This document shows positions 1-64,000 of a stretch of DNA of 64,000 bases, piece after piece. A program made the position numbers and the translations under genes. This stretch comes from Tubiluchus corallicola. Taxonomy: Eukaryota; Animalia; Priapulida. Each line of letters begins with the position of its first letter. The stretch's first letter is position 1. The stretch is taken from NCBI GenBank assembly GCA_030141605.1, contig JAQGDQ010002369.1, positions 434,001 to 498,000 on the forward strand, written 5' to 3'. The notes below the pieces were generated by a model. That model made no database searches and was not told where the DNA came from. It was given only the letters and a program-made list of their open reading frames with translations.

Positions 1-185
1 TCCCATAGAACTTATCATCAGCTAATTACACTAAAAATTCTTTTCGATTTAACAGAGCCAAACCTGCTTATTTTACTTTCCTTCGATTTCTTATAGGCGA
101 ATTTCCGTTAAAATACGTGTTTTTTCGTATAGGCTCTTTACCGGAAATCCATTAAAATATCTGTCCTTTAATAAGGAGAGATAAT

Positions 186-544
186 ATGTGTGAAAAAATA
201 ACCAAATGTCTATCAACAGCTTGCGCCTCAGCGACTGCTCTTGGAGCCGCTGCATGGATGTTACAAGAACCGCTCACTGAGTATATACAGACAGCAGCAA
301 AAGTCACAGAGCGATTTGGGGAGACCGTGAACGAGGGAACAAAAAAGACCTTTGAAGGCTTTTTTATACAGGAGCTGCAGGAGCATCTGGATACGGATCA
401 ACGTATTTTGGCGACCGTTATATAGAAAAATGCGACTCACTGACGCAGAGCCTTCCCTGCTTTACGTTTGGCGTTGGGTGCTTCGTACTTGGGGGAGTAG
501 CTATTATTACTCTAGTTTCATGCTATGAAAACATCAAAAAATAA
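186..544 (+). pseudogene. Small hydrophobic (Inc-like) protein, paralog A of a local YFGD-x-Y...C family; frameshifted in the T run at ~360-365
   Basis: RBS AAGGAG upstream. ORF 186-425 continues in another frame as TGAAGASGYGSTYFGDRYIEKCDSLTQSLPCFTFGVGCFVLGGVAIITLVSCYENIKK* (stop 542-544). Confidence 0.6.
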
Positions 545-553
545 GGATGATAT

Positions 554-954
554 ATGAATATTACAAATAATCTAAAATATTTTTCTAATGAGCTGGAGTT
601 GTTTCAAATGGTTAAACAGAGTCAAGACTCTGAATATTCTCGCATAAAAAGCCTTGCAATAATGATCTTCGTTTCAACAGGAGCAACAATTGGATCTGTT
701 CACTTTGGCGATTGTTATTTTGCGGATATTGTACTCATCTGTATCAAGATATCTCTTGTTTCGGTAATGCTGTAGCGTGTAGTGCATTGGCAGTACTGTC
801 TATATCTACTTTGGCCTACTTTCTAGCTAAAGAAACTAGCATGGGTTTTAGCAATCAAAGCGAACAGACAAAGACTGTACATTCTCAAAACACGAAGGAA
901 GATAAAAATTTAGAGTATATTCCAAATAGCGAGGGTACTTTCAACGTCTGTTAA
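554..954 (+). pseudogene. Small hydrophobic (Inc-like) protein, paralog B; frameshifted near 715-730
   Basis: ORFs 554-775 and 712-954 join into one protein collinear with the copy at 1758-2153 (GSVHFGDCY...CTHLYQDISCFGNAVAC). Confidence 0.65.
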
Positions 955-991
955 TCAATTGGTCGCAGGTTCGAATCCCGCACCTGGAGCA
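948..991 (+). pseudogene. 3' half of tRNA-Asn(GTT) (anticodon loop, T arm, acceptor 3' strand); att-like remnant
   Basis: CTGTTAA anticodon loop, TGGTC variable loop, GCAGG-TTCGAAT-CCCGC T arm (one mismatch), ACCTGGAG. No D arm or 5' acceptor strand upstream. Confidence 0.85.
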
Positions 992-1015
992 TCTTATGTA
1001 TATGGAGCCCCATTT

Positions 1016-1681
1016 ATGAAAAAGTTACTTTGTTTTCTGTTTGTTTTCTTTTCTCCTTTTACCTTTATTCATAGTGCAGCTTCATTAGACCAGGATGTGG
1101 TGGAACTATTAATCCCAAAGCTCAATAGTGATCGGATCGAATATTTTTTTGGTAGTTTTGGCGTTGAAGTTTTCGAGGATATTCCTGCCCCATTTGCTGA
1201 AAGCAGGGTGAGCAATCTCTTTTCCATTCATAATGATCAGAAAGTCTGTCGAACATTTGCTGTTGTAGATTTTCAACAACCCATGCATGACAGCCTAAGA
1301 CAGGTGCATAAAGAAATCAAAAATGGGACAGCTATTGGTATTGCTCTACGCAAGAGTGGATGGAAGATAGAAAAACGTCCCGTCTATTTTGGTTCTGTTT
1401 CTCTATCATCTCAAATTCAAGCCTTGATGCATGAAAATAATGCAGATCAAGCGGCCGTTCATATCTATAAGCTTGTCATTTCAAAAGAGGGGTTCAATGA
1501 GGGGATTCACTACTGCACGATCATTGAAGTTCAGAATCCACAATATCTGGACTCTTCTTGGCTAAGGTCTTTATATTCTCATCAATATGATGAATATCAG
1601 ACGATTACTGAGGAAGTGAGGGCATTGATGGATTCTTTAAATGAACTGATTAGTAACTTTCCAAGGAATCTTGTCGACTGA
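1016..1681 (+). CDS. Exported hypothetical protein
   Basis: ATG at 1016 gives signal-like MKKLLCFLFVFFSPFTFIHSA. Lies between the two repeat copies. Confidence 0.75.
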   Translation: MKKLLCFLFVFFSPFTFIHSAASLDQDVVELLIPKLNSDRIEYFFGSFGVEVFEDIPAPFAESRVSNLFSIHNDQKVCRTFAVVDFQQPMHDSLRQVHKEIKNGTAIGIALRKSGWKIEKRPVYFGSVSLSSQIQALMHENNADQAAVHIYKLVISKEGFNEGIHYCTIIEVQNPQYLDSSWLRSLYSHQYDEYQTITEEVRALMDSLNELISNFPRNLVD

Positions 1682-1757
1682 AGGCTTTTCTAGAATGATG
1701 TTAAATCAATTGCTCTAATTTCATGCTATGAAAACATTAAAAAATAAGGAACAACAT

Positions 1758-2153
1758 ATGAAAATAGAAAATAATCTAAAATCTTTTTCTAGAAATTTGG
1801 AATTAGTCTAAACTATCAAGCAAAATCATGAGTTCGAAGATTCACGCATGAAAAATCTTGCAAAAATGATTCTCATTTCTGCAGGTGCTGCAATCGGAGC
1901 CACTTATTTCGGTGATTATCATATAGATGAATGTACTCATCTGTATCTAGATATCTCTTGATTCAGTAGTGGTGTAGCATCTTTTGCACTAACAATGCTA
2001 TCTGTATCTGCTGTGGCTTACTATCTAGCTAAACAAATTAGCATAGATTTTAGCAATCAAAGTGAAAAGACAAATACTGTACATTCTCAAGGCGTGAAGG
2101 AAGATAAAAATTTAGAGCATTCCAAATACGTGGGCACTTTCTGTGCCTGTTAA
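1758..2153 (+). pseudogene. Paralog B' with two in-frame stops
   Basis: MKIENNLKSFSRNLELV*TIKQ...GATYFGDYHIDECTHLYLDIS*FSSGV...GTFCAC*; collinear with 554-954. Confidence 0.8.
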
Positions 2154-2190
2154 TCAATTGGTCGCAGGTTCGAATCCCGCACCCGGAACA
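2147..2190 (+). pseudogene. Second tRNA-Asn(GTT) 3' half (att-like remnant)
   Basis: ctgttaatcaattggtcgcaggttcgaatcccgcacccggaaca, nearly identical to 948-991. Confidence 0.85.
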
Positions 2191-2194
2191 TCTT

Positions 2195-2222
2195 AAGGCC
2201 GGCCGGCAAGCCGGCCTTTTTT
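2195..2222 (+). terminator. Rho-independent terminator after the tRNA remnant
   Basis: AAGGCCGGC-cggcaa-GCCGGCCTT followed by a T run. Confidence 0.8.
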
Positions 2223-2360
2223 ATCTCCAAAGAACTTGAAAAAATGTAGAGACTTCATAGAACCTATCTCGCATAAATTTCCTGTTGCGCCAAACCAAGT
2301 TTTGAAGTTGTTTGGGCCTATAATAAAGCCTATGCCAATGGTTTTTGGAGGGTAGAAAAA

Positions 2361-3461
2361 ATGATGAGATGCTTTTTATTGGCAATCGTTTGTCTGTTTT
2401 CAGCTGTGGTGTCTTCTGAAAGAAAAGCTGAACCGGTCGTTCTTATGCAAAATTTCGATCCCCTTGAATGGGAACATGTTCATGTAAATATGGACAAAAT
2501 CGATGATCTTGCAGTCAAGTTATTAAAAAACTACCAGTTGCAAGCCCCTGATTGGAGTGAGATCCTTCCTCCGGGGTTAAGTTTTACTGAGAAAGCCGAA
2601 TACATTCTAGGATTAATCACTATCGATTTTTGCCACTGGGGGTTAACAAAAGCTCCTGAAGGCATTAGCAAATATGATTTTTATACAAAAACGGATCAGG
2701 GTGAAACCGTTCGAGGTTCTGGCGCTATGACTGAGCTGGCAAAAAATGCCTACCGGAAAGGAATTAGGCTTTTTGATGCCGCTTACATGCAAAAAGTAAG
2801 TGCAGACGATCTCAGACCTCATTTCACGGGCTTTGATGCCGCAGGCAAGCCGATCGAAATTCCCTTTTTGGAAAAGAGGGTTCAAGTCATGAATGAGACA
2901 GGAGAGGTTCTTGTAAAAAAATGGGGAGGTTCTTTTTTTCAGGTTCTACGTGCTGCTGAAGGAAGAGCCTTTAATAATGGGAAAGGGTTGGTAGAACTTC
3001 TTATTCATGATTTTTCCAGGTTTAGAGATGAAAATATCTACAAAGGGAAGAAGATTGGAATTTACAAACTGGCACAACTCTCTGTGATTGCTCTGCAAAA
3101 TGCCTTAGGTTCATATCCCGATTTTCAACCTTTTACTGATTGTGATGCATTAACTCTTTGCGCTGACTATCAAATACCAAGAAGTTTGCAAGCCTTGGGA
3201 ATTTTGGAATATGACCCCAAACTTGCAAATGCGATCGAACGGCAGGAATTGATACCTGAGGGCTCTTCGTATGAAATTGAGATACGAATGGCGACCGTCT
3301 TTGTCGGTCATCTGCTTCAAAAGAGCATTAATGATTCTTTAGCAGGCGAAGGAAAGCCTTTGATTACATCTCAAGAACTTGACTTTCTTCTTTGGAGTCA
3401 TGGACGTCAATTAAAAAGCACCACCACCAAGCACCACCTAACGCCGACAATCATGTATTGA
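2361..3461 (+). CDS. Queuosine salvage hydrolase (Qng1/DUF2419 family) with N-terminal signal peptide
   Basis: Family motifs IDFCHW, F..FRD, YKLAQL, ADYQIP..L..LGIL.Y, EIEIR, ELDFLLW and terminal HHLTPTIMY. N-terminus MMRCFLLAIVCLFSAVVSS. Confidence 0.9.
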   Translation: MMRCFLLAIVCLFSAVVSSERKAEPVVLMQNFDPLEWEHVHVNMDKIDDLAVKLLKNYQLQAPDWSEILPPGLSFTEKAEYILGLITIDFCHWGLTKAPEGISKYDFYTKTDQGETVRGSGAMTELAKNAYRKGIRLFDAAYMQKVSADDLRPHFTGFDAAGKPIEIPFLEKRVQVMNETGEVLVKKWGGSFFQVLRAAEGRAFNNGKGLVELLIHDFSRFRDENIYKGKKIGIYKLAQLSVIALQNALGSYPDFQPFTDCDALTLCADYQIPRSLQALGILEYDPKLANAIERQELIPEGSSYEIEIRMATVFVGHLLQKSINDSLAGEGKPLITSQELDFLLWSHGRQLKSTTTKHHLTPTIMY

Positions 3462-3472
3462 GGTTCCTACAA

Positions 3473-4187
3473 ATGAAAATGAAGCTCCTGTATGTTATTT
3501 TTTATTTCATCCTCACATCCAATCTTTCCGCAGAAAGAATTCTAATCGGGATAGCCGGAGGAACAGCCTCAGGAAAGACAACATTCGCAGAAATATTGCA
3601 AAATAACTTTTTTGAAGAAGCAATCGTCATTTCTTTGGACAACTACTTTAAAGAATTTCCCTCTCTTTCCCTTGAAGAGCTGATGAATCTGAACTGGGAC
3701 AGTCCTGATGTTGTCGATGTGGACCTGATGGTAGGACAGCTTTTAGCCTTGAAAGAGGGAAAGTCTGTGCAGCAGCCTGTTCCAAATTTAGAAACCTTTT
3801 CAAGAGAGCCTTTTACTATGAAAATAGATCCGGCCCCGGTCATCATTGTAGAGGGGATACTTCTTTTTGCTATTCCTGAAATAAGAGACATGTTCGATTT
3901 AAGGTTATACCTTGAGGTAAGCGATGACATCAGGCTTTTAAGGAGGCTTAACAGAGATATTCGGGAGAGGGGAGGAGACCTTCTATCCCTTTTCGGAACA
4001 ATATCTAGAGACCGTAAAACCTATGCATGATCTTTATATTGAACCAAGTAAGGAACATGCCCATTTCATCATTGAAAGCTATGAATGCACTAAAAAAGAG
4101 TGCCACCTTGTAGTGAAAAATAGAAGAACTGGTAAGGATCATCAGAAGCTTTCCCTTAAAGAAATGATGATGAAGTCTGAATTTTGA
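3473..4187 (+). CDS. Uridine-kinase-family nucleoside kinase with signal peptide; apparent +1 frameshift at T run 3990-3993
   Basis: IGIAGGTASGKTT P-loop, VIIVEGILLF, RLLRRLNRDIRERG. The shifted frame restores EQYLETVKPMHDLYIEPSKEHAHFII, the canonical Udk C-terminus. Confidence 0.85.
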
Positions 4188-4196
4188 CTGCATGGT

Positions 4197-4263
4197 TGTC
4201 TAATCAAAAGACCGGAGCATATTACAGTAGCCTTTTAAGACCGTCCGATAAGCCGGCCTTTTT
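4197..4263 (+). repeat. Degenerate third tRNA-Asn-tail/terminator remnant
   Basis: tgtctaatcaa...accggagcat...ttaagaccgtccgataagccggccttttt resembles 2148-2222. Confidence 0.55.
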
Positions 4264-4452
4264 CTATGGTCAAATCCACTCCTACTTAAGAAAGAACTAT
4301 TGGAAGATAGTTCAATATCCTCGTTAAGGATTTGGAGGGACTTTGGTCTGATTTTCAATCTCTGCTAAAATACATAAAATAAAGTTTCGGACTTATGTGA
4401 AATCTCTCTCATCTCTTAAATTCGGCATTTCCTCACCGAGCGGGGACGAGTA

Positions 4453-4953
4453 ATGACCATTGCAGTAATCACTGATGACTTTGAACAAACCGACTGGGAT
4501 ATTGTCCCTGCTCCTGATTTTGTTCCAATTCGTGGAGCTGACATCAAGATCGACCGGGTAGGGCTTGCAGCTCTTAGAGAATTAAAATCAAACCCAGAGA
4601 TGCTCACTGAGGAAAGGGAGGCTATTCACGAAAGGCTCGAAGCACGGAATGAATTCCGATTAGCCCAGAGTAAGGAAATTCAGGATCAATCAGTCTTCGA
4701 GGGAAGGGACGTTGTTCAGGTAAGAACTCATATCGGAGAACTGCCTCCCGGATGGAATGGCCCGATCAACAAATGTGCTCCCTGTTCAGGAGAAGTAACA
4801 ATCGCTGCTTTATCCATCTTTGCTGGGTTGGTTTGTGCGTGCTTTCCTTTAACAGCTCCCGCAGCTCCTTGGCTCTTGACTAATGGTGTTGTTATTTTAA
4901 GTCATCAAGTCCTTTCAGATTCGGCCAGAGTTATAGAGGAGATCAGAAAATGA
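4453..4953 (+). CDS. Hypothetical protein with C-terminal hydrophobic hairpin
   Basis: 166-aa ORF with VTIAALSIFAGLVCACFPLTAPAAPWLLTNGVVIL near the C-terminus. Stop overlaps the next ATG (ATGA). Confidence 0.75.
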   Translation: MTIAVITDDFEQTDWDIVPAPDFVPIRGADIKIDRVGLAALRELKSNPEMLTEEREAIHERLEARNEFRLAQSKEIQDQSVFEGRDVVQVRTHIGELPPGWNGPINKCAPCSGEVTIAALSIFAGLVCACFPLTAPAAPWLLTNGVVILSHQVLSDSARVIEEIRK

Positions 4954-5114
4954 TGTATTTATTTGCTTTTCTATTTGGAGCTGTCGTCTGGGCCATAGGT
5001 CGATATTTTTTTCTAAGTGAGTGGACGATTTATCCAAGTGCTGCTGCATTCTCAACAGTTGCTTTGTGGATGCGATACCGATACAGAAAGAAAAAAACAG
5101 CGAAAAAATCCTGA
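4950..5114 (+). CDS. Small 2-TM membrane protein with basic tail, paralog 1 (54 aa; not in ORF track)
   Basis: MMYLFAFLFGAVVWAIGRYFFLSEWTIYPSAAAFSTVALWMRYRYRKKKTAKKS*; GAGGAG RBS; ATGA coupling. Confidence 0.75.
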   Translation: MMYLFAFLFGAVVWAIGRYFFLSEWTIYPSAAAFSTVALWMRYRYRKKKTAKKS

Positions 5115-5149
5115 AATGACGATCAAAGAATATTCTTTTAGGATTAATA

Positions 5150-5311
5150 ATGATGTATATAATTCTTGCTCTGATAGGCGGTCTTTATGGATGGGCCTGC
5201 GAGTATTTTTCTCTTAGTCAATACTGGGTTTATCCCATAGCTATTGTGTCTACAGCAATTGCTATCTGGTTGAGAAGCCGATATCGAAAGAAGCAATCAA
5301 AAAGAACGTAA
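5150..5311 (+). CDS. Small 2-TM membrane protein with basic tail, paralog 2 (53 aa; not in ORF track)
   Basis: MMYIILALIGGLYGWACEYFSLSQYWVYPIAIVSTAIAIWLRSRYRKKQSKRT*; clear similarity to paralog 1. Confidence 0.75.
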   Translation: MMYIILALIGGLYGWACEYFSLSQYWVYPIAIVSTAIAIWLRSRYRKKQSKRT

Positions 5312-5340
5312 GATCGCCTTCCTCACGCATATGAAAGAAA

Positions 5341-5513
5341 ATGATATTCAATATATTACTCATAAGCTTATTCGGAAGCTTATTCGGAACAGGCACGTGG
5401 CTGTTGTAACATCTTTTAGAATGGAGTGACTGGGGTTTTTTCCGTGCGCATTTGCTTTTACTGCAATAGCATTTTGGGTGAGAAGTAGACTCCGAAAGAG
5501 AAAAAGAGCGTGA
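5341..5513 (+). pseudogene. Small membrane protein paralog 3, disrupted
   Basis: MIFNILLISLFGSLFGTGTWLL* ... then shifted frame PCAFAFTAIAFWVRSRLRKRKRA*. Contains a 12-bp duplication at 5364-5387. Confidence 0.65.
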
Positions 5514-5571
5514 TCACCACAGTAGACTTGCTTCTCTTTTGAGATAGAGGAGACCCGAAGATGACCAACTG

Positions 5572-5835
5572 TTATTGTTTTCTATAGTGCCTCTGTTTTG
5601 GCTTGCAAGCAAAGGGATAAAGATCCACAAACTCTTTCATTACACGGAGGAAGTTTTGATGATCTGTACTCATATCCCGTAAGATATCTCCTGAAATGAT
5701 CGAGACGTGATCATTCTTCCTACTAATAGAAGTATGAATAAAAATGTCTCCTGAGGATTCTTCTTTGATAATACCAAGATCTGCCAATTGATCTTTGTCT
5801 AATTGTGAATCTTCTTTAACGTCAAATGAGGATAT
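5572..5835 (-). pseudogene. Probable 3' fragment of a hypothetical gene
   Basis: Open frame with weak TTG start. Its 5' end abuts the cysC-like fragment on the other strand. Confidence 0.35.
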
Positions 5836-5839
5836 CCGC

Positions 5840-5959
5840 CTCGCGGGACTCAATGAACCCTATGATGTTCCTAAACATCCCGATGTCATCTGTGATACTG
5901 ATCGGTTAACAGTTCAAGAGTCTGTCTCTAAAATTTGCACCTATTTGGAAAAAAATTAG
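5840..5959 (+). pseudogene. C-terminal fragment of adenylylsulfate kinase (CysC-like)
   Basis: LAGLNEPYDVPKHPDVICDTDRLTVQESVSKICTYLEKN* matches the CysC tail pattern (G...PYE.P..P....DT....VEESV..I..YL). No N-terminal P-loop. Confidence 0.6.
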
Positions 5960-6053
5960 CAATACCTATTAAAAAGAAGAACTCTTGGAAAATCGTCTGG
6001 CAAACGATCTGAATGGATTGATTTTTTATTCTCTATGGTCTAGGAGAAAGAGC

Positions 6054-7110
6054 ATGGACCCAACAAGAGAAAAAATCTGTCTTGCCAGTGATAATTTCAC
6101 AGAAGCCCATCCTCTTGTTGTCCAGGCTGTTGTTGAGGCCAATAAAGGTTATGCCTCTCCTTATGGAGGCGATCTTTGGACCGAAGAAGCACAACAACTT
6201 ATTCAGGAAGTGTTTGGAAGGAAATGCAAGGTTTTCTTTGTTCCTACAGGGACAGGGGCTAATATTTTTGCTCTCAAACTTTCCTGCGACAGCCATGAAT
6301 CGGTTATCTGTACTGATGCAGCCCCATATTCACACTCTGGAATGTGGTTCTCCTGAATCCATTGTGGGATGCAAGCTTTTGATTGTCCCTCACCAGGAGG
6401 GGAAACTGAACCCTGAAGCGGTGTTAAAGGAGTTAAGAAGAGAAAAGGCGTTTGGAAAGCTTTCTACTTCTCCCCGGGTTCTGTCCGTCACGCAACCTAC
6501 GGAAGTTGGGACTCTCTATACCCTTGATGAACTGAAAGCTCTATTGAAGCTGTGCAAAGAAGAGAATCTTCTTTTCCATATGGATGGAAGCCGCCTTTAT
6601 AACGCTCTAGTGAGCTTAAAGGTTTCTTTTTCCGAGTTTGTCAGTGCCGTTTGTCCTGATACTCTATCCCTGGGAGGGACGAAAAATGGGTTGATGGGGG
6701 CTGAATCCCTGCTGATCTTCAATCCGGACTTGTATGAGGGTAGTGATCATCTACAAAAACAAACCCTTCAGCTTCTTTCAAAAATGCGATTCCTTTCAGC
6801 TTAGTACATCCCACTCTTTAAAAAAGATTTATGGCATCATCTTGCAGCCCAGGCAAATCAAAAGGCACAAGAAATCGCTTCAATAGTTAAAGAGACAGCT
6901 CACCTTTCTTTGGATTATCCAGTTGAAACCAATCAAATCTTTTTCACTGCGCCTCCTTCCTGGATTCCATTGATCCAGGAAAAAATCATTTGTTATCCCT
7001 GGAATCTGGAGCAGAACGAAGTTCGATTTATTACATCCTGGAACACTTCAAAACAGGATGTAAAAGACGTAAAAGCCATTCTCTCTGAAATATCCCGCAA
7101 TCCCATTTAG
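6054..7110 (+). pseudogene. ltaE: Low-specificity L-threonine aldolase, frameshift (~6320) and in-frame TAG (6802-6804)
   Basis: ASDN, YGGD.WT, TGTGAN, TQPTEVGTLY, HMDGSR, GGTKNG (PLP Lys), SKMRFLSA*Y, PVETNQIF, VRFITSW. Confidence 0.9.
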
Positions 7111-7140
7111 AAAACAAAATCCCATACTTCGTAGCATATT

Positions 7141-7159
7141 AGCCCCTCTCAGAGGGGTT
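7141..7159. terminator. Hairpin, possible terminator
   Basis: agcccctct-c-agaggggtt downstream of ltaE. Confidence 0.4.
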
Positions 7160-7246
7160 CTGTTGTTTCGGAATTTTACTAATTTTTTCTGTCAGGTTTT
7201 CGAGCTTGATTCCTGAAGAGAAGATCTGGTAGATTGCTGCCCTTTT

Positions 7247-7825
7247 TTGGAGGTCCCTTTGATAGAAATCAGTTCTGCGGCAGACCTTTTGTATGAGGCA
7301 GTCGATCAAGTAAATCAGCAGTATGAGAAAGATGAGAGTGAATACAGGGTAGAGGTAACAAATACGACCATCGATCCCAAAGAACCTGTCTTTTTACAAT
7401 TGAAGTATAGCAATGGAGCGATAAAACAAATTGGTGTAGTTCATCTCGTTCGTCTCGAAGGCCCCGACTGGGATGCAAGACCGTGGGAGACAATGGCACG
7501 GACGATCGATCAAGTGAGAGATTCTATTTTTACGAGGGTACGCTTGTATTTTTCTGCAGTGGACAGAGGTTTGTTCATTAATGAAAGGGGAACGATTTTA
7601 GATTTTAAAGACTGCAAGGTGGTCATTGGGAAGGATCAGACGTTTTCAGTGGATGGATGGACAGTTACTTTTAAGGGAAAAGAAATCAAAATTTTCCAGT
7701 TGGCCAGTGAGGGCATCATCGAATTTCAGAGAATGAAAAATGGGCACATTGAGTTCACCGATTCCATCGATCAACGAGAAGGGAAGGGGATGTTTATTCA
7801 TGAAGGCCGCATCTACCGAGCCTAG
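7247..7825 (+). CDS. Hypothetical protein (start uncertain)
   Basis: 192-aa ORF in the operon-like run; no recognised motif. Confidence 0.55.
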   Translation: MEVPLIEISSAADLLYEAVDQVNQQYEKDESEYRVEVTNTTIDPKEPVFLQLKYSNGAIKQIGVVHLVRLEGPDWDARPWETMARTIDQVRDSIFTRVRLYFSAVDRGLFINERGTILDFKDCKVVIGKDQTFSVDGWTVTFKGKEIKIFQLASEGIIEFQRMKNGHIEFTDSIDQREGKGMFIHEGRIYRA

Positions 7826-7836
7826 GGAGTTGAAGA

Positions 7837-8190
7837 ATGAAGAAGGTTGTTATTGTATTCGTATTGTTGATGAGTATTGCCTATGCAGAGACTCATCGTG
7901 TGCTTCAGTTTGAAAATGAGCATGTCAAGGTTTGGAAAACGATTATTTTCCCCAACCAGCCTTTAAAAATGCACCGGCATGACCGGTCTCGAGTTGTGGT
8001 TAGCCTCAAGGGAGGTGTCCTCACTAAAATTGAGGATACAGGGGAAGAGTCTGAGCTTGTTTTCGAGTCGCATAAAGCCTACTGGCTAGATGAGGATCCT
8101 CCGAATACCTTGCATGCAGACATCAATGAATCGAATGAACCTATCGAGGTCATGGTCATTGAGCTGAAGCAGGGAAAAAAGGACTACTGA
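7837..8190 (+). CDS. Exported cupin-fold protein
   Basis: Signal peptide; FENEHVKVW...P...LKMHRHD...VVV.L.GG...LHADIN...IEVMVIELK. Confidence 0.8.
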   Translation: MKKVVIVFVLLMSIAYAETHRVLQFENEHVKVWKTIIFPNQPLKMHRHDRSRVVVSLKGGVLTKIEDTGEESELVFESHKAYWLDEDPPNTLHADINESNEPIEVMVIELKQGKKDY

Positions 8191-9018
8191 TGAGAAAAAT
8201 ATTTTTACTCCTCTCAGCAATGTGTTTCTCATCTAATATTCTGTTGGCGGACGAAGTCAATGCAGAACAAGATCCAATCGAATATATTCAAAGATGTCGC
8301 AATCATTATCAGGATATCTTTATAGAAGGATTAATATTAGAAGTTGGGGAGAACCCTGTGCGATGCAAGATATGAACTCATCAAACCTGTCCTCGACCGA
8401 TTCGTTGGATCCTTTTCTGTTCTTGATGTAGGTGCCTGTGAAGGTTACTTTTCCTTTCGGGTTGCCTCGGACTATCCTGCCCAGTGCCACATGATCGAGG
8501 GGGGATATTATCAGGACAAGCCCAATAAGTTGCTGGCATTATCTAGATTCAACAATTTCCCAAATATTTACCTCATGAATACGAGGTTGAATCTCGATGT
8601 TCTGAGAGAAATCTCCGAGGCGAAACACTTCGATATTGTCTTCGCCTTTTTGGTCGTTCATCAGATGGCAGATCAAAGACATGCACTCTATGAGTCCCAT
8701 TTGGAAGAGTCAAAAAAATACATAGAGCTCCTCCTTTGTCTCGGCTCACATCTGATTATTGAGACTTCTACAGATTTGTATCCTCATCTGGATCAGTATG
8801 TAATGGAATTATGTGAGGAACTTGATGGGGAATATTTGGGAGAGCTGCCCAGATATAAAAAGGGAAAACCCACAGCTAACGGACGGTTCTATCTGTTCAA
8901 AAGCAATGATGATCAGTGTTCGCCAGATCCCATCTCTTCTGAGATGTTCCAAAGGTTGAATGGAGTTTATCCTGAAAAGGATGAAGTCATTGCAAGTTCC
9001 GAAAAGATTTTAGAATGA
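8190..9018 (+). pseudogene. Class I SAM-dependent methyltransferase with signal peptide; frameshift near 8345-8355
   Basis: VLDVGACEGYFS motif I and FDIVFAFLVVHQ. N-terminal part lies in ORF 8190-8375. Confidence 0.75.
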
Positions 9019-9085
9019 GGATTTGATGTTCATCTTCAGTGACTCTTACTATAATGGCTGGTCATTGAAAAACCGGTTTTGAAAT

Positions 9086-9871
9086 ATGTTGAGCTGGAAA
9101 GAGATCATTCAAAATTATGTTATCAAATATTCGAATCAGATAGGAAAAACCACTCAGCCGTTGAAAGAACGCTTTGGGATCGGTTATTTTACCTATCATC
9201 GGATTGACAACGCAGGAAATTATACAGTCCTTGTAGATAGCCCAAAATGGGCTGAACATTATGTAAGTGAACAAATTTTTCTCAATGATCCCTATCTAAG
9301 GCATCCTTCCCGATACCGATCAGGGATTACTTTAATCGAGAATCATGGTTCTGAAGAATACAGAGAACTTGCATTGAAAGCAGGGAAAGAAGTTCTCAAT
9401 ATGGACATGGGAGCAATGTTAATTGAGAAAAAAGATAGCTGTGTAGAGTTCTTTGGGTTTTCTGGGAATAATGAGACAAGCTCCCTTCAGAACCTCTACT
9501 TAACCATCCTCAGTTGCTAAAATCCTTTGCTATTCATTTCAAGAGAGAGCTTTGTCCTGTTCTGATCGATATGGAAAATGAGCCCGGCTCACTCATGGAT
9601 CTAAAAGGGGAAGACTTTCTCTGCGATGAACTCATTTGCCCAGAGGTCATATCTTCTACTCGTCTTGACTATTATAGAGATTTGGGGATGAGTCCTGAGG
9701 CTGAAAAAGCGGAAAAGCTTTCTCCCAGATAAAGAGACAGCTAATATTCTTGGATTGTCAAGCCGAACGGTTGAGTACTATTTTGAAAATATCAAAAACA
9801 AGCTCTCCTGTTGGAGTAAGAAAGAAATTTTAAGCATGGCCAGAGTCTTTGAAGAATTCGGACTTCTGTAA
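9086..9871 (+). pseudogene. LuxR-family regulator (autoinducer-binding-like N-domain + HTH); frameshifts and internal deletion
   Basis: Three frames. KLSPR followed by KETANILGLSSRTVEYYFENIKNKL (LuxR HTH) lacking the intervening helix. Confidence 0.85.
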
Positions 9872-9872
9872 C

Positions 9873-9891
9873 TACCGTATTCACTACGGTA
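9873..9891. promoter_or_regulatory. Perfect inverted repeat TACCGTA-N5-TACGGTA, candidate LuxR-type operator
   Basis: Palindrome directly after the LuxR stop and upstream of the GNAT gene. Confidence 0.55.
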
Positions 9892-10051
9892 ATTCTCTAT
9901 CCTAACTTCTGTCATATTTCTTCCTTCAATCATAACGGAGGAAAATATGGTTCGTTCTCATCAAATTGATTCCAAAACAACCAGGGTAATGATGCTGCCC
10001 ATACTCTTCCTTATGTTTGTCTATTTCGAAGACATTCCATTTGAGGATAAT

Positions 10052-10777
10052 ATGAGCAAATTTGAACCCCTATATGTACTTGAAAATATTTATGATGCAA
10101 TGAAACCAGCTCAGGAAAAAAGCAAAGAGGCATTTGCTTGGTTTTCCGGCATCCAACACCCATTGTTTAATGCGGTTATGCATCTTTCGGTCGATACGAA
10201 TTTAGAAGAGAAAGTAGATGCCCTCATTTCAAGCGCACCTGAAGGAATTCCTCTCTCTTTTTGGGTGAACAATCAGAATGATTCTCCACTCCTAAAAGAT
10301 ATATTGGTGAAAAGGGGATTCGAGTTAGCAATCGTCTGTCCTCTAATGGAACGATCAGTAACTCCTATGGTTTTACCTAATTTTGAAATTGAGAGGGCCG
10401 ACTTAGCAGTTTTTCATGATATTTTGGCAACAACGTTTCAACTTGATGAAGAGATATCAGAGGGATTTGCAAGTTTAATGGGGAACGTCAATGGTGAACA
10501 TTATCTCATTTATTTCGATGGTCGACCCGTTGGAACAGGTACTCTTATTCCTAGTGGAAAAATAGGTGTCATTTTTAACGTTTCAACTCTTCCTGAATAT
10601 CAAAAGAGAGGATGTGGACGGGCGATAATGGAGTTTCTGATGAATAGAGCCTCAGAACTTGGGCTAAAGAAGCTGATTCTGCAAAGTTCTCCTCAAGCTG
10701 AAAAGCTCTATACTGACTTGGAGTTCACAAAGTGTTTTGATGTCGAAATTTATGCTCGTTACGTCTATGTTATCTGA
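10052..10777 (+). CDS. GNAT-family acetyltransferase (alternative start 9947)
   Basis: IFNVSTLPEYQKRGCGRAIM (motif A), LQSS...LY..LEF; GAGG RBS before 10052. Confidence 0.85.
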   Translation: MSKFEPLYVLENIYDAMKPAQEKSKEAFAWFSGIQHPLFNAVMHLSVDTNLEEKVDALISSAPEGIPLSFWVNNQNDSPLLKDILVKRGFELAIVCPLMERSVTPMVLPNFEIERADLAVFHDILATTFQLDEEISEGFASLMGNVNGEHYLIYFDGRPVGTGTLIPSGKIGVIFNVSTLPEYQKRGCGRAIMEFLMNRASELGLKKLILQSSPQAEKLYTDLEFTKCFDVEIYARYVYVI

Positions 10778-10808
10778 CATTTTACTAATTTTGAACATAG
10801 GCTGGACG

Positions 10809-11639
10809 ATGAAACTAATGAGATTTATTCCATTGACATTCTTGGCGCTGGGCAACCTCTTTTCCATTGATCAGGAGTCTGTTTTTTTACTAGAGTCGTG
10901 CTCCTCTGATCATCAAATTGAAGTTGCCATACAAAAACCGGCAGGCGATGAATTTCAGTTGCTTATCTTTCTTCATGGAGCTTCTGGCAACGGATTGGAG
11001 AGTATCTCACAATCCTGGTGTGATCTATGGCTTGAGAAGGGATATGCAGTTGCTGCCATATCATTGCCTGGATACGGAGGATCAACAGGAGAAAAAGATT
11101 TTTGCGGCCCTTTCACTTTGAATGCGTTGCATTTCGCTATCAACTGGATTAAACAGGAAACGAATGTATCGGATTTTGGTCTGATTGGCTTTGGACAGGG
11201 AGGGTTTGCAGGAGTTTTATTATCCACGCAACGAACGGATATGAAGTGTGTTGTATGTGCAAACAGTGGTTATGATCTACTAAGACACAAAGTTGCTGAA
11301 GATGATCTAATGAATGTTCTGCAAAGAAAGGGATATGCTATAGATATCAATGATGATGAAGCATTATTGCTTCGGTCTCCCATTGCCCATATTTCAGAAA
11401 TTGACACTCCTCTTTTTCTTTTACATCGAAAGGGCGATCCGAGAATCAGCGATGAAGAAGTGACTGATTTTTATCACTCTATGCTAGCCGCAGAAAAAGA
11501 GTGTTTTCTTACCATACGAGAAAAAACTTCAGAAGACGACCCACAGAAAATCTCCTATGAAGAGGTTAGAGACGAAACAGAAGCTTGGGTAGATGAAATC
11601 ATGAATGAATCCGTCATTAAATCACTCGGGAATTTCTAG
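10809..11639 (+). CDS. Exported alpha/beta-hydrolase-fold protein, nucleophile apparently lost
   Basis: IFLHGA, GYAVAAISLPGYGGSTG, GFGQGG (in place of GxSxG), SPIAHI...TPLFLLH. Confidence 0.8.
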   Translation: MKLMRFIPLTFLALGNLFSIDQESVFLLESCSSDHQIEVAIQKPAGDEFQLLIFLHGASGNGLESISQSWCDLWLEKGYAVAAISLPGYGGSTGEKDFCGPFTLNALHFAINWIKQETNVSDFGLIGFGQGGFAGVLLSTQRTDMKCVVCANSGYDLLRHKVAEDDLMNVLQRKGYAIDINDDEALLLRSPIAHISEIDTPLFLLHRKGDPRISDEEVTDFYHSMLAAEKECFLTIREKTSEDDPQKISYEEVRDETEAWVDEIMNESVIKSLGNF

Positions 11640-11969
11640 ATGAAACGATTTGCAGTGCTATACCGGGGATACCTGAGGCCGGGGAAAGAGGCGGAATACA
11701 TCGAATGTTGGAAAATTATCTCTTCCTATTTTGTCGCTGAAAGAGGAGCCCTCGGCTCTACTCTTCATAAGACGGAAGAGGGGATGTGGGTTGCCTACTC
11801 CAGATGGCCGGATCGAAAGACGAGAGATGCTTCCTGGCCAAAAGAAGGAGAAGATGCCAATTCTGAATTGCCGGAGAAAATCCGGGATGCGATTATTGAG
11901 ATCAAATCTTGTTTGGATCCAGAAAGGCTTCTTCCAGAAATAGCCATGGAAATTGTCGAAGAAGCTTGA
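11640..11969 (+). CDS. Antibiotic biosynthesis monooxygenase (ABM/dimeric alpha-beta barrel) family protein
   Basis: PGKEAEY...W, GALGSTLH, AYSRWPD. Confidence 0.75.
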   Translation: MKRFAVLYRGYLRPGKEAEYIECWKIISSYFVAERGALGSTLHKTEEGMWVAYSRWPDRKTRDASWPKEGEDANSELPEKIRDAIIEIKSCLDPERLLPEIAMEIVEEA

Positions 11970-12039
11970 TCATTTTCTCCTTGGTAACCATAAGTAGGCA
12001 CTAGAAGATGAAAAACAACAGCTGCTCTTTTAGTTCTTA

Positions 12040-13389
12040 ATGAGTTATCTACGTTTATTATCTATAGTTCTTTTATTTTCTGTATCTGTTGCTGCTATTG
12101 CTGATCCGATTCAAGAACGGATCGATAAATGCGTGAAAGATCATTACAATGTTGGCATAGCTGTAATTGTAATCGAATCAACTAGTGTCCGGTATTATTT
12201 TGCGGGAACCATAAGCAAGATACTGCCTGCGAGGCCAGTTGACAAAGACACTATCTTTCCTCTTGCTTCGATGACGAAAGTATTTACTACTCTTGCTTTA
12301 GCAGAGCAGGTTGTGTTGGGAAAAATTAAATTGGATGCTCCTGCTCAGAATTGTATGCCGATAGGTCTAACGCTTCCTACCTACAAGGGTGATCCTATTC
12401 GGATTATGCCAACTCCACATAATATTAGCCATGGCAATCCTTTTGCTACTCTCGATCAGATTAAGGAGTTTCTAAAAAATTATAAACTACCTTATCCCCC
12501 GGGCTCACATTACCTTTATTCCAATCTTAGTATTTCATTATTGGCGCCATGTCTTTCAACATTATCTGGTGAGTCTTATGAAGTTTTCATGAAAAACAAT
12601 ATTTTTTTACCATTGAATATGACTGAAACTTATTTTCAAGTTCCTGAATACCGGAAGAATAATTTGGTAACAGGTTATTTGGCCGATGGAAAGGAAGCTA
12701 CTTACTGGCAATTTAAAGCTATGAATCCTGCAGGAGGTCTATTTTCATCTCCAAAAGATTTAGCGAATTTTTTGAAAGCAAACTTAGGGTTGATGAATAC
12801 CTCATTATATCCAGCCATGAAACTGGCACATAAACCATTTTATTCCGAAGGAAAAAATTCCCGCAATTCAGGGCTTCCTAAAGGAACGATTGTTTTTTCG
12901 TCTTTGGGATGGAATGTTTATGAAAATCTAGTTTGGAAAACAGGGAATTATCCAGGCTTTTCAAGTTTTATTGGTTTGAGAACTGATAAAAAACTAGGTG
13001 TTATTGTATTAGCGAATACAGGTAACATCGTTTATACCAATAACTTAGGCTTGCATATCTTGGATGCTTCCATTGAACTATTGCCTACTTATAGAGCGAT
13101 CCATCTCTCTGAAAATCAATTGAAAGGTTTAACCGGTACTTACCAAATAAAAAATGGAGATACTTATCAATTGCAAGTAGAAGGTTCTAGTATTCGCTCC
13201 CTAAATTTATCAGTTCCAATCACAGAGAGAAATTATTTTGCTTTGTATCCTATGGAAAAAGATAAATTCTTTGTCCTAGTAGATGACAGTATTTTTACTT
13301 TTTTTCGCAATAAAGAGGGTGACGTTACTGGAGTTACATTAACAGAGGATGGAAAAATATCTACAGGGACTAAAGTCGGTTCGAGATAA
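12040..13389 (+). CDS. Serine hydrolase, class C beta-lactamase/AmpH-like with C-terminal extra domain; apparent internal deletion
   Basis: Signal peptide, SMTK (SxxK), YSN, PAGGLFSS, WKTG. The usual LxTHTSGL segment is missing after GDPIR. Confidence 0.85.
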   Translation: MSYLRLLSIVLLFSVSVAAIADPIQERIDKCVKDHYNVGIAVIVIESTSVRYYFAGTISKILPARPVDKDTIFPLASMTKVFTTLALAEQVVLGKIKLDAPAQNCMPIGLTLPTYKGDPIRIMPTPHNISHGNPFATLDQIKEFLKNYKLPYPPGSHYLYSNLSISLLAPCLSTLSGESYEVFMKNNIFLPLNMTETYFQVPEYRKNNLVTGYLADGKEATYWQFKAMNPAGGLFSSPKDLANFLKANLGLMNTSLYPAMKLAHKPFYSEGKNSRNSGLPKGTIVFSSLGWNVYENLVWKTGNYPGFSSFIGLRTDKKLGVIVLANTGNIVYTNNLGLHILDASIELLPTYRAIHLSENQLKGLTGTYQIKNGDTYQLQVEGSSIRSLNLSVPITERNYFALYPMEKDKFFVLVDDSIFTFFRNKEGDVTGVTLTEDGKISTGTKVGSR

Positions 13390-13418
13390 GACGTTTCAAA
13401 TTTGGTTCTAATTAATAG

Positions 13419-13860
13419 CTATTGATTAAAGATGATTGTGATTGGGGACTTGAAGTACTGGGGGAAATACTCCTTGGCTATGTCCAAAGGGAACTCGTCA
13501 TCGGAGGTATCTTGACTGGTTTCTGCCAACAGATGAATCTCGAATATAGCCTGGTTGGAATGCCAACTGACAAGGGTGAGTTCTACTATGATGGGCTTCT
13601 TGTCATCCATGATCAGGAGGGCATTAGGGGGATTGGATGAAAATATTGCTCTGGTCCCAAGATTGTTGGAAGCTCTGATGAACATAGCCTGCTTTGTTCA
13701 TATGATGGGAAAATTTGGTAATCGTGCTGCGGGGTGAGTCTAATACCATTTGATTTCCAGTGATCTCTCCTCTGGGTGCCTGGATCACATGCAGAGTGGA
13801 CTCTTTTGAGCAAGAGCTTAAAAGGATGGCTAAGATTAGAACAGAGAACAGATTTTTCAT
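13419..13860 (-). pseudogene. Lipoprotein of unknown function, frameshifted
   Basis: MKNLFSVLILAILLSSC lipobox. Continues in the second frame as NPPNALLI...IIVELT. Confidence 0.65.
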
Positions 13861-13989
13861 GTGCATGTCTTTTTCATAATCTAAAGGGAGTTTTCTTAGC
13901 AATATTCTGCAACCGTATAGTGAAGAGGAAATTGTTACTTTATCTATTAAAGTGTTATCTATCTTTATAAGAGAAAATAAAGGGAAATT

Positions 13990-15972
13990 GTGATGTTTAA
14001 ACTCCTTTATCGATCCCTTTGTCTGGGAATCGCTTTTCTATCAGGAAATCTGGCGCATTCAGAAGAGAAAGCTGATCCTGCTTGTCATGAAACTGAGATT
14101 GAAATGCCCGTCTTTTCTGGTGGGCCTTATGGAGGTGGATCTTGGCTTTTTCTCCGGCCTGCTCCCTCGGATGGTGATTTGCAATATGGCACCCATCTCA
14201 GATTGACAGCACGCCGGCTAATTTGCATGCTTTTGTTTTGGAGCTGACACCAGACTACCACAGTTGTTTTCGTTTGAATTTTGGATATCAAATTCCTGAG
14301 ACGGGTTACAACATTCACTCGAATTATTTCTATTTCAGCGATAGCAAAAACGAACAAGTGAACAATCTTCCTTTCGACGAATTTATACAAAATTTCTTAG
14401 GAGGAAGCTTATCAACGGCCAATGGATCGGAAAAGCAAAAAATTCATCAGGCAGATCTATTATTCGGAAAGCAATACGTAGTCGATCATCATCTAGATTT
14501 GCATCCCTATGCTGGCCTTCATTTTGCGGATGTCAAACGCAACCTAGATGTCCTGTATACTGATTTAGTTCTTAATCCTTTTCCATCGAATTTAGAGGGA
14601 ACATTAGAGAGTCATTATTGGGGCGTAGGACCTCAGGCAGGAACGAGTTTTAAGTGTCCTGTGTCCTCCCTGATCAGCATTGCAGGTCATTTTGGAGCAG
14701 GGGCATTATTTGGCCGGCAACATTCCAGCATTAACTCAAATTCTATACGAGGCAATTTCGCCCAAAGTTTTAATGATCATAGTTCCCGTTTCCGGGTGGT
14801 TCCTGTTTTAAATAGTGATGTAGCTCTTGTGTTTACATATCCCTTTAAAAAACATCATTTTGCTTTGGAAATAACCGCAGGTTTCGAAGTGGACTACTTC
14901 TTCAGAGTGGTCAATCGGATCAACCCATTTAATGGTTATATTAACAATGCCAGCACAACTCCTGTGAAACAGACAAGTAATTTAGGGTTAGGCGGTCCTT
15001 ATGCGAAGGTTTCATTGATCCAAATACCGAAAAAATCGGATCCAAACGCTTCGGCTCGTTTTATGGCTGATGCTATTGATTCAGTCTCAGGTCTCTATGG
15101 GGGATTTACAAGTGCATGGCTGAAACCATCGCCCAATAATAATGACCTGACGTATGCAACGCTCCATACAAACGGGGTTGCGGATAGATCCCAAGCAGCT
15201 TCGACTGGTTATGATTGGACTGGAAGTTATGAAGCGGGCTATATGTTCTGGAATAATGTTGATCTGCGTGCAAATTATTTACATTTTCACTCGAGTGATA
15301 GTACATCGGTCTCAGCCGGTGCAAACCAGGGAATTAGCAGTCTCAACGCCAGCGGTCCTTCTGGAGTCTTATTTTCTAATGCAAGCTCACGTGTTAAATA
15401 CAAACTCGATCAAGTTGATTTAGTATCAGGAAAACGGATGCAATTAGGCAAGCTGTGGAATCTGTATACGTTTTTTGGTCTGCGTTACCTCTACCTAAAA
15501 CGGATCCAAGACAACGCTTATTCTGGAGGGACGCCTCCGTTAACTACAGAATTCAAGTCTCCATTATTAAAAAGTCGTTATCGAGGGTTAGGACTCATTT
15601 TTGGGTTAGATCCCTATTTAAGGATCATTGATAATTTACGGCTGGTTGGGCATGTAGACGTTGCTTTTTTGGTTGGTAAGATAAGATCCTCATTAGATCA
15701 GGTAAATACAGGATTGGTGGGCGATTCTTCCAATACTTTAAGAGTTCATAAGAGATTTTCTATTGTGCCGGTAGTTGATGCAAAAGCGGGACTAAATTAT
15801 GCGTATAAAGTAAATAACCATTTCGCCTTCGATATCGAAGCTGGATATCAATTTGCAGGCTATTATCGAGCCATAGACTTGGTTTTTCCAACGCTCCTGA
15901 CTGGCCCTCGAGCAAATAAACAGCGACCTAAGGCTAACTGGACCTTATCTTATGCTGGGAATTATTTTTTAA
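13990..15972 (+). pseudogene. Tandem two-domain Lpg1974/MOMP-like outer-membrane beta-barrel protein; frameshifts ~14195 and ~15905
   Basis: Two repeats of (W)L[RK]P.P...DL.Y ... S.[YW].G.G ... GPY. The corrected end GLEQINSDLRLTGPYLMLGIIF* carries a terminal Phe. Confidence 0.75.
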
Positions 15973-17065
15973 GCCAATCCGTCCCAATCTCATTTGCTGT
16001 TAGAATGCCGTCAGCGATATCACTCACTCTGATTTCAAAGGGTTCGTTGTAAATCGTTTCCCCTTCTTTGCAGGCTCTTTTGGCGATGATTTCTGCAATT
16101 TCTTTCGTAGGATCTTTGATTCCGAGCTGGCTCAAAGAGACAGGAAGCCCGATTTGGGTTGCAAAGTGGAGGACTTTTTCGATCAATGATTGATCCTTTC
16201 CTTCGAGAACGAGCTGGGTAAGAGTCCCAAAGGCTACTTTCTCACCATGTAGATAGGAATGTGCTTCAGGTATGACAGTCAGGCCATTATGAATCGCATG
16301 GGCCGCTGCCAGTCCGCAAGACTCGAAACCGAGGCCGGAAAGTAGAGTGTTTGCTTCTACAATTTTCTCAAGCTCCGGTGTAACTGTTTTTGTCTGTATA
16401 TCCAGACAGGCTTGAGCGCCAGATTGGAGGAGAGTCTCATAGAACAATTTTGCCAATGCCAGAGATGCTTGTGTAGGAAGCCCTCCCCGCATGTTTTTTT
16501 TATTGCCCTCTACACTGGTCACTGCTTCAAAGAAGGTGGCCAGGGCGTCACCCATGCCGGCTACTAGAAATCGAAGGGGGCTCTTGGCAATAATTTCTGT
16601 ATCGACAAGGACAAGATCGGGATTCTTGTTATGGATACTGTAATGATCAAAATCGCCATTTTTCTTGTAGATGACAGAAAGAGCACTGCATGGCGAATCG
16701 GAAGAGGCGATGGTCGGACAGCTAATGACTGGCAAATCTAGGCCTCTCGCAACCGCTCTGGCGGTATCTATTACCTTGCCTCCACCTGTCCCAACGACGG
16801 TTTTGATCTCATTTTTTTTAACGAGTGATTTGATGAGTTCGATTTCTTCTTCAGAACATTCTCCGTTGAAATAGTGGATGAAGTATTTCATAGAGACTTT
16901 ATCGAAGGTCTTTTTCCAGCTGTCTTTCAACAGTTTGTCAGCTGATTTGGATACGATGATTAAAACCGGATCCTTACATCCTAAATAGGCGAGCTCTTCA
17001 CCCAGGCTGAGTATGGCTCCTTTTCCTTGGACATAACGATGTGGGGCGCAAAAAACGGATAACAT
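15962..17065 (-). CDS. gldA: Glycerol dehydrogenase
   Basis: P.RYVQG, GGGKVIDTA, PTIASSDSPCSALSVIY, AGMGDALAT.FEA, EANTLLSGLGFES.GLAAAHAIHNGLT, HGEKVAFG. Confidence 0.95.
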   Translation of the reverse strand: MLSVFCAPHRYVQGKGAILSLGEELAYLGCKDPVLIIVSKSADKLLKDSWKKTFDKVSMKYFIHYFNGECSEEEIELIKSLVKKNEIKTVVGTGGGKVIDTARAVARGLDLPVISCPTIASSDSPCSALSVIYKKNGDFDHYSIHNKNPDLVLVDTEIIAKSPLRFLVAGMGDALATFFEAVTSVEGNKKNMRGGLPTQASLALAKLFYETLLQSGAQACLDIQTKTVTPELEKIVEANTLLSGLGFESCGLAAAHAIHNGLTVIPEAHSYLHGEKVAFGTLTQLVLEGKDQSLIEKVLHFATQIGLPVSLSQLGIKDPTKEIAEIIAKRACKEGETIYNEPFEIRVSDIADGILTANEIGTDWLKK

Positions 17066-17180
17066 GATGTGTCCAGCTATAAAAAATACGAAATAATTTA
17101 TCTAGAAATTGTTTTAATGATGAGGTGTTTATGGGAAATACTGTATCTTTATAAAGAAGAAGATATTCCTGGGCTGCATC

Positions 17181-17846
17181 ATGCTCTATAGAAAAGAAGA
17201 ACACTTATCCTCTCAAACCCTAAGAGAAGAGATCGCCAATGCCGTCACCCATGGGTTCGGTTTTATCTGCAGTGTGCTCGGATGTATCTCTTTAGTCTAT
17301 TATTCGATCAAAGAGGGCACAGCCTGGCATGTGGTCAGTTCCAGCTTTTATGGAGCCTCTTTGGTAGCGATGTACACAACTTCGACTCTCTACCATATCT
17401 GCCGGAACCGGGCAAAAGAGATCCTGCAAAGACTGGACCATATAAGCATTTATCTGCTGATTATGGGAACCTATATGCCGATCACATTGCTTGTTTTGAG
17501 GGGGAGCGTGGGGTGGACTTTATTCGGATTTGAATGTTCCCTTTGCTTTATAGGGGTCACTTTTAAGGCGATCTACGGTCATAAATATCCGGCTCTTTCA
17601 GGAGCTTTTTATCTTTTGATGGGATGGCTAGTGATTTTTGCCATAGAGCCGGTCATCGCAGCTCTTCCTGCCTATGGTCTGGCCTGGTTATTGGCCGGAG
17701 GGATCTTTTACACTCTTGGCTTCGTCTTTTTTGCTCTCGATAAAAAATACCACTATTTTCATACGATTTGGCATCTGTTTGTCCTGGCAGGAAGCTTTGC
17801 TCACTTTTATCTGATTTCATACTACGTTATTGCATTTGCCGCTTGA
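17181..17846 (+). CDS. Hemolysin III / PAQR family membrane protein (TrhA-like)
   Basis: EEIANAVTHG, STLYH, RLDHISIYLLIMGTY.P, HTIWHLFVLAGS. Confidence 0.95.
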   Translation: MLYRKEEHLSSQTLREEIANAVTHGFGFICSVLGCISLVYYSIKEGTAWHVVSSSFYGASLVAMYTTSTLYHICRNRAKEILQRLDHISIYLLIMGTYMPITLLVLRGSVGWTLFGFECSLCFIGVTFKAIYGHKYPALSGAFYLLMGWLVIFAIEPVIAALPAYGLAWLLAGGIFYTLGFVFFALDKKYHYFHTIWHLFVLAGSFAHFYLISYYVIAFAA

Positions 17847-18036
17847 TGAGCGTTTGGAAGAAGCCGCCTTGTTTGTCCCCTTTGTCGATATTTTTCCTTG
17901 GATTTCAATGGTTTAGGCGAATAATTTAATACTATTAAAATTAATTATTATGCAATTACAAGTCTTTATAATGGAGTTTTAATTTAAATTATTATATAAT
18001 ATTAGTATAAATTTTCTTGCAAGAAGGGAAGAAGTA

Positions 18037-18901
18037 ATGAGTTTAGCATTAGCATTAACTAGAAGAGAAGCAGCGCAGCTCAGGTCTCCTGATTTTACGC
18101 CTGTTGACGATAAAGTAGAGAGAGTAAGCGCTTTATATGTCTTTACACAGATCTGTAATGGAAGCTCCTTCTGTGACAAAGCTTGAAGCACTTGTTAACA
18201 TGGGAGATAAACTATTGGAAGTGAGGCCTAATATCCACCTCTGGAGTCTGAATGATATAGCCAGGGAAAGATTAGCGCAGCTTCCTGGAGCTAGCGCTCC
18301 TGAAGAGACGAGAGAAAATCGCGTATTGAGTAAATTCACAGAATGGGTTGTCCGGTCCAATTCCACTCTTCACCTTGGGTCGGGTTTTCAAACTGAGGGT
18401 TTGTTTCGAGTGTCTGCATTTAAATCCAAATTAGACCATTTAATGGAAGGCAAGTCAGAGATCGAAAGCGCTGATGCGTTAACGATTGTTGATGCATTAA
18501 AGAAGGTAGCTATTGAATTGCAAGTCAGCAATATTGCCAATCTATCTGCTCAAGAAGCTGATCGATCGAAGGAGGACTTTGTTAGAGATCTCCGTGCAAT
18601 AAGTCCCCATCAGAGAACTGCTTATTTTGCACTAGCTTCTCTTGCTCGAAATATCTACATGGAACGGGAAGTGAATAAAATGGATGGCATCGCATTAAGG
18701 GGATCTATGCCCGGGGTTCCAAAAGATCTTGATTTTGCCGATCCTGGAGTTAGAGCTCGTCTACAACATAATGATCCAAGCTGTTATGAATATGGACTTT
18801 TAGATATGTTGGGATTGAAAAGCCCTACTGAACTGGAAACTCTATTGGAAAATCTGGATGACATCCATCAGCGCCTTCCTGCAATGCAGTCGGCAGAGTA
18901 G
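18037..18901 (+). CDS. RhoGAP-domain effector candidate; N-terminal ~33 codons in another frame (ORF 18137-18901 intact)
   Basis: GFQTEGLFRVS (Arg finger), DALTIVDALKK, VNKMDGIAL. An upstream ATG at 18037 with RBS reads MSLALALTRRE... Confidence 0.7.
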
Positions 18902-18923
18902 TATTTCTTGAATTGAAGAACAT

Positions 18924-18950
18924 AAGGAGAAGCCTTTGGGCTTCTCCTTT
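18924..18950. terminator. Bidirectional terminator between convergent genes
   Basis: AAGGAGAAGCC-tttg-GGCTTCTCCTT. Confidence 0.8.
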
Positions 18951-18960
18951 CACATGAATG

Positions 18961-19747
18961 TTATGCTGTTTTGAATGCGTTGATGAGAGTCTCATCAGTC
19001 AAATCAGATACACCAGAGTTTAGAGAGTTTGTAGCAGTTTCGTATTCCTGATTGGTTTTAACGTCAAGTTGTGAAACTGCGACATTCAAATTTGAAATTA
19101 TGCCCTTGTCACTCGTTATATTGTAGCTCGTAGAGTCCATGGTTTGCGTATCTTTCTGTGCCTGGTTCAAAGCTGCGGTAGCTTTTGCCTGATCTGCAGC
19201 TAGAGCTTTTTTAGCAGCTGCTACTTGTTCAGGCGTGCTCTTAGGATTGTTAATGATAGCATTTTGTTTATCTTCGTCCTTCATTGCATCGTTGAAGATC
19301 TTATTTTGCTTATCATGATCTGTTTGCGCTGCATCATGCTCTTTTTGTAAGTTATTAATCTCGTCTTGGTAATGTTGGATCGCCTGTTTGTCACCCGCTT
19401 CAGTTTTTTGGTCTTGGAACATCTGATTTAAGGTATTAGAAGCCTGTTGAACTTCTTTGTCGAACCCCGTTCAGTTTATCATCAAACTGGTTCAGGATAC
19501 CTTGAATTTTCGTGTTTCCTGTATATTCTTTCTTTAACGAGTCGACATATGACTGAGCCCCATGCAAGTCCTTCTCATACTTAGCCATAGCTGCTGCCAA
19601 GTCTTGAGGGTTCTTTGCCTGTTCTATCTGCATCAAATCGCTTAGTAGTGTGGTCTGCCACTCATCTAATTTATTGGCTTCATCCGCTCTACTATCGGCT
19701 AGAGTTCCGTGAGCTCCTTGAGTCCCTGATATTGCTGAAATGTTCAT
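18961..19747 (-). CDS. Coiled-coil secreted-type protein; one apparent extra base in the C4 run at ~19465-19468
   Basis: Removing one base joins NG-FDKEVQQASNTLNQ-MFQDQK. S/T/G-rich N-terminus MNISAISGTQG; Q/A/D-rich helices. Confidence 0.7.
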
Positions 19748-20113
19748 ACCTTCTTCCCCTCTGGTTTTTGTTATTTGGCGTAATACGCCTTAAATATATT
19801 TTACAATATTTCGAATTCTTTTTAAAGATTTTTATTAATATTTTAATAAAAGTTTTGATTTATCTAATTAGGGCTTAAAGAGAAAGAAACGTCAGAGGTA
19901 TGGTTGTGTGTAAGTGGTTGGAAGTTAGTTGATTATGCTATATAAGAAAGTTTAGCGGGGACGTGGTCTCTTTCTAAGTAATTAATTATTAATGCATTGT
20001 TACTTATGATTTGAGCTTGTGGGTTTTGTAATTATTAATTAATGGGTTTTTATATGATCTATTAATAACTTTTTTTATACTAGTAGCCGATTCAAGCAAT
20101 ACAGGAGATAATA

Positions 20114-20620
20114 ATGGCTATTAGTTTAGGACAGTTTAGGGAGAGAGTACAAGGGGTTCAAGATAGCATCCAGGAAACTGGCTCTGTTTCCGAACACAAT
20201 AAGACGGCAATTAGGGGCCTATTGGCAGATATTCGTAACATCCAGGTAGATGGGACAAACACGGATTTTCAGGAACGTGCAACGCTGGAGGGTAGGGTTA
20301 TCCAATTGGCAGATTTGGCCGGAGTAGATCCCTTTTCCGGGGTAGAGGACCGTGTGGTAAGAGGAAGCGCGGCTAGAACCCAAGGGATTTGTGGCCAGGT
20401 CATGATGGGCCATCTTAAAAGAAATGCCAAGACTTATGGCACTGTAGCTGCTCTCGGAGCATTTGGAGTAGGTTGGACCTATTTCGGAATTCAGGGCGTA
20501 TTAACTGTTGCTTCAGGTATCGTAGGTGGAGCAACTTTGATGCAAAAAGACCCAAATGTTATACCCTTTGAGGCATATCGCCCGCCTGATGAACAGGTTG
20601 GCGAACGGTTGATTGACTAG
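20114..20620 (+). CDS. Inc-like protein (bilobed hydrophobic segment)
   Basis: YGTVAALGAFGVGWTYFGIQGVLTVASGIVGGATLM; RBS AGGAG. Confidence 0.7.
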   Translation: MAISLGQFRERVQGVQDSIQETGSVSEHNKTAIRGLLADIRNIQVDGTNTDFQERATLEGRVIQLADLAGVDPFSGVEDRVVRGSAARTQGICGQVMMGHLKRNAKTYGTVAALGAFGVGWTYFGIQGVLTVASGIVGGATLMQKDPNVIPFEAYRPPDEQVGERLID

Positions 20621-20628
20621 GGGATACC

Positions 20629-20955
20629 GTGTCAGTAGACCCAGCAAGGTTCCAATTTTCCTATCTTTCTCCTACCCAGAAGACTTTCGTCAATGTGGTA
20701 GGAGATCGTGATTTTGAGGATAGTTTTAACCCTCTATCGTCAATTTGCCGTAGAGATCTTACCAGTGAAGTAGCTCGAGCTTCGCTACTTTGTATTCAAA
20801 CAATTATAGAGAATCAAGGGACCCACTCCGAATATTCGGAACCGATCCTTGAGGGATCTCAGTCCTACCAACTGAAAGCACAGGGACAAGATGGGGCTGA
20901 GAAGTTCAGCGCGTATATTCTGCTTTCTCCGGGTAGGAAGATTGTTATGGTCTGA
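20629..20955 (+). CDS. Hypothetical protein
   Basis: 108-aa ORF with AGGGG RBS directly after the Inc-like gene. Confidence 0.6.
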   Translation: MSVDPARFQFSYLSPTQKTFVNVVGDRDFEDSFNPLSSICRRDLTSEVARASLLCIQTIIENQGTHSEYSEPILEGSQSYQLKAQGQDGAEKFSAYILLSPGRKIVMV

Positions 20956-21202
20956 AAAAGCCGGCTCCAATCCGCCCGGTTCTCTCTTTAAGGCTTTCGT
21001 TAACCCTTTATATTGCTGATTATTAATCATTTATATTTATTGGGTTGATCGTTAAGAAGTTAGAGAAAGCCCAGTTTTAACCTTCAGGCTCTTAGTTATT
21101 AATAAATCAATCCTTAATTGGTTCTTAATTAAAAAATCCGTTCATGATATAATTATATTTATAGAGATATTAGTTTTTTATGATTTATCTAAGGGGGATG
21201 TT

Positions 21203-21313
21203 ATGAGAGGCTTTTCAAAGAATTCGAACTTGCAACATGAACCGCTGAACGAGGCGACGAGTGATAACAATCACCTCATGGATGAAATCGACCATATTAG
21301 AATACAATTTTAA
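21203..21313 (+). CDS. Putative 36-aa small protein (not in ORF track)
   Basis: AAGGGGG RBS; MRGFSKNSNLQHEPLNEATSDNNHLMDEIDHIRIQF*; followed by a strong terminator. Confidence 0.45.
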   Translation: MRGFSKNSNLQHEPLNEATSDNNHLMDEIDHIRIQF

Positions 21314-21343
21314 CCTTTTTTAATTGCACACATTCTCTTTTGG

Positions 21344-21369
21344 GCCGTACACCTGTACGGCTTTTTTTT
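21344..21369 (+). terminator. Rho-independent terminator
   Basis: GCCGTAC-acct-GTACGGC then T8. Confidence 0.85.
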
Positions 21370-21474
21370 GATAAAATTCTTTATTAAAAAGTTTATTGCC
21401 TGATAAATCTTCTTTGCAAAAACTTTACATTTTACAAGAGAACCTGTTTTGGGACAGGATCTGAGGAGTAATAG

Positions 21475-22008
21475 ATGAAAAATATTGTGATTTTATCAAG
21501 TTTGTTTCTAACCCAGCTTTTTGCTAGCGGCTTTAATGATATACATTGGGGGCCTTTCCATAGAGAGGAAAAGGAAGTAGTTGTTCATAAGATAGTCGAA
21601 GAGAAGATCGTCGAAAAGATTGTGGAAAAGATTGTGGAAAAGATCGTAGAGAGCACTTCGACCAAATTGATGGAGCATTTTAAAGAGGCCTGTCTTGTGT
21701 GGGATCAATCCGATTGAACTGGCCTTCATAAAAGACGATCTGGAATGTGCTAGAAAACTGTTTGAAATGAGAGAGAATGACTTTGAAAAGGGGTGTTGTA
21801 CCTTCCTCTTATAGCTTGCTTTGAAGAGGCGAGTAAAAAAATGAAAGATATTCCCTTTCATTTAGAATCTGAGGAGTCTGCTATCGACTGGGAATGGAAA
21901 CAGATCATGCCCAATGGTCAATGGTATATGACCTTAGAAAAAATAATCACTCAGGCTTCATCCAAGAGCAGTGATCGTCCTGGGGTTTCCTTCGATAAGG
22001 GACATTGA
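21475..22008 (+). pseudogene. Exported protein with EKIV repeats, split by two frameshifts
   Basis: Signal peptide; (EKIV)n at 21589-21651; middle frame PIELAFIKDDLECARKLFE; then VLYLPLIAC... Confidence 0.55.
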
Positions 22009-22920
22009 GAGATAGATCCAATACCCGACATAGACGAGCAAAAATAAAGCTCCCTGCCATCGGTATATTTTTCTCTGAAAGAGAATAAAAAGCAGAAAAA
22101 GGAAGTTGACTCCTACCATGATGCCATAATCGATATTAGTCAGTTCTCCAAACTGGAAGGGACGGATAAGTCCCATCGCTCCAATCACACCTAAGATGTT
22201 GAAGATATTGGATCCGACAACATTTCCGATGATCAGTGAAGTCTGTTTGTGTGCAGCTGCAATGATGGTCGTTGCAAGTTCAGGCAGCGAAGTGCCAAGG
22301 GCTACAATGGTGATGCCTAAAGTGGCCTCTGGAATTCCAAAAATGCGTCCTAAATTGATGGCCCCCTTTAAAAATAAATGAGCACCGGTAAAAACAAGAA
22401 TGAAGCTAATAGGGAGCATGATGAGGCAGGTGTTCAGCCTCCATCTCATTTCATGGGAAAGCTCACTAGAATCAAACTCTTTCTTCCCCAAATAAAGAGA
22501 GAAGACAGTGTAGAGGAACAGGACGAAGAGAAGAAGAAAACCACCTAGCCGGTTGAGAGTTTCTACACTATGGAGCCCCCAAAGAAGAGCACAGACCCAG
22601 ACCATGATCGGAGTACTGAACTTTTTCATGTTGGAAGTGACTTTTGCAGGGCGGATCAAAAGAGCAATTCCTAAAATCAATGCGATATTAAGAATGTTTG
22701 ATCCAACGATGTTTCCCACAGCGATGGCTGGATGGGCCCTTACTGTCGCCTCGACGCTTACCAACAACTCAGGCAGACCGGTTCCATATCCGACGATCAC
22801 TGTACCGATTACAAGGGGAGTTACATTCCAGCGAAAAGCTAGTGAAGCAGAAGATTTAACGAGCCATTCCGCTCCCCAAAAAAGTAAGATCGCGCCGAGA
22901 AAGAAGTAGAAAAAATCCAT
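21958..22920 (-). CDS. Ca2+/Na+ antiporter (CaCA/YrbG family)
   Basis: Two alpha repeats: GTGLPEL..GNIVGSNILNI and GTSLPEL..GNVVGSNIFNI. Confidence 0.95.
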   Translation of the reverse strand: MDFFYFFLGAILLFWGAEWLVKSSASLAFRWNVTPLVIGTVIVGYGTGLPELLVSVEATVRAHPAIAVGNIVGSNILNIALILGIALLIRPAKVTSNMKKFSTPIMVWVCALLWGLHSVETLNRLGGFLLLFVLFLYTVFSLYLGKKEFDSSELSHEMRWRLNTCLIMLPISFILVFTGAHLFLKGAINLGRIFGIPEATLGITIVALGTSLPELATTIIAAAHKQTSLIIGNVVGSNIFNILGVIGAMGLIRPFQFGELTNIDYGIMVGVNFLFLLFILFQRKIYRWQGALFLLVYVGYWIYLSMSLIEGNPRTITALG

Positions 22921-22963
22921 ATCTTCAACCTAATACCAAAGATCATAAATATCTTGAAAAATT

Positions 22964-23977
22964 CTATGAAAGGGATTGGTTGGCTTTGAGACTTTCCCTT
23001 CGGTCAAGGTAGGAAAAGAAATTCTGGAAACATAGCTGTTGCAGTTTTTCTTCAGAGATTTGTTCTCTCATTTTGTCGAGAAAAAGGGGATAACAGCTGC
23101 TATTTCCATACTCATCGAAGAAAAAAGGCATGAGGTGTTCGAGTTCTTTCGGTGTGTCGACATCAGTAAAAAAGTCAGCGCCTAAACAAATATGGTCCCA
23201 ACCGCCTAAAGAATCGATGTGTTCAAGATGATGCCAAAAGGCATCAGGTGACTTGCCGACGAAAGCTTTGATGAAGTTCAGTCCGATGATCCCTTCTTTT
23301 CTTAGAATTTCTTTTGCAAAATCGTCAGGAAGATTTCTCGGAGCATCGCAAATGCTTCTAAAATTGGAATGGGAAGCAATGGGGATGAGGGGAAGATTCT
23401 TTGTTTCGATATAATTCAAAATACCTTCTGCTGTGGGATCCGATGTATGGCTCAAATCAATGGAGATATTATTTTCTGCCATGAATTCTAAAAGACGTTT
23501 CCCATCTTCCTTCAAAGACACGTCTGGAGAGAGGTTTCCTCCGCCAAAACGATTTTCATTGTGCCAGGTCAAACCGATATAGAGAATGGGTCCTGCTTCT
23601 TTTTGAAATTGGTTCAGTCTTTCGATTCCTTTTTCAAATGGTTCTTTCTCATTCAAAATGCCTGATGCATTTTCAATGGAGAGGATGATTTGAGGGCAGG
23701 ATGTGTGTTTGTCTAGGTCGGAAAAATGAACGATTTCGTTGGGGAACTGTTTCGGGAGTTGTTTGAAGATGTTAAATTGCGTATTCGCCTCTTTCACAGG
23801 TTTGGACTGCGTCCGGGTATAGATAGCAAGAGTTTGAACGACGACGCCTCCATCTTTAAGAAAAGGAATGGAGCAGCGGGACTCGGGATCATAGGCCGTT
23901 CTGGCCAGATTTCCAGAAAGATAACTCAGCAGGTCGCAGTGGAGATCGACGATGGGCAGATTCATATCTGATACCAT
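22964..23977 (-). CDS. Membrane dipeptidase (peptidase M19)
   Basis: DLHCDL, LTWH.ENRFGGG, IDLSH, ASHSN, PRNLPD, LGADF. Confidence 0.9.
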   Translation of the reverse strand: MVSDMNLPIVDLHCDLLSYLSGNLARTAYDPESRCSIPFLKDGGVVVQTLAIYTRTQSKPVKEANTQFNIFKQLPKQFPNEIVHFSDLDKHTSCPQIILSIENASGILNEKEPFEKGIERLNQFQKEAGPILYIGLTWHNENRFGGGNLSPDVSLKEDGKRLLEFMAENNISIDLSHTSDPTAEGILNYIETKNLPLIPIASHSNFRSICDAPRNLPDDFAKEILRKEGIIGLNFIKAFVGKSPDAFWHHLEHIDSLGGWDHICLGADFFTDVDTPKELEHLMPFFFDEYGNSSCYPLFLDKMREQISEEKLQQLCFQNFFSYLDRRESLKANQSLS

Positions 23978-24111
23978 ACTCTAGAGTGGATTTTCAGATC
24001 AAACCTTCTACAAATCTTTTATAATAAGAGATTTATTATAAAGGAATTTGATCTGGCGGTTTATTAAAAAAAAATGATATACTATTTGTGTTTTACAAGG
24101 GAGAAGAAGTT

Positions 24112-24421
24112 ATGTCTGAAATACCATGGACGCATTTCATTTAATCTTGTCGATAAAGTCATAGGATTCGAACAGAATCACAAATATTTGGCTAAACCTG
24201 CTTATTTTGGAACAGCTCTATTTGCAATAGTTGAAACAATTGCTTGTTTAGGACTTGCTATACTGACATTGCCAGCTCTATTAACTAGCAATGGTCAGGA
24301 TTGGTATGTTGAATTCAATGGAGTGGGTTTGTTTGGTTCAGGAATAGCTGTTGCTGCCGGTTTCATAAGAACTTTCAAAGGGCAAGAGGAACGTGTACCC
24401 TTGCTTGATTCACAGTATTGA
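24112..24421 (+). CDS. Small hydrophobic (Inc-like) protein; probable start 24112 with a +1 A frameshift (track start 24074)
   Basis: GGGAG RBS then ATGTCTGAA(A)TACCATGGACGC; two hydrophobic stretches. Confidence 0.5.
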
Positions 24422-24477
24422 GCTTTTATTTTCTGTTTGGTATGGCTGGTGAATAGTATCTGTTGATGTAGGATCAT

Positions 24478-25944
24478 TTGACTGCCATTAGGGAAAAACA
24501 GCCCAAGGGACTTTTTCTTCTCTGCTTTACAGAAGCTTGGGAGCGATTTGGATTTTATTCGATCCAAACGATCCTTGTCCTGTATCTCAGTCAAGGTCTC
24601 GATTTTACCGATCAATATTCCTATTTATTTTATGGTGCTTTCAGCTCTTTACTCTATTTAACGCCTGTTGTGGGAGGATATGTCGCCGACCGGTACATGG
24701 GCTTTCAAAGAGCTATTCTTCTAGGGGGCGTTCTTTTTACTATCGGATACGCTTTGACTGCTATTCCTGGAGGCTGGGGCTTTTTTCTTGGACTGAGTTT
24801 TGTGATTTTGGGAAATGGCTTTTTCAAGCCAAATGTCTCCAGTATTGTCGGTGATCTATATCGTCCGGATGATCCGAGAAGAGATGGAGGCTTTACCCTC
24901 TTTTACATGGGAATCAACATCGGTGCGATGCTGCCTCCTATCTTTGTGGGAACGATCGTAAAGAAATGGGGCTGGGATTCTGGTTTCTCTTTAGCGGCCA
25001 TTGGGATGTTTATCGGACTTCTTACCTTTTATTTTGGAAGAAAAAGGTTGGGACATTGTGGAGCGGTGCCTGAAAAGAGTCCCATCAGAGACAAGAAATT
25101 TCATTGGAAATTCAACGTCTTACTTTACTTATGCATCATCATTTCAATCGTGATTGTTTATGTATTGCTACAATTTCCCAGGGAGACCAACTGGATTTTG
25201 ATCGCAGGATCTGCAGTGATTATTCTGATCGTTCTCTATTTCCTTTTACAACAGGAAAAAAGAGCCCGTCAGAAAATGATTGCGGCTTTGGTCCTGATTC
25301 TCATTTCAGTCGGTTTTTGGGCCATTTACAATCAGACATTTACTTCTCTGATGCTCTATGCACAACGAAATATGGAACAGACTTTTCTGGGGCTTCCGAT
25401 CGATGCTGAGTTCACCCAGTTTTTCAATCCTTTTTTCATCATCATTTTAAGCCCTTTCTTGTCGAAGTTATGGATTGGTCTGGAAAGAAAAAGACTCCAT
25501 CCTTCCACTCCGATGAAATTTTCTCTGGGAGTGCTTTTCATTGCCCTTGGATTTTTCTTTTTGGCTTTCGGTACGAAGTATTTTGGTGATCCTGAAGGAA
25601 AAACTTCAGCGTGGTGGCTTGCCATGAGCTACTTTATTCAGACAATAGGGGAGTTGCTCCTTTCTCCGATTGGCCTGGCGATGATTACCCGTCTTTCTCC
25701 CAAGAATTTGGTAGGGATGATGATGGGTGTCTGGTTTTTGACCCAGGCAGCTGCCTTTGCTATTGGAGGAGAACTCGCGACTATTTCTGATATATCTAAG
25801 GGTATTGGAGTCGTTCAATCCCTTCCAATCTATACAGAATCATTTTTAATTTATGGTTCGATGGCTGCTATCCTTGCCATTATTAGCTTCGCCCTGGTTC
25901 CTTTTCTGAATCGTCTGATCGGCGGGAAAAAAGAAAGTACTTGA
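24478..25944 (+). CDS. POT/PTR family di/tripeptide:H+ symporter
   Basis: EAWERFGFY (ExxERFxYY), GNGFFKPN, GFTLFYMGINIG, GELLLSPIG. Confidence 0.95.
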   Translation: MTAIREKQPKGLFLLCFTEAWERFGFYSIQTILVLYLSQGLDFTDQYSYLFYGAFSSLLYLTPVVGGYVADRYMGFQRAILLGGVLFTIGYALTAIPGGWGFFLGLSFVILGNGFFKPNVSSIVGDLYRPDDPRRDGGFTLFYMGINIGAMLPPIFVGTIVKKWGWDSGFSLAAIGMFIGLLTFYFGRKRLGHCGAVPEKSPIRDKKFHWKFNVLLYLCIIISIVIVYVLLQFPRETNWILIAGSAVIILIVLYFLLQQEKRARQKMIAALVLILISVGFWAIYNQTFTSLMLYAQRNMEQTFLGLPIDAEFTQFFNPFFIIILSPFLSKLWIGLERKRLHPSTPMKFSLGVLFIALGFFFLAFGTKYFGDPEGKTSAWWLAMSYFIQTIGELLLSPIGLAMITRLSPKNLVGMMMGVWFLTQAAAFAIGGELATISDISKGIGVVQSLPIYTESFLIYGSMAAILAIISFALVPFLNRLIGGKKEST

Positions 25945-26072
25945 TATCTCGAAAAGTTTTCAGGTTTTTTTATATCTGAGCGATTGCCAGAAAATGAGCT
26001 TTCGAATAATAATGAGAAGATTTTTATCCAGAAGGAACTGGGTTGAAAAATACAATATAAGGGTGGGAGGAT

Positions 26073-27638
26073 TTGGACTCCGTTTCGGAAAAAAAATTTG
26101 GGCCAATTCGATCTGTGCTCTGGCCGATTCATCGATCAGAGTTCAAAAAAGTTTTCTCTCTTCTTTCCCTCCTTTTTCTTCTCTGCATCTGCTATAGCAT
26201 CCTCCGAAATCTAAAAGACACAGTGATTTTGACAGCGAAAGCTTCAGGCGCCGAAGTAATCCCTTTCATCAAGGTCTGGGGAATGCTTCCAGGAGCTGTT
26301 GCAGGAGCCTGGATATATACGAGGCTTTGCAGGAAATTCTCCCGTGAAAAAGTTTTTTACTTTTTGATCTCCGGTTTTCTTACTTACTTTCTGATCTTTG
26401 CCTTTTTGATCTTCCCCAACCGGGAAGCACTCCATCTCGATTCCCTTGGTAATTTTTTGTCCTCTGTCCTTCCTCAGGGATTTAAAGGAATGATTGCCAT
26501 GGTCCGCAATTGGACTTTCTCGACTTTTTATATCATCTGCGAGCTCTGGGCTGTAATGATTTTAACGGTCCTATTCTGGGGAGTGGTCAATGACCTAACC
26601 AAAGTATCAGAGGCCAAGCGCTCCTATGGAATTTTGAATATTGGATCGAATATCGCTCCGGTTGTCGGTGGCACACTAGCCATTTTTTGTGCTCAGAATG
26701 TCTCTATTCCTATGTTCTATTCGGGAACAGATGCCTGGGAGCAATCGCTCATCAATCTCATTTTACTCGTTACGGTTTTAGGCTGTGGAGCCATGATCCT
26801 CTTCAGGGTGATCCATAAAAAAATATTGCCTAAGATCGAAATTCCTGATGAGGAAAGAGTCAAGAAAAAGGAAAAGAGAAGACTTTCCATCCGCAATAGT
26901 CTGAAAGTAATCTCCGCATCTCCCTATCTTTGTTCGATTGCAATGATGGTCCTGGGATTCAATATCGCGATCAATTTGACAGACATCTTGTGGAAAGCGC
27001 AGTTGAAAAGCTTTTTTACCAATCCCAATGACATGCTCGCCCACATGAATCAGGTGACAGTCGGCATTGGAATATTTGCGACTATGGGCGCTCTCTTTTT
27101 TTCCATCCTCGTTCGAAAACTGGGGTGGACATTCATCGCATTATTGACTCCTGTGGTCATGACTGTGATGGCCATTGGTTTCTTTGTCTTTCTATTCACA
27201 GGGAGTCTTCTCGAGACCTTTGCTTTATCTATGTTTGGACTGAGTCCTCTAGCTTTGACTGTTTATTTTGGATCGACGCAGAACTGTTTGAGCAAGGCAG
27301 GGAAGTATTCCGTGTTCGATGCATCCAAAGAACTGGCCTTTCTTCCTTTAGATGCTGAAACACGCTTGAAAGGAAAAGCTGCTATCGACGGACTCGGGTC
27401 GGGAATTGGTAAATCTGGTGCTTCTCTTTCTTATCAGGGAATCCTGATCATGGCAGGAAGCGTTGCTCACTCCACTCCTTATGTAGCGATCATCTTATTT
27501 GTCGTCTTAGGAGCCTGGCTTTTTTCTGTCTCTCATTTAGGAAAACGCTTTAAAGCTCTTAGCGGGGTTGAAGCGGCTCCTTCTCCAACGATTCAGGAAG
27601 ATGCCGTAGCCGAAGAACCGGCTTTAGAAAATCAATAG
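26073..27638 (+). CDS. TLC/Npt-family nucleotide transporter
   Basis: KFGPIRSVLWPIHRSE.KK, YSILRNLKD, GAEVIPFIKVW, ELW, QNCLSK..KYS.FD..KELAF.PLD, KGKAAID, GKSG. Confidence 0.95.
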   Translation: MDSVSEKKFGPIRSVLWPIHRSEFKKVFSLLSLLFLLCICYSILRNLKDTVILTAKASGAEVIPFIKVWGMLPGAVAGAWIYTRLCRKFSREKVFYFLISGFLTYFLIFAFLIFPNREALHLDSLGNFLSSVLPQGFKGMIAMVRNWTFSTFYIICELWAVMILTVLFWGVVNDLTKVSEAKRSYGILNIGSNIAPVVGGTLAIFCAQNVSIPMFYSGTDAWEQSLINLILLVTVLGCGAMILFRVIHKKILPKIEIPDEERVKKKEKRRLSIRNSLKVISASPYLCSIAMMVLGFNIAINLTDILWKAQLKSFFTNPNDMLAHMNQVTVGIGIFATMGALFFSILVRKLGWTFIALLTPVVMTVMAIGFFVFLFTGSLLETFALSMFGLSPLALTVYFGSTQNCLSKAGKYSVFDASKELAFLPLDAETRLKGKAAIDGLGSGIGKSGASLSYQGILIMAGSVAHSTPYVAIILFVVLGAWLFSVSHLGKRFKALSGVEAAPSPTIQEDAVAEEPALENQ

Positions 27639-27639
27639 T

Positions 27640-28115
27640 TTATCCTGAACCTATTAACGCTGGGAACAAGGTTCTTAGTCCGCTTGTGATAGAATCAATA
27701 GCATTCGCAGCTAGGATCAGACCGCCAATTCTGGTAAAAATATTGATTCCCACATGCCCCAGAATTCTTTTTCCTTATGCTTGGACTCTTTTTTCTCTTC
27801 ATCCGTTTGCTTCATCTTACTGACTTCGGCGTTCAACATCGAAAGAGCCATCAATAGTACGATCAAGCCTCCAGCGATTTGAAATGCGGGGACCTCAATT
27901 CCCAGTATCTTGAGCAGGGGACCTCCTATCCAAGTCATGAGAATGAGAATTATCCCTACAGCAAGGGTAGTCATTAAGCCTGTTTTTCTCTTTTCGGCCA
28001 TTGTGTCGCCCGAAGTGAGGCGCAAAAGAGCCGGTAATACGGAAAAGGGATCGCATACGACAAAAAGAGCGACAGAATAACTGATGAGCTGATGAAGGTT
28101 CACAAAAGGCCTCAA
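27640..28115 (-). pseudogene. MarC-family membrane protein with internal deletion and frameshift
   Basis: ALFVVCDPF, AFQIAGG. After KHKE it jumps to KRILGHVGINIFTRIGGLILAA in another frame; the VPLAIP..GPG block is absent. Confidence 0.8.
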
Positions 28116-28175
28116 CTTCCCCTACCTCTCACATAGAAAGATAGAAGAAAAAAAGCAAGGCCTTCAGAGTAATTA

Positions 28176-29465
28176 TTATGAACTTAGAGAGACGGGTTGA
28201 AGGTAAACCATGGTGATCTGGTTGTCTTCATCGCTATCGATCACAGCCTCGAGGTCCACTGCATCAATTTTATAGGCATGGTTGGAGTAAGGATCCCGTA
28301 CAAAGTATTCATCGACGATGATGAAGTGACCTGCCAATTTGTGGTGGGTAATGGCCAGTATGACCGGTTGCCCTGATGCAGTTAATTTGGTCTGAAGGTC
28401 AGATAAGAGAGCAGGTTCGTTGTTTACGTGCATTCTCTCATGATTATCAGTTCTTTCTGCAGCTACTTTCTGCGCGCTTTCATATTCACTCTGAGAATAA
28501 TAATAGATAACCGGAACAGCATTGTATCCGAGATCTCCTATGGTGGTCTCAGCATTCATTGTTTCTGCTAGATTTTGAACATTGGCCAGCTGTTTGGTCA
28601 TATGCCATTCCCAATAACACCCGGTTGTAAAAGAATCTGCCCGGCCGGGCAGTAATCTTCCTTCCTGACCTGTCGGAACCAAGTCGAGTAAAAGCATGGT
28701 CGCAGCTGCCGGACCACATCCCTTCGATGTAGGCTGACAGACCAGCGCATGTGTTTTTCCTGAAGCTGTTGGGTAGGTCCAGTAGGATTGGACTGTCGCA
28801 AATCTGCTCGATGAGGTTCTCGGAAGTTGGCAGCCAGGGAAGGTCTTATAGTCCTGACGGTCTTCAAATCGAAGTGTATGGGTACCTCTAGCTGGGGTAG
28901 GCGGCAGGGGATTAGGAAGAGTGAAGGTCCCTCTATCAGGAGGACTGTCATAAGAAGATGCTGGGAAAGTTTGGCGATTTGCTGGCGGGCTATGATAGGA
29001 GCTAGCTGGAAAATGGGTAGGAGATTGAGGAGGAGTGTGCATCTCATCTTCTGAGGCTTGTGCCCTCTTCGTTGAAAAATCCGGTTTGGGTAATGATCTC
29101 ATTTCACTGACCAGGACTACAGGCAATACCTGATGCCTAGACGATTCCATTCTTTGAGCTAAAGGCGGTAGATGAAGTTCACTTTCTTTGTAATCTGTTT
29201 CATCTTCGAACTCCGCTTCTTCTACCTGAGAAAAATGCTCGTTTACGAACATTCTTCTTTTCCGAGGAAAGTCTTCGGGATTCGTTTCTTGATTCACAAC
29301 TGAGACTCTGTCTCTGAGAGAGGAGGAGGAAGAGGTAGGCAAAGGAACAAGCGGCACAACTACAGAGCGTTGTGTTCTTTTCCTTTTGGTGTGTGTATTT
29401 TCCTTTAGCTCAGGAGGAGGTAATTGAATCCTTTGTTGGTCAGGACGTTTTGGCGGGGTTGCCAT
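28176..29465 (-). CDS. Effector-like protein: disordered P/S/R-rich N-terminus + papain-fold (C39/AvrRpt2-like) cysteine peptidase domain
   Basis: QPTSKGCGPAAATMLL (Q..C), GHFIIVDE (H..D), VRDPY. Confidence 0.7.
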   Translation of the reverse strand: MATPPKRPDQQRIQLPPPELKENTHTKRKRTQRSVVVPLVPLPTSSSSSLRDRVSVVNQETNPEDFPRKRRMFVNEHFSQVEEAEFEDETDYKESELHLPPLAQRMESSRHQVLPVVLVSEMRSLPKPDFSTKRAQASEDEMHTPPQSPTHFPASSYHSPPANRQTFPASSYDSPPDRGTFTLPNPLPPTPARGTHTLRFEDRQDYKTFPGCQLPRTSSSRFATVQSYWTYPTASGKTHALVCQPTSKGCGPAAATMLLLDLVPTGQEGRLLPGRADSFTTGCYWEWHMTKQLANVQNLAETMNAETTIGDLGYNAVPVIYYYSQSEYESAQKVAAERTDNHERMHVNNEPALLSDLQTKLTASGQPVILAITHHKLAGHFIIVDEYFVRDPYSNHAYKIDAVDLEAVIDSDEDNQITMVYLQPVSLSS

Positions 29466-29570
29466 AAATTAATCACTCATTATTAAATAAATAATTATTA
29501 GTAAATGTTTTATAGCAAATATATGTTAATGTCAATTAAACGGTAATTAATTTAAAAAATTAGTAATTGG

Positions 29571-30629
29571 TTACACAGAAGTTAAATGGGATTCTCCTAC
29601 TCCCTTTCCTGATTCTAAATCAACCATTCCAATTGTAATCTCATCTGTTGCTTCTCTCTCTGTACGTTCAGCTTTATAGTCATCCTCTAGCCCCGCTGCA
29701 CCGCCTGTGAGAGCTTCTGATTCAGCATCTCGCTGAGCGCGGATCTTCTCAACCATCATAAGCAGACGTCCTCTTGGTGTATCGGGTCTGCGAACGGGTG
29801 AAGAGGCACTAAGGCCACGCGATAAAACAGGAGGAGAAGGAGTACTATCAGGAGAACGAAGACTTTCGGTCGATTTGGCCTCTTCTTCAATGATAGCTCT
29901 TTCAACCTGTTGGAAATTTTCTGTTTTCAAGCACATTGACTGCATTCTTTTTGGACAGAGAACCCCTCGATAAGGTCGGGGCATCTGTTTGATTCTAGTC
30001 AAAATGGCTGGCCATTCCCTTTCTTGTACAAAAATACCAGGATTGACCGAACGAGAGAAGAGTTTCAAAATCTCGCAAGTACCACGCACAGATGGAATCA
30101 CATCATCCTGACTGTATAATGCTTTGAGATCTCCAATCGTTCGTTCATCTCTCCCCCAATTTTGCAGGTATCTTTCCTTGAGGCGGGACAATGCTGCCGC
30201 AGTTGCATAACTTGTCCAGGAAAGCCACTTTAAAGTACTGTCTGATGAACTGCCATCTTTGAAATTGTCCACTGTTTGAGAAATGAGTCCCACACTCCAT
30301 GCGACGAGTTCAAGAGCGGAAAAAGCATACGAGCGGGCTTTTTTGACAGGAATGCCTCCAACGGTATCTGTATTATAACGGTTAAGGATCTTGCCGGCGG
30401 CCTTATGGACAACATCCATGCGCTGTAAATTGTTCTCAATAGTACGTATGGACACATCCAGTCCCATACCTGCGATTCTTTCAGGATGTTCGGTATTTTC
30501 TTCCATCACTTCACTGATGGCTTTGATGGTTCTTTGAACTGTAGTATTTGCGGCATCCCAATCCGCAATATGCCGCGTAGTTGCTTCCAGCATGTCTGCA
30601 TTAGAATCACAAAATAGTCGTACGACCAT
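29571..30629 (-). CDS. Inc/effector-like hypothetical protein
   Basis: Likely start MVVRLF (30629). Paired hydrophobic segments and S/P-rich C-terminal region. Confidence 0.65.
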   Translation of the reverse strand: MVVRLFCDSNADMLEATTRHIADWDAANTTVQRTIKAISEVMEENTEHPERIAGMGLDVSIRTIENNLQRMDVVHKAAGKILNRYNTDTVGGIPVKKARSYAFSALELVAWSVGLISQTVDNFKDGSSSDSTLKWLSWTSYATAAALSRLKERYLQNWGRDERTIGDLKALYSQDDVIPSVRGTCEILKLFSRSVNPGIFVQEREWPAILTRIKQMPRPYRGVLCPKRMQSMCLKTENFQQVERAIIEEEAKSTESLRSPDSTPSPPVLSRGLSASSPVRRPDTPRGRLLMMVEKIRAQRDAESEALTGGAAGLEDDYKAERTEREATDEITIGMVDLESGKGVGESHLTSV

Positions 30630-30714
30630 AATAATCTCTCTTGAAAATGTTTTGGGGCGAGAGATTAAAATAATTTCTGCAATTTTGTAAAATATTTTTT
30701 TTTTTTTAAAGACT

Positions 30715-33243
30715 TCAGGTCTCGGAGAATGAATAGATAGGGAGGTCGGATGACTTCGAGGAGTTTGTAATTTGTGGCACATGATACAATGAGATGCATG
30801 TGAGAGATGATTTTTTTAAAATAGGGATGAGATTTTCCGAAACTTTCGGAAAATTATTCAAGGTTAGAATATTCAAGTGAGGGTTTTTTTCGATTAAAGA
30901 GGAGAGGGAAGCATCGGTAAGAAGAGTTCCATTGTCAAGTTTCAGAAGAACCAAGCGAGATGTCTTTTCTATGAGAGGAAGTAAATCTTCATCGGTGAGT
31001 TCTTGACAGTTCAAACCCAATGAAATGGTCTTCTCAAGGCATTCGGAAAAGAAAGAAAGGCCTTTAGGTGTGATTTCAGTTTCACAGAGATCGATCACTA
31101 GAGGTCTGGAAATCGCTCCTTCAAATGCATCTTTGGAAAGAGGTGTAGAAAATCCCTGAAGGCGAAAGTCATCGAGATCTTTACACTGTTTCAATAGATG
31201 CTGAATACCTTTCTCAGAAAGGGTATGACAATGAGAGAGGTGAAGGTATTTTAGAGAGGGACGATGTTTTGCAATCGAGGCGAGACTTCGGTCTGTGATT
31301 CCGGTGCAATGGGAAAGGTCGAGGGAGGTCAGACGTTTTCCTTTTTTGGCAACTTGAAGAATGTCTTCATCTGAAATGGATAGGTTGTGGGAAAGATCAA
31401 GTGAATAGGCAAACCGGATTTCTTTTCCCCAGTCATTTCCTTTCTGAATTCTCATTTGAGAGCATTTCAAATCAATTGGTGCGAACTTTTTCTTTTGATA
31501 CATGTGATTGACAGTGGAAAAAACATCCTTTGTCTCAACACGAAACTTTTGGGTTAGAGATGATCCATAGGAAAGGTCATTTCTTTCTTCAGGATCTGTC
31601 GATAGATCATAGAGTTCTTCTTTTTGGGTCTTTGTATTGTAAATGTATTTGTAACGGTCAGAGCGGAGGCCATATTGGCCTGAACCAAAGGGATTACAAA
31701 TGAAGACACTTTTTGTCTCTTTTCTCACTAGGCTTCTCCCCATGCTATGTTGAATTCCTTTGAGATTGAGCAGGTCCATCAACGTAGGAAGGAGATCGAT
31801 TTGCGAGCAGGGGGCATCAATTTTGCAGGGAGATTCTATTCCCTTTCCAAGGATGAGTAGAGGGGTTCTTATGTTCTCTTCATAGATGTATTCCAAATTG
31901 GATTCGATCTGATGTTCCCCCATGGCTGATCCATGGTCTCCAAGTATAAAGATGAGGGTGTTGTTCAACGCAGAGCTTTTTCTCATCTCTTCAATGAAAA
32001 ATTCCAGTTGTTTATCTGTATAATACAACGTAGAAAGGTACCGATGATAAGAGGAGTCTTTAGGTACGGAGAATGAGGGGACTTTAAATCCTGGGATGGG
32101 CTGCCATGGGTGGTGGTTTGAAATGGTAAACAGAGTAAGAAAAAATGGCTGTTTATTGGGATTATTCATCCAGTCAATGGCAAAGCGCATCAGATATTCA
32201 TCATGGACACCCCAGCTGGTAAAGCCGATGTCTGAAAAAGCTTTTTCCATTTCTTTTCTTCCAAAAAGATGGTCGAACCCATGATTCTGAAAGAACGTTT
32301 GTTGCCGGTCCATCGAGATGTAACTGTTGTGCATATAGGTTGTCTCATACCCGTGATCTTTCAGGAGTTTCGGTATTCCAATGAGCGGATAAGAAACGTA
32401 AGAATTCATATTTTTTGGACGGTATTCTGGGAGTACTCCGAAAAGGGAAGAGATCACTCCTTCGACAGTGAGAACTCCGTTGGAATAAAACTGAGAAAAG
32501 AAAATGCCCTCATCAGTCAGACGATCAAAATAGGGGGTTGGTTTATGGATCCCATTTACTTCTTTTGCCCGGAAAGATTCTAAGAAGAGAAAGATCACAT
32601 TGGACTTCGGTTGATTGTTCTCATAAGACCATGCCTTCTCTCCTTTGAACCCTTTTGTCCACCTCAATAAGGGATAATCGGAAGACGTCGGGATAAAAAC
32701 TTCATTCTTGGAGAAAAAGGAATCGGGTTTGTCTTCGGAGAAAGAAAAGCGTGTTTTAAGGAATCGCAGGAATGATTTTTGTTCTAGAATAAAGATGTTT
32801 TCTTCGGTTTTCGATGGCAACAGGAGGAAAGGAAAAATGGCGGCAATCCAAGGAAAAGAAATTTCGTTCCAATAGGGAGAAAAAACCAAAAAGTTCGTCA
32901 TGAGGAAAAAAGTCAGGATCCCAAGGATGAAGAGAAATCGGTAAAGGCCTCCTTCTTTGGCCGAATGAATGAAATTAGAGGGATGTAATAGCTGCCTTAG
33001 AAAGGAAAAGCGAAAACGTATCCGGGTATGTGCATAAAAGCAACCGTCCCAAAGAAGGTAACACTGCGTAAGGAAGAAGAGAGACAAAAATACTTTTTTC
33101 CCCAGAAGAGATGAAAGGATGAGAAGTTCTACCGCATAGAGAGTGTCCTGGAAAATCCCTGAAATAAAATGTGCTTTTTTAGGAAAAAGAAAAAGGCGTA
33201 ACGAGACAGGAAGCAATAAGGCTGTGAAAAAATAAGTTGTCAT
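30715..33243 (-). CDS. LtaS-like membrane phosphotransferase/sulfatase fused to C-terminal Cys-containing LRRs (paralog 2)
   Basis: N-terminal TMs; FLESFR, SNGVLT, TISNHHPW, GDHG, SQIDLLPT, ELYDL..DP.E; LRRs LTSLDLSHCTGITD, LKYLHLSHCHTLSE. Confidence 0.85.
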   Translation of the reverse strand: MTTYFFTALLLPVSLRLFLFPKKAHFISGIFQDTLYAVELLILSSLLGKKVFLSLFFLTQCYLLWDGCFYAHTRIRFRFSFLRQLLHPSNFIHSAKEGGLYRFLFILGILTFFLMTNFLVFSPYWNEISFPWIAAIFPFLLLPSKTEENIFILEQKSFLRFLKTRFSFSEDKPDSFFSKNEVFIPTSSDYPLLRWTKGFKGEKAWSYENNQPKSNVIFLFLESFRAKEVNGIHKPTPYFDRLTDEGIFFSQFYSNGVLTVEGVISSLFGVLPEYRPKNMNSYVSYPLIGIPKLLKDHGYETTYMHNSYISMDRQQTFFQNHGFDHLFGRKEMEKAFSDIGFTSWGVHDEYLMRFAIDWMNNPNKQPFFLTLFTISNHHPWQPIPGFKVPSFSVPKDSSYHRYLSTLYYTDKQLEFFIEEMRKSSALNNTLIFILGDHGSAMGEHQIESNLEYIYEENIRTPLLILGKGIESPCKIDAPCSQIDLLPTLMDLLNLKGIQHSMGRSLVRKETKSVFICNPFGSGQYGLRSDRYKYIYNTKTQKEELYDLSTDPEERNDLSYGSSLTQKFRVETKDVFSTVNHMYQKKKFAPIDLKCSQMRIQKGNDWGKEIRFAYSLDLSHNLSISDEDILQVAKKGKRLTSLDLSHCTGITDRSLASIAKHRPSLKYLHLSHCHTLSEKGIQHLLKQCKDLDDFRLQGFSTPLSKDAFEGAISRPLVIDLCETEITPKGLSFFSECLEKTISLGLNCQELTDEDLLPLIEKTSRLVLLKLDNGTLLTDASLSSLIEKNPHLNILTLNNFPKVSENLIPILKKSSLTCISLYHVPQITNSSKSSDLPIYSFSET

Positions 33244-33275
33244 AAAAACAACTTATCTAGCCCTTCGTTTAGATG

Positions 33276-35909
33276 TCAAACTCTATAGATAGAAAGACCC
33301 GGCCTTTGAAGGTTTTGGACGGCCTCAGCAGATATGTTGGGAGTAGAAAAAAGAAAGAGGTGGGAAAGGGGAAGATCCTTCAATACTTTTACGTTCTCGT
33401 CTGTAACTTTTGGAAGATTTTTCAATGTAACTCTTTCCATGGTTTTTTTGGGGAGAGACGAAAAGGAGGAGCCGTCAACATGAGGAAAATGGCAAAGAGT
33501 GAGCATTAATAGGTGAGGCATCTTTTTGAAGAGGTGAACCAGCGCTTTCTCTGAAAGATGATACCCATTCTCAAGATGAAGAACAGAAATAAGTTTTCCA
33601 TTTTCACCAATCAGTTGAAGAGCCTCGTCAGTGAGGTATTCGCAGTTCAATAACAAACCTTCCAGGCGTTTCATACAGGGAGTCAAATGTTTGATGCATT
33701 TGTCTGTTATTTTTTCAGCATCGATCAGATCGAGGTATCGAAGAGAAAATTGGGCCCCTTTGAAGGTGCCCTCTGAAAGGAATGTAAGCCCATTGAGTTT
33801 GAAATTCTCGAGCATTTTACATTTGCTGACTACCTGATTGATCCCTTCATCAGAGAGAGTATGGCAATGGGAGAGAGAAATAGCTTGAATATTGGGGCAA
33901 TGCTTCACTAGGGAAAACAGACTCTTGTCTGTTATACCCGTGCATTCAGAAAAATCGAGGTTCATGAAGTTTGAAGAATGGTTGAGAAGTGAGTCAATAG
34001 TGGAGTCCCGAAGGTTCAGATTCTTGGAAAAATCGAGATAGGAGGGAAGGTGATTCTCGTTCATCCATTGCTCAATCTCTTCTTCTTCCCAACCGGGAGG
34101 AATTCGGAAATCAATCAAATCCTGTGATTCTTTAGGAGAGAATTTTTTCTTTTGATAGAGGTGGTTGAAGTAGTGGGATATCTGAGTCACTTCTTCTCTA
34201 TATGCCTTGCAAAGATCCTGGTTTTGGGAAGATAGGTTTTGAGTTTCTCCGGGATCTTTTGAAAGATCAAAGAGTTCCTCTTTTTGTGTTTTTGTATTGA
34301 GAGTGTATTTAGCATTTTGAGAACGGAGTCCGAGGTATCCTTCTCCAAAAGGATTGAAAAAATGGACGTTCTTCTTCTCTTTTCTCATCAGGCTTCTTCC
34401 TATGGAATGGTTTGTTCCCTTTAACTTCAAAAGATCACAGACAGTGGGAAGAAGGTCAATTTGAGAGCTTGGTTGATCAATGATAGCAGGGGATACTTTA
34501 TCGCCGAGGATAAGCAGAGGAACTCGTATGTTTTCTTCATAAAGGTATTCAAGATTGGTCTCGTTCGTATGATGTTCCCTCATCGAAGCACCATGGTCAC
34601 CAAGAAGAAAAATATAAGTATTTTTCATAAGGTCGCATTTTCTTAGTTCATCGATGAAATATCCGATCCAGTAATCCAAATAATAAAGGGTCGAAAGATA
34701 ACGATGATAAGTCGAATCTTTAGGGACTTGGAAATCGGGTACGGTAAAATCTTTGATGGGCAGCCAGGGATGGTGGTTGCTGATCGTAAAGAGAGAGAGA
34801 AAAAACGGACTCTGGGTTTTTTTTTCCATCCACTGAAGAGCATAACGGATCAAATATTCATCATCGACTCCCCAGCTTGTGAAAGATGCTTGGGGAAAGG
34901 CAGCACAAATTTCATTTCTCCAGTGAAGGTTGTCACACCCTAAATTTTTGAAGAAGCAGTGCTGTCTGTCCATGAGATAGTATCCATTGTGCATGAAATG
35001 TGTCTCGTAGCCTTGATTTTTCATCAAGTCTCCCAGTCCGATTAGTGGAAAGGAGGTATAGGAAATCATGTTCTTCGGTTTTTGCTCGGGTAGTATTCCA
35101 GTAAGAGAGGAAAGGGCTCCATGGGCTGTGATCACTCCATTGGCATAGAAATCTGAAAAGTAAACCCCTTCTTTTGAGAGCCGGTCGAATTGAGGAGTGG
35201 CTTTATGGGGAGATCCCATACGAGAGAGTTCTTTTGCACGAAAAGACTCCATAAATAAAAAGATAAGGTTTGGTTTTTCCTCCTTTTGGGGAAAGGAAAA
35301 GAGTTTCTCTCCCTGAAACCCTGCCGTCCATTTCAGCAGGGGATATTCCTTGGAAACTTTTGTGGAGATTTCCGTTTGAGAATCGAGAGAAAGAGTGTTC
35401 TTTTTTGAAAATAGCCTCAATAACAGATTGGAGATGCCTTCTCTTTGGATGAACACATTAATATTTTCCTGGGCGTTCGTTCGCATCAATAAAAAAGGAA
35501 GGAAAAGAAAAAGAAAATAGAAGTGAGGGCCATTCCAGAAAGAAGAAAGAAAATAGATCGAGCAGGCCAGATAGGAACTAAGGGCAAGAAGGATGATGAA
35601 AAAAGAGAAGAGACCTGCATTTTGGGCTGATTGAAAAAAGCTTTGTGGATGGACCAGTTGCTTGAAAAAAGAAAGGCGGAAACGGACTTGGGTGTGGGCG
35701 TAGAAGAAGGCGTCGATCAAAATGTAAAACTGGGAGAGGCAAAAGAGAGTAAGAAAAACCGGTTTGGGAACTAGAGAAAGGAGCAAAAAAAGCTCCACTG
35801 CATAAAGGAGATCCTCAAAGAGACCTGCCAAGCTTTTCTTTTTAGGAAAAAGAAAGAGACGAACGGATAGGGGAAGTAAAAGGGCGGCGGCAAAAAAAGT
35901 GTATTGCAT
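33276..35909 (-). CDS. LtaS-like membrane phosphotransferase/sulfatase fused to C-terminal Cys-containing LRRs (paralog 1)
   Basis: Same architecture: FMESFR, ANGVIT, TISNHHPW, GDHG; LDFSECTGITD, ISLSHCHTLSD, NCEYLTD, LKNLPKVTD. Confidence 0.85.
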   Translation of the reverse strand: MQYTFFAAALLLPLSVRLFLFPKKKSLAGLFEDLLYAVELFLLLSLVPKPVFLTLFCLSQFYILIDAFFYAHTQVRFRLSFFKQLVHPQSFFQSAQNAGLFSFFIILLALSSYLACSIYFLSSFWNGPHFYFLFLFLPFLLMRTNAQENINVFIQREGISNLLLRLFSKKNTLSLDSQTEISTKVSKEYPLLKWTAGFQGEKLFSFPQKEEKPNLIFLFMESFRAKELSRMGSPHKATPQFDRLSKEGVYFSDFYANGVITAHGALSSLTGILPEQKPKNMISYTSFPLIGLGDLMKNQGYETHFMHNGYYLMDRQHCFFKNLGCDNLHWRNEICAAFPQASFTSWGVDDEYLIRYALQWMEKKTQSPFFLSLFTISNHHPWLPIKDFTVPDFQVPKDSTYHRYLSTLYYLDYWIGYFIDELRKCDLMKNTYIFLLGDHGASMREHHTNETNLEYLYEENIRVPLLILGDKVSPAIIDQPSSQIDLLPTVCDLLKLKGTNHSIGRSLMRKEKKNVHFFNPFGEGYLGLRSQNAKYTLNTKTQKEELFDLSKDPGETQNLSSQNQDLCKAYREEVTQISHYFNHLYQKKKFSPKESQDLIDFRIPPGWEEEEIEQWMNENHLPSYLDFSKNLNLRDSTIDSLLNHSSNFMNLDFSECTGITDKSLFSLVKHCPNIQAISLSHCHTLSDEGINQVVSKCKMLENFKLNGLTFLSEGTFKGAQFSLRYLDLIDAEKITDKCIKHLTPCMKRLEGLLLNCEYLTDEALQLIGENGKLISVLHLENGYHLSEKALVHLFKKMPHLLMLTLCHFPHVDGSSFSSLPKKTMERVTLKNLPKVTDENVKVLKDLPLSHLFLFSTPNISAEAVQNLQRPGLSIYRV

Positions 35910-36006
35910 CGAGTTTTATCCGGATATTGTATATCGATCACGATCGATATAGACCATATTTCATCAGGAGAGATTTGAAAGGGAGAAAAAAGAGTAATTT
36001 CTGAAA

Positions 36007-37104
36007 TTAAAAATCAAACCTTACGGTAGCTGTGAGTCCTAATAGGTAAAGATCGCCAATGTTTCCATCTGATCTGAATTCTTTGGAATCGGATAACTTT
36101 CTCATCATGTTCTGATTCCAATAGATCTGATAGTCAAAGGACGTCTCGATATCCATGTGCCAGCTTGTTCTGCCAAAATAAGTTCCCCATCCGGTGCCAA
36201 AACGCAGATCAACGTTAGGACGGAGATAAGCAACCGTATTTTTCATATCAAAGGCAAAGGGGAGGCTAGGCGTTAAAGCTTCTTCTCTAAGTGAGACCTT
36301 ATATCGTGTATAAAGAAGAGAGCCTGCTACAGTTCCAAGAATTCGGAAACCACTGCCCAACATCCAAAGGGTATCAATTCCAACTCTTGGGCCGAGGAGC
36401 CAGGATCTTGACTTATTTCGGTTAGAGACGGAAATAGGGGGAGTATTGCCAAGAGGGGTACGAAAGAAAGTTCCGGTGAGGTTGTACTTTTGATTGATCC
36501 AACCTCCCTTTCCTCCAAAATAAGGACGGAAGATCAAAGATTTTCCTACATAACAGGAGCGGGTAGCTGCAAAATCGATCAGGTCCATCCTCAATCTCCA
36601 TGTAGAAGAGATTCCCGTACAGAGTCCAAGGAATGCATTGTTAAATTCAAACCATATGGGAATAAGTGATCCGTTTGGGGGAGATCCTCTACTGTGAGCG
36701 GTTCGTGAGCGAAACCAGGTATATTCAGCCATAAAGCCCCAATCATCATAATTGGAAAAAAGGCCCGCTCCTACTTTAAAGCCAGGCTTGTATCGAAAAC
36801 GCATGTTGATTTGTTCGCCCTGAAAGGGTCGAACACCCACTCCTCTTGGAACGCTGTTTGAAAAGGCAAGCTCCAAACCTTCTTCCCTTGCCTGCCAATA
36901 AGTGAATGTTCCTGAAAAGAAAATATCCCAACTGCTTCTCACGTCGATTCTGGCTGGAGCATTGTATGATCCGGTCATTTGAGTCTCTTGCATAGGATAT
37001 CCTTGATCATACGTTCGCACCTTGAATCCAGTGGAAGTTTTCGTGTATTGGGCAAATCCCAAACTGCTGCAGAGAATCGTGAGAAGAAACAGGATCCGTT
37101 TCAT
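36007..37104 (-). CDS. MOMP-like (Lpg1974 family) outer-membrane porin
   Basis: Signal peptide; YNAPARIDV, FTYWQARE.GL, YKPGFKVG, GPRVG, terminal GLTATVRFDF. Confidence 0.85.
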   Translation of the reverse strand: MKRILFLLTILCSSLGFAQYTKTSTGFKVRTYDQGYPMQETQMTGSYNAPARIDVRSSWDIFFSGTFTYWQAREEGLELAFSNSVPRGVGVRPFQGEQINMRFRYKPGFKVGAGLFSNYDDWGFMAEYTWFRSRTAHSRGSPPNGSLIPIWFEFNNAFLGLCTGISSTWRLRMDLIDFAATRSCYVGKSLIFRPYFGGKGGWINQKYNLTGTFFRTPLGNTPPISVSNRNKSRSWLLGPRVGIDTLWMLGSGFRILGTVAGSLLYTRYKVSLREEALTPSLPFAFDMKNTVAYLRPNVDLRFGTGWGTYFGRTSWHMDIETSFDYQIYWNQNMMRKLSDSKEFRSDGNIGDLYLLGLTATVRFDF

Positions 37105-37373
37105 GAGTATTCCTCTAAAATAGGAGGTTCAAAAAATTTCAGAATATTTTGTTAATTTCTTTTTTTCAATGTTGAACCCATATCACATAAATTTTTTATT
37201 CTTTTAAAGAAGCTTTTCCTTAATCAAACGTTAATCCTTTTTTCCTAAACTTTTCGCGAAAAATATAAAAATAGGATAGGTGAAGAATAAGTCTATTAAA
37301 TTTTTTCTTCTCATAGAAGGAAAAGAAATAAGGGCTTATTCTATTCGTCCAAAAAAAGAAAAAAAGAGTTACA

Positions 37374-39407
37374 ATGTCACATCCAGTTGTTTCCCAAACC
37401 TCTCAACTTGCAGAAGTTCCAAAAACTCCTTTAGCTGATACGCAAAAGGCAGAGAAGTGGACTTACTTCCAACCAAATCTTTCTTTAACACGGGCTCTAG
37501 TAAGCCATGCTGAAAGCACAGCTGCCAAGGTTGTCGCAGTCGCAGTCGGGACTCTCCTGGCTATTGTGGAAATGTTTATTTTAATCCCAGTGAAAATGAC
37601 TTTGGGAAATGCTGTGGTCTGGGTGGGAAATCGATGTGTTTTGGAACATGATCGGAAAGAGAGAATTGCTGAAGTCGTTCATCCTACCGTCGAAGAGGTG
37701 AGACCAGCTCCGACCAAAGGCGTTGTAGAAGTAAGCGATCCTGTGGTGCTTGCTGCACCGCAGCAACTAGGTCGAATTGACATCGAGATTCAGAGGCCCA
37801 CAGAGACGCAACCCCTCCGTGTAACAACTTATGTATTTGCCAGACCGGAAGAAGCGGCCGAGCACCAGCAGATCATCGATCAAGCCAATCATGATATGAG
37901 AATGAGGGCAGCTGCAATAAATGCCCAAACAGGTGCCAAACCAGGCGATAAGAATTATGCAGATCCTGAGGTTCATCGATTTGTTCTCAAGACAAACGAC
38001 TCTGATGAAGAAGGTTGGCAAACTGTCCAGGAAGAATCAATCCTCTTAGGCGCAGCTCGTGTACAGATGCATAAAAAGGTATCAACAGACGGCAGCCGCC
38101 AGTTGGTTCAACAGCGTCTTTGGACGAATCCGACTGAAGATAATCCTACAGGAGAAGTGACCCAGGATGAAATGGCGTTGATCTTTCAAGAGCTTGCCAA
38201 CGGAACGTTGGTAAGAAATCAACCTCCCTCTGAAACATCAGAGGACGTTCCGACCTCCGCCGAGGAGCAGGCTGCGGTTCAGACTATGTCACAATTGGCT
38301 GCAAAAACCGGAATGGCTGGTGCAACTGCGCTTCTTGCTCTAGGAACATTGAATCTTTGCGGATATGAATCCTATCTGGTCCGATGTGCACTAAGTGCTC
38401 TTGCCGGATATTCGGTTTATAAAGAAGCCAACCGATCTATGAAGCAAGGAGGAGAACTTGCTGCAAAAGAAGCCTTGGCCATGGCAGGTATTCTCGGGGT
38501 CCACAAAGCGGCAGAAATGACAAACAGGAATCATTGGCTCACCTTGGTAGCCTCTACTGTTATTTTCTCTGCCAGTGTAACTAAAGAAGTTCTATCGCAA
38601 CCAACAGTTCCTAAAGCGGCCAAGTCGACAGCTGCTTCCCTTACATCTTTAGCTGCAGGAGTTGGGTCCTATTATGCAGCGCTACAGTTTGGGGTGACAT
38701 CACAAGCCTTGACAGTACCTCTGTTCATGAGCACGTTCTCTCAAACCAAGTGGGCCCTTCAGGCTCCGACTTGGGCCGATACTCTCAAGGGAATGGCCAA
38801 GGCTGGACTGACATTGGGAGTTGGTATTGGTGTCAATTATGGCTTGAAATATCTTGGTGTACAGTCGGACCTTGCTAGCGAAATGTTATCCTCTGCAGCC
38901 ACCACTTCTGTTTCTGTAACAGGCGCGCTCTATGCCCCTAGTTGGGAAGACGCGGCCAACAGAGTCAAAAAGACGACCCTTGGCCTGGGACTTGGAGCCG
39001 CAGCGCATCATTCTTATGCCCTTCTCGGTGTTTCTCCTATGGGGCAGTTCTGCGATTCAGCATGTAATTGTATTCCTCAGGAAAGTTTCTTGAACCCGAT
39101 GCTTTCAAATATGGCATTTAGTCAGGCTCATATGCCTCGAAAGGGAACCGAAGGCGAACAGTCTGTAGAGGCTGTGAAAGAGGTTGCTAAAGGTGTGTTG
39201 ACGAACTCAGCAATCTATGCGGGAGTAAACTACCTCGCCCTGCCTTTAGTGCACGCTGCAGGTGCCTACATGGGCTATCCAAGTATGACATGTATGAGTG
39301 TAGAAGCCTTAGCCATGCCAGCATTGATGGGTTATAGCATCTATCGAAGCGGCCAAGCTTATCAAAAGTTGGCAGGCGAAGCTATTGAACATGTCAGATG
39401 GGACTAA
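37374..39407 (+). CDS. Large effector-like protein with repeated hydrophobic helical units
   Basis: 677 aa; S/Q/P-rich N-terminus, early hydrophobic hairpin, ~55-aa G/A-rich repeats in the C-terminal half. Confidence 0.75.
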   Translation: MSHPVVSQTSQLAEVPKTPLADTQKAEKWTYFQPNLSLTRALVSHAESTAAKVVAVAVGTLLAIVEMFILIPVKMTLGNAVVWVGNRCVLEHDRKERIAEVVHPTVEEVRPAPTKGVVEVSDPVVLAAPQQLGRIDIEIQRPTETQPLRVTTYVFARPEEAAEHQQIIDQANHDMRMRAAAINAQTGAKPGDKNYADPEVHRFVLKTNDSDEEGWQTVQEESILLGAARVQMHKKVSTDGSRQLVQQRLWTNPTEDNPTGEVTQDEMALIFQELANGTLVRNQPPSETSEDVPTSAEEQAAVQTMSQLAAKTGMAGATALLALGTLNLCGYESYLVRCALSALAGYSVYKEANRSMKQGGELAAKEALAMAGILGVHKAAEMTNRNHWLTLVASTVIFSASVTKEVLSQPTVPKAAKSTAASLTSLAAGVGSYYAALQFGVTSQALTVPLFMSTFSQTKWALQAPTWADTLKGMAKAGLTLGVGIGVNYGLKYLGVQSDLASEMLSSAATTSVSVTGALYAPSWEDAANRVKKTTLGLGLGAAAHHSYALLGVSPMGQFCDSACNCIPQESFLNPMLSNMAFSQAHMPRKGTEGEQSVEAVKEVAKGVLTNSAIYAGVNYLALPLVHAAGAYMGYPSMTCMSVEALAMPALMGYSIYRSGQAYQKLAGEAIEHVRWD

Positions 39408-39628
39408 AATCATCCATTGATGCGGTCCTAAACCTGTTCTCGAATCGACTTCATTATATCTTATGGGTATTTCTCTTATATTAAAAAAACTACTACCTAT
39501 TCGTTTTAATGTTCTTACTTGAGAATTATTCGATCTTATTTAAAAATGCCTCTTTTTAAGTTACTATTTTTATAAAACATGAAGAATAAAATAAATTATT
39601 TTGTATAATTTGTTGAGGTAAAAAAAAT

Positions 39629-40565
39629 ATGATCCAACCTATTTCATCAAGCATTCAAAGTGCTAGCGGGATCGCTCCCGAACAATCAGAGAAGGCAAAG
39701 CCTTCTATGATGAACAGATTGATGGCGGCTACTCATCTTGATAATACATTTGGAGAAGCTGTTGTGACTGTTGCTGGTGCTGCATTGGCTAGTTTTGCTG
39801 TTTATTATGGCGGACAGGCCGTCATTTCGGCACTACAAAAACTGGAATCCTCAGGATCTTCCTCCTGTAACTCCAGAAACTGATCCTATTACACCAGAGG
39901 CTCCTACTGATCAGACGGCGCAGCAAGAGACTGTCAACAATCCAGCTGAAACTGAAACTCCAACAGTTCAACAAGCTGTTACACATAAGGCGGCACCAAA
40001 AGAAATTCCTACTCTAATGGCTGGTACACAAGAAGCAAAAGATGCTATTAACGGCACTGCTGTTGCTTATCTAGATTCTACTTCTGATACGTCAAAGACG
40101 TACATTGTTTTCGAAGAAGGTGAAGCTGGAGCAACTCGACCTCTTCAAGAATGGGCAGCACTAGGTAACACGAATCATACTTGTCCTGCAGGCTTGACTC
40201 CAAAAGTTCGTATTGTACAGCCAGTGAAAGTTGATTATTCTTCTTGGGAAAGCCCAGTGAATGGAACGAATACTTCTGCTACTCCGGCTACTCCTAAAGT
40301 TGAAGTTCCTTCCATGCCTGAAAAGGGTGCTGGCGATACAATTCCAACCCCAGTCGTATCAACTCAACCTCCTGAAGTAAAACCTGCACAGGGTACTGAG
40401 AAACCAAATCCAACCCAAACTGGACCAACTCCAAGACCCGAGCCTAAAAGTGATCAGGTCTCTAATCAGATAAGTTGGCCTGTAGCAATTGCTGAAAGCG
40501 TGGTGATCGTTGTAGCTGTTCCCTTAGGTATTTTTTACGTTGCAGGTGGTGCGCTATTCGAATAA
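39629..40565 (+). CDS. P/T-rich membrane-anchored effector-like protein; apparent frameshift ~39855
   Basis: ORF 39629-39883 (MIQPISSS..., hydrophobic segment) plus ORF to 40565 (P/T-rich, C-terminal TM). Confidence 0.65.
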
Positions 40566-40619
40566 CCACTTGACATTTCGTCAGTAAATTCTGATGTTGG
40601 GGGATCAAAGGAGATTGTA

Positions 40620-41090
40620 ATGCCTGAGATCCCCCCGATTCGTCCCAGCCAAGTTCTTCACCAGTCTCAAGGGGAACCTCCCCGATCGACCAACAAACAG
40701 TTTTGCACCCGAATGGCCTTTAGCCTCAAGAGCATTCAAACAGACTTCCAGACTCTGGCAACCCACGATGTTACGCAAAAATACCTTCAGGGATTTGCAA
40801 AGAATGTGCAGCAGGTCGAGAAAGACTACCGGATGGCCGAGCACAATCCTCAATATAAGGCATCCTATCAGGGCATTTATGGTCCTTTTCAAAATGACGT
40901 TCTTAATAATCCCCAGCTCTCCAATCAGAGTATTTCTCTCAAGGATGCAGCGGATGAGTTTTCTAAGAATCCAAAACCTCTCCACGAGTTCATGGCGCAG
41001 CTCAAGAAAGATCCGTCCCAAATCTCTTATGTATATAATACCACGGAAACAGCCCGATTGGGATTCCTCAGCCTTAAAGATGTGCAGTAG
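40620..41090 (+). CDS. Hypothetical protein, effector-like N-terminus
   Basis: AAGGAG RBS; MPEIPPIRPSQ... Confidence 0.7.
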   Translation: MPEIPPIRPSQVLHQSQGEPPRSTNKQFCTRMAFSLKSIQTDFQTLATHDVTQKYLQGFAKNVQQVEKDYRMAEHNPQYKASYQGIYGPFQNDVLNNPQLSNQSISLKDAADEFSKNPKPLHEFMAQLKKDPSQISYVYNTTETARLGFLSLKDVQ

Positions 41091-41097
41091 TATAGGG

Positions 41098-41823
41098 TTA
41101 GTGGACAGGCTCTTCTTCTTCAGAAGGAGCTGTTGGCTTTTCTAGAAAGCTTCCTGATCCGCCGAATGGGAATGGCATAACATCCGGAATCCACATCTGC
41201 GGCTGTAGGGACCTCAAGATTTTAATTCCCAGTTTTTGAAAGGTCGACCGTAGAATGGTATTGAAAATCGCCTTCTCGATCTCCTCGATAGGGAAACCGG
41301 TCTTGTCGCTGAGGTTGTAAAATTCAAGCTTGGGAAGAGTTGGATATCGGGTTACACTTCCATCGGCCTTGGTGAGCTGTACGGTGAGATTTAGAAGGGT
41401 GAGCCTTTTGATGAGCCAACCTCTGTCTGATTTCTTCTTGTCCTTTTTCCCGGATCCCATGATCACCGCCCAGTTGTCCTCAGAGCCCGAGGAGTTGTAG
41501 TATTCAAGTCCAAGGAAGATATTTTGAGCTGTGATGGATTCGATTGTAAGCGGATCTCCCCTGAATTCTTGCCAGGTTGTATCAATGGCAATGTTATCCG
41601 ATTGAAATGCTGTCTTTGTTTTCGAGAGCTTGGGGTTTCCTACATGGAGTTTTACAATGTTGACATGGTCTTTAGAGACATCCAGAGTTTGGATCGACAC
41701 CGGAACGCCAAGCGTGCGGGAGAGATAGCGAGCTGCAATCCAGGTCTTGTTGCCCCAGGCAACAAAGAGCAGGATCACAATGATCACGATAAGCAGTATT
41801 ATTATTCCGATGATCTTTTTCAT
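41098..41823 (-). CDS. AsmA-like membrane-anchored protein
   Basis: N-terminal TM, LGVPVSI, NP.....AF, LEYYN..G..DNW, GFPIEEI; paralogous to 41941-42648. Confidence 0.75.
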   Translation of the reverse strand: MKKIIGIIILLIVIIVILLFVAWGNKTWIAARYLSRTLGVPVSIQTLDVSKDHVNIVKLHVGNPKLSKTKTAFQSDNIAIDTTWQEFRGDPLTIESITAQNIFLGLEYYNSSGSEDNWAVIMGSGKKDKKKSDRGWLIKRLTLLNLTVQLTKADGSVTRYPTLPKLEFYNLSDKTGFPIEEIEKAIFNTILRSTFQKLGIKILRSLQPQMWIPDVMPFPFGGSGSFLEKPTAPSEEEEPVH

Positions 41824-41940
41824 TATAAATGATTTCCCCTTAATTCTATTTATATCAGAATTTTTAAAAAAGTCTTTCATTTTTTTTGATTTCATTTATA
41901 AAAGGCTCAAAAGGAACTGTTTGTAGAGAAGGGTATTCGT

Positions 41941-42648
41941 GTGAAAAAGCTTTGGTGGATCATTGGGATCATTATCGTCATATTGGTCATTCTATGGTTT
42001 TTGAAAGCGCCTATTATGTCAGGGGTCATCAGTAGAAAGATGAACGTCGATGTCTCTATGTCCTCGATCAGTATGTGGCCAAGCTATATGAAGATCCGCA
42101 GTTTCAAGATCAAAAATCCTCCCCAATCAAAGAGCAGCGATGCTCTGGAATGCAAGAAGATCGATATCCAGTACTCCTTTTCCAGCCTTTTCGGAGATCC
42201 ATCGACGATCGATCTTATAGAACTGGATGATGTGAAACTCGATATCGAGTTCTACAATGCTCTGGGCACCAAGAACAACTGGACTGAAATTGCCTCTAAG
42301 ATTCCCAAGAAGAAGGAGAAGAAAAAAGGAGGGGAAGTCATCATCAAGAAGTTGGTTATCAAGGACTTTGTGGCAGAGGTCCGTACGATGGGACTCATTT
42401 TCAAACCTGAGATCGTCAAGAGAATCGATCGAATGGAATTCAATAATATCAGCAGTAAGACGGGATTCCCGATTGAACAGTTAATCGCGAAGATATTCCG
42501 CTCTGCAGATCTCAATAAATATCTGAAGGATTTTCTCAATCCGAAAAATTTCTGGGAAGAGCTCAAGTCTCCCTATAAGAATCTCCGCATAGAGGATGAT
42601 TTTGCTCCGATGGAGCAGGAAGAAAGCGTCCGATCTCTACAAAGGTGA
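41941..42648 (+). CDS. AsmA-like membrane-anchored protein (divergent paralog)
   Basis: N-terminal TM, IKNP, IEFYNALG..NNW, GFPIEQL. Confidence 0.75.
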   Translation: MKKLWWIIGIIIVILVILWFLKAPIMSGVISRKMNVDVSMSSISMWPSYMKIRSFKIKNPPQSKSSDALECKKIDIQYSFSSLFGDPSTIDLIELDDVKLDIEFYNALGTKNNWTEIASKIPKKKEKKKGGEVIIKKLVIKDFVAEVRTMGLIFKPEIVKRIDRMEFNNISSKTGFPIEQLIAKIFRSADLNKYLKDFLNPKNFWEELKSPYKNLRIEDDFAPMEQEESVRSLQR

Positions 42649-42649
42649 G

Positions 42650-42676
42650 AAGGGCATCCCGGAAAGAGATGCCCTT
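42650..42676. terminator. Hairpin terminator between convergent genes
   Basis: AAGGGCATC...GATGCCCTT. Confidence 0.7.
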
Positions 42677-42686
42677 AAGGCGATGA

Positions 42687-44309
<1,623 letters not shown>

Positions 44310-44338
44310 TTATTTCTCCTTTTTTCTATAAACTTTTG

Positions 44339-44653
44339 TTACTTTTCAATGATCGCAATGATGTCGTCAGCTTTCAGTATTGTGTATTCTTCGTCGTCCA
44401 GTGTGACATCTTGACCAGAATATTTGTCGATGAGGATTTTTTCTCCTTCTTTGACAGGCATAGGAAGAGTCTTACCTTCTTCGGTTTTCTTCCCTTCGCC
44501 AATCGCGATCACTTCCATGACTTCTTGTTTTTGCTTGGCGGTATCGGGAATAATGATGCCTCCTTTTACCGTATCTTCCTGTTCCAGACGTTTTGCCAGA
44601 ACGCGATTTCCAAGGGGCTTCAACATAATTTTCTTTGCTGTGCCTTGTGTCAT
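44339..44653 (-). CDS. groES: Co-chaperonin GroES
   Basis: LKPLGNRVL, GGIIIPDTA; GGAGG RBS before MTQG. Confidence 0.98.
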   Translation of the reverse strand: MTQGTAKKIMLKPLGNRVLAKRLEQEDTVKGGIIIPDTAKQKQEVMEVIAIGEGKKTEEGKTLPMPVKEGEKILIDKYSGQDVTLDDEEYTILKADDIIAIIEK

Positions 44654-44738
44654 AGAGATACCTCCAATCCTTTTTTGAATTTTTTTAAAAAACAATATGT
44701 TCAAATCATATCTTTTTCCTCGATTTTCCGCAAGGGAT

Positions 44739-44765
44739 TTAGCAACGATTACTTGAAACTGCTAA
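44739..44765. promoter_or_regulatory. CIRCE (HrcA operator) upstream of groES
   Basis: TTAGCA-N15-TGCTAA with the 27-bp CIRCE geometry, ~90 bp upstream of groES. Confidence 0.8.
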
Positions 44766-44845
44766 CCCTCTTTTTTGAAAAAAGTATTTCCTATAAAAAG
44801 AGGGAAAATGATAAGAGACTACGTCTAATTTTTTGGAGAAAATAA

Positions 44846-46732
44846 ATGAATATATTTAAGGCTCTATTTCCTATATTGGTACTTTCATATAGTACAACTG
44901 TTGAGGCAGATATGACCCGTAACCGTGAAGAGATTTCAGAAGAATTCCAGTGGAGTGTGCAAGACTTGTATCCAGATTTGAGCGTCTGGGAAGAGGATTT
45001 GGAACGGATAAAAGAACATAAAAAAGCTCCCTTTTGGCCTGAGATGGGATCCTTTAAAGGAAGACTTTCCGAGGGTGCAGATGTCCTTAGCAATTTTTTA
45101 AATTATTATTTTAGTATCGACCGGTCTCTCTCAAAACTCTATACGTACGCCCATCTTCGTTACGACGAAAATTTAACTGAAAATGATCCGAAAAGGGCCT
45201 ATGGCCTGATCCAGGCGATTTATAGCGCTTTCCAAATGGAAGCTTCATGGGTGGAACCTGAAATTCTTCAGCTTCCTGATTCAGTCTTCCAGGAATACAT
45301 CAACAATCCTCTTTTGCAGGAGTATTCTGTTTATTTGAATAAAGTGCATCGAATGAAGCCTCACACTCTTTCCTCAAGAGAGGAAGAATTGATGGCCATG
45401 TCTTCTCAAGCCTTGCATGCATCTGCCCGATCATTCAGTGCTTTCGATAATGCAGACCTTAGTTTCCCAAAAATCAAAGATGCCCAGGGAAAGGAGCACG
45501 ATCTTACGAGTTCTCTTTACATGAAATATATCCGGGAAGATGACAGAAAGCTCAGAAAAGAAGCTTTTGAAGGACTGCATTACGGATACGCCCATTTTGA
45601 AAATACCTTATGTGAAATGATTCAGGGGCAAGTGCAGACTCATATTTTTGATGCAAAAGCACGTCGTTATGACAGCGCCCTTCAGGCCTCCTTGTTTCCC
45701 CATCAAGTCGATCCTGGGGTCTACACTCATTTGATCGAAGCTGTTCATGAAAAACTCGATACCCTTCATCGTTATCTTGCCTGGAGAAAACAGCAACTCG
45801 GGTATGACGAACTGCATCCCTATGATCTTTATGTTCCTGTCATAACCAATGACAGTTTTAAAATGGATTATGAGCAGGCGAGAAAGTATGTTGTGGAATC
45901 TGTTGCTCTTTTAGGAAAGGAATATCAAGCTTCTTTGAAGGAAGGTCTCTACGATAATCAATGGGTGGACGTGTATGAGAACCGCGGCAAAAGATCAGGC
46001 GCATATTCAAGCGGCTGTTACGACAGTTATCCTTATATATTGATGAATTATCAGGGGAATTTGAACGACGCCCTAACGCTTGCCCATGAAGCGGGACACA
46101 GTATGCATTCTTTCCTTTCCCGCAATCATCAGACCTATCAGTATTCCCAATACCCGATCTTTGTCGCTGAAGTTGCATCAACATTCAATGAACAAATGCT
46201 TCTTCATTTGTTGAAGCAGAAGGCAAAAACTGAAGAAGAAAAAGCACTCCTTCTTCTCTATCAAATTGAAGGAATCAGAACGACCCTGTTCCGACAAACT
46301 CTCTTTGCTGAGTTCGAATTAAAGATTCATCAACTTGTTGAATCGGGTATTCCATTGACTCCTGCTCTTTTGAAAGAAGAATACTATAAGCTCAATGATC
46401 TCTATTATGGAAAAGAAGTGGTGTTAGACGGGGGAATTGAATCAGAGTGGTCCCGTATCCCTCATTTTTACTACAATTTTTATGTCTACCAATATGCGAC
46501 AGGAATTAGCAGCGCTATCTTCCTTTTCCAACAAATACTGAGGGATCCTGAAACACAAAAACCTTATTTGAATTTCTTAAAATCAGGTGGAAGTAAGTAC
46601 CCCTTAGATCTTCTCGAAAATTGCGGAGTCGATCTTAAAACTGGAAATGCTGTACGTGCTGCTCTAGATCAATTTGAAAGCTGGATTGATGAGTTAGAAA
46701 AAATTTCAAGAAAAACGTTTGCAGAAAAATAG
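44846..46732 (+). CDS. pepF: Oligoendopeptidase F (M3B) with signal-like N-terminus
   Basis: KRSGAYS, PYILMNY, HEAGHSMH, AEVASTFNE, RIPHFYYNFYVYQYA. Confidence 0.95.
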   Translation: MNIFKALFPILVLSYSTTVEADMTRNREEISEEFQWSVQDLYPDLSVWEEDLERIKEHKKAPFWPEMGSFKGRLSEGADVLSNFLNYYFSIDRSLSKLYTYAHLRYDENLTENDPKRAYGLIQAIYSAFQMEASWVEPEILQLPDSVFQEYINNPLLQEYSVYLNKVHRMKPHTLSSREEELMAMSSQALHASARSFSAFDNADLSFPKIKDAQGKEHDLTSSLYMKYIREDDRKLRKEAFEGLHYGYAHFENTLCEMIQGQVQTHIFDAKARRYDSALQASLFPHQVDPGVYTHLIEAVHEKLDTLHRYLAWRKQQLGYDELHPYDLYVPVITNDSFKMDYEQARKYVVESVALLGKEYQASLKEGLYDNQWVDVYENRGKRSGAYSSGCYDSYPYILMNYQGNLNDALTLAHEAGHSMHSFLSRNHQTYQYSQYPIFVAEVASTFNEQMLLHLLKQKAKTEEEKALLLLYQIEGIRTTLFRQTLFAEFELKIHQLVESGIPLTPALLKEEYYKLNDLYYGKEVVLDGGIESEWSRIPHFYYNFYVYQYATGISSAIFLFQQILRDPETQKPYLNFLKSGGSKYPLDLLENCGVDLKTGNAVRAALDQFESWIDELEKISRKTFAEK

Positions 46733-46778
46733 AGAATCACAGTATTTATAGCTCCAGGGAAGTTACCTCGATAATGGA

Positions 46779-47102
46779 ATGGCGCAGAAAACTAGTACAC
46801 GAAAAACTATGAGAAAAGATGCCGAGATCGCTGTTGTGCGAGACTCTTTCATCGTTAAAAATGAAAAGGGCTTGCACACACGGCCTTCAACTGAGTTGGT
46901 GAAATGTGCTGCATCTTTCAATAGCAGGGTTAATCTATTTTATCGGGAGTACATCGTCAATGCGAAATCCCTTTTGGGGATATTGATGCTGGCTGCCAAT
47001 AAGGGGTCCCGGATCACTGTGGAAGCAGAAGGAACAGATGCCGAGCAGGCGGTCGACTCGATTCTCGAGCTGGCCCGGAATAAATTCCATATCAAATATT
47101 AA
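46779..47102 (+). CDS. ptsH: Phosphocarrier HPr
   Basis: GLHTRP (His15), NAKSLLGILML (Ser46). Confidence 0.95.
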   Translation: MAQKTSTRKTMRKDAEIAVVRDSFIVKNEKGLHTRPSTELVKCAASFNSRVNLFYREYIVNAKSLLGILMLAANKGSRITVEAEGTDAEQAVDSILELARNKFHIKY

Positions 47103-47112
47103 ATCGGAAAGA

Positions 47113-47805
47113 TTAAGATAATTCTTCTTTCATTTCGACATGACCGTCGAAATATCCAATAAGGACTCTTCCTGCAATCCCAAAGAAGTAACCGGTATCG
47201 ACAACGCCAGGAACGTGGATGATTGAATCGTGATCTTGTTCGGGAAACTCGGGAGGCCGGTCATAGGCGATGTCGTAGATGAGATTCCCATTGTCGGTAA
47301 TGAAAAAATTTCCGTCGTTTTTGATTCTCCACTTTCCATGAAAACCCAAGCGTTCGATTTTCATTTTTGTTGCTGGAGAGCCGAAGAAGAGAACTTCAAC
47401 AGGAAGGGGCATATGAGTAGCCAACTTTGGGACAAGTTTCGACTCATCGATGATAACGATCATTTCATCACTTGAAGTAGCGAGGATTTTTTCCCGTACA
47501 TGGGCTCCTCCTCCTCCTTTGATCATCCGTTTTTCAGGATCGATTTCATCCGCTCCGTCGAAGGTAACATCTACATGGGATACTTCATTGATATCATAGA
47601 CGCGGATGTCTCCCTTTTTAGCTTGTTCATGAGAGTTCTTCGAGCTGGAAACGCATTCGATTTTCAAACCATTGCGGACTCTTTTTACAAGAGCATCAAT
47701 GAAAAAACTCGCGGTTGTCCCAGATCCGAGACCGACAATCATTCCATCATGGACAAGATCTGCGGCTGCCTGTCCAACAGCTTCTTTGGCAATACGGGTA
47801 GACAT
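47113..47805 (-). CDS. rpiA: Ribose-5-phosphate isomerase A
   Basis: GLGSGTT, DGADE, IKGGGGA, TDNGN, PGVV. Confidence 0.97.
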   Translation of the reverse strand: MSTRIAKEAVGQAAADLVHDGMIVGLGSGTTASFFIDALVKRVRNGLKIECVSSSKNSHEQAKKGDIRVYDINEVSHVDVTFDGADEIDPEKRMIKGGGGAHVREKILATSSDEMIVIIDESKLVPKLATHMPLPVEVLFFGSPATKMKIERLGFHGKWRIKNDGNFFITDNGNLIYDIAYDRPPEFPEQDHDSIIHVPGVVDTGYFFGIAGRVLIGYFDGHVEMKEELS

Positions 47806-47963
47806 ATTCTACTACTTTTTCCTACGAAGCGATTTCCAAAGTAGGGTTCTATTCCGAGTATCAAAATTTAAGCAATACAAGACAATGAAAAACTTTGCAT
47901 GTAAGTTTTAACTTTGCTAAGTTCATGAATGGCGTAGCCTAAAATAAGTCGGAGGTTTTTTCC

Positions 47964-48308
47964 ATGAGCATGCCTGAAGAAAATCTTGCCAAAGAGAGCG
48001 AAAAGACTAAAAAAGCTCGTGAAAAGCTCATTAAGAAATTCCAGGGTTACGATGCAAAAATTACACCTGAAGCTTTGAAAAAAAAGACAACGGAAATTCA
48101 TCGATGGATCGCCCGTCATGCACATCATCGTGTTGCACTGAAAAACAAAAACATCTCTCTTTTCGACGAAAACCAAAATGCTGCAAAACTCAGTACCCGC
48201 GTCGCTTCTTTAGCCGACAAAATCAAGGAAGACTTCTTTGTAGTGCCCGAGCCAGAACTGGAGCCTGCTGAATTGATCGAAGAAGAAGCAGAGGAATCAA
48301 AAGTTTAA
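47964..48308 (+). CDS. Hypothetical protein
   Basis: GGAGG RBS; 114-aa charged ORF. Confidence 0.7.
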   Translation: MSMPEENLAKESEKTKKAREKLIKKFQGYDAKITPEALKKKTTEIHRWIARHAHHRVALKNKNISLFDENQNAAKLSTRVASLADKIKEDFFVVPEPELEPAELIEEEAEESKV

Positions 48309-48408
48309 TTTAAATACGCTTCCAAATTCTCACTGTTGCTCATAAAAGATCTGATCCGCTACCCTAGTTGAGATTTCCATGCCAGGAAACAAATTATGAG
48401 AATTGCGG

Positions 48409-49695
48409 ATGGATAATATCATTGACTGTCTCTTTCAAAGGGGTTTTATCGACCAGATCAGTAATGAAGAAGAATTAAAGAAACATGCCGAAAATCCTAT
48501 TCGGGTCTATGTAGGGTTCGATCCTACGTCAGACAGTCTCCATTTGGGAAACCTCATGGGGATCGTAGCCCTTTCCTGGTTTCAAAAATTTGGTCATACT
48601 CCTTTCATCATTTTAGGAGGCGCGACCGGTAGGATCGGGGATCCTTCTGGAAAAAGCGTAGAGCGTCCTTTTTTGTCCGATGAAGAGATCGAAGCGAATA
48701 TCTCGAAAATAGGCCTTCTCTTTGAAAAAATCCTCGATTTCTCAGGCAAACTGCCCAAGCCTGTTATCCTAAACAATAATGAATGGCTGAAAGACTATTC
48801 CTTCATCGACTTTCTCAGAAATGTAGGAAAGCAGTTCCGGGTGGGACCTATGCTAGCCAAGGAAAGTGTAAAGTTGAGAATGGACTCCCAGGAAGGAATC
48901 AGTTTCACCGAGTTTAGTTATCAAATCCTGCAGGCTTTCGATTTTTCCTACCTGTTTAAAAATAGGGGAGTGAGCTTGCAGATGGGCGGAAGCGACCAAT
49001 GGGGAAACATTACAGCTGGCATTGAGCTGACCCGTAAGATGGAGCAAAAGCCAGTTTATGGAATGACTTTTCCTTTGCTGACGAGAAGCGATGGGAAAAA
49101 ATTCGGTAAATCGGAAGAAGGAGCCATCTGGCTTTCTGAAGAAAAGCTTTCTCCCTATCAGTTCTATCAATACTGCATCAGTATTCCTGATGAAGATGTT
49201 ATCCGTCTTATGAAACTTTTATCTTTTATGGATCTTGAGGAAATTGAAAAGTTTGAAAAAGGAATGTCCCGAGAAGGGTATGTTCCCAATTCTGCTCAAA
49301 GAAAGCTGGCGGAAGAGCTCACTCTTCTTGTCCATGGTGCCGACGGCCTTGATAAAGCCGTAAAGGTTACTCAGGGTGCAGCTCCCGGAGCAAAAACTGC
49401 CTTGAATTCCGAGGTATTGAAAGAGATCGCAAAAGATATGCCTTCAGGGTCTCTTCCTTCTTCTGATGTAATCGGTCAGAAAATCGTTGATCTTCTTTGC
49501 CGCTTGAATTTAACCACAAGCAAATCAGAAGCTGTGCGTTTGATCAAGAATGGCGGAGCCTATCTAAATAATGAAAGAGTGGACGACATTGCCTTCCGAT
49601 TGGAAGAGAATCATTTGATCGATAGTATCTTTCTTCTTTTTGGAGTCGGTAAAAAGAAGAAATTTCTCCTCGAAGTCGATTCATCCGAAAAATAA
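48409..49695 (+). CDS. tyrS: Tyrosyl-tRNA synthetase
   Basis: GFDPTSDSLHLGN, GGSDQWGNI, KFGKS, C-terminal S4 domain. Confidence 0.98.
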   Translation: MDNIIDCLFQRGFIDQISNEEELKKHAENPIRVYVGFDPTSDSLHLGNLMGIVALSWFQKFGHTPFIILGGATGRIGDPSGKSVERPFLSDEEIEANISKIGLLFEKILDFSGKLPKPVILNNNEWLKDYSFIDFLRNVGKQFRVGPMLAKESVKLRMDSQEGISFTEFSYQILQAFDFSYLFKNRGVSLQMGGSDQWGNITAGIELTRKMEQKPVYGMTFPLLTRSDGKKFGKSEEGAIWLSEEKLSPYQFYQYCISIPDEDVIRLMKLLSFMDLEEIEKFEKGMSREGYVPNSAQRKLAEELTLLVHGADGLDKAVKVTQGAAPGAKTALNSEVLKEIAKDMPSGSLPSSDVIGQKIVDLLCRLNLTTSKSEAVRLIKNGGAYLNNERVDDIAFRLEENHLIDSIFLLFGVGKKKKFLLEVDSSEK

Positions 49696-49919
49696 ATCTC
49701 TTAGATTTAGAAGATTAGAACTATCTTTGATTTTGATTTCAAAATCTGTTTCTGAGTGGTGTATCAGCCTGTTTTTGCATATTTCATTCATACCTGCATT
49801 CCTTTTCTCCCATAAAAAATATAGACTATTTTTTAATGACAAAAAAACAATCAACTTGTATGAAAATCAATAAGATATGAGAATGAGCATTAGGCTTGTA
49901 TAACAAGGAGTCGAGTCGC

Positions 49920-50222
49920 ATGGCTACCGTAACAAAGAAAAAACTGATTCAACAGATTTCGCAATCGAGAGGACTTCATCCCAATGAGGTGCGAAATGTC
50001 ATTCAAGCTTTTCTCGATGCTATGACTGACTCTCTTGCACGTGGAGACCGATTGGAATTCCGGGATTTTGGAGTGTTTGAAGTTGTTGAAAGAAAACAGA
50101 AAATCGGTAGAAATCCGAAAAATGCAGCCGTCCCTATTGTGATTCCTGCACGACGCGCTGTGAAGTTCACTCCTGGCAAGAAGATGAAAAAGGACATCGA
50201 AAGTCAACCTGTTTCACAATGA
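49920..50222 (+). CDS. ihfA: Integration host factor / HU family protein
   Basis: RLEFRDFGVF, GRNPK, VKFTPGK; AAGGAG RBS. Confidence 0.92.
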   Translation: MATVTKKKLIQQISQSRGLHPNEVRNVIQAFLDAMTDSLARGDRLEFRDFGVFEVVERKQKIGRNPKNAAVPIVIPARRAVKFTPGKKMKKDIESQPVSQ

Positions 50223-51643
50223 CGCACTTTTCGACCCTTTCATCGGTCTATATTGAGCGATGGAAAAAAGAAAAATATCAGCCTTCTTCTCCTAATGTCT
50301 GGACGCAAGCAATCCATTCTTTCCTTGATGAAAAACGTCTGCAAAAATCTCTTCTTGAAAGATGTCTTTCCGAGCGCCACTGTTTTCAAAATCCCTGGGA
50401 TCATTATCTTTACCTTAGAGATCTTCTTACGATCATCTTGATGGTCCACCCTCATGAAGAGACATATAGAGAACCCCTTCTTTTTGCTTATAAAAGAGGA
50501 GTGGAGACCACTTACTCATCCCACTTTCAACCTACAGAAGCTGTACGGACTTTGATCCATCATTTTTTACATCTTAAAATGGACTCTTCCAAGCCGGTTT
50601 TATTCCCATCTGGTGGAGCTATTCCTGATGCAAAAGGATTTCACTCTTCCTTTCGTATTCCCTGTCCCCGGATCAATGCCGAGATGGCAGCTCTTTGGGC
50701 AATGATCGGATTCATTAAAGAGGATGCAGCCTATCTGGAGGCAAGCATCAAATTGTGTCAGTGGCATGACAAATTATTGAGCAGGGACAGACTTCCTATT
50801 TTGGAAGTATGGGAATCGGACACATATTCTTCAGATGATACTCTTGCCTCCTATGCATTAATGTATCAATCGATGCGCCAGCTTTTTCACAAAGACAAGT
50901 GGGCTGAAACAGAGAGACAAATTTTCTCCACGCATGAATTTAACGAAATCGACCCGTTCAGTTTTATACTCTCTTATTGGATGCAGTTTCAAAAGAAAGA
51001 AGAATCTTTGTCTATTCCTCTGACGGAAAATATTTCAAATATAGACCCGTTTACCGGCATAGTCTCTTACCAAGGAAAATCCCTTGAGGGTCTCTTTACG
51101 ATGAGCGGCATGCACACGTCTCTTGGAGTTATAAAAAAAGGAGACATTAAGATTGTCTCCATGGGACCGCAAAGTTTTCCTCTGAGTGAAACAAAAGGGT
51201 TTGGGATTTACAACCCCTGTAAAAAAGGACCCTTTTCCATCTCGATGCAATCAGAAGAGATGGGATGTCATATAAAGGGGTGGGTTCGTCTTTCTTCCGA
51301 TCCTACATGGTTAAAATGCAGCGCTACGATGGAAAAGGAAAAGTGCCTTTTAGAAATGCAAATCGATCCTTCGGGTAGGAAAACTGCCTTTGCTTTCTAT
51401 GTGAAAGCAGAATCCTGCATGATCGGCGATCGTATTTTTAGACCTGGCAGCCTGGAACATTATACGGGAATGGCCAAGCCGATTTCTTTTCAAAACGAAG
51501 TTTCTCAAATACGAATGCTCTCTAGCTTCTTTCAAAATATGCATTTGATACCGCTATCGGGAAAAGACTCCTTTTGGGGAGCCGATTTTCTCGTCGCTTA
51601 TGAGGCGTTTCCAGTGGAACCCTATTCGATAGAAATCCGGTAA
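50219..51643 (+). CDS. Conserved chlamydial hypothetical protein
   Basis: Coupled to ihfA (ATGA); occupies the position of the hypothetical gene between ihfA and accA in chlamydiae. Confidence 0.8.
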   Translation: MTHFSTLSSVYIERWKKEKYQPSSPNVWTQAIHSFLDEKRLQKSLLERCLSERHCFQNPWDHYLYLRDLLTIILMVHPHEETYREPLLFAYKRGVETTYSSHFQPTEAVRTLIHHFLHLKMDSSKPVLFPSGGAIPDAKGFHSSFRIPCPRINAEMAALWAMIGFIKEDAAYLEASIKLCQWHDKLLSRDRLPILEVWESDTYSSDDTLASYALMYQSMRQLFHKDKWAETERQIFSTHEFNEIDPFSFILSYWMQFQKKEESLSIPLTENISNIDPFTGIVSYQGKSLEGLFTMSGMHTSLGVIKKGDIKIVSMGPQSFPLSETKGFGIYNPCKKGPFSISMQSEEMGCHIKGWVRLSSDPTWLKCSATMEKEKCLLEMQIDPSGRKTAFAFYVKAESCMIGDRIFRPGSLEHYTGMAKPISFQNEVSQIRMLSSFFQNMHLIPLSGKDSFWGADFLVAYEAFPVEPYSIEIR

Positions 51644-51829
51644 ATAAAATTTAAATATATCGAGTTTCTTAAGGCTGGTATTGAGCGAAACTTATTGGTC
51701 TTGTTGATCTTAGATTCATCGATGCATTCAATTATTTTCTTGCTCTTCGCTTCCTTGCGAAATAACATGATTTGAAGGATAATCCTTCTTCGTTTAAAAA
51801 AGATTTGAACCACAATCAGGGAATTCAGA

Positions 51830-52828
51830 ATGAGACCTGGGAAGATCATTATTTATGGCGCTTGTTCCTTATTCGCTTTGATCGCATTAACTGCGATTTT
51901 TAAAGGAGGAGACTCCGGTGCAAAAGAAGAGAAAGCTTCTACGGTCCAGGAAATTGTACTGGAACAGAAAGCTTCTCCCAAAGAGGAAATCAAGGCCGCT
52001 CCTGCACCTGTAAAAGAAATCGCAAAAGAAACCCCGAAGGAAGAAAATCTTCCGGAAGCTGACCGTATAGCACATCTGTTTGCTTCCGATTCTTCCCGTC
52101 TTCCTATTGTTGAGACGATTTCCTATACGTCACGAGTACCCTGGCTGAAAGGAAGACCGGCATGGATTGCGGATTACGCCTCTCATTACTCTACATCGAG
52201 GCATTTCATCGCTCGAAGTCTGAATCGGGCCCAAGATTATTTTACACAGAAAGTTTCTCCTGGCGATCGATTCAATGTTTTTCGGACTGACAAGGATATT
52301 GAATTTTATCTCGCGATCGACATTTCCCGATGTAAGATGTGGTTTTATTATATCGATAAAGAGAACAACGACCGAGTATTATTGAAGACCTATGATGTAG
52401 GAGTAGGAAGGAAAGAATCGAGTCGGGCATCCGGTTATCTGACTCCGGTTGGAAAATATTCAGTAGGAAGCAAAGTAGCGATTTATAAACCGAATACGAT
52501 GGGCTATTTCCTGGATCAGAAAACTGAAATGATTACTGTCTTTGGAACAAGATGGATCCCATTTGAAGAAGAGATCGAAGGTTGTTCGGAAAGTGCAAAA
52601 GGATTAGGCATTCACGGTACTCCCTGGGTCAAAAATGCAAAAGGGGAATATATTGAAGATGTGGGCAAAATCAAGCAGTACGACAGCGATGGCTGCATAC
52701 GACTTTCAACAGCTGATATTGAAGAGCTCTTCTCTATCATCATTACAAAGCCGACGACAGTAGAATTAGTGCATGATTTCCACAACGCCCATCTTCCAGG
52801 AAAAGAAGTAGAAGGAGGGCATCTGTGA
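51830..52828 (+). CDS. L,D-transpeptidase (YkuD) family protein with N-terminal anchor
   Basis: YDVGVG, TPVGKY, FGTRWI, GIHGT...SDGCIRL. Confidence 0.88.
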
Positions 52829-53835
52829 GCTTGCTTCCACACGAAAAACAAATTTCTGAATATGAAAAGACGATCACTCAAGTAAAAGAACAGAATCTGG
52901 ACAACCCTATTTGGTCCAAAAAGGAACTGGTCCAGCTTGAAAAGAAACTGGACAAACTGAAAAAGAAAGTCTATTCGGAGTTGTCTCCCTGGGACCGTGT
53001 GGCTATCTCCCGTCATCCTCAACGCCCCCATGGACTGGATTATATTGAAAACCTCTGCAATGAATTCGAAGAGATTTTTGGGGACCGTTCTTTTAGGGAC
53101 GATCCTTCGATCGTATGCGCTCTTGCAAAGATCGGCGGAAAAAAGTTTGTCTTGATCGCTCAGGAAAAAGGGAAAGATACGGAAAGCCGGCTCCATCGCA
53201 ATTTTGGAATGCCCCATCCTGAGGGATATCGAAAAGCTTTGCGCGCCATGCAGCTTGCTGAAAAGTTTCAGATTCCCGTTGTTACTTTCTTGGATACTCC
53301 CGGTGCCTATCCTGGTCTGACTGCTGAAGAACGGGGACAAGGTTGGGCGATTGCGAAGAATCTCTTTGAAATGGCCAAACTGAACACTCCCATTATCACA
53401 CTGCTGATTGGAGAGGGTTGTTCCGGAGGCGCTTTGGGAATCGGTGTTGGTGATGTAATCGGCATGCTTCAGCATTCCTATTATTCTGTTATCTCTCCCG
53501 AAGGCTGTGCTTCGATTCTTTGGAAAGACGCCAAGAAAAACAGTGAGGCCGCATCACGTCTAAAAATGCACACGGAAGATCTCTTGAAACTTGAAATCAT
53601 TGATGAAGTCATCGAAGAGCCTCTTGGCGGAGCGCATTATGATCCGAGTACCGTCTATCAAAATGTTAAGGAATTCATCCTTCGTTGGGCGGACAAACTT
53701 CAAGAATTACCCTCCGATCAACTCTTGAATCAGAGGTATGAGAAGTTTCGAAAAATGGGGCGCTTTGAAAAAACATCGGTTCCTAGTATAATGGACCCTG
53801 ATGAAACTACTCTTAAAAGCTGCGATCCAGAATAG
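52825..53835 (+). CDS. accA: Acetyl-CoA carboxylase carboxyltransferase alpha
   Basis: [52 protein letters not shown]. Confidence 0.98.
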
Positions 53836-55708
53836 CAGACATCTTACTCTTGCGATTTGCACATTTTTAACTCTTCTTGCACTCACTGTTGCCAATCAGA
53901 TGGAAATGTGCTCCATAGGTCTTATGGCAAACACCGGGGCTGATTTCTTTTCACTTTTCGGGAGTAAAAAGTCGGAGACTGTTTCTCTTGAGGACGTACA
54001 GAAGAAGTGGAGTCTGATCGATCTAAAGGGTGAAGGGAAGATCTCCAAGAAGGATGCTTCTCAATATATGGCGAGAAAAAAAGACGCCAATCCTTTGAGC
54101 ATGGTCCTTCACAAACTTACTTCACGCTTTGATCTTGATAAAAATTTCAGGGCTCTTATTTTTATTTTAGTCTGTGTGGCGATTTTTAAAGCGATCAGTT
54201 TATTCCTGTCCCGATATACGACGCAGGTTCTCTCCATTCGTCTATCGCGAGACTTAAGACAGCAATATTTTGAGCACATTCAATCTTTGCCTCTGAGTTT
54301 TTATCAGGAACATAACTTGGGTTCGTTGACTTCGAGGGCTGTCGGAGATGCTGGACAAATTTCCTCTTCATTGAATTCAATGCTGACGAATTTTTTGCAG
54401 ACGCCCTTTACCATTGTGACAACCCTATTCATGTGCTTCTATCTTTCCTGGCAGCTTTCTCTTGTGATCTTCATCGGACTTCCTTTGATCATATTTCCTA
54501 TCGTCTTTCTTACCCGCCGTGTGAAGCGTGTAACAAGGCAGTTATTGAAAAATCAGGAGACATTCACATCAGTCTTGCTGGACTATCTTGCAGGTATTCA
54601 GACGGTAAAGATCTTTGCCATGGAAAAGTTTTCTCTTCGTAAATACAAAGAGCAGAACGACCGTATGGCCCAGTTAGAAAGCAAGAGTGCGAAGTACAGC
54701 TTGCTGACACGGCCTGTCCTTCATACGATCACGACAACCTGCCTTGCCATTGTTGTTTTATTCGGTCTCTATACATTGCATATGACTGTTGGTCAGTTGC
54801 TTGTTTTTTGCGGGCTGTTGCATTTGTTCTACGAGCCGGTAAAACGGTTTGCTGAAGAGAACTCCAATATTCAAAAGGGTGTTGTAGCAGCGGAAAGGAT
54901 GTTTGAAGTTCTTCACTTGAAATCAACCGTTGCCGACAGGGACGGAGCTCTTCCCTTGACTTCTTTTCAAAACAAAATTGAGTTCGATCGAGTCTGGTTT
55001 AAATACAATCATGAATGGGTGATCAAAGATTTGAGCTTCACTGTTGAAAAGGGACAAACAGTTGCGATTGTCGGACCGACGGGTGCAGGAAAGTCTACGA
55101 TTGTAGGTCTGCTTCCTCGGCTTTACGATGTTCAAAAAGGGGAGATTCGGATCGATGGAGTACCGATTGCACACTTGAAACAAAAATCTCTAAGAGACGG
55201 GATTGCGTTCGTTCCCCAGAAGCCGTTTCTCTTTTTCGATACTGTTGCTGAAAACGTAGCTTTTGGACGTGAATACTCATTGGAAGAAGTCGAAGCGGCT
55301 GCTAGACAGGCTCATGCTCATGAGTTCATCATCAATTTGCCCGATCAATACCATTCTTTGCTTGCGGAAACAGGGAAAAATCTATCTGGAGGCCAGCAAC
55401 AAAGATTGGCTATTGCGAGAGCTTTAGTGAAAAAAGCTCCGATCCTCGTTATGGATGAAGCAACCTCTTCTTTGGATGCAATCAGTGAAGACAAAATCAA
55501 AACAGCGATCTGCGATCTTCACGGTAGGGTCACGCAAATTCTTATTGCCCACCGTCTTTCTACGATTGAACATGCAGATAAAATTATTTATCTCGACCGC
55601 GGAGAAAAAGTAGCAGAGGGTACTAAAGAGGAACTTTTGGAGGATTGTCTTGCTTTCCGTCTGATGTGGGAAACATTTCATCGCACAAAAACTTCTAAGA
55701 CTTCATGA
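53801..55708 (+). CDS. msbA: MsbA-like lipid ABC exporter
   Basis: TMD + [27 protein letters not shown]; follows accA as in chlamydiae. Confidence 0.9.
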
Positions 55709-55839
55709 ACCTATTGAAATGGTTCTCTTTTTATACCGATTCTTGAATCAAGATTGGTATACATTTCGAAATATTTTATTTGACTTAAGAATTATTCATA
55801 CTATTATACGCCCAAGAGCATCCTGTAAGAACGTTTTTC

Positions 55840-57618
55840 ATGTCACAAAGTCTTTTTCATGATGAGCTTCTAAAGTTCTTTGAAAACCAAATCGATAGTA
55901 TTGAAGGACTTGATGAAGTAGAAACTCGAAAGTACAAAGAACAACTCAAAGTTCTTGCTGAAAATTCGAATTCAGTTGATTCGATAAGAGAATGGCTGAA
56001 GCAGCTTCCGTATAAAATCAATTGGGAAAAAAAGATCCTGGAATGGCTTCCGCATAAAGAAGCCCAAAGTATGGAACTCCCATCTCATTTGTTCCCCAAA
56101 ATGAATCGGGGACTTCCGAGACAAGATTCCCATTATATTCCTTCTTTCACTAAGTTGCATTCGATCAAAAGATGCTATCTTGATAAATCCCTATATTCTC
56201 TTTACAGGGATTGCGAAGTTTTTCCTTCGAGGATTGTTGTCCTAACCCATGTCCTAAATGATGGACTGGGAGATTTTGCTGCAGGTTATAAAGCTGCCAG
56301 CTTGCTTACTGCTTCTCTTCCCAATACGGAAATTCATTTTGTCGCATTGATGGACGAGAAAGTAGAGATAGATGCTCCTGAAGATATTTCTTTTTATCGA
56401 GTCGATTATCAGAGAAGCGACGAAGTCTCTCTTTCCCAATTTCCATCTTCGATCCGGGAACTGATTTCGAATTGTGATCTTCTCTTTGAGATACCGACTT
56501 ACTTCAGTGAGACTCCAGAGCTCCTGGAAGAGGCAAAACTTCCTCCCCGCTATCTTCTCATGGGGGAGTACGGCTCGGTTTATTATCATTTGTTCCATCC
56601 GGAAACAGGAGCCAAGGCTATGGGGCTTCATTTCCTGGAAAAGGGAATTTTTATCAATGATTCACCCACACTCCGAACGTTTGATGAAATTCTCCATTTG
56701 ACAAATCCTAGTTTACTGAACGTTCTTTTCTCAAACGCCGATCCTGATGAGGATGAGATCCAGGAGTATCAGGCAGCTTATCGGTTCTACTTTGCCTATC
56801 TAGCTTCGAAAGAAGGATATTTTGTCTATCTCCATACACTGACAAAACTGTTGGAAGATGATGAAAAAAATATCGATCTCTGCGTGCCGAATATGGTCCA
56901 ATTTCTGGAACTTTTTGGCGAAATGAAATCCTATGCCCATTTTACAAAATCTGGAATCGGGAAAGTTCAGTTCCAATTTGATGAAAAGTTCTCTGAGCTT
57001 GTCCTAAAAAAAGGGAAGGGAAAAACCTTGCGCATCATTCATCTGGGAAATCTTCCTTCGTCAGATTTCCAGATTCTATTGCGGCTTAGTTCAGAAATCA
57101 CAGCCTGCAGAGGGGATCAGTCATTCAGCGAATGTATCTCGGCTAATAAGGTCTTTTTCTATAACCTGATCGAGCACCATCGGACCCTATGGGAAGATTT
57201 TATCAGTTTGGCGGCTAACCGTATTCCTCACTTCCCTACAGCAATCGAATATTTTCGCCTTTTTCTCGTCCCTCTAGAAGAAAAGTCTACTACTGTATTG
57301 AAAAAAACCGCGATCCGTATGGGAGAACTGCTTCAAAATGTTGAGACAGTCAGAGGGATCAGGTTGCTTTATCGGATTATTCGATCTGAGTATGCGGTGA
57401 ATGACTTTATCGTCGATATGGTCAAGCGTTCTCTTCTCTTCACTGTCGAACCTGAACTCGAAGAAAAAGAGAAGCAGATCGTAGATGCCTACCTGGAAGG
57501 CGATCTCTCTTTCTCAGTGTTTTGGGACCGGATGCTTATGCTTCTAAGTCCTTACAAATCAAAGACTCCTTCTATCAAAGAACACCTCTTGCGCCTCTAC
57601 AAGCGTCTTACAAATTGA
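55840..57618 (+). CDS. Hypothetical protein, probable GT-B glycosyltransferase fold
   Basis: THVLNDGLGDFAA and ACRGDQSFSECISANKVFFY resemble the EarP-type motifs DN.GD and RGEDSF. Confidence 0.6.
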   Translation: MSQSLFHDELLKFFENQIDSIEGLDEVETRKYKEQLKVLAENSNSVDSIREWLKQLPYKINWEKKILEWLPHKEAQSMELPSHLFPKMNRGLPRQDSHYIPSFTKLHSIKRCYLDKSLYSLYRDCEVFPSRIVVLTHVLNDGLGDFAAGYKAASLLTASLPNTEIHFVALMDEKVEIDAPEDISFYRVDYQRSDEVSLSQFPSSIRELISNCDLLFEIPTYFSETPELLEEAKLPPRYLLMGEYGSVYYHLFHPETGAKAMGLHFLEKGIFINDSPTLRTFDEILHLTNPSLLNVLFSNADPDEDEIQEYQAAYRFYFAYLASKEGYFVYLHTLTKLLEDDEKNIDLCVPNMVQFLELFGEMKSYAHFTKSGIGKVQFQFDEKFSELVLKKGKGKTLRIIHLGNLPSSDFQILLRLSSEITACRGDQSFSECISANKVFFYNLIEHHRTLWEDFISLAANRIPHFPTAIEYFRLFLVPLEEKSTTVLKKTAIRMGELLQNVETVRGIRLLYRIIRSEYAVNDFIVDMVKRSLLFTVEPELEEKEKQIVDAYLEGDLSFSVFWDRMLMLLSPYKSKTPSIKEHLLRLYKRLTN

Positions 57619-57668
57619 GTTGTTCCTTTTTTTTTGAATATGTATAATGAAGATAGGGGGAGGTACCT

Positions 57669-57962
57669 ATGGTAGAAGCGAATCGTACTGAGGTTTTTAA
57701 GCTCTCACAAGAGTTGGGTCAACTTTTGGAACAGATAAAAGATTTTTCTGAATCTCCTAAAGACCTTCTGGCAGGGCAGATTAAAGGACGTTTGGAGAAA
57801 ATGAATGAGATAGCCCATCAAATTGGTGGAAAGGTGAAAGACGAAACAAACGACCTCATCATCGATGTAAATCTCTATCTGGCAAACCCTAGTGATTTAG
57901 GACTTTCTCCTAAGATTTTTCAGGATACTCAAGCTTTGAAGAAAGAACTGCGGACGATATGA
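57669..57962 (+). CDS. Hypothetical helical protein
   Basis: GGGAGG RBS; 97 aa. Confidence 0.65.
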   Translation: MVEANRTEVFKLSQELGQLLEQIKDFSESPKDLLAGQIKGRLEKMNEIAHQIGGKVKDETNDLIIDVNLYLANPSDLGLSPKIFQDTQALKKELRTI

Positions 57963-58691
57963 AGATTCCCACTCTACTTTGGGTAGGTTGTGCTCCTCCT
58001 GGGCGATCGTATCATAAAATTCCATCCGCTTCGGATGGTCGTCATCGGTGAGGTTGAAAATCCCCTCCAGTCGATGATTGAGGGCATAGATGACTGCTCC
58101 TACGATGTCTTCCTTATGGACCATGTTTGTATAATTCTGTCCTTTCCCTGGAAGTTTTCTTCCTTCTATATCCTTGAAGCGGGATAAAAGGTCTCTTCCG
58201 GGGCCATAGATTTCAGAGAGCCTGAAAATACAGACATTCCATCCGAATTCTTTCAAAGAGAGCAAGGTTTTCTCTGTATCGATGAGGATCTGCCCTTCTT
58301 CTGATCTGTTGAGGAGCTCGCTCTGTTCATCGACCCATCTTCCATGATGATCGCCGTAGACCGACGAAGAGCTGGTGTAAATTAGAGTCTTGGGAGAATG
58401 ACTGGCAGTCGCTGCATGTCTTATTGACTGGGCAGTTGTCAGATAGGCTTCCTCATACTGATCAGGACTGTCTGCAGCAACAGTGAGGATGAGCACATCA
58501 TTTTCCTGAATCAACAGCTCGATTTTATTCTCATCCTTTCCGTGAAGAATAAGGCTTTTGTGAGAGATGTCTTTCAGCTGGTCCAGTCTCTTGGTGCTAC
58601 GGGTCGTGGTGGTGACGTGGTGTCCCAGCTTGGAAAAATGCTCAGCAATCGAAGAGCCGATATAACCACATCCAATGATCGCAATATTCAT
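57897..58691 (-). CDS. NAD-dependent epimerase/atypical SDR; 3' end possibly truncated
   Basis: GCGYIG, YTSSSSVYG, RLSEIYGPGR, N.VH.EDI; last ~20 codons overlap the convergent gene. Confidence 0.85.
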   Translation of the reverse strand: MNIAIIGCGYIGSSIAEHFSKLGHHVTTTTRSTKRLDQLKDISHKSLILHGKDENKIELLIQENDVLILTVAADSPDQYEEAYLTTAQSIRHAATASHSPKTLIYTSSSSVYGDHHGRWVDEQSELLNRSEEGQILIDTEKTLLSLKEFGWNVCIFRLSEIYGPGRDLLSRFKDIEGRKLPGKGQNYTNMVHKEDIVGAVIYALNHRLEGIFNLTDDDHPKRMEFYDTIAQEEHNLPKVEWESSYRPQFFLQSLSILKNLRRKS

Positions 58692-59386
58692 GATGGCAAC
58701 AGTCCTAATTGTTCTAAGCTTTCTTTTAGAGGAATATTATTATCCTTGTCCAATGCCCCTTCTTTGTAGAGCCATGCGATATAATTTTTGGGGACATCGG
58801 TGAGAAGTTTGCCCTGGTGTTTTCCAAAAGGCATTCGATCTACCTTGTCCTTCTTGCTCATAAGAGCCAGGACCTCTTCGAGGGGAAGATCGTCGATCAG
58901 GTTGTCGAAAACCTTATAGAGAACGATCACATCATCGAAGGCCCTGTGGGCCTGATTGGCCTCAATGCCGAAAACCTCTCTAAGAAATTGCAGACTGTGC
59001 CGGGGAAGGTCCGTACGATATTTTCTTGCCCATTTTAAGGAATCTACGTATCGCCACTCGGGTACTTCAAGATCGGCCCGTTGAAATTCAGCTTCCAGAA
59101 AGGGACGGTCGAACGCGTCATTATTGTGTGCGATTAGAACGGTCTCTCCTTCGCAGAATTCGATGAACTTAGCTCCAACTTCTTTGAAAGAAGGAGCTTC
59201 CCGGACCATTTCATCACTGATGTTATGGATGCGCTGTGCTTCGATCGGGATTGGAATGCCTGGATTGATTAATTCATTGAAAGATCGATCCTGAACTGGA
59301 TCAAAAGCTGCGATTTCTATGATTTTATCAAACTGGGCTTTCACCCCTGTTGTTTCCGTATCGTAGTAAATAGGTCTATAAGCCAT
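58688..59386 (-). CDS. dnaQ: DnaQ-like DEDDh 3'-5' exonuclease with C-terminal MPFGKH domain
   Basis: DTETTG, AHN..FD, HRAFDD, MPFGKHQGK. Confidence 0.88.
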   Translation of the reverse strand: MAYRPIYYDTETTGVKAQFDKIIEIAAFDPVQDRSFNELINPGIPIPIEAQRIHNISDEMVREAPSFKEVGAKFIEFCEGETVLIAHNNDAFDRPFLEAEFQRADLEVPEWRYVDSLKWARKYRTDLPRHSLQFLREVFGIEANQAHRAFDDVIVLYKVFDNLIDDLPLEEVLALMSKKDKVDRMPFGKHQGKLLTDVPKNYIAWLYKEGALDKDNNIPLKESLEQLGLLPS

Positions 59387-59571
59387 GTGCAATCCTTGAA
59401 AGAACTCTGAGATAAAAGGACACTCAATCAAACCGCAACTTTTAATTTTTATCAATGAAATCATGAGATGATCTTTTGCTTCTCATTTTGGAGGGAATGA
59501 TGTATAGTTTCCTTTTCGAAAAGCCTTGTCTGTATCGTGCAGGCAGGGTCCAAATTCTCTGAGGGTGCATC

Positions 59572-59754
59572 ATGAAGATGGTAGGAAAACTTTTGATATG
59601 TTGTTCAATTTTCTTTCTCTCTGGCTGCTTTCAAGCCTATAGCGACGGAGAAGATGAACTTTGTACAATTCCTACGACCAATAACCCACAAGTTGTCCCA
59701 AGTCACGGCTCTTCAATGATGCCTGGAATGGGCGGCGGCGGGATGCCCCATTAG
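59572..59754 (+). CDS. Small lipoprotein
   Basis: FFLSGC lipobox; PTTNNP motif; G/M-rich tail. Confidence 0.7.
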   Translation: MKMVGKLLICCSIFFLSGCFQAYSDGEDELCTIPTTNNPQVVPSHGSSMMPGMGGGGMPH

Positions 59755-59798
59755 TTGCTTTTTTTTAGTGCATACCATTAAATGAATAGAAAGGAAGA

Positions 59799-60827
59799 GT
59801 GGTCATGAAGAGGGGGGACAGGCCGGAATATCATTATTTTCCATTTGATAGGAATAAGATCATAGAAGAGCTCGGAGAGGAGTCTCTTCTTGAGCAGTTG
59901 GGGAAAATGCTCCTGATCCGGAATTTTGAAACTCGGGCGGAAGCTGCCTATCAGCAGGGAAAAGTAGGGGGATTTTTTCATTCTTATGCTGGACAGGAAG
60001 CTGTTCAGACCTCCTGCCTTCTGGCCTTCGGAAAAAATCACTGGTATACCACGACTTACCGTTGCCATGCTTTAGCGCTATTGTTGGGACCAACCCCCAA
60101 TGAGGTGATGGCTGAGCTGTACGGAAAAGAGACTGGGAATGCCAAAGGACGCGGGGGATCGATGCATCTCTATGCTCCTCGTCTGTTAGGCGGGTTTGGT
60201 ATTGTCGGAGGACATCTTCCTGTGGCAACCGGAGCCGGTTTCTCAATCAAATATAAAAAGAAAAAAAATGAAGTTTCCCTTTGTTTTTTAGGGGATGGTG
60301 CTGTGGTCCAGGGAGCTGTCCATGAAGCTTTGAACCTGGCTTCTTTGTGGAGCCTTCCCTGTCTCTATGTTATTGAGAACAACCATTGGGGCATGGGAAC
60401 TTCCGTAAATCGGGCTGTGTGTGTTCAGCCGATTGCTGAAAAAAAGGCGCCCGGATACGATATGAAGTCCTATACCTTCGATGGCATGGATTTTTTCAGC
60501 TGTTATGCTGGATTTAAGCATGTGTATCAGGAAATTCTACAGGACCAAAGGCCAGTCCTGGTCGAAGTCATTACGGAACGATTCAAGGGGCATTCTATTT
60601 CTGATCCCGGACTTTATCGGTCCAAAGATGAATTGCACGAGGTTATGCGGAAAGATCCGATCGTTCACTTGAAAGAGACACTGATCGAAAAAGGGATGCT
60701 GAATGAAGAAACGTTTAAAGCCATCGATAAAGAAAAAAAAGAAATTGTACTTGAAGCGATGAAATTTGCAGAAGATAGTCCTTTCCCAGATCCCATTCAA
60801 CTGGAAGAAGGAGTAATGGCTCCATGA
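59799..60827 (+). CDS. pdhA: Pyruvate dehydrogenase E1 alpha
   Basis: GGFFHSYAGQEA, KGRGGSMH, GDGA, RFKGHSISDP. Confidence 0.98.
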   Translation: MVMKRGDRPEYHYFPFDRNKIIEELGEESLLEQLGKMLLIRNFETRAEAAYQQGKVGGFFHSYAGQEAVQTSCLLAFGKNHWYTTTYRCHALALLLGPTPNEVMAELYGKETGNAKGRGGSMHLYAPRLLGGFGIVGGHLPVATGAGFSIKYKKKKNEVSLCFLGDGAVVQGAVHEALNLASLWSLPCLYVIENNHWGMGTSVNRAVCVQPIAEKKAPGYDMKSYTFDGMDFFSCYAGFKHVYQEILQDQRPVLVEVITERFKGHSISDPGLYRSKDELHEVMRKDPIVHLKETLIEKGMLNEETFKAIDKEKKEIVLEAMKFAEDSPFPDPIQLEEGVMAP

Positions 60828-61804
60828 AAATGCAAGAAGTTGAATTCCGGGAAGCCCTAAGACAAGCCATGGATGAAGAAATGGAAAAAGATCCCAATAT
60901 CTTCATCATGGGCGAAGAGGTTGCTGAATACAATGGAGCCTATAAAGTCACCAAAGGGATGCTGGACAAGTGGGGTCCAGATCGGATCATCGATACACCT
61001 ATCTCAGAAAATGGATTCACCGGTTTGGGAATTGGAGCTGCCATGACAGGTCTGAGGCCTATCATCGAATTCATGAGCTGGAATTTCTCATTTGTGGCAG
61101 CCGACCAATTGATGTCCAACGCTTGTAAGCAATACTACATGTCAGGCGGGCTGTTTCATGTGCCGATCGTTTTCAGAGGCCCGAATGGAGCTGCAGCCCA
61201 AGTTTCCAGCCAGCACTCGCATAATGTTGAAGCAATTTATGGAAATCTTCCCGGATGGATCATTATCTCTCCTTCGAACCCCTATGATGCCAAAGGTCTG
61301 TTGAAATCTGCGATCCGTGATAACAATCCTGTACTCTTCTTGGAAAATGAACTTCTTTATGGGGACAAGATGGAGATCCCTGAAAACGAGTACCTCGTTG
61401 AGATCGGGAAGGCCAAAGTCCTCAAACCAGGTACAGACATCACCTTGATCTCCTATAGCCGCATGATTCATTTCTGCAAGGAAGCCGTAGCCGAACTGAC
61501 CAAAAAAGGAATCGATGTAGAGCTGATCGATTTGAGAACAGTTAAGCCGATGGATCTCGCGACGATAGCCGAGTCTGTTCGAAAAACACATTCTTGCGTT
61601 CTTGTGGAAGAGGGACATTACTTTGCAGGAATCTGCGCCGAGATGGCCTATCAGATTCAGGATCATTGTTTTGATTTTCTTGATGTCCCCATCAAGAGGG
61701 TTTGTCAAAGAGAAACTCCGCTTCCCTATTCCAAACCCCTGGAAGATGCAACAGTGCCGAACAAAAACAGAATTGTCCAGGCGATACAGGAGGTACTGTC
61801 CTAA
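60824..61804 (+). CDS. pdhB: Pyruvate dehydrogenase E1 beta
   Basis: GEEVAEYNGAYKVT, DTPISE, FRGPNG, QHS. Confidence 0.98.
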   Translation: MKMQEVEFREALRQAMDEEMEKDPNIFIMGEEVAEYNGAYKVTKGMLDKWGPDRIIDTPISENGFTGLGIGAAMTGLRPIIEFMSWNFSFVAADQLMSNACKQYYMSGGLFHVPIVFRGPNGAAAQVSSQHSHNVEAIYGNLPGWIIISPSNPYDAKGLLKSAIRDNNPVLFLENELLYGDKMEIPENEYLVEIGKAKVLKPGTDITLISYSRMIHFCKEAVAELTKKGIDVELIDLRTVKPMDLATIAESVRKTHSCVLVEEGHYFAGICAEMAYQIQDHCFDFLDVPIKRVCQRETPLPYSKPLEDATVPNKNRIVQAIQEVLS

Positions 61805-63102
61805 TGCCATTCACCGTTACCATGCCGAAACTCTCCCCGACTATGGAAGAAGGAACGATCGCCAAATGGCACAAGAAAGAAGGAGACCACGTCGATGCAG
61901 GCGAGCTCCTCATCGAAGTGGCTACTGACAAGGCAACGGTTGAATACAATGCTTTGGACGAAGGATATCTTCGTCAAATTCTTGTAGAAGATGGCCAAGT
62001 TGCAAAAGTCAATCAGGCGATTGGGGTCTTCACGGAAACCGTTGATGAAAGCATTGAAGGATATGTCCCTGAAGGAATATCTCTCGAAGAAAAAAAGGAA
62101 GAAGTCCCGGAAGAAGCCGAACCAACCGAAAAGAAGCTAGAGGCAACGGCGCCAGTAAAAGGGGCTGCTCTCGGCATGCCTGTCTTTATCCCTGAACCAC
62201 CTCTTGATGAATATGAATTTGAAATGCCAAGAGAAGGAGTTGTTGATCGTATATTGGCTTCTCCCTTGGCCAGGAAGCTTGCTAAAGAAAAAGGAATTGA
62301 CCTTGCTTCAATCAAGGGTTCCGGACCTGGTGGACGTATCATGAGCCGCGACCTTGATCTTGGTCTGCCAGCCGCTCCTGTGACTTTCGGAAGAAAAGAA
62401 GCCCCGAGCAAAGTTCCTGGATCATATGAAGAGGTTCCTCTCTCTCCGATGAGAAAGATCGTTGGACAGAGACTACAGGAATCGAAGACATTCATTCCCC
62501 ATTTCTACGTACATCAGGATGTGCATGCAGATTCTCTTTTCGATACCAGGGAACAGCTTAAGAGTTTCGGTTTGAAGGTCACCTACAATGATTTTGTCAT
62601 ACGGGCCTGTGCTCTTGCCTTGAAAGAACATCCCAATGTGAATTCCGGATTCAATTCCGTCAACCAGACCATCATCCGCTTCAAGACCATTGATATCTGT
62701 GTGGCTGTAACTGTAGAAGGAGGACTCATTACTCCGATTATCCGTCACACCGATTACAAAGACCTTGGCGAGATTTCAATACAGGCAAAAGAATTGGCCG
62801 GGCGTGCTAAAAAAGGAAAGTTGCAGCCTCACGAATACAAAGGTGGATCCTTTACGGTATCTAATCTCGGAATGTTCGGAGTGACCGACTTTGTGGCAGT
62901 GATCAACCCGCCTCAGTCTGCGATTTTAGCAGTCGGGGGAATTGATGACAAACCGGTCGTGAAAAACGGCCAGATTGTTCCTGGCAAAATCATGAAGATC
63001 ACCCTTTCCTGCGACCACCGCGTTGTTGATGGAGCACAAGCCGGACTCTTCATCAAGGCCGTTCAAAAGTATTTGGAAAATCCTTCTTTGCTGCTCATTT
63101 AG
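61804..63102 (+). CDS. pdhC: Pyruvate dehydrogenase E2 dihydrolipoamide acetyltransferase
   Basis: MPKLSPTM, TDKA lipoyl Lys, ASPLARKLA, DHRVVDG. Confidence 0.98.
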   Translation: MPFTVTMPKLSPTMEEGTIAKWHKKEGDHVDAGELLIEVATDKATVEYNALDEGYLRQILVEDGQVAKVNQAIGVFTETVDESIEGYVPEGISLEEKKEEVPEEAEPTEKKLEATAPVKGAALGMPVFIPEPPLDEYEFEMPREGVVDRILASPLARKLAKEKGIDLASIKGSGPGGRIMSRDLDLGLPAAPVTFGRKEAPSKVPGSYEEVPLSPMRKIVGQRLQESKTFIPHFYVHQDVHADSLFDTREQLKSFGLKVTYNDFVIRACALALKEHPNVNSGFNSVNQTIIRFKTIDICVAVTVEGGLITPIIRHTDYKDLGEISIQAKELAGRAKKGKLQPHEYKGGSFTVSNLGMFGVTDFVAVINPPQSAILAVGGIDDKPVVKNGQIVPGKIMKITLSCDHRVVDGAQAGLFIKAVQKYLENPSLLLI

Positions 63103-63114
63103 AAAGCAATGATC

Positions 63115-63885
63115 TTAGTCCTTTGCATCATCGACCGATATACAGCACAATTTTTCTATCCATGAACAGATCATTGCAATAAAACTATCCAAGGACCAGT
63201 CGAAAGAGTCTTCTTCTAGTGGAACTCTCAGAATAGCGTCTGCCATCGATTTAGTCTGCTTATGGAATTCTTCTCTTTCAACCTGACGGTGATCTTCTTC
63301 AGCTTGGTGTATTACTGCGTCTTTGTTTCTGCCTGAAAAGACTTCACTATCGATAGAAATGCAAACGAATGTTTCTCTTCCTGCCCTTCCTGGAATTCTC
63401 AGTATGACTCTTTTGTTGTCGTTAGGCATATATCGAAAATAAAAGTCTGATTTTGGAACAGGAACTTCACGAGTATTATCTGTGTACGTTTCCTTGAAAT
63501 GTGATCTCATTTTCATGATTTCGATGATCACATCAGTTCTTCCACTCAACTCTGTTATGGCATTTAGTTTTTTATAAAGAGAGGTATGTGTCAAAGCCTC
63601 ATCAAATGTAACAATTTTGAGTTCGCCATCAGGAGTAATCTGAAAACAGTTGTCTCCATTCCCTTCTAGAAAAAGGTACGTACCCTCACGATCACATACT
63701 ACCATGATTTTTCCTCTCCGGTCTTGGATTACTACACCACTTTGTGAAGATGCACCCTGACTTTCAAGAAAGCGATCTCTGATACCAACAATTCTATCTA
63801 CGGTTTCCCAAGAAGACGCTTGTAATCCAAGGTATAGATCTTGATCTAGTTGCTCCTTTACTATATCGGGTTTTGTTACCGTCAT
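63115..63885 (-). CDS. Hypothetical protein
   Basis: 256-aa ORF with AT-rich upstream region. Confidence 0.7.
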   Translation of the reverse strand: MTVTKPDIVKEQLDQDLYLGLQASSWETVDRIVGIRDRFLESQGASSQSGVVIQDRRGKIMVVCDREGTYLFLEGNGDNCFQITPDGELKIVTFDEALTHTSLYKKLNAITELSGRTDVIIEIMKMRSHFKETYTDNTREVPVPKSDFYFRYMPNDNKRVILRIPGRAGRETFVCISIDSEVFSGRNKDAVIHQAEEDHRQVEREEFHKQTKSMADAILRVPLEEDSFDWSLDSFIAMICSWIEKLCCISVDDAKD

Positions 63886-64000
63886 TTATTTTGCTCATAT
63901 AATTCATTTCCCTTAATTATAAACGATTTATGTTAACAATAGATTAAAGATCCTTTAATTCGAGGTTAAAATTGAAGTGCTTAGAAAGAGAGGATTAAAG

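What the first reader, a model, noticed from the sequence alone, without database searches (positions are those of the whole stretch)
4453..5513. Hydrophobic-tailed protein coupled to an array of three tiny paralogous membrane proteins (toxin-immunity-like)
Seen: a 166-aa gene with a C-terminal hydrophobic hairpin overlaps (ATGA) a 54-aa 2-TM gene. A 53-aa paralog and a third, broken paralog follow. They share a ...P.A...[ST]..A.W.R.R.RK pattern with a basic tail and are all below the ORF-track cutoff. Known: membrane-acting toxins are commonly coupled to small TM immunity genes, and diverged orphan immunity copies accumulate downstream. Inference: an undescribed pore-forming toxin/immunity (or effector/partner) module in an environmental chlamydia.
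Basis: partly seen in the sequence, partly recalled or inferred. Interest (0 to 1): 0.72.

Follow-up and report, generated by a model that had tools for sequence, protein, structure and literature searches.

The report
Orphan membrane protein with tiny partners
In a chlamydia-type bacterium, a gene for a 166-residue protein with a greasy tail is followed by three related genes for tiny predicted membrane proteins (the third broken); the only relative found anywhere carries both parts joined in one chain, so the two likely work as a pair, possibly as a toxin and its antidotes, which is untested.

Summary
A 166-aa ORF (4453-4953) overlaps a 54-aa ORF by ATGA; a 53-aa paralogue and a broken third copy follow. 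Paralogy beats 0 of 5000 shuffles, and pN/pS is 0.45-0.69, so these are constrained genes. New evidence: a profile of the small proteins alone, run on 1.84 billion proteins, gave one real hit (P0003, another assembly). Its N-terminal 75 residues are homologous to the 166-aa protein, fused in frame at the same junction. Linkage is therefore conserved, but n = 1. P0003 lacks the second hydrophobic lobe, which weakens a 'pore-forming hairpin' reading. No known toxin, immunity or holin family matched, no delivery gene lies nearby, and five searches of 103-400 Chlamydiota genomes found no homologue. The 166-aa protein also meets the sequence criteria for an inclusion-membrane (Inc) protein. The locus sits in a decaying, tRNA-scarred region. 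Best reading: a two-part membrane module working like a toxin with diverged antidotes (0.35). Rivals: Inc-type effector plus partner, or a split membrane protein. The scan holds no look-alike sequence; a similar three-microprotein layout was noted in another genome.

The parts
4453..4953 (+). 166-aa orphan protein: conserved acidic N-terminal 17 aa, predicted helices 35-80, conserved H.G.L.PG.NGP.N.CA motif (93-109), strong hydrophobic segment 115-133 ending in CFP, weak second segment 137-155; pI 4.8
4950..5114 (+). s1: 54-aa small protein, two predicted membrane segments (second marginal), basic tail, pI 10.4; ATGA overlap with the 166-aa gene; GAGGAG upstream
5150..5311 (+). s2: 53-aa paralogue (38% identical to s1), pI 9.9; AGGA upstream
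5341..5513 (+). s3: broken third paralogue (12-bp duplication, stop at 5407-5409, frameshift in the T-run 5436-5441); it diverged under purifying selection before it broke
5544..5585 (+). 42-bp remnant resembling the junction between the end of the 166-aa gene and the start of s1 (71% to 4933-4974); weak
   Evidence: family D8; score 36; 1 of 300 shuffles

Best explanation
The 166-aa gene and the small-protein genes form a linked two-part module whose products likely sit together in the bacterial membrane, where the small two-helix proteins would bind and neutralise the hydrophobic tail of the larger, possibly toxic, protein, with the extra diverged copies likely serving as spare or differently specific antidotes. 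Shown: the genes are constrained coding sequences; s1 overlaps the upstream stop; only the small gene was multiplied; another assembly has the two parts fused at the same junction; the last copy and a downstream junction remnant are decayed. Inferred: membrane insertion with the basic tail inside (positive-inside rule, established knowledge), co-translation through the ATGA overlap, binding, toxicity and neutralisation. How the larger protein would reach a target is unknown; with no delivery gene nearby, an intracellular addiction-type role on an acquired island is as likely as attack on other bacteria.
For: Layout: one upstream gene, a coupled small gene, diverged tandem paralogues, a broken distal copy and a junction remnant. 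This is the layout of homogeneous polyimmunity loci (PMC3482391, passages) and of tsaI strings behind the membrane-depolarising toxin TspA (PMC9484751, abstract). Conserved linkage: P0003 was found with the small-protein profile only (E 2.3e-4 among 1.84e9 proteins). Its N-part matches the 166-aa protein (BLASTP 1e-13 pairwise; score 109, 0 of 5000 shuffles); its C-part matches s1 and s2 (85 and 93, 0 of 5000 each) and s3 weakly (40; 3 of 5000). 0 of 10 other window proteins are in that collection, so P0003 comes from another assembly. A 54-aa immunity protein has precedent in circular-bacteriocin clusters (PlcI; PMC7452424, passages). Acidic upstream protein (pI 4.8) and basic small ones (9.9-10.4). 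The region shows integration scars and decay.
Against: No toxin, immunity or defence family match in Pfam, PHROGs, PADLOC or NCBIfam. Imm17, the two-helix immunity family listed in PMC3482391, was not hit. No exporter, Rhs/CdiA part or peptidase-ABC transporter among the neighbours scanned. The homologue is fused and lacks residues about 20-82 and the second hydrophobic lobe; a toxin fused to its antidote would be self-defeating unless that copy is disarmed or the fusion is an assembly error. ATGA ends are common in this genome (9 of 68). No sign of positive selection: all pN/pS estimates are below 1. Hydrophobic-hairpin orphans in chlamydiae are by default Inc candidates (4-10% of proteomes, PMC3048545). 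Linkage rests on a single homologue whose DNA I could not see.
Confidence: 0.35

Rival explanations
1. The 166-aa protein is an Inc-type type III substrate that would be inserted into the host vacuole membrane by its C-terminal hairpin; the small proteins would be co-expressed bacterial membrane partners or small members of a tandem expansion.
For: Two hydrophobic segments (115-133, 137-155) joined by a short uncharged Pro/Ala/Thr loop and flanked by charges, with long predicted helices upstream. This matches the criteria and loop composition in PMC3048545 (passages), which lists IncC (178 aa) and CT556 (159 aa) with C-terminal hairpins. Tandem Inc expansions are described (PMC3290821, passages). 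The N-terminal 17 aa are conserved while the next 60 are missing in P0003, as a secretion signal might be. Unchecked notes on the same assembly describe animal genes, suggesting an invertebrate host.
Against: The second lobe is weak (1.08) and absent in P0003. The small proteins start hydrophobic at residue 2 and have no soluble N-terminal stretch. No clear heptad pattern (best a/d hydrophobic fraction 0.57). It does not explain why only the small gene multiplied.
Confidence: 0.25
2. The two genes are the split halves or two subunits of one small polytopic membrane protein of the bacterial envelope (three helices in P0003), with no conflict role; the extra copies are drifting duplicates in a decaying region. 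The small domain may derive from the last hairpin of an EamA transporter.
For: P0003 is an intact 130-aa frame despite two large length differences and the fusion. The 2 hits among 396 genomes with the four-row profile are both the C-terminal helices of EamA transporters. Against one of them s1 scores z 6.3 and the P0003 C-part z 5.1; the 7 non-EamA membrane proteins score at most z 2.1.
Against: The EamA likeness was picked as the best of about 400 genomes; profile-profile probability is only 23-54%; the second EamA scores z 0.9-1.3 with s1-s3; Pfam EamA is not hit by the small proteins. The fusion lies in a Lys/Arg-coded, probably A-rich junction of a singleton Logan record and may be an indel error. 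s2 and s3 were constrained as stand-alone genes.
Confidence: 0.25
3. The small proteins are themselves the active, membrane-damaging agents (holin-like, or like the 57-aa GhoT/OrtT toxins, recalled), and the upstream protein restrains them.
For: Two helices with a strongly basic tail; weak hits to Pfam Phage_holin_2_3 (s2 E 0.014, s1 E 0.34) and a PHROG holin (E 0.053). An acidic upstream partner placed first is the usual antitoxin position (established knowledge).
Against: The hits are far below the cut-off (15.8 against 28.8 bits). No match for s2 in 50,697 phage records or for the family in viral contigs. No endolysin among the neighbours scanned. No Rfam antitoxin RNA or conserved hairpin.
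Confidence: 0.1

Closest known systems
Homogeneous polyimmunity loci of polymorphic toxin systems (PMC3482391, passages); TspA/tsaI strings of S. aureus (PMC9484751, abstract)
   Same: One upstream gene followed by tandem, diverged paralogues of a membrane partner; decayed distal copy and a junction remnant
   Different: No trafficking domain or secretion system part nearby, no known toxin or Imm family, far smaller proteins, a fused homologue, an obligate intracellular host group
Small membrane immunity proteins of circular bacteriocins (PlcI/GaaI, about 54 aa; PMC7452424, passages) and class II microcins (recalled)
   Same: About 54 aa, hydrophobic and cationic, next to a hydrophobic partner
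   Different: No sequence match; no ABC exporter or DUF95 gene; three copies; Gram-negative chlamydial host
Chlamydial Inc proteins with a C-terminal hairpin, e.g. IncC and CT556 (PMC3048545, passages)
   Same: Size, two hydrophobic segments with a short uncharged Pro-rich loop, helical soluble part, lineage-specific
   Different: Weak second lobe that is missing in the homologue; coupled tiny partner genes; secretion untested
EamA/DMT transporter, last helical hairpin (Pfam PF00892)
   Same: YFFL.EW-like loop, last helix and charged tail align with one chlamydial EamA
   Different: Only two helices; probability 23-54%; no Pfam hit

Membership tests
Polymorphic toxin / polyimmunity locus | Small gene directly behind and coupled to the toxin gene, with tandem paralogues | tested here: met
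Polymorphic toxin / polyimmunity locus | N-terminal trafficking domain or linked delivery system (Rhs, CdiA, LXG, PAAR) | tested here: not met
   No family on the 166-aa protein or on the neighbours scanned; the rest of the genome is not held
Polymorphic toxin / polyimmunity locus | Recognised toxin or Imm domain (e.g. Imm17) | tested here: not met
Polymorphic toxin / polyimmunity locus | Linkage conserved in other genomes | tested here: inconclusive
   1 homologue, linked but fused; none
Polymorphic toxin / polyimmunity locus | Toxicity and specific rescue | not testable with these tools
   needs expression tests
Chlamydial Inc protein (166-aa ORF) | Two hydrophobic segments with a loop under 30 aa, about 40 aa in all, loop without charges | tested here: met
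   115-133 and 137-155, best 40-aa mean hydropathy 1.6; second lobe weak; Kyte-Doolittle only
Chlamydial Inc protein (166-aa ORF) | Chlamydia-specific, no known cellular domain | tested here: inconclusive
   No domain; the organism of P0003 is unknown
Chlamydial Inc protein (166-aa ORF) | N-terminal type III signal and inclusion-membrane location | not testable with these tools
   needs secretion and localisation tests
Phage holin (HP1 family) | Score above the Pfam cut-off; lysis-cassette context | tested here: not met
   15.8 against 28.8 bits; no phage match; no endolysin seen
Circular bacteriocin / microcin cluster | Linked ABC exporter and maturation genes | tested here: not met
   Neighbours are a uridine kinase, a Thr aldolase, a queuosine salvage protein and decayed genes
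EamA/DMT transporter | Five-helix repeat matching PF00892 | tested here: not met
   only a hairpin-level likeness

The most novel reading that the evidence does not exclude
A new family of membrane toxin-antidote modules in animal-associated chlamydiae, with a homogeneous array of minimal two-helix antidotes (perhaps cut from an EamA hairpin) that protect against variants made by rival strains. This would mean that obligate intracellular chlamydiae fight each other inside a host.
Probability: 0.2. Interest if true: 0.72.

Novelty: new variant of a known kind. Interest (0 to 1): 0.4.

Why it matters
If the pair is a toxin with antidotes, it would be a minimal membrane conflict system of a new sequence family in Chlamydiota; my paper searches listed nothing describing such a module, though I read only passages of five papers. 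It is cheap to test in E. coli. If it is an Inc with a partner or a split membrane protein, it is one more lineage-specific chlamydial orphan in a decaying region, of modest interest. The family has only two known loci, so its reach is narrow either way.

Tried and rejected
Homologue searches without result: 166-aa protein among 5.8e9 proteins (0 of 133 candidates); s1 (no candidate); the two-row profile with P0003 returned only P0003 (1 of 1167). Genome, metagenome and viral contig scans: empty; one search gave 2 loci, both a chance YFSFPDWI match in an ABC permease. Plasmids and phages: empty; one hit at E 0.3. PDB sequences: nothing (E 2). Two of the three hits (P0001, P0002) are repeat proteins and were dropped. 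Whole-genome searches in Chlamydiota: small profile 44 of 400 at E <= 0.05, best 2.7e-4; I inspected 25 of the 46 matches and none was a small ORF of this layout. 166-aa protein 2 of 400 at E about 0.01, inside 420-aa multi-pass ORFs. Two-row profile 0 of 103 and 0 of 390; four-row profile 2 of 396, both EamA. These searches had no positive control genome, the samples overlap, and no close relative is held (best TyrRS identity 66% among 300), so they mean 'not found in those searched'. AlphaFold2 of the 166-aa protein: mean pLDDT 46, not used for a fold search. Complex prediction of residues 84-166 with s1: no verdict, alignments not used, no evidence either way. No RNA holder listed. X2 contigs do not cover 5352-5509, so the s3 breaks could not be checked. 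I first thought the broken neighbours were assembly errors because X2 differs by 8 indels and 1 substitution in 2000-9500; rejected, since most of these shorten intact frames (e.g. 366 to 259 aa) and none restored a gene. Promoter and terminator scans at chance level (4 against 4.1; 2 against 1.5); no Rfam match or significant spacer hairpin. A protein-level test of the downstream remnant was not run (script machine lost).

Full report
Observation. The four ORFs lie as described: a 166-aa gene at 4453-4953, s1 (54 aa, 4950-5114) overlapping its stop by ATGA, s2 (53 aa, 5150-5311) and s3 (5341-5513). s3 carries a 12-bp duplication, a stop at 5407-5409 and a frameshift in the T-run 5436-5441. 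All three share P.A...[ST]..A.W.R.R.RK, and W.R.R.RK occurs only these 3 times in the window. Pairwise scores of 111, 109 and 83 were reached by 0 of 5000 shuffles, also when shuffling in blocks of 10. pN/pS is 0.47 (0.34-0.70) for s1-s3, 0.45 (0.29-0.61) for s2-s3 and 0.69 (0.43-1.25) for s1-s2. So all three diverged as coding genes, s3 broke late, and there is no sign of positive selection. Contigs of a second run of the same sample match the junction and all of s2 without difference. A 42-bp remnant of the same junction lies at 5544-5585 (1 of 300 shuffles).

Organism and setting. GroEL is 76-78% identical to its best records, among them a Rhabdochlamydiaceae and a Parachlamydiales genome, in a capped scan, and the window has an ATP/ADP translocase. 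TyrRS is at most 66% identical among 300 Chlamydiota genomes, so no close relative is held. Unchecked notes on the same assembly describe invertebrate animal genes, so this is probably a co-assembled symbiont. The first 7 kb are decaying: a split Thr aldolase whose break near 6325 is shared by the second run, a truncated uridine kinase, an APS-kinase-like remnant (label recalled, no family hit), and a duplicated, broken membrane ORF next to tRNA-half-like repeats (tRNA likeness read by eye, ARAGORN found 0 genes).

The one homologue. Direct searches were empty. A profile of s1 and s2 against 1.84 billion representatives gave 3 hits: two repeat proteins and P0003 (130 aa, E 2.3e-4, profile 1-52 on residues 77-127). 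Although the query held only the small proteins, the first 75 residues of P0003 match the 166-aa protein in two blocks: residues 1-17 (41%) and 83-142 (37%), with H.G.L.PG.NGP.N.CA and CFP conserved (score 109, 0 of 5000 shuffles). P0003 lacks residues about 20-82 and the second hydrophobic lobe, and it runs in frame from ..ARK into MKY.., where the window has ..IRK-stop overlapping MMY. It is a singleton on an 87,653-base Logan contig. None of 10 other window proteins is in that collection, so it comes from another assembly. I could not see its DNA, so an indel error at the junction is not excluded, and its organism is unknown. Five searches of 103-400 overlapping Chlamydiota genomes found no further member, without a positive control.

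Anatomy. The 166-aa protein is acidic (pI 4.8) with predicted helices at 35-46 and 52-80, a strong hydrophobic segment at 115-133 (2.27) and a weak one at 137-155 (1.08); the model is poor (pLDDT 46). The small proteins are basic (pI 9.9-10.4), hydrophobic from residue 2, with 7-9 Lys/Arg mostly in the tail. By the positive-inside rule (established knowledge) they would be inner-membrane hairpins with both ends inside. No family passes a cut-off in Pfam, NCBIfam, PHROGs or PADLOC; the best are sub-threshold holin hits. The small domain resembles the last hairpin of one chlamydial EamA transporter (z 6.3 for s1, 5.1 for the P0003 C-part; profile probability 23-54%), but that protein was the best of about 400 genomes, so this is a lead only.

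How it likely works. The conserved linkage and fusion make it likely that the two products act together in a membrane. What needs explaining is that only the small gene multiplied and diverged to about 38% identity under constraint, followed by a broken copy and a junction remnant. The closest known logic is a toxin gene with a string of immunity paralogues (PMC3482391, passages; PMC9484751, abstract), and 54-aa membrane immunity proteins exist (PMC7452424, passages). I give this 0.35. Against it: no toxin or delivery domain, ATGA ends are common here (9 of 68), and the homologue is fused and lacks half of the hairpin. An Inc-type effector with a partner (0.25) fits the hairpin criteria and the known tandem Inc expansions (PMC3048545 and PMC3290821, passages), but not the lost lobe. 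A split three-helix membrane protein (0.25) fits P0003 best. Small proteins as the toxic part (0.1) rests on weak holin hits.

Comparison and verdict. It may work like a toxin with a homogeneous immunity array, but it is not a member of any polymorphic toxin, bacteriocin, holin or EamA family by the features tested. It meets the Inc hydropathy criterion, with secretion untested. Paper searches listed no description of such a module in chlamydiae; apart from the five papers named I saw only listings, and no supplements. The scan holds no look-alike sequence. Verdict: a real, previously unmatched two-part membrane module known from two loci, role unproven; new variant of a known kind; interest 0.4.

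Noticed in passing
window 506-996 and 1709-2195: Duplicated unit, 1.2 kb apart (83-93% identical blocks): a broken two-helix membrane ORF (554-951 and 1757-2150, both with internal stops) ending in a tRNA-3'-half-like piece; looks like repeated integration scars at a tRNA. ARAGORN and Rfam find no whole tRNA.
   Followed up: partly
window 3392-7100 and 9086-9950: Cluster of broken genes: uridine kinase cut at about 4030, APS-kinase-like remnant at about 5800-5960 (label recalled), Thr aldolase split near 6325 (shared by the second run), autoinducer-binding ORF without its expected C-terminal part.
   Followed up: partly
window 2193-2221 and 4235-4263: A 29-bp GC-rich repeat ending in a T-run (86% identical) lies after the second tRNA-like piece and about 190 bp upstream of the 166-aa gene; may mark unit borders (family D12).
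   Followed up: no
window 14223-16052: 609-aa ORF with two Legionella_OMP (PF05150) stretches; a further similar-looking outer-membrane ORF at 36007-37104 was not scanned.
   Followed up: no
window 30715-35909 (minus strand): Two tandem 842/877-aa ORFs that look like LTA-synthase/sulfatase domains fused to C-terminal leucine-rich repeats (read by eye, not scanned).
   Followed up: no
window 18137-20620, 28176-30782, 37374-40565: Several orphan ORFs without Pfam match, some with hydrophobic stretches; likely effector or Inc candidates.
   Followed up: no
L110 (G308) EamA protein, residues about 250-295: Its last hairpin resembles the small proteins (z 6.3 with s1, 5.1 with the P0003 C-part); possible origin of the small domain.
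   Followed up: partly
whole window: Other pieces of the same assembly carry animal genes according to unchecked notes: the window is probably a chlamydial symbiont co-assembled with an invertebrate genome, with no close relative among the genomes searched.
   Followed up: no
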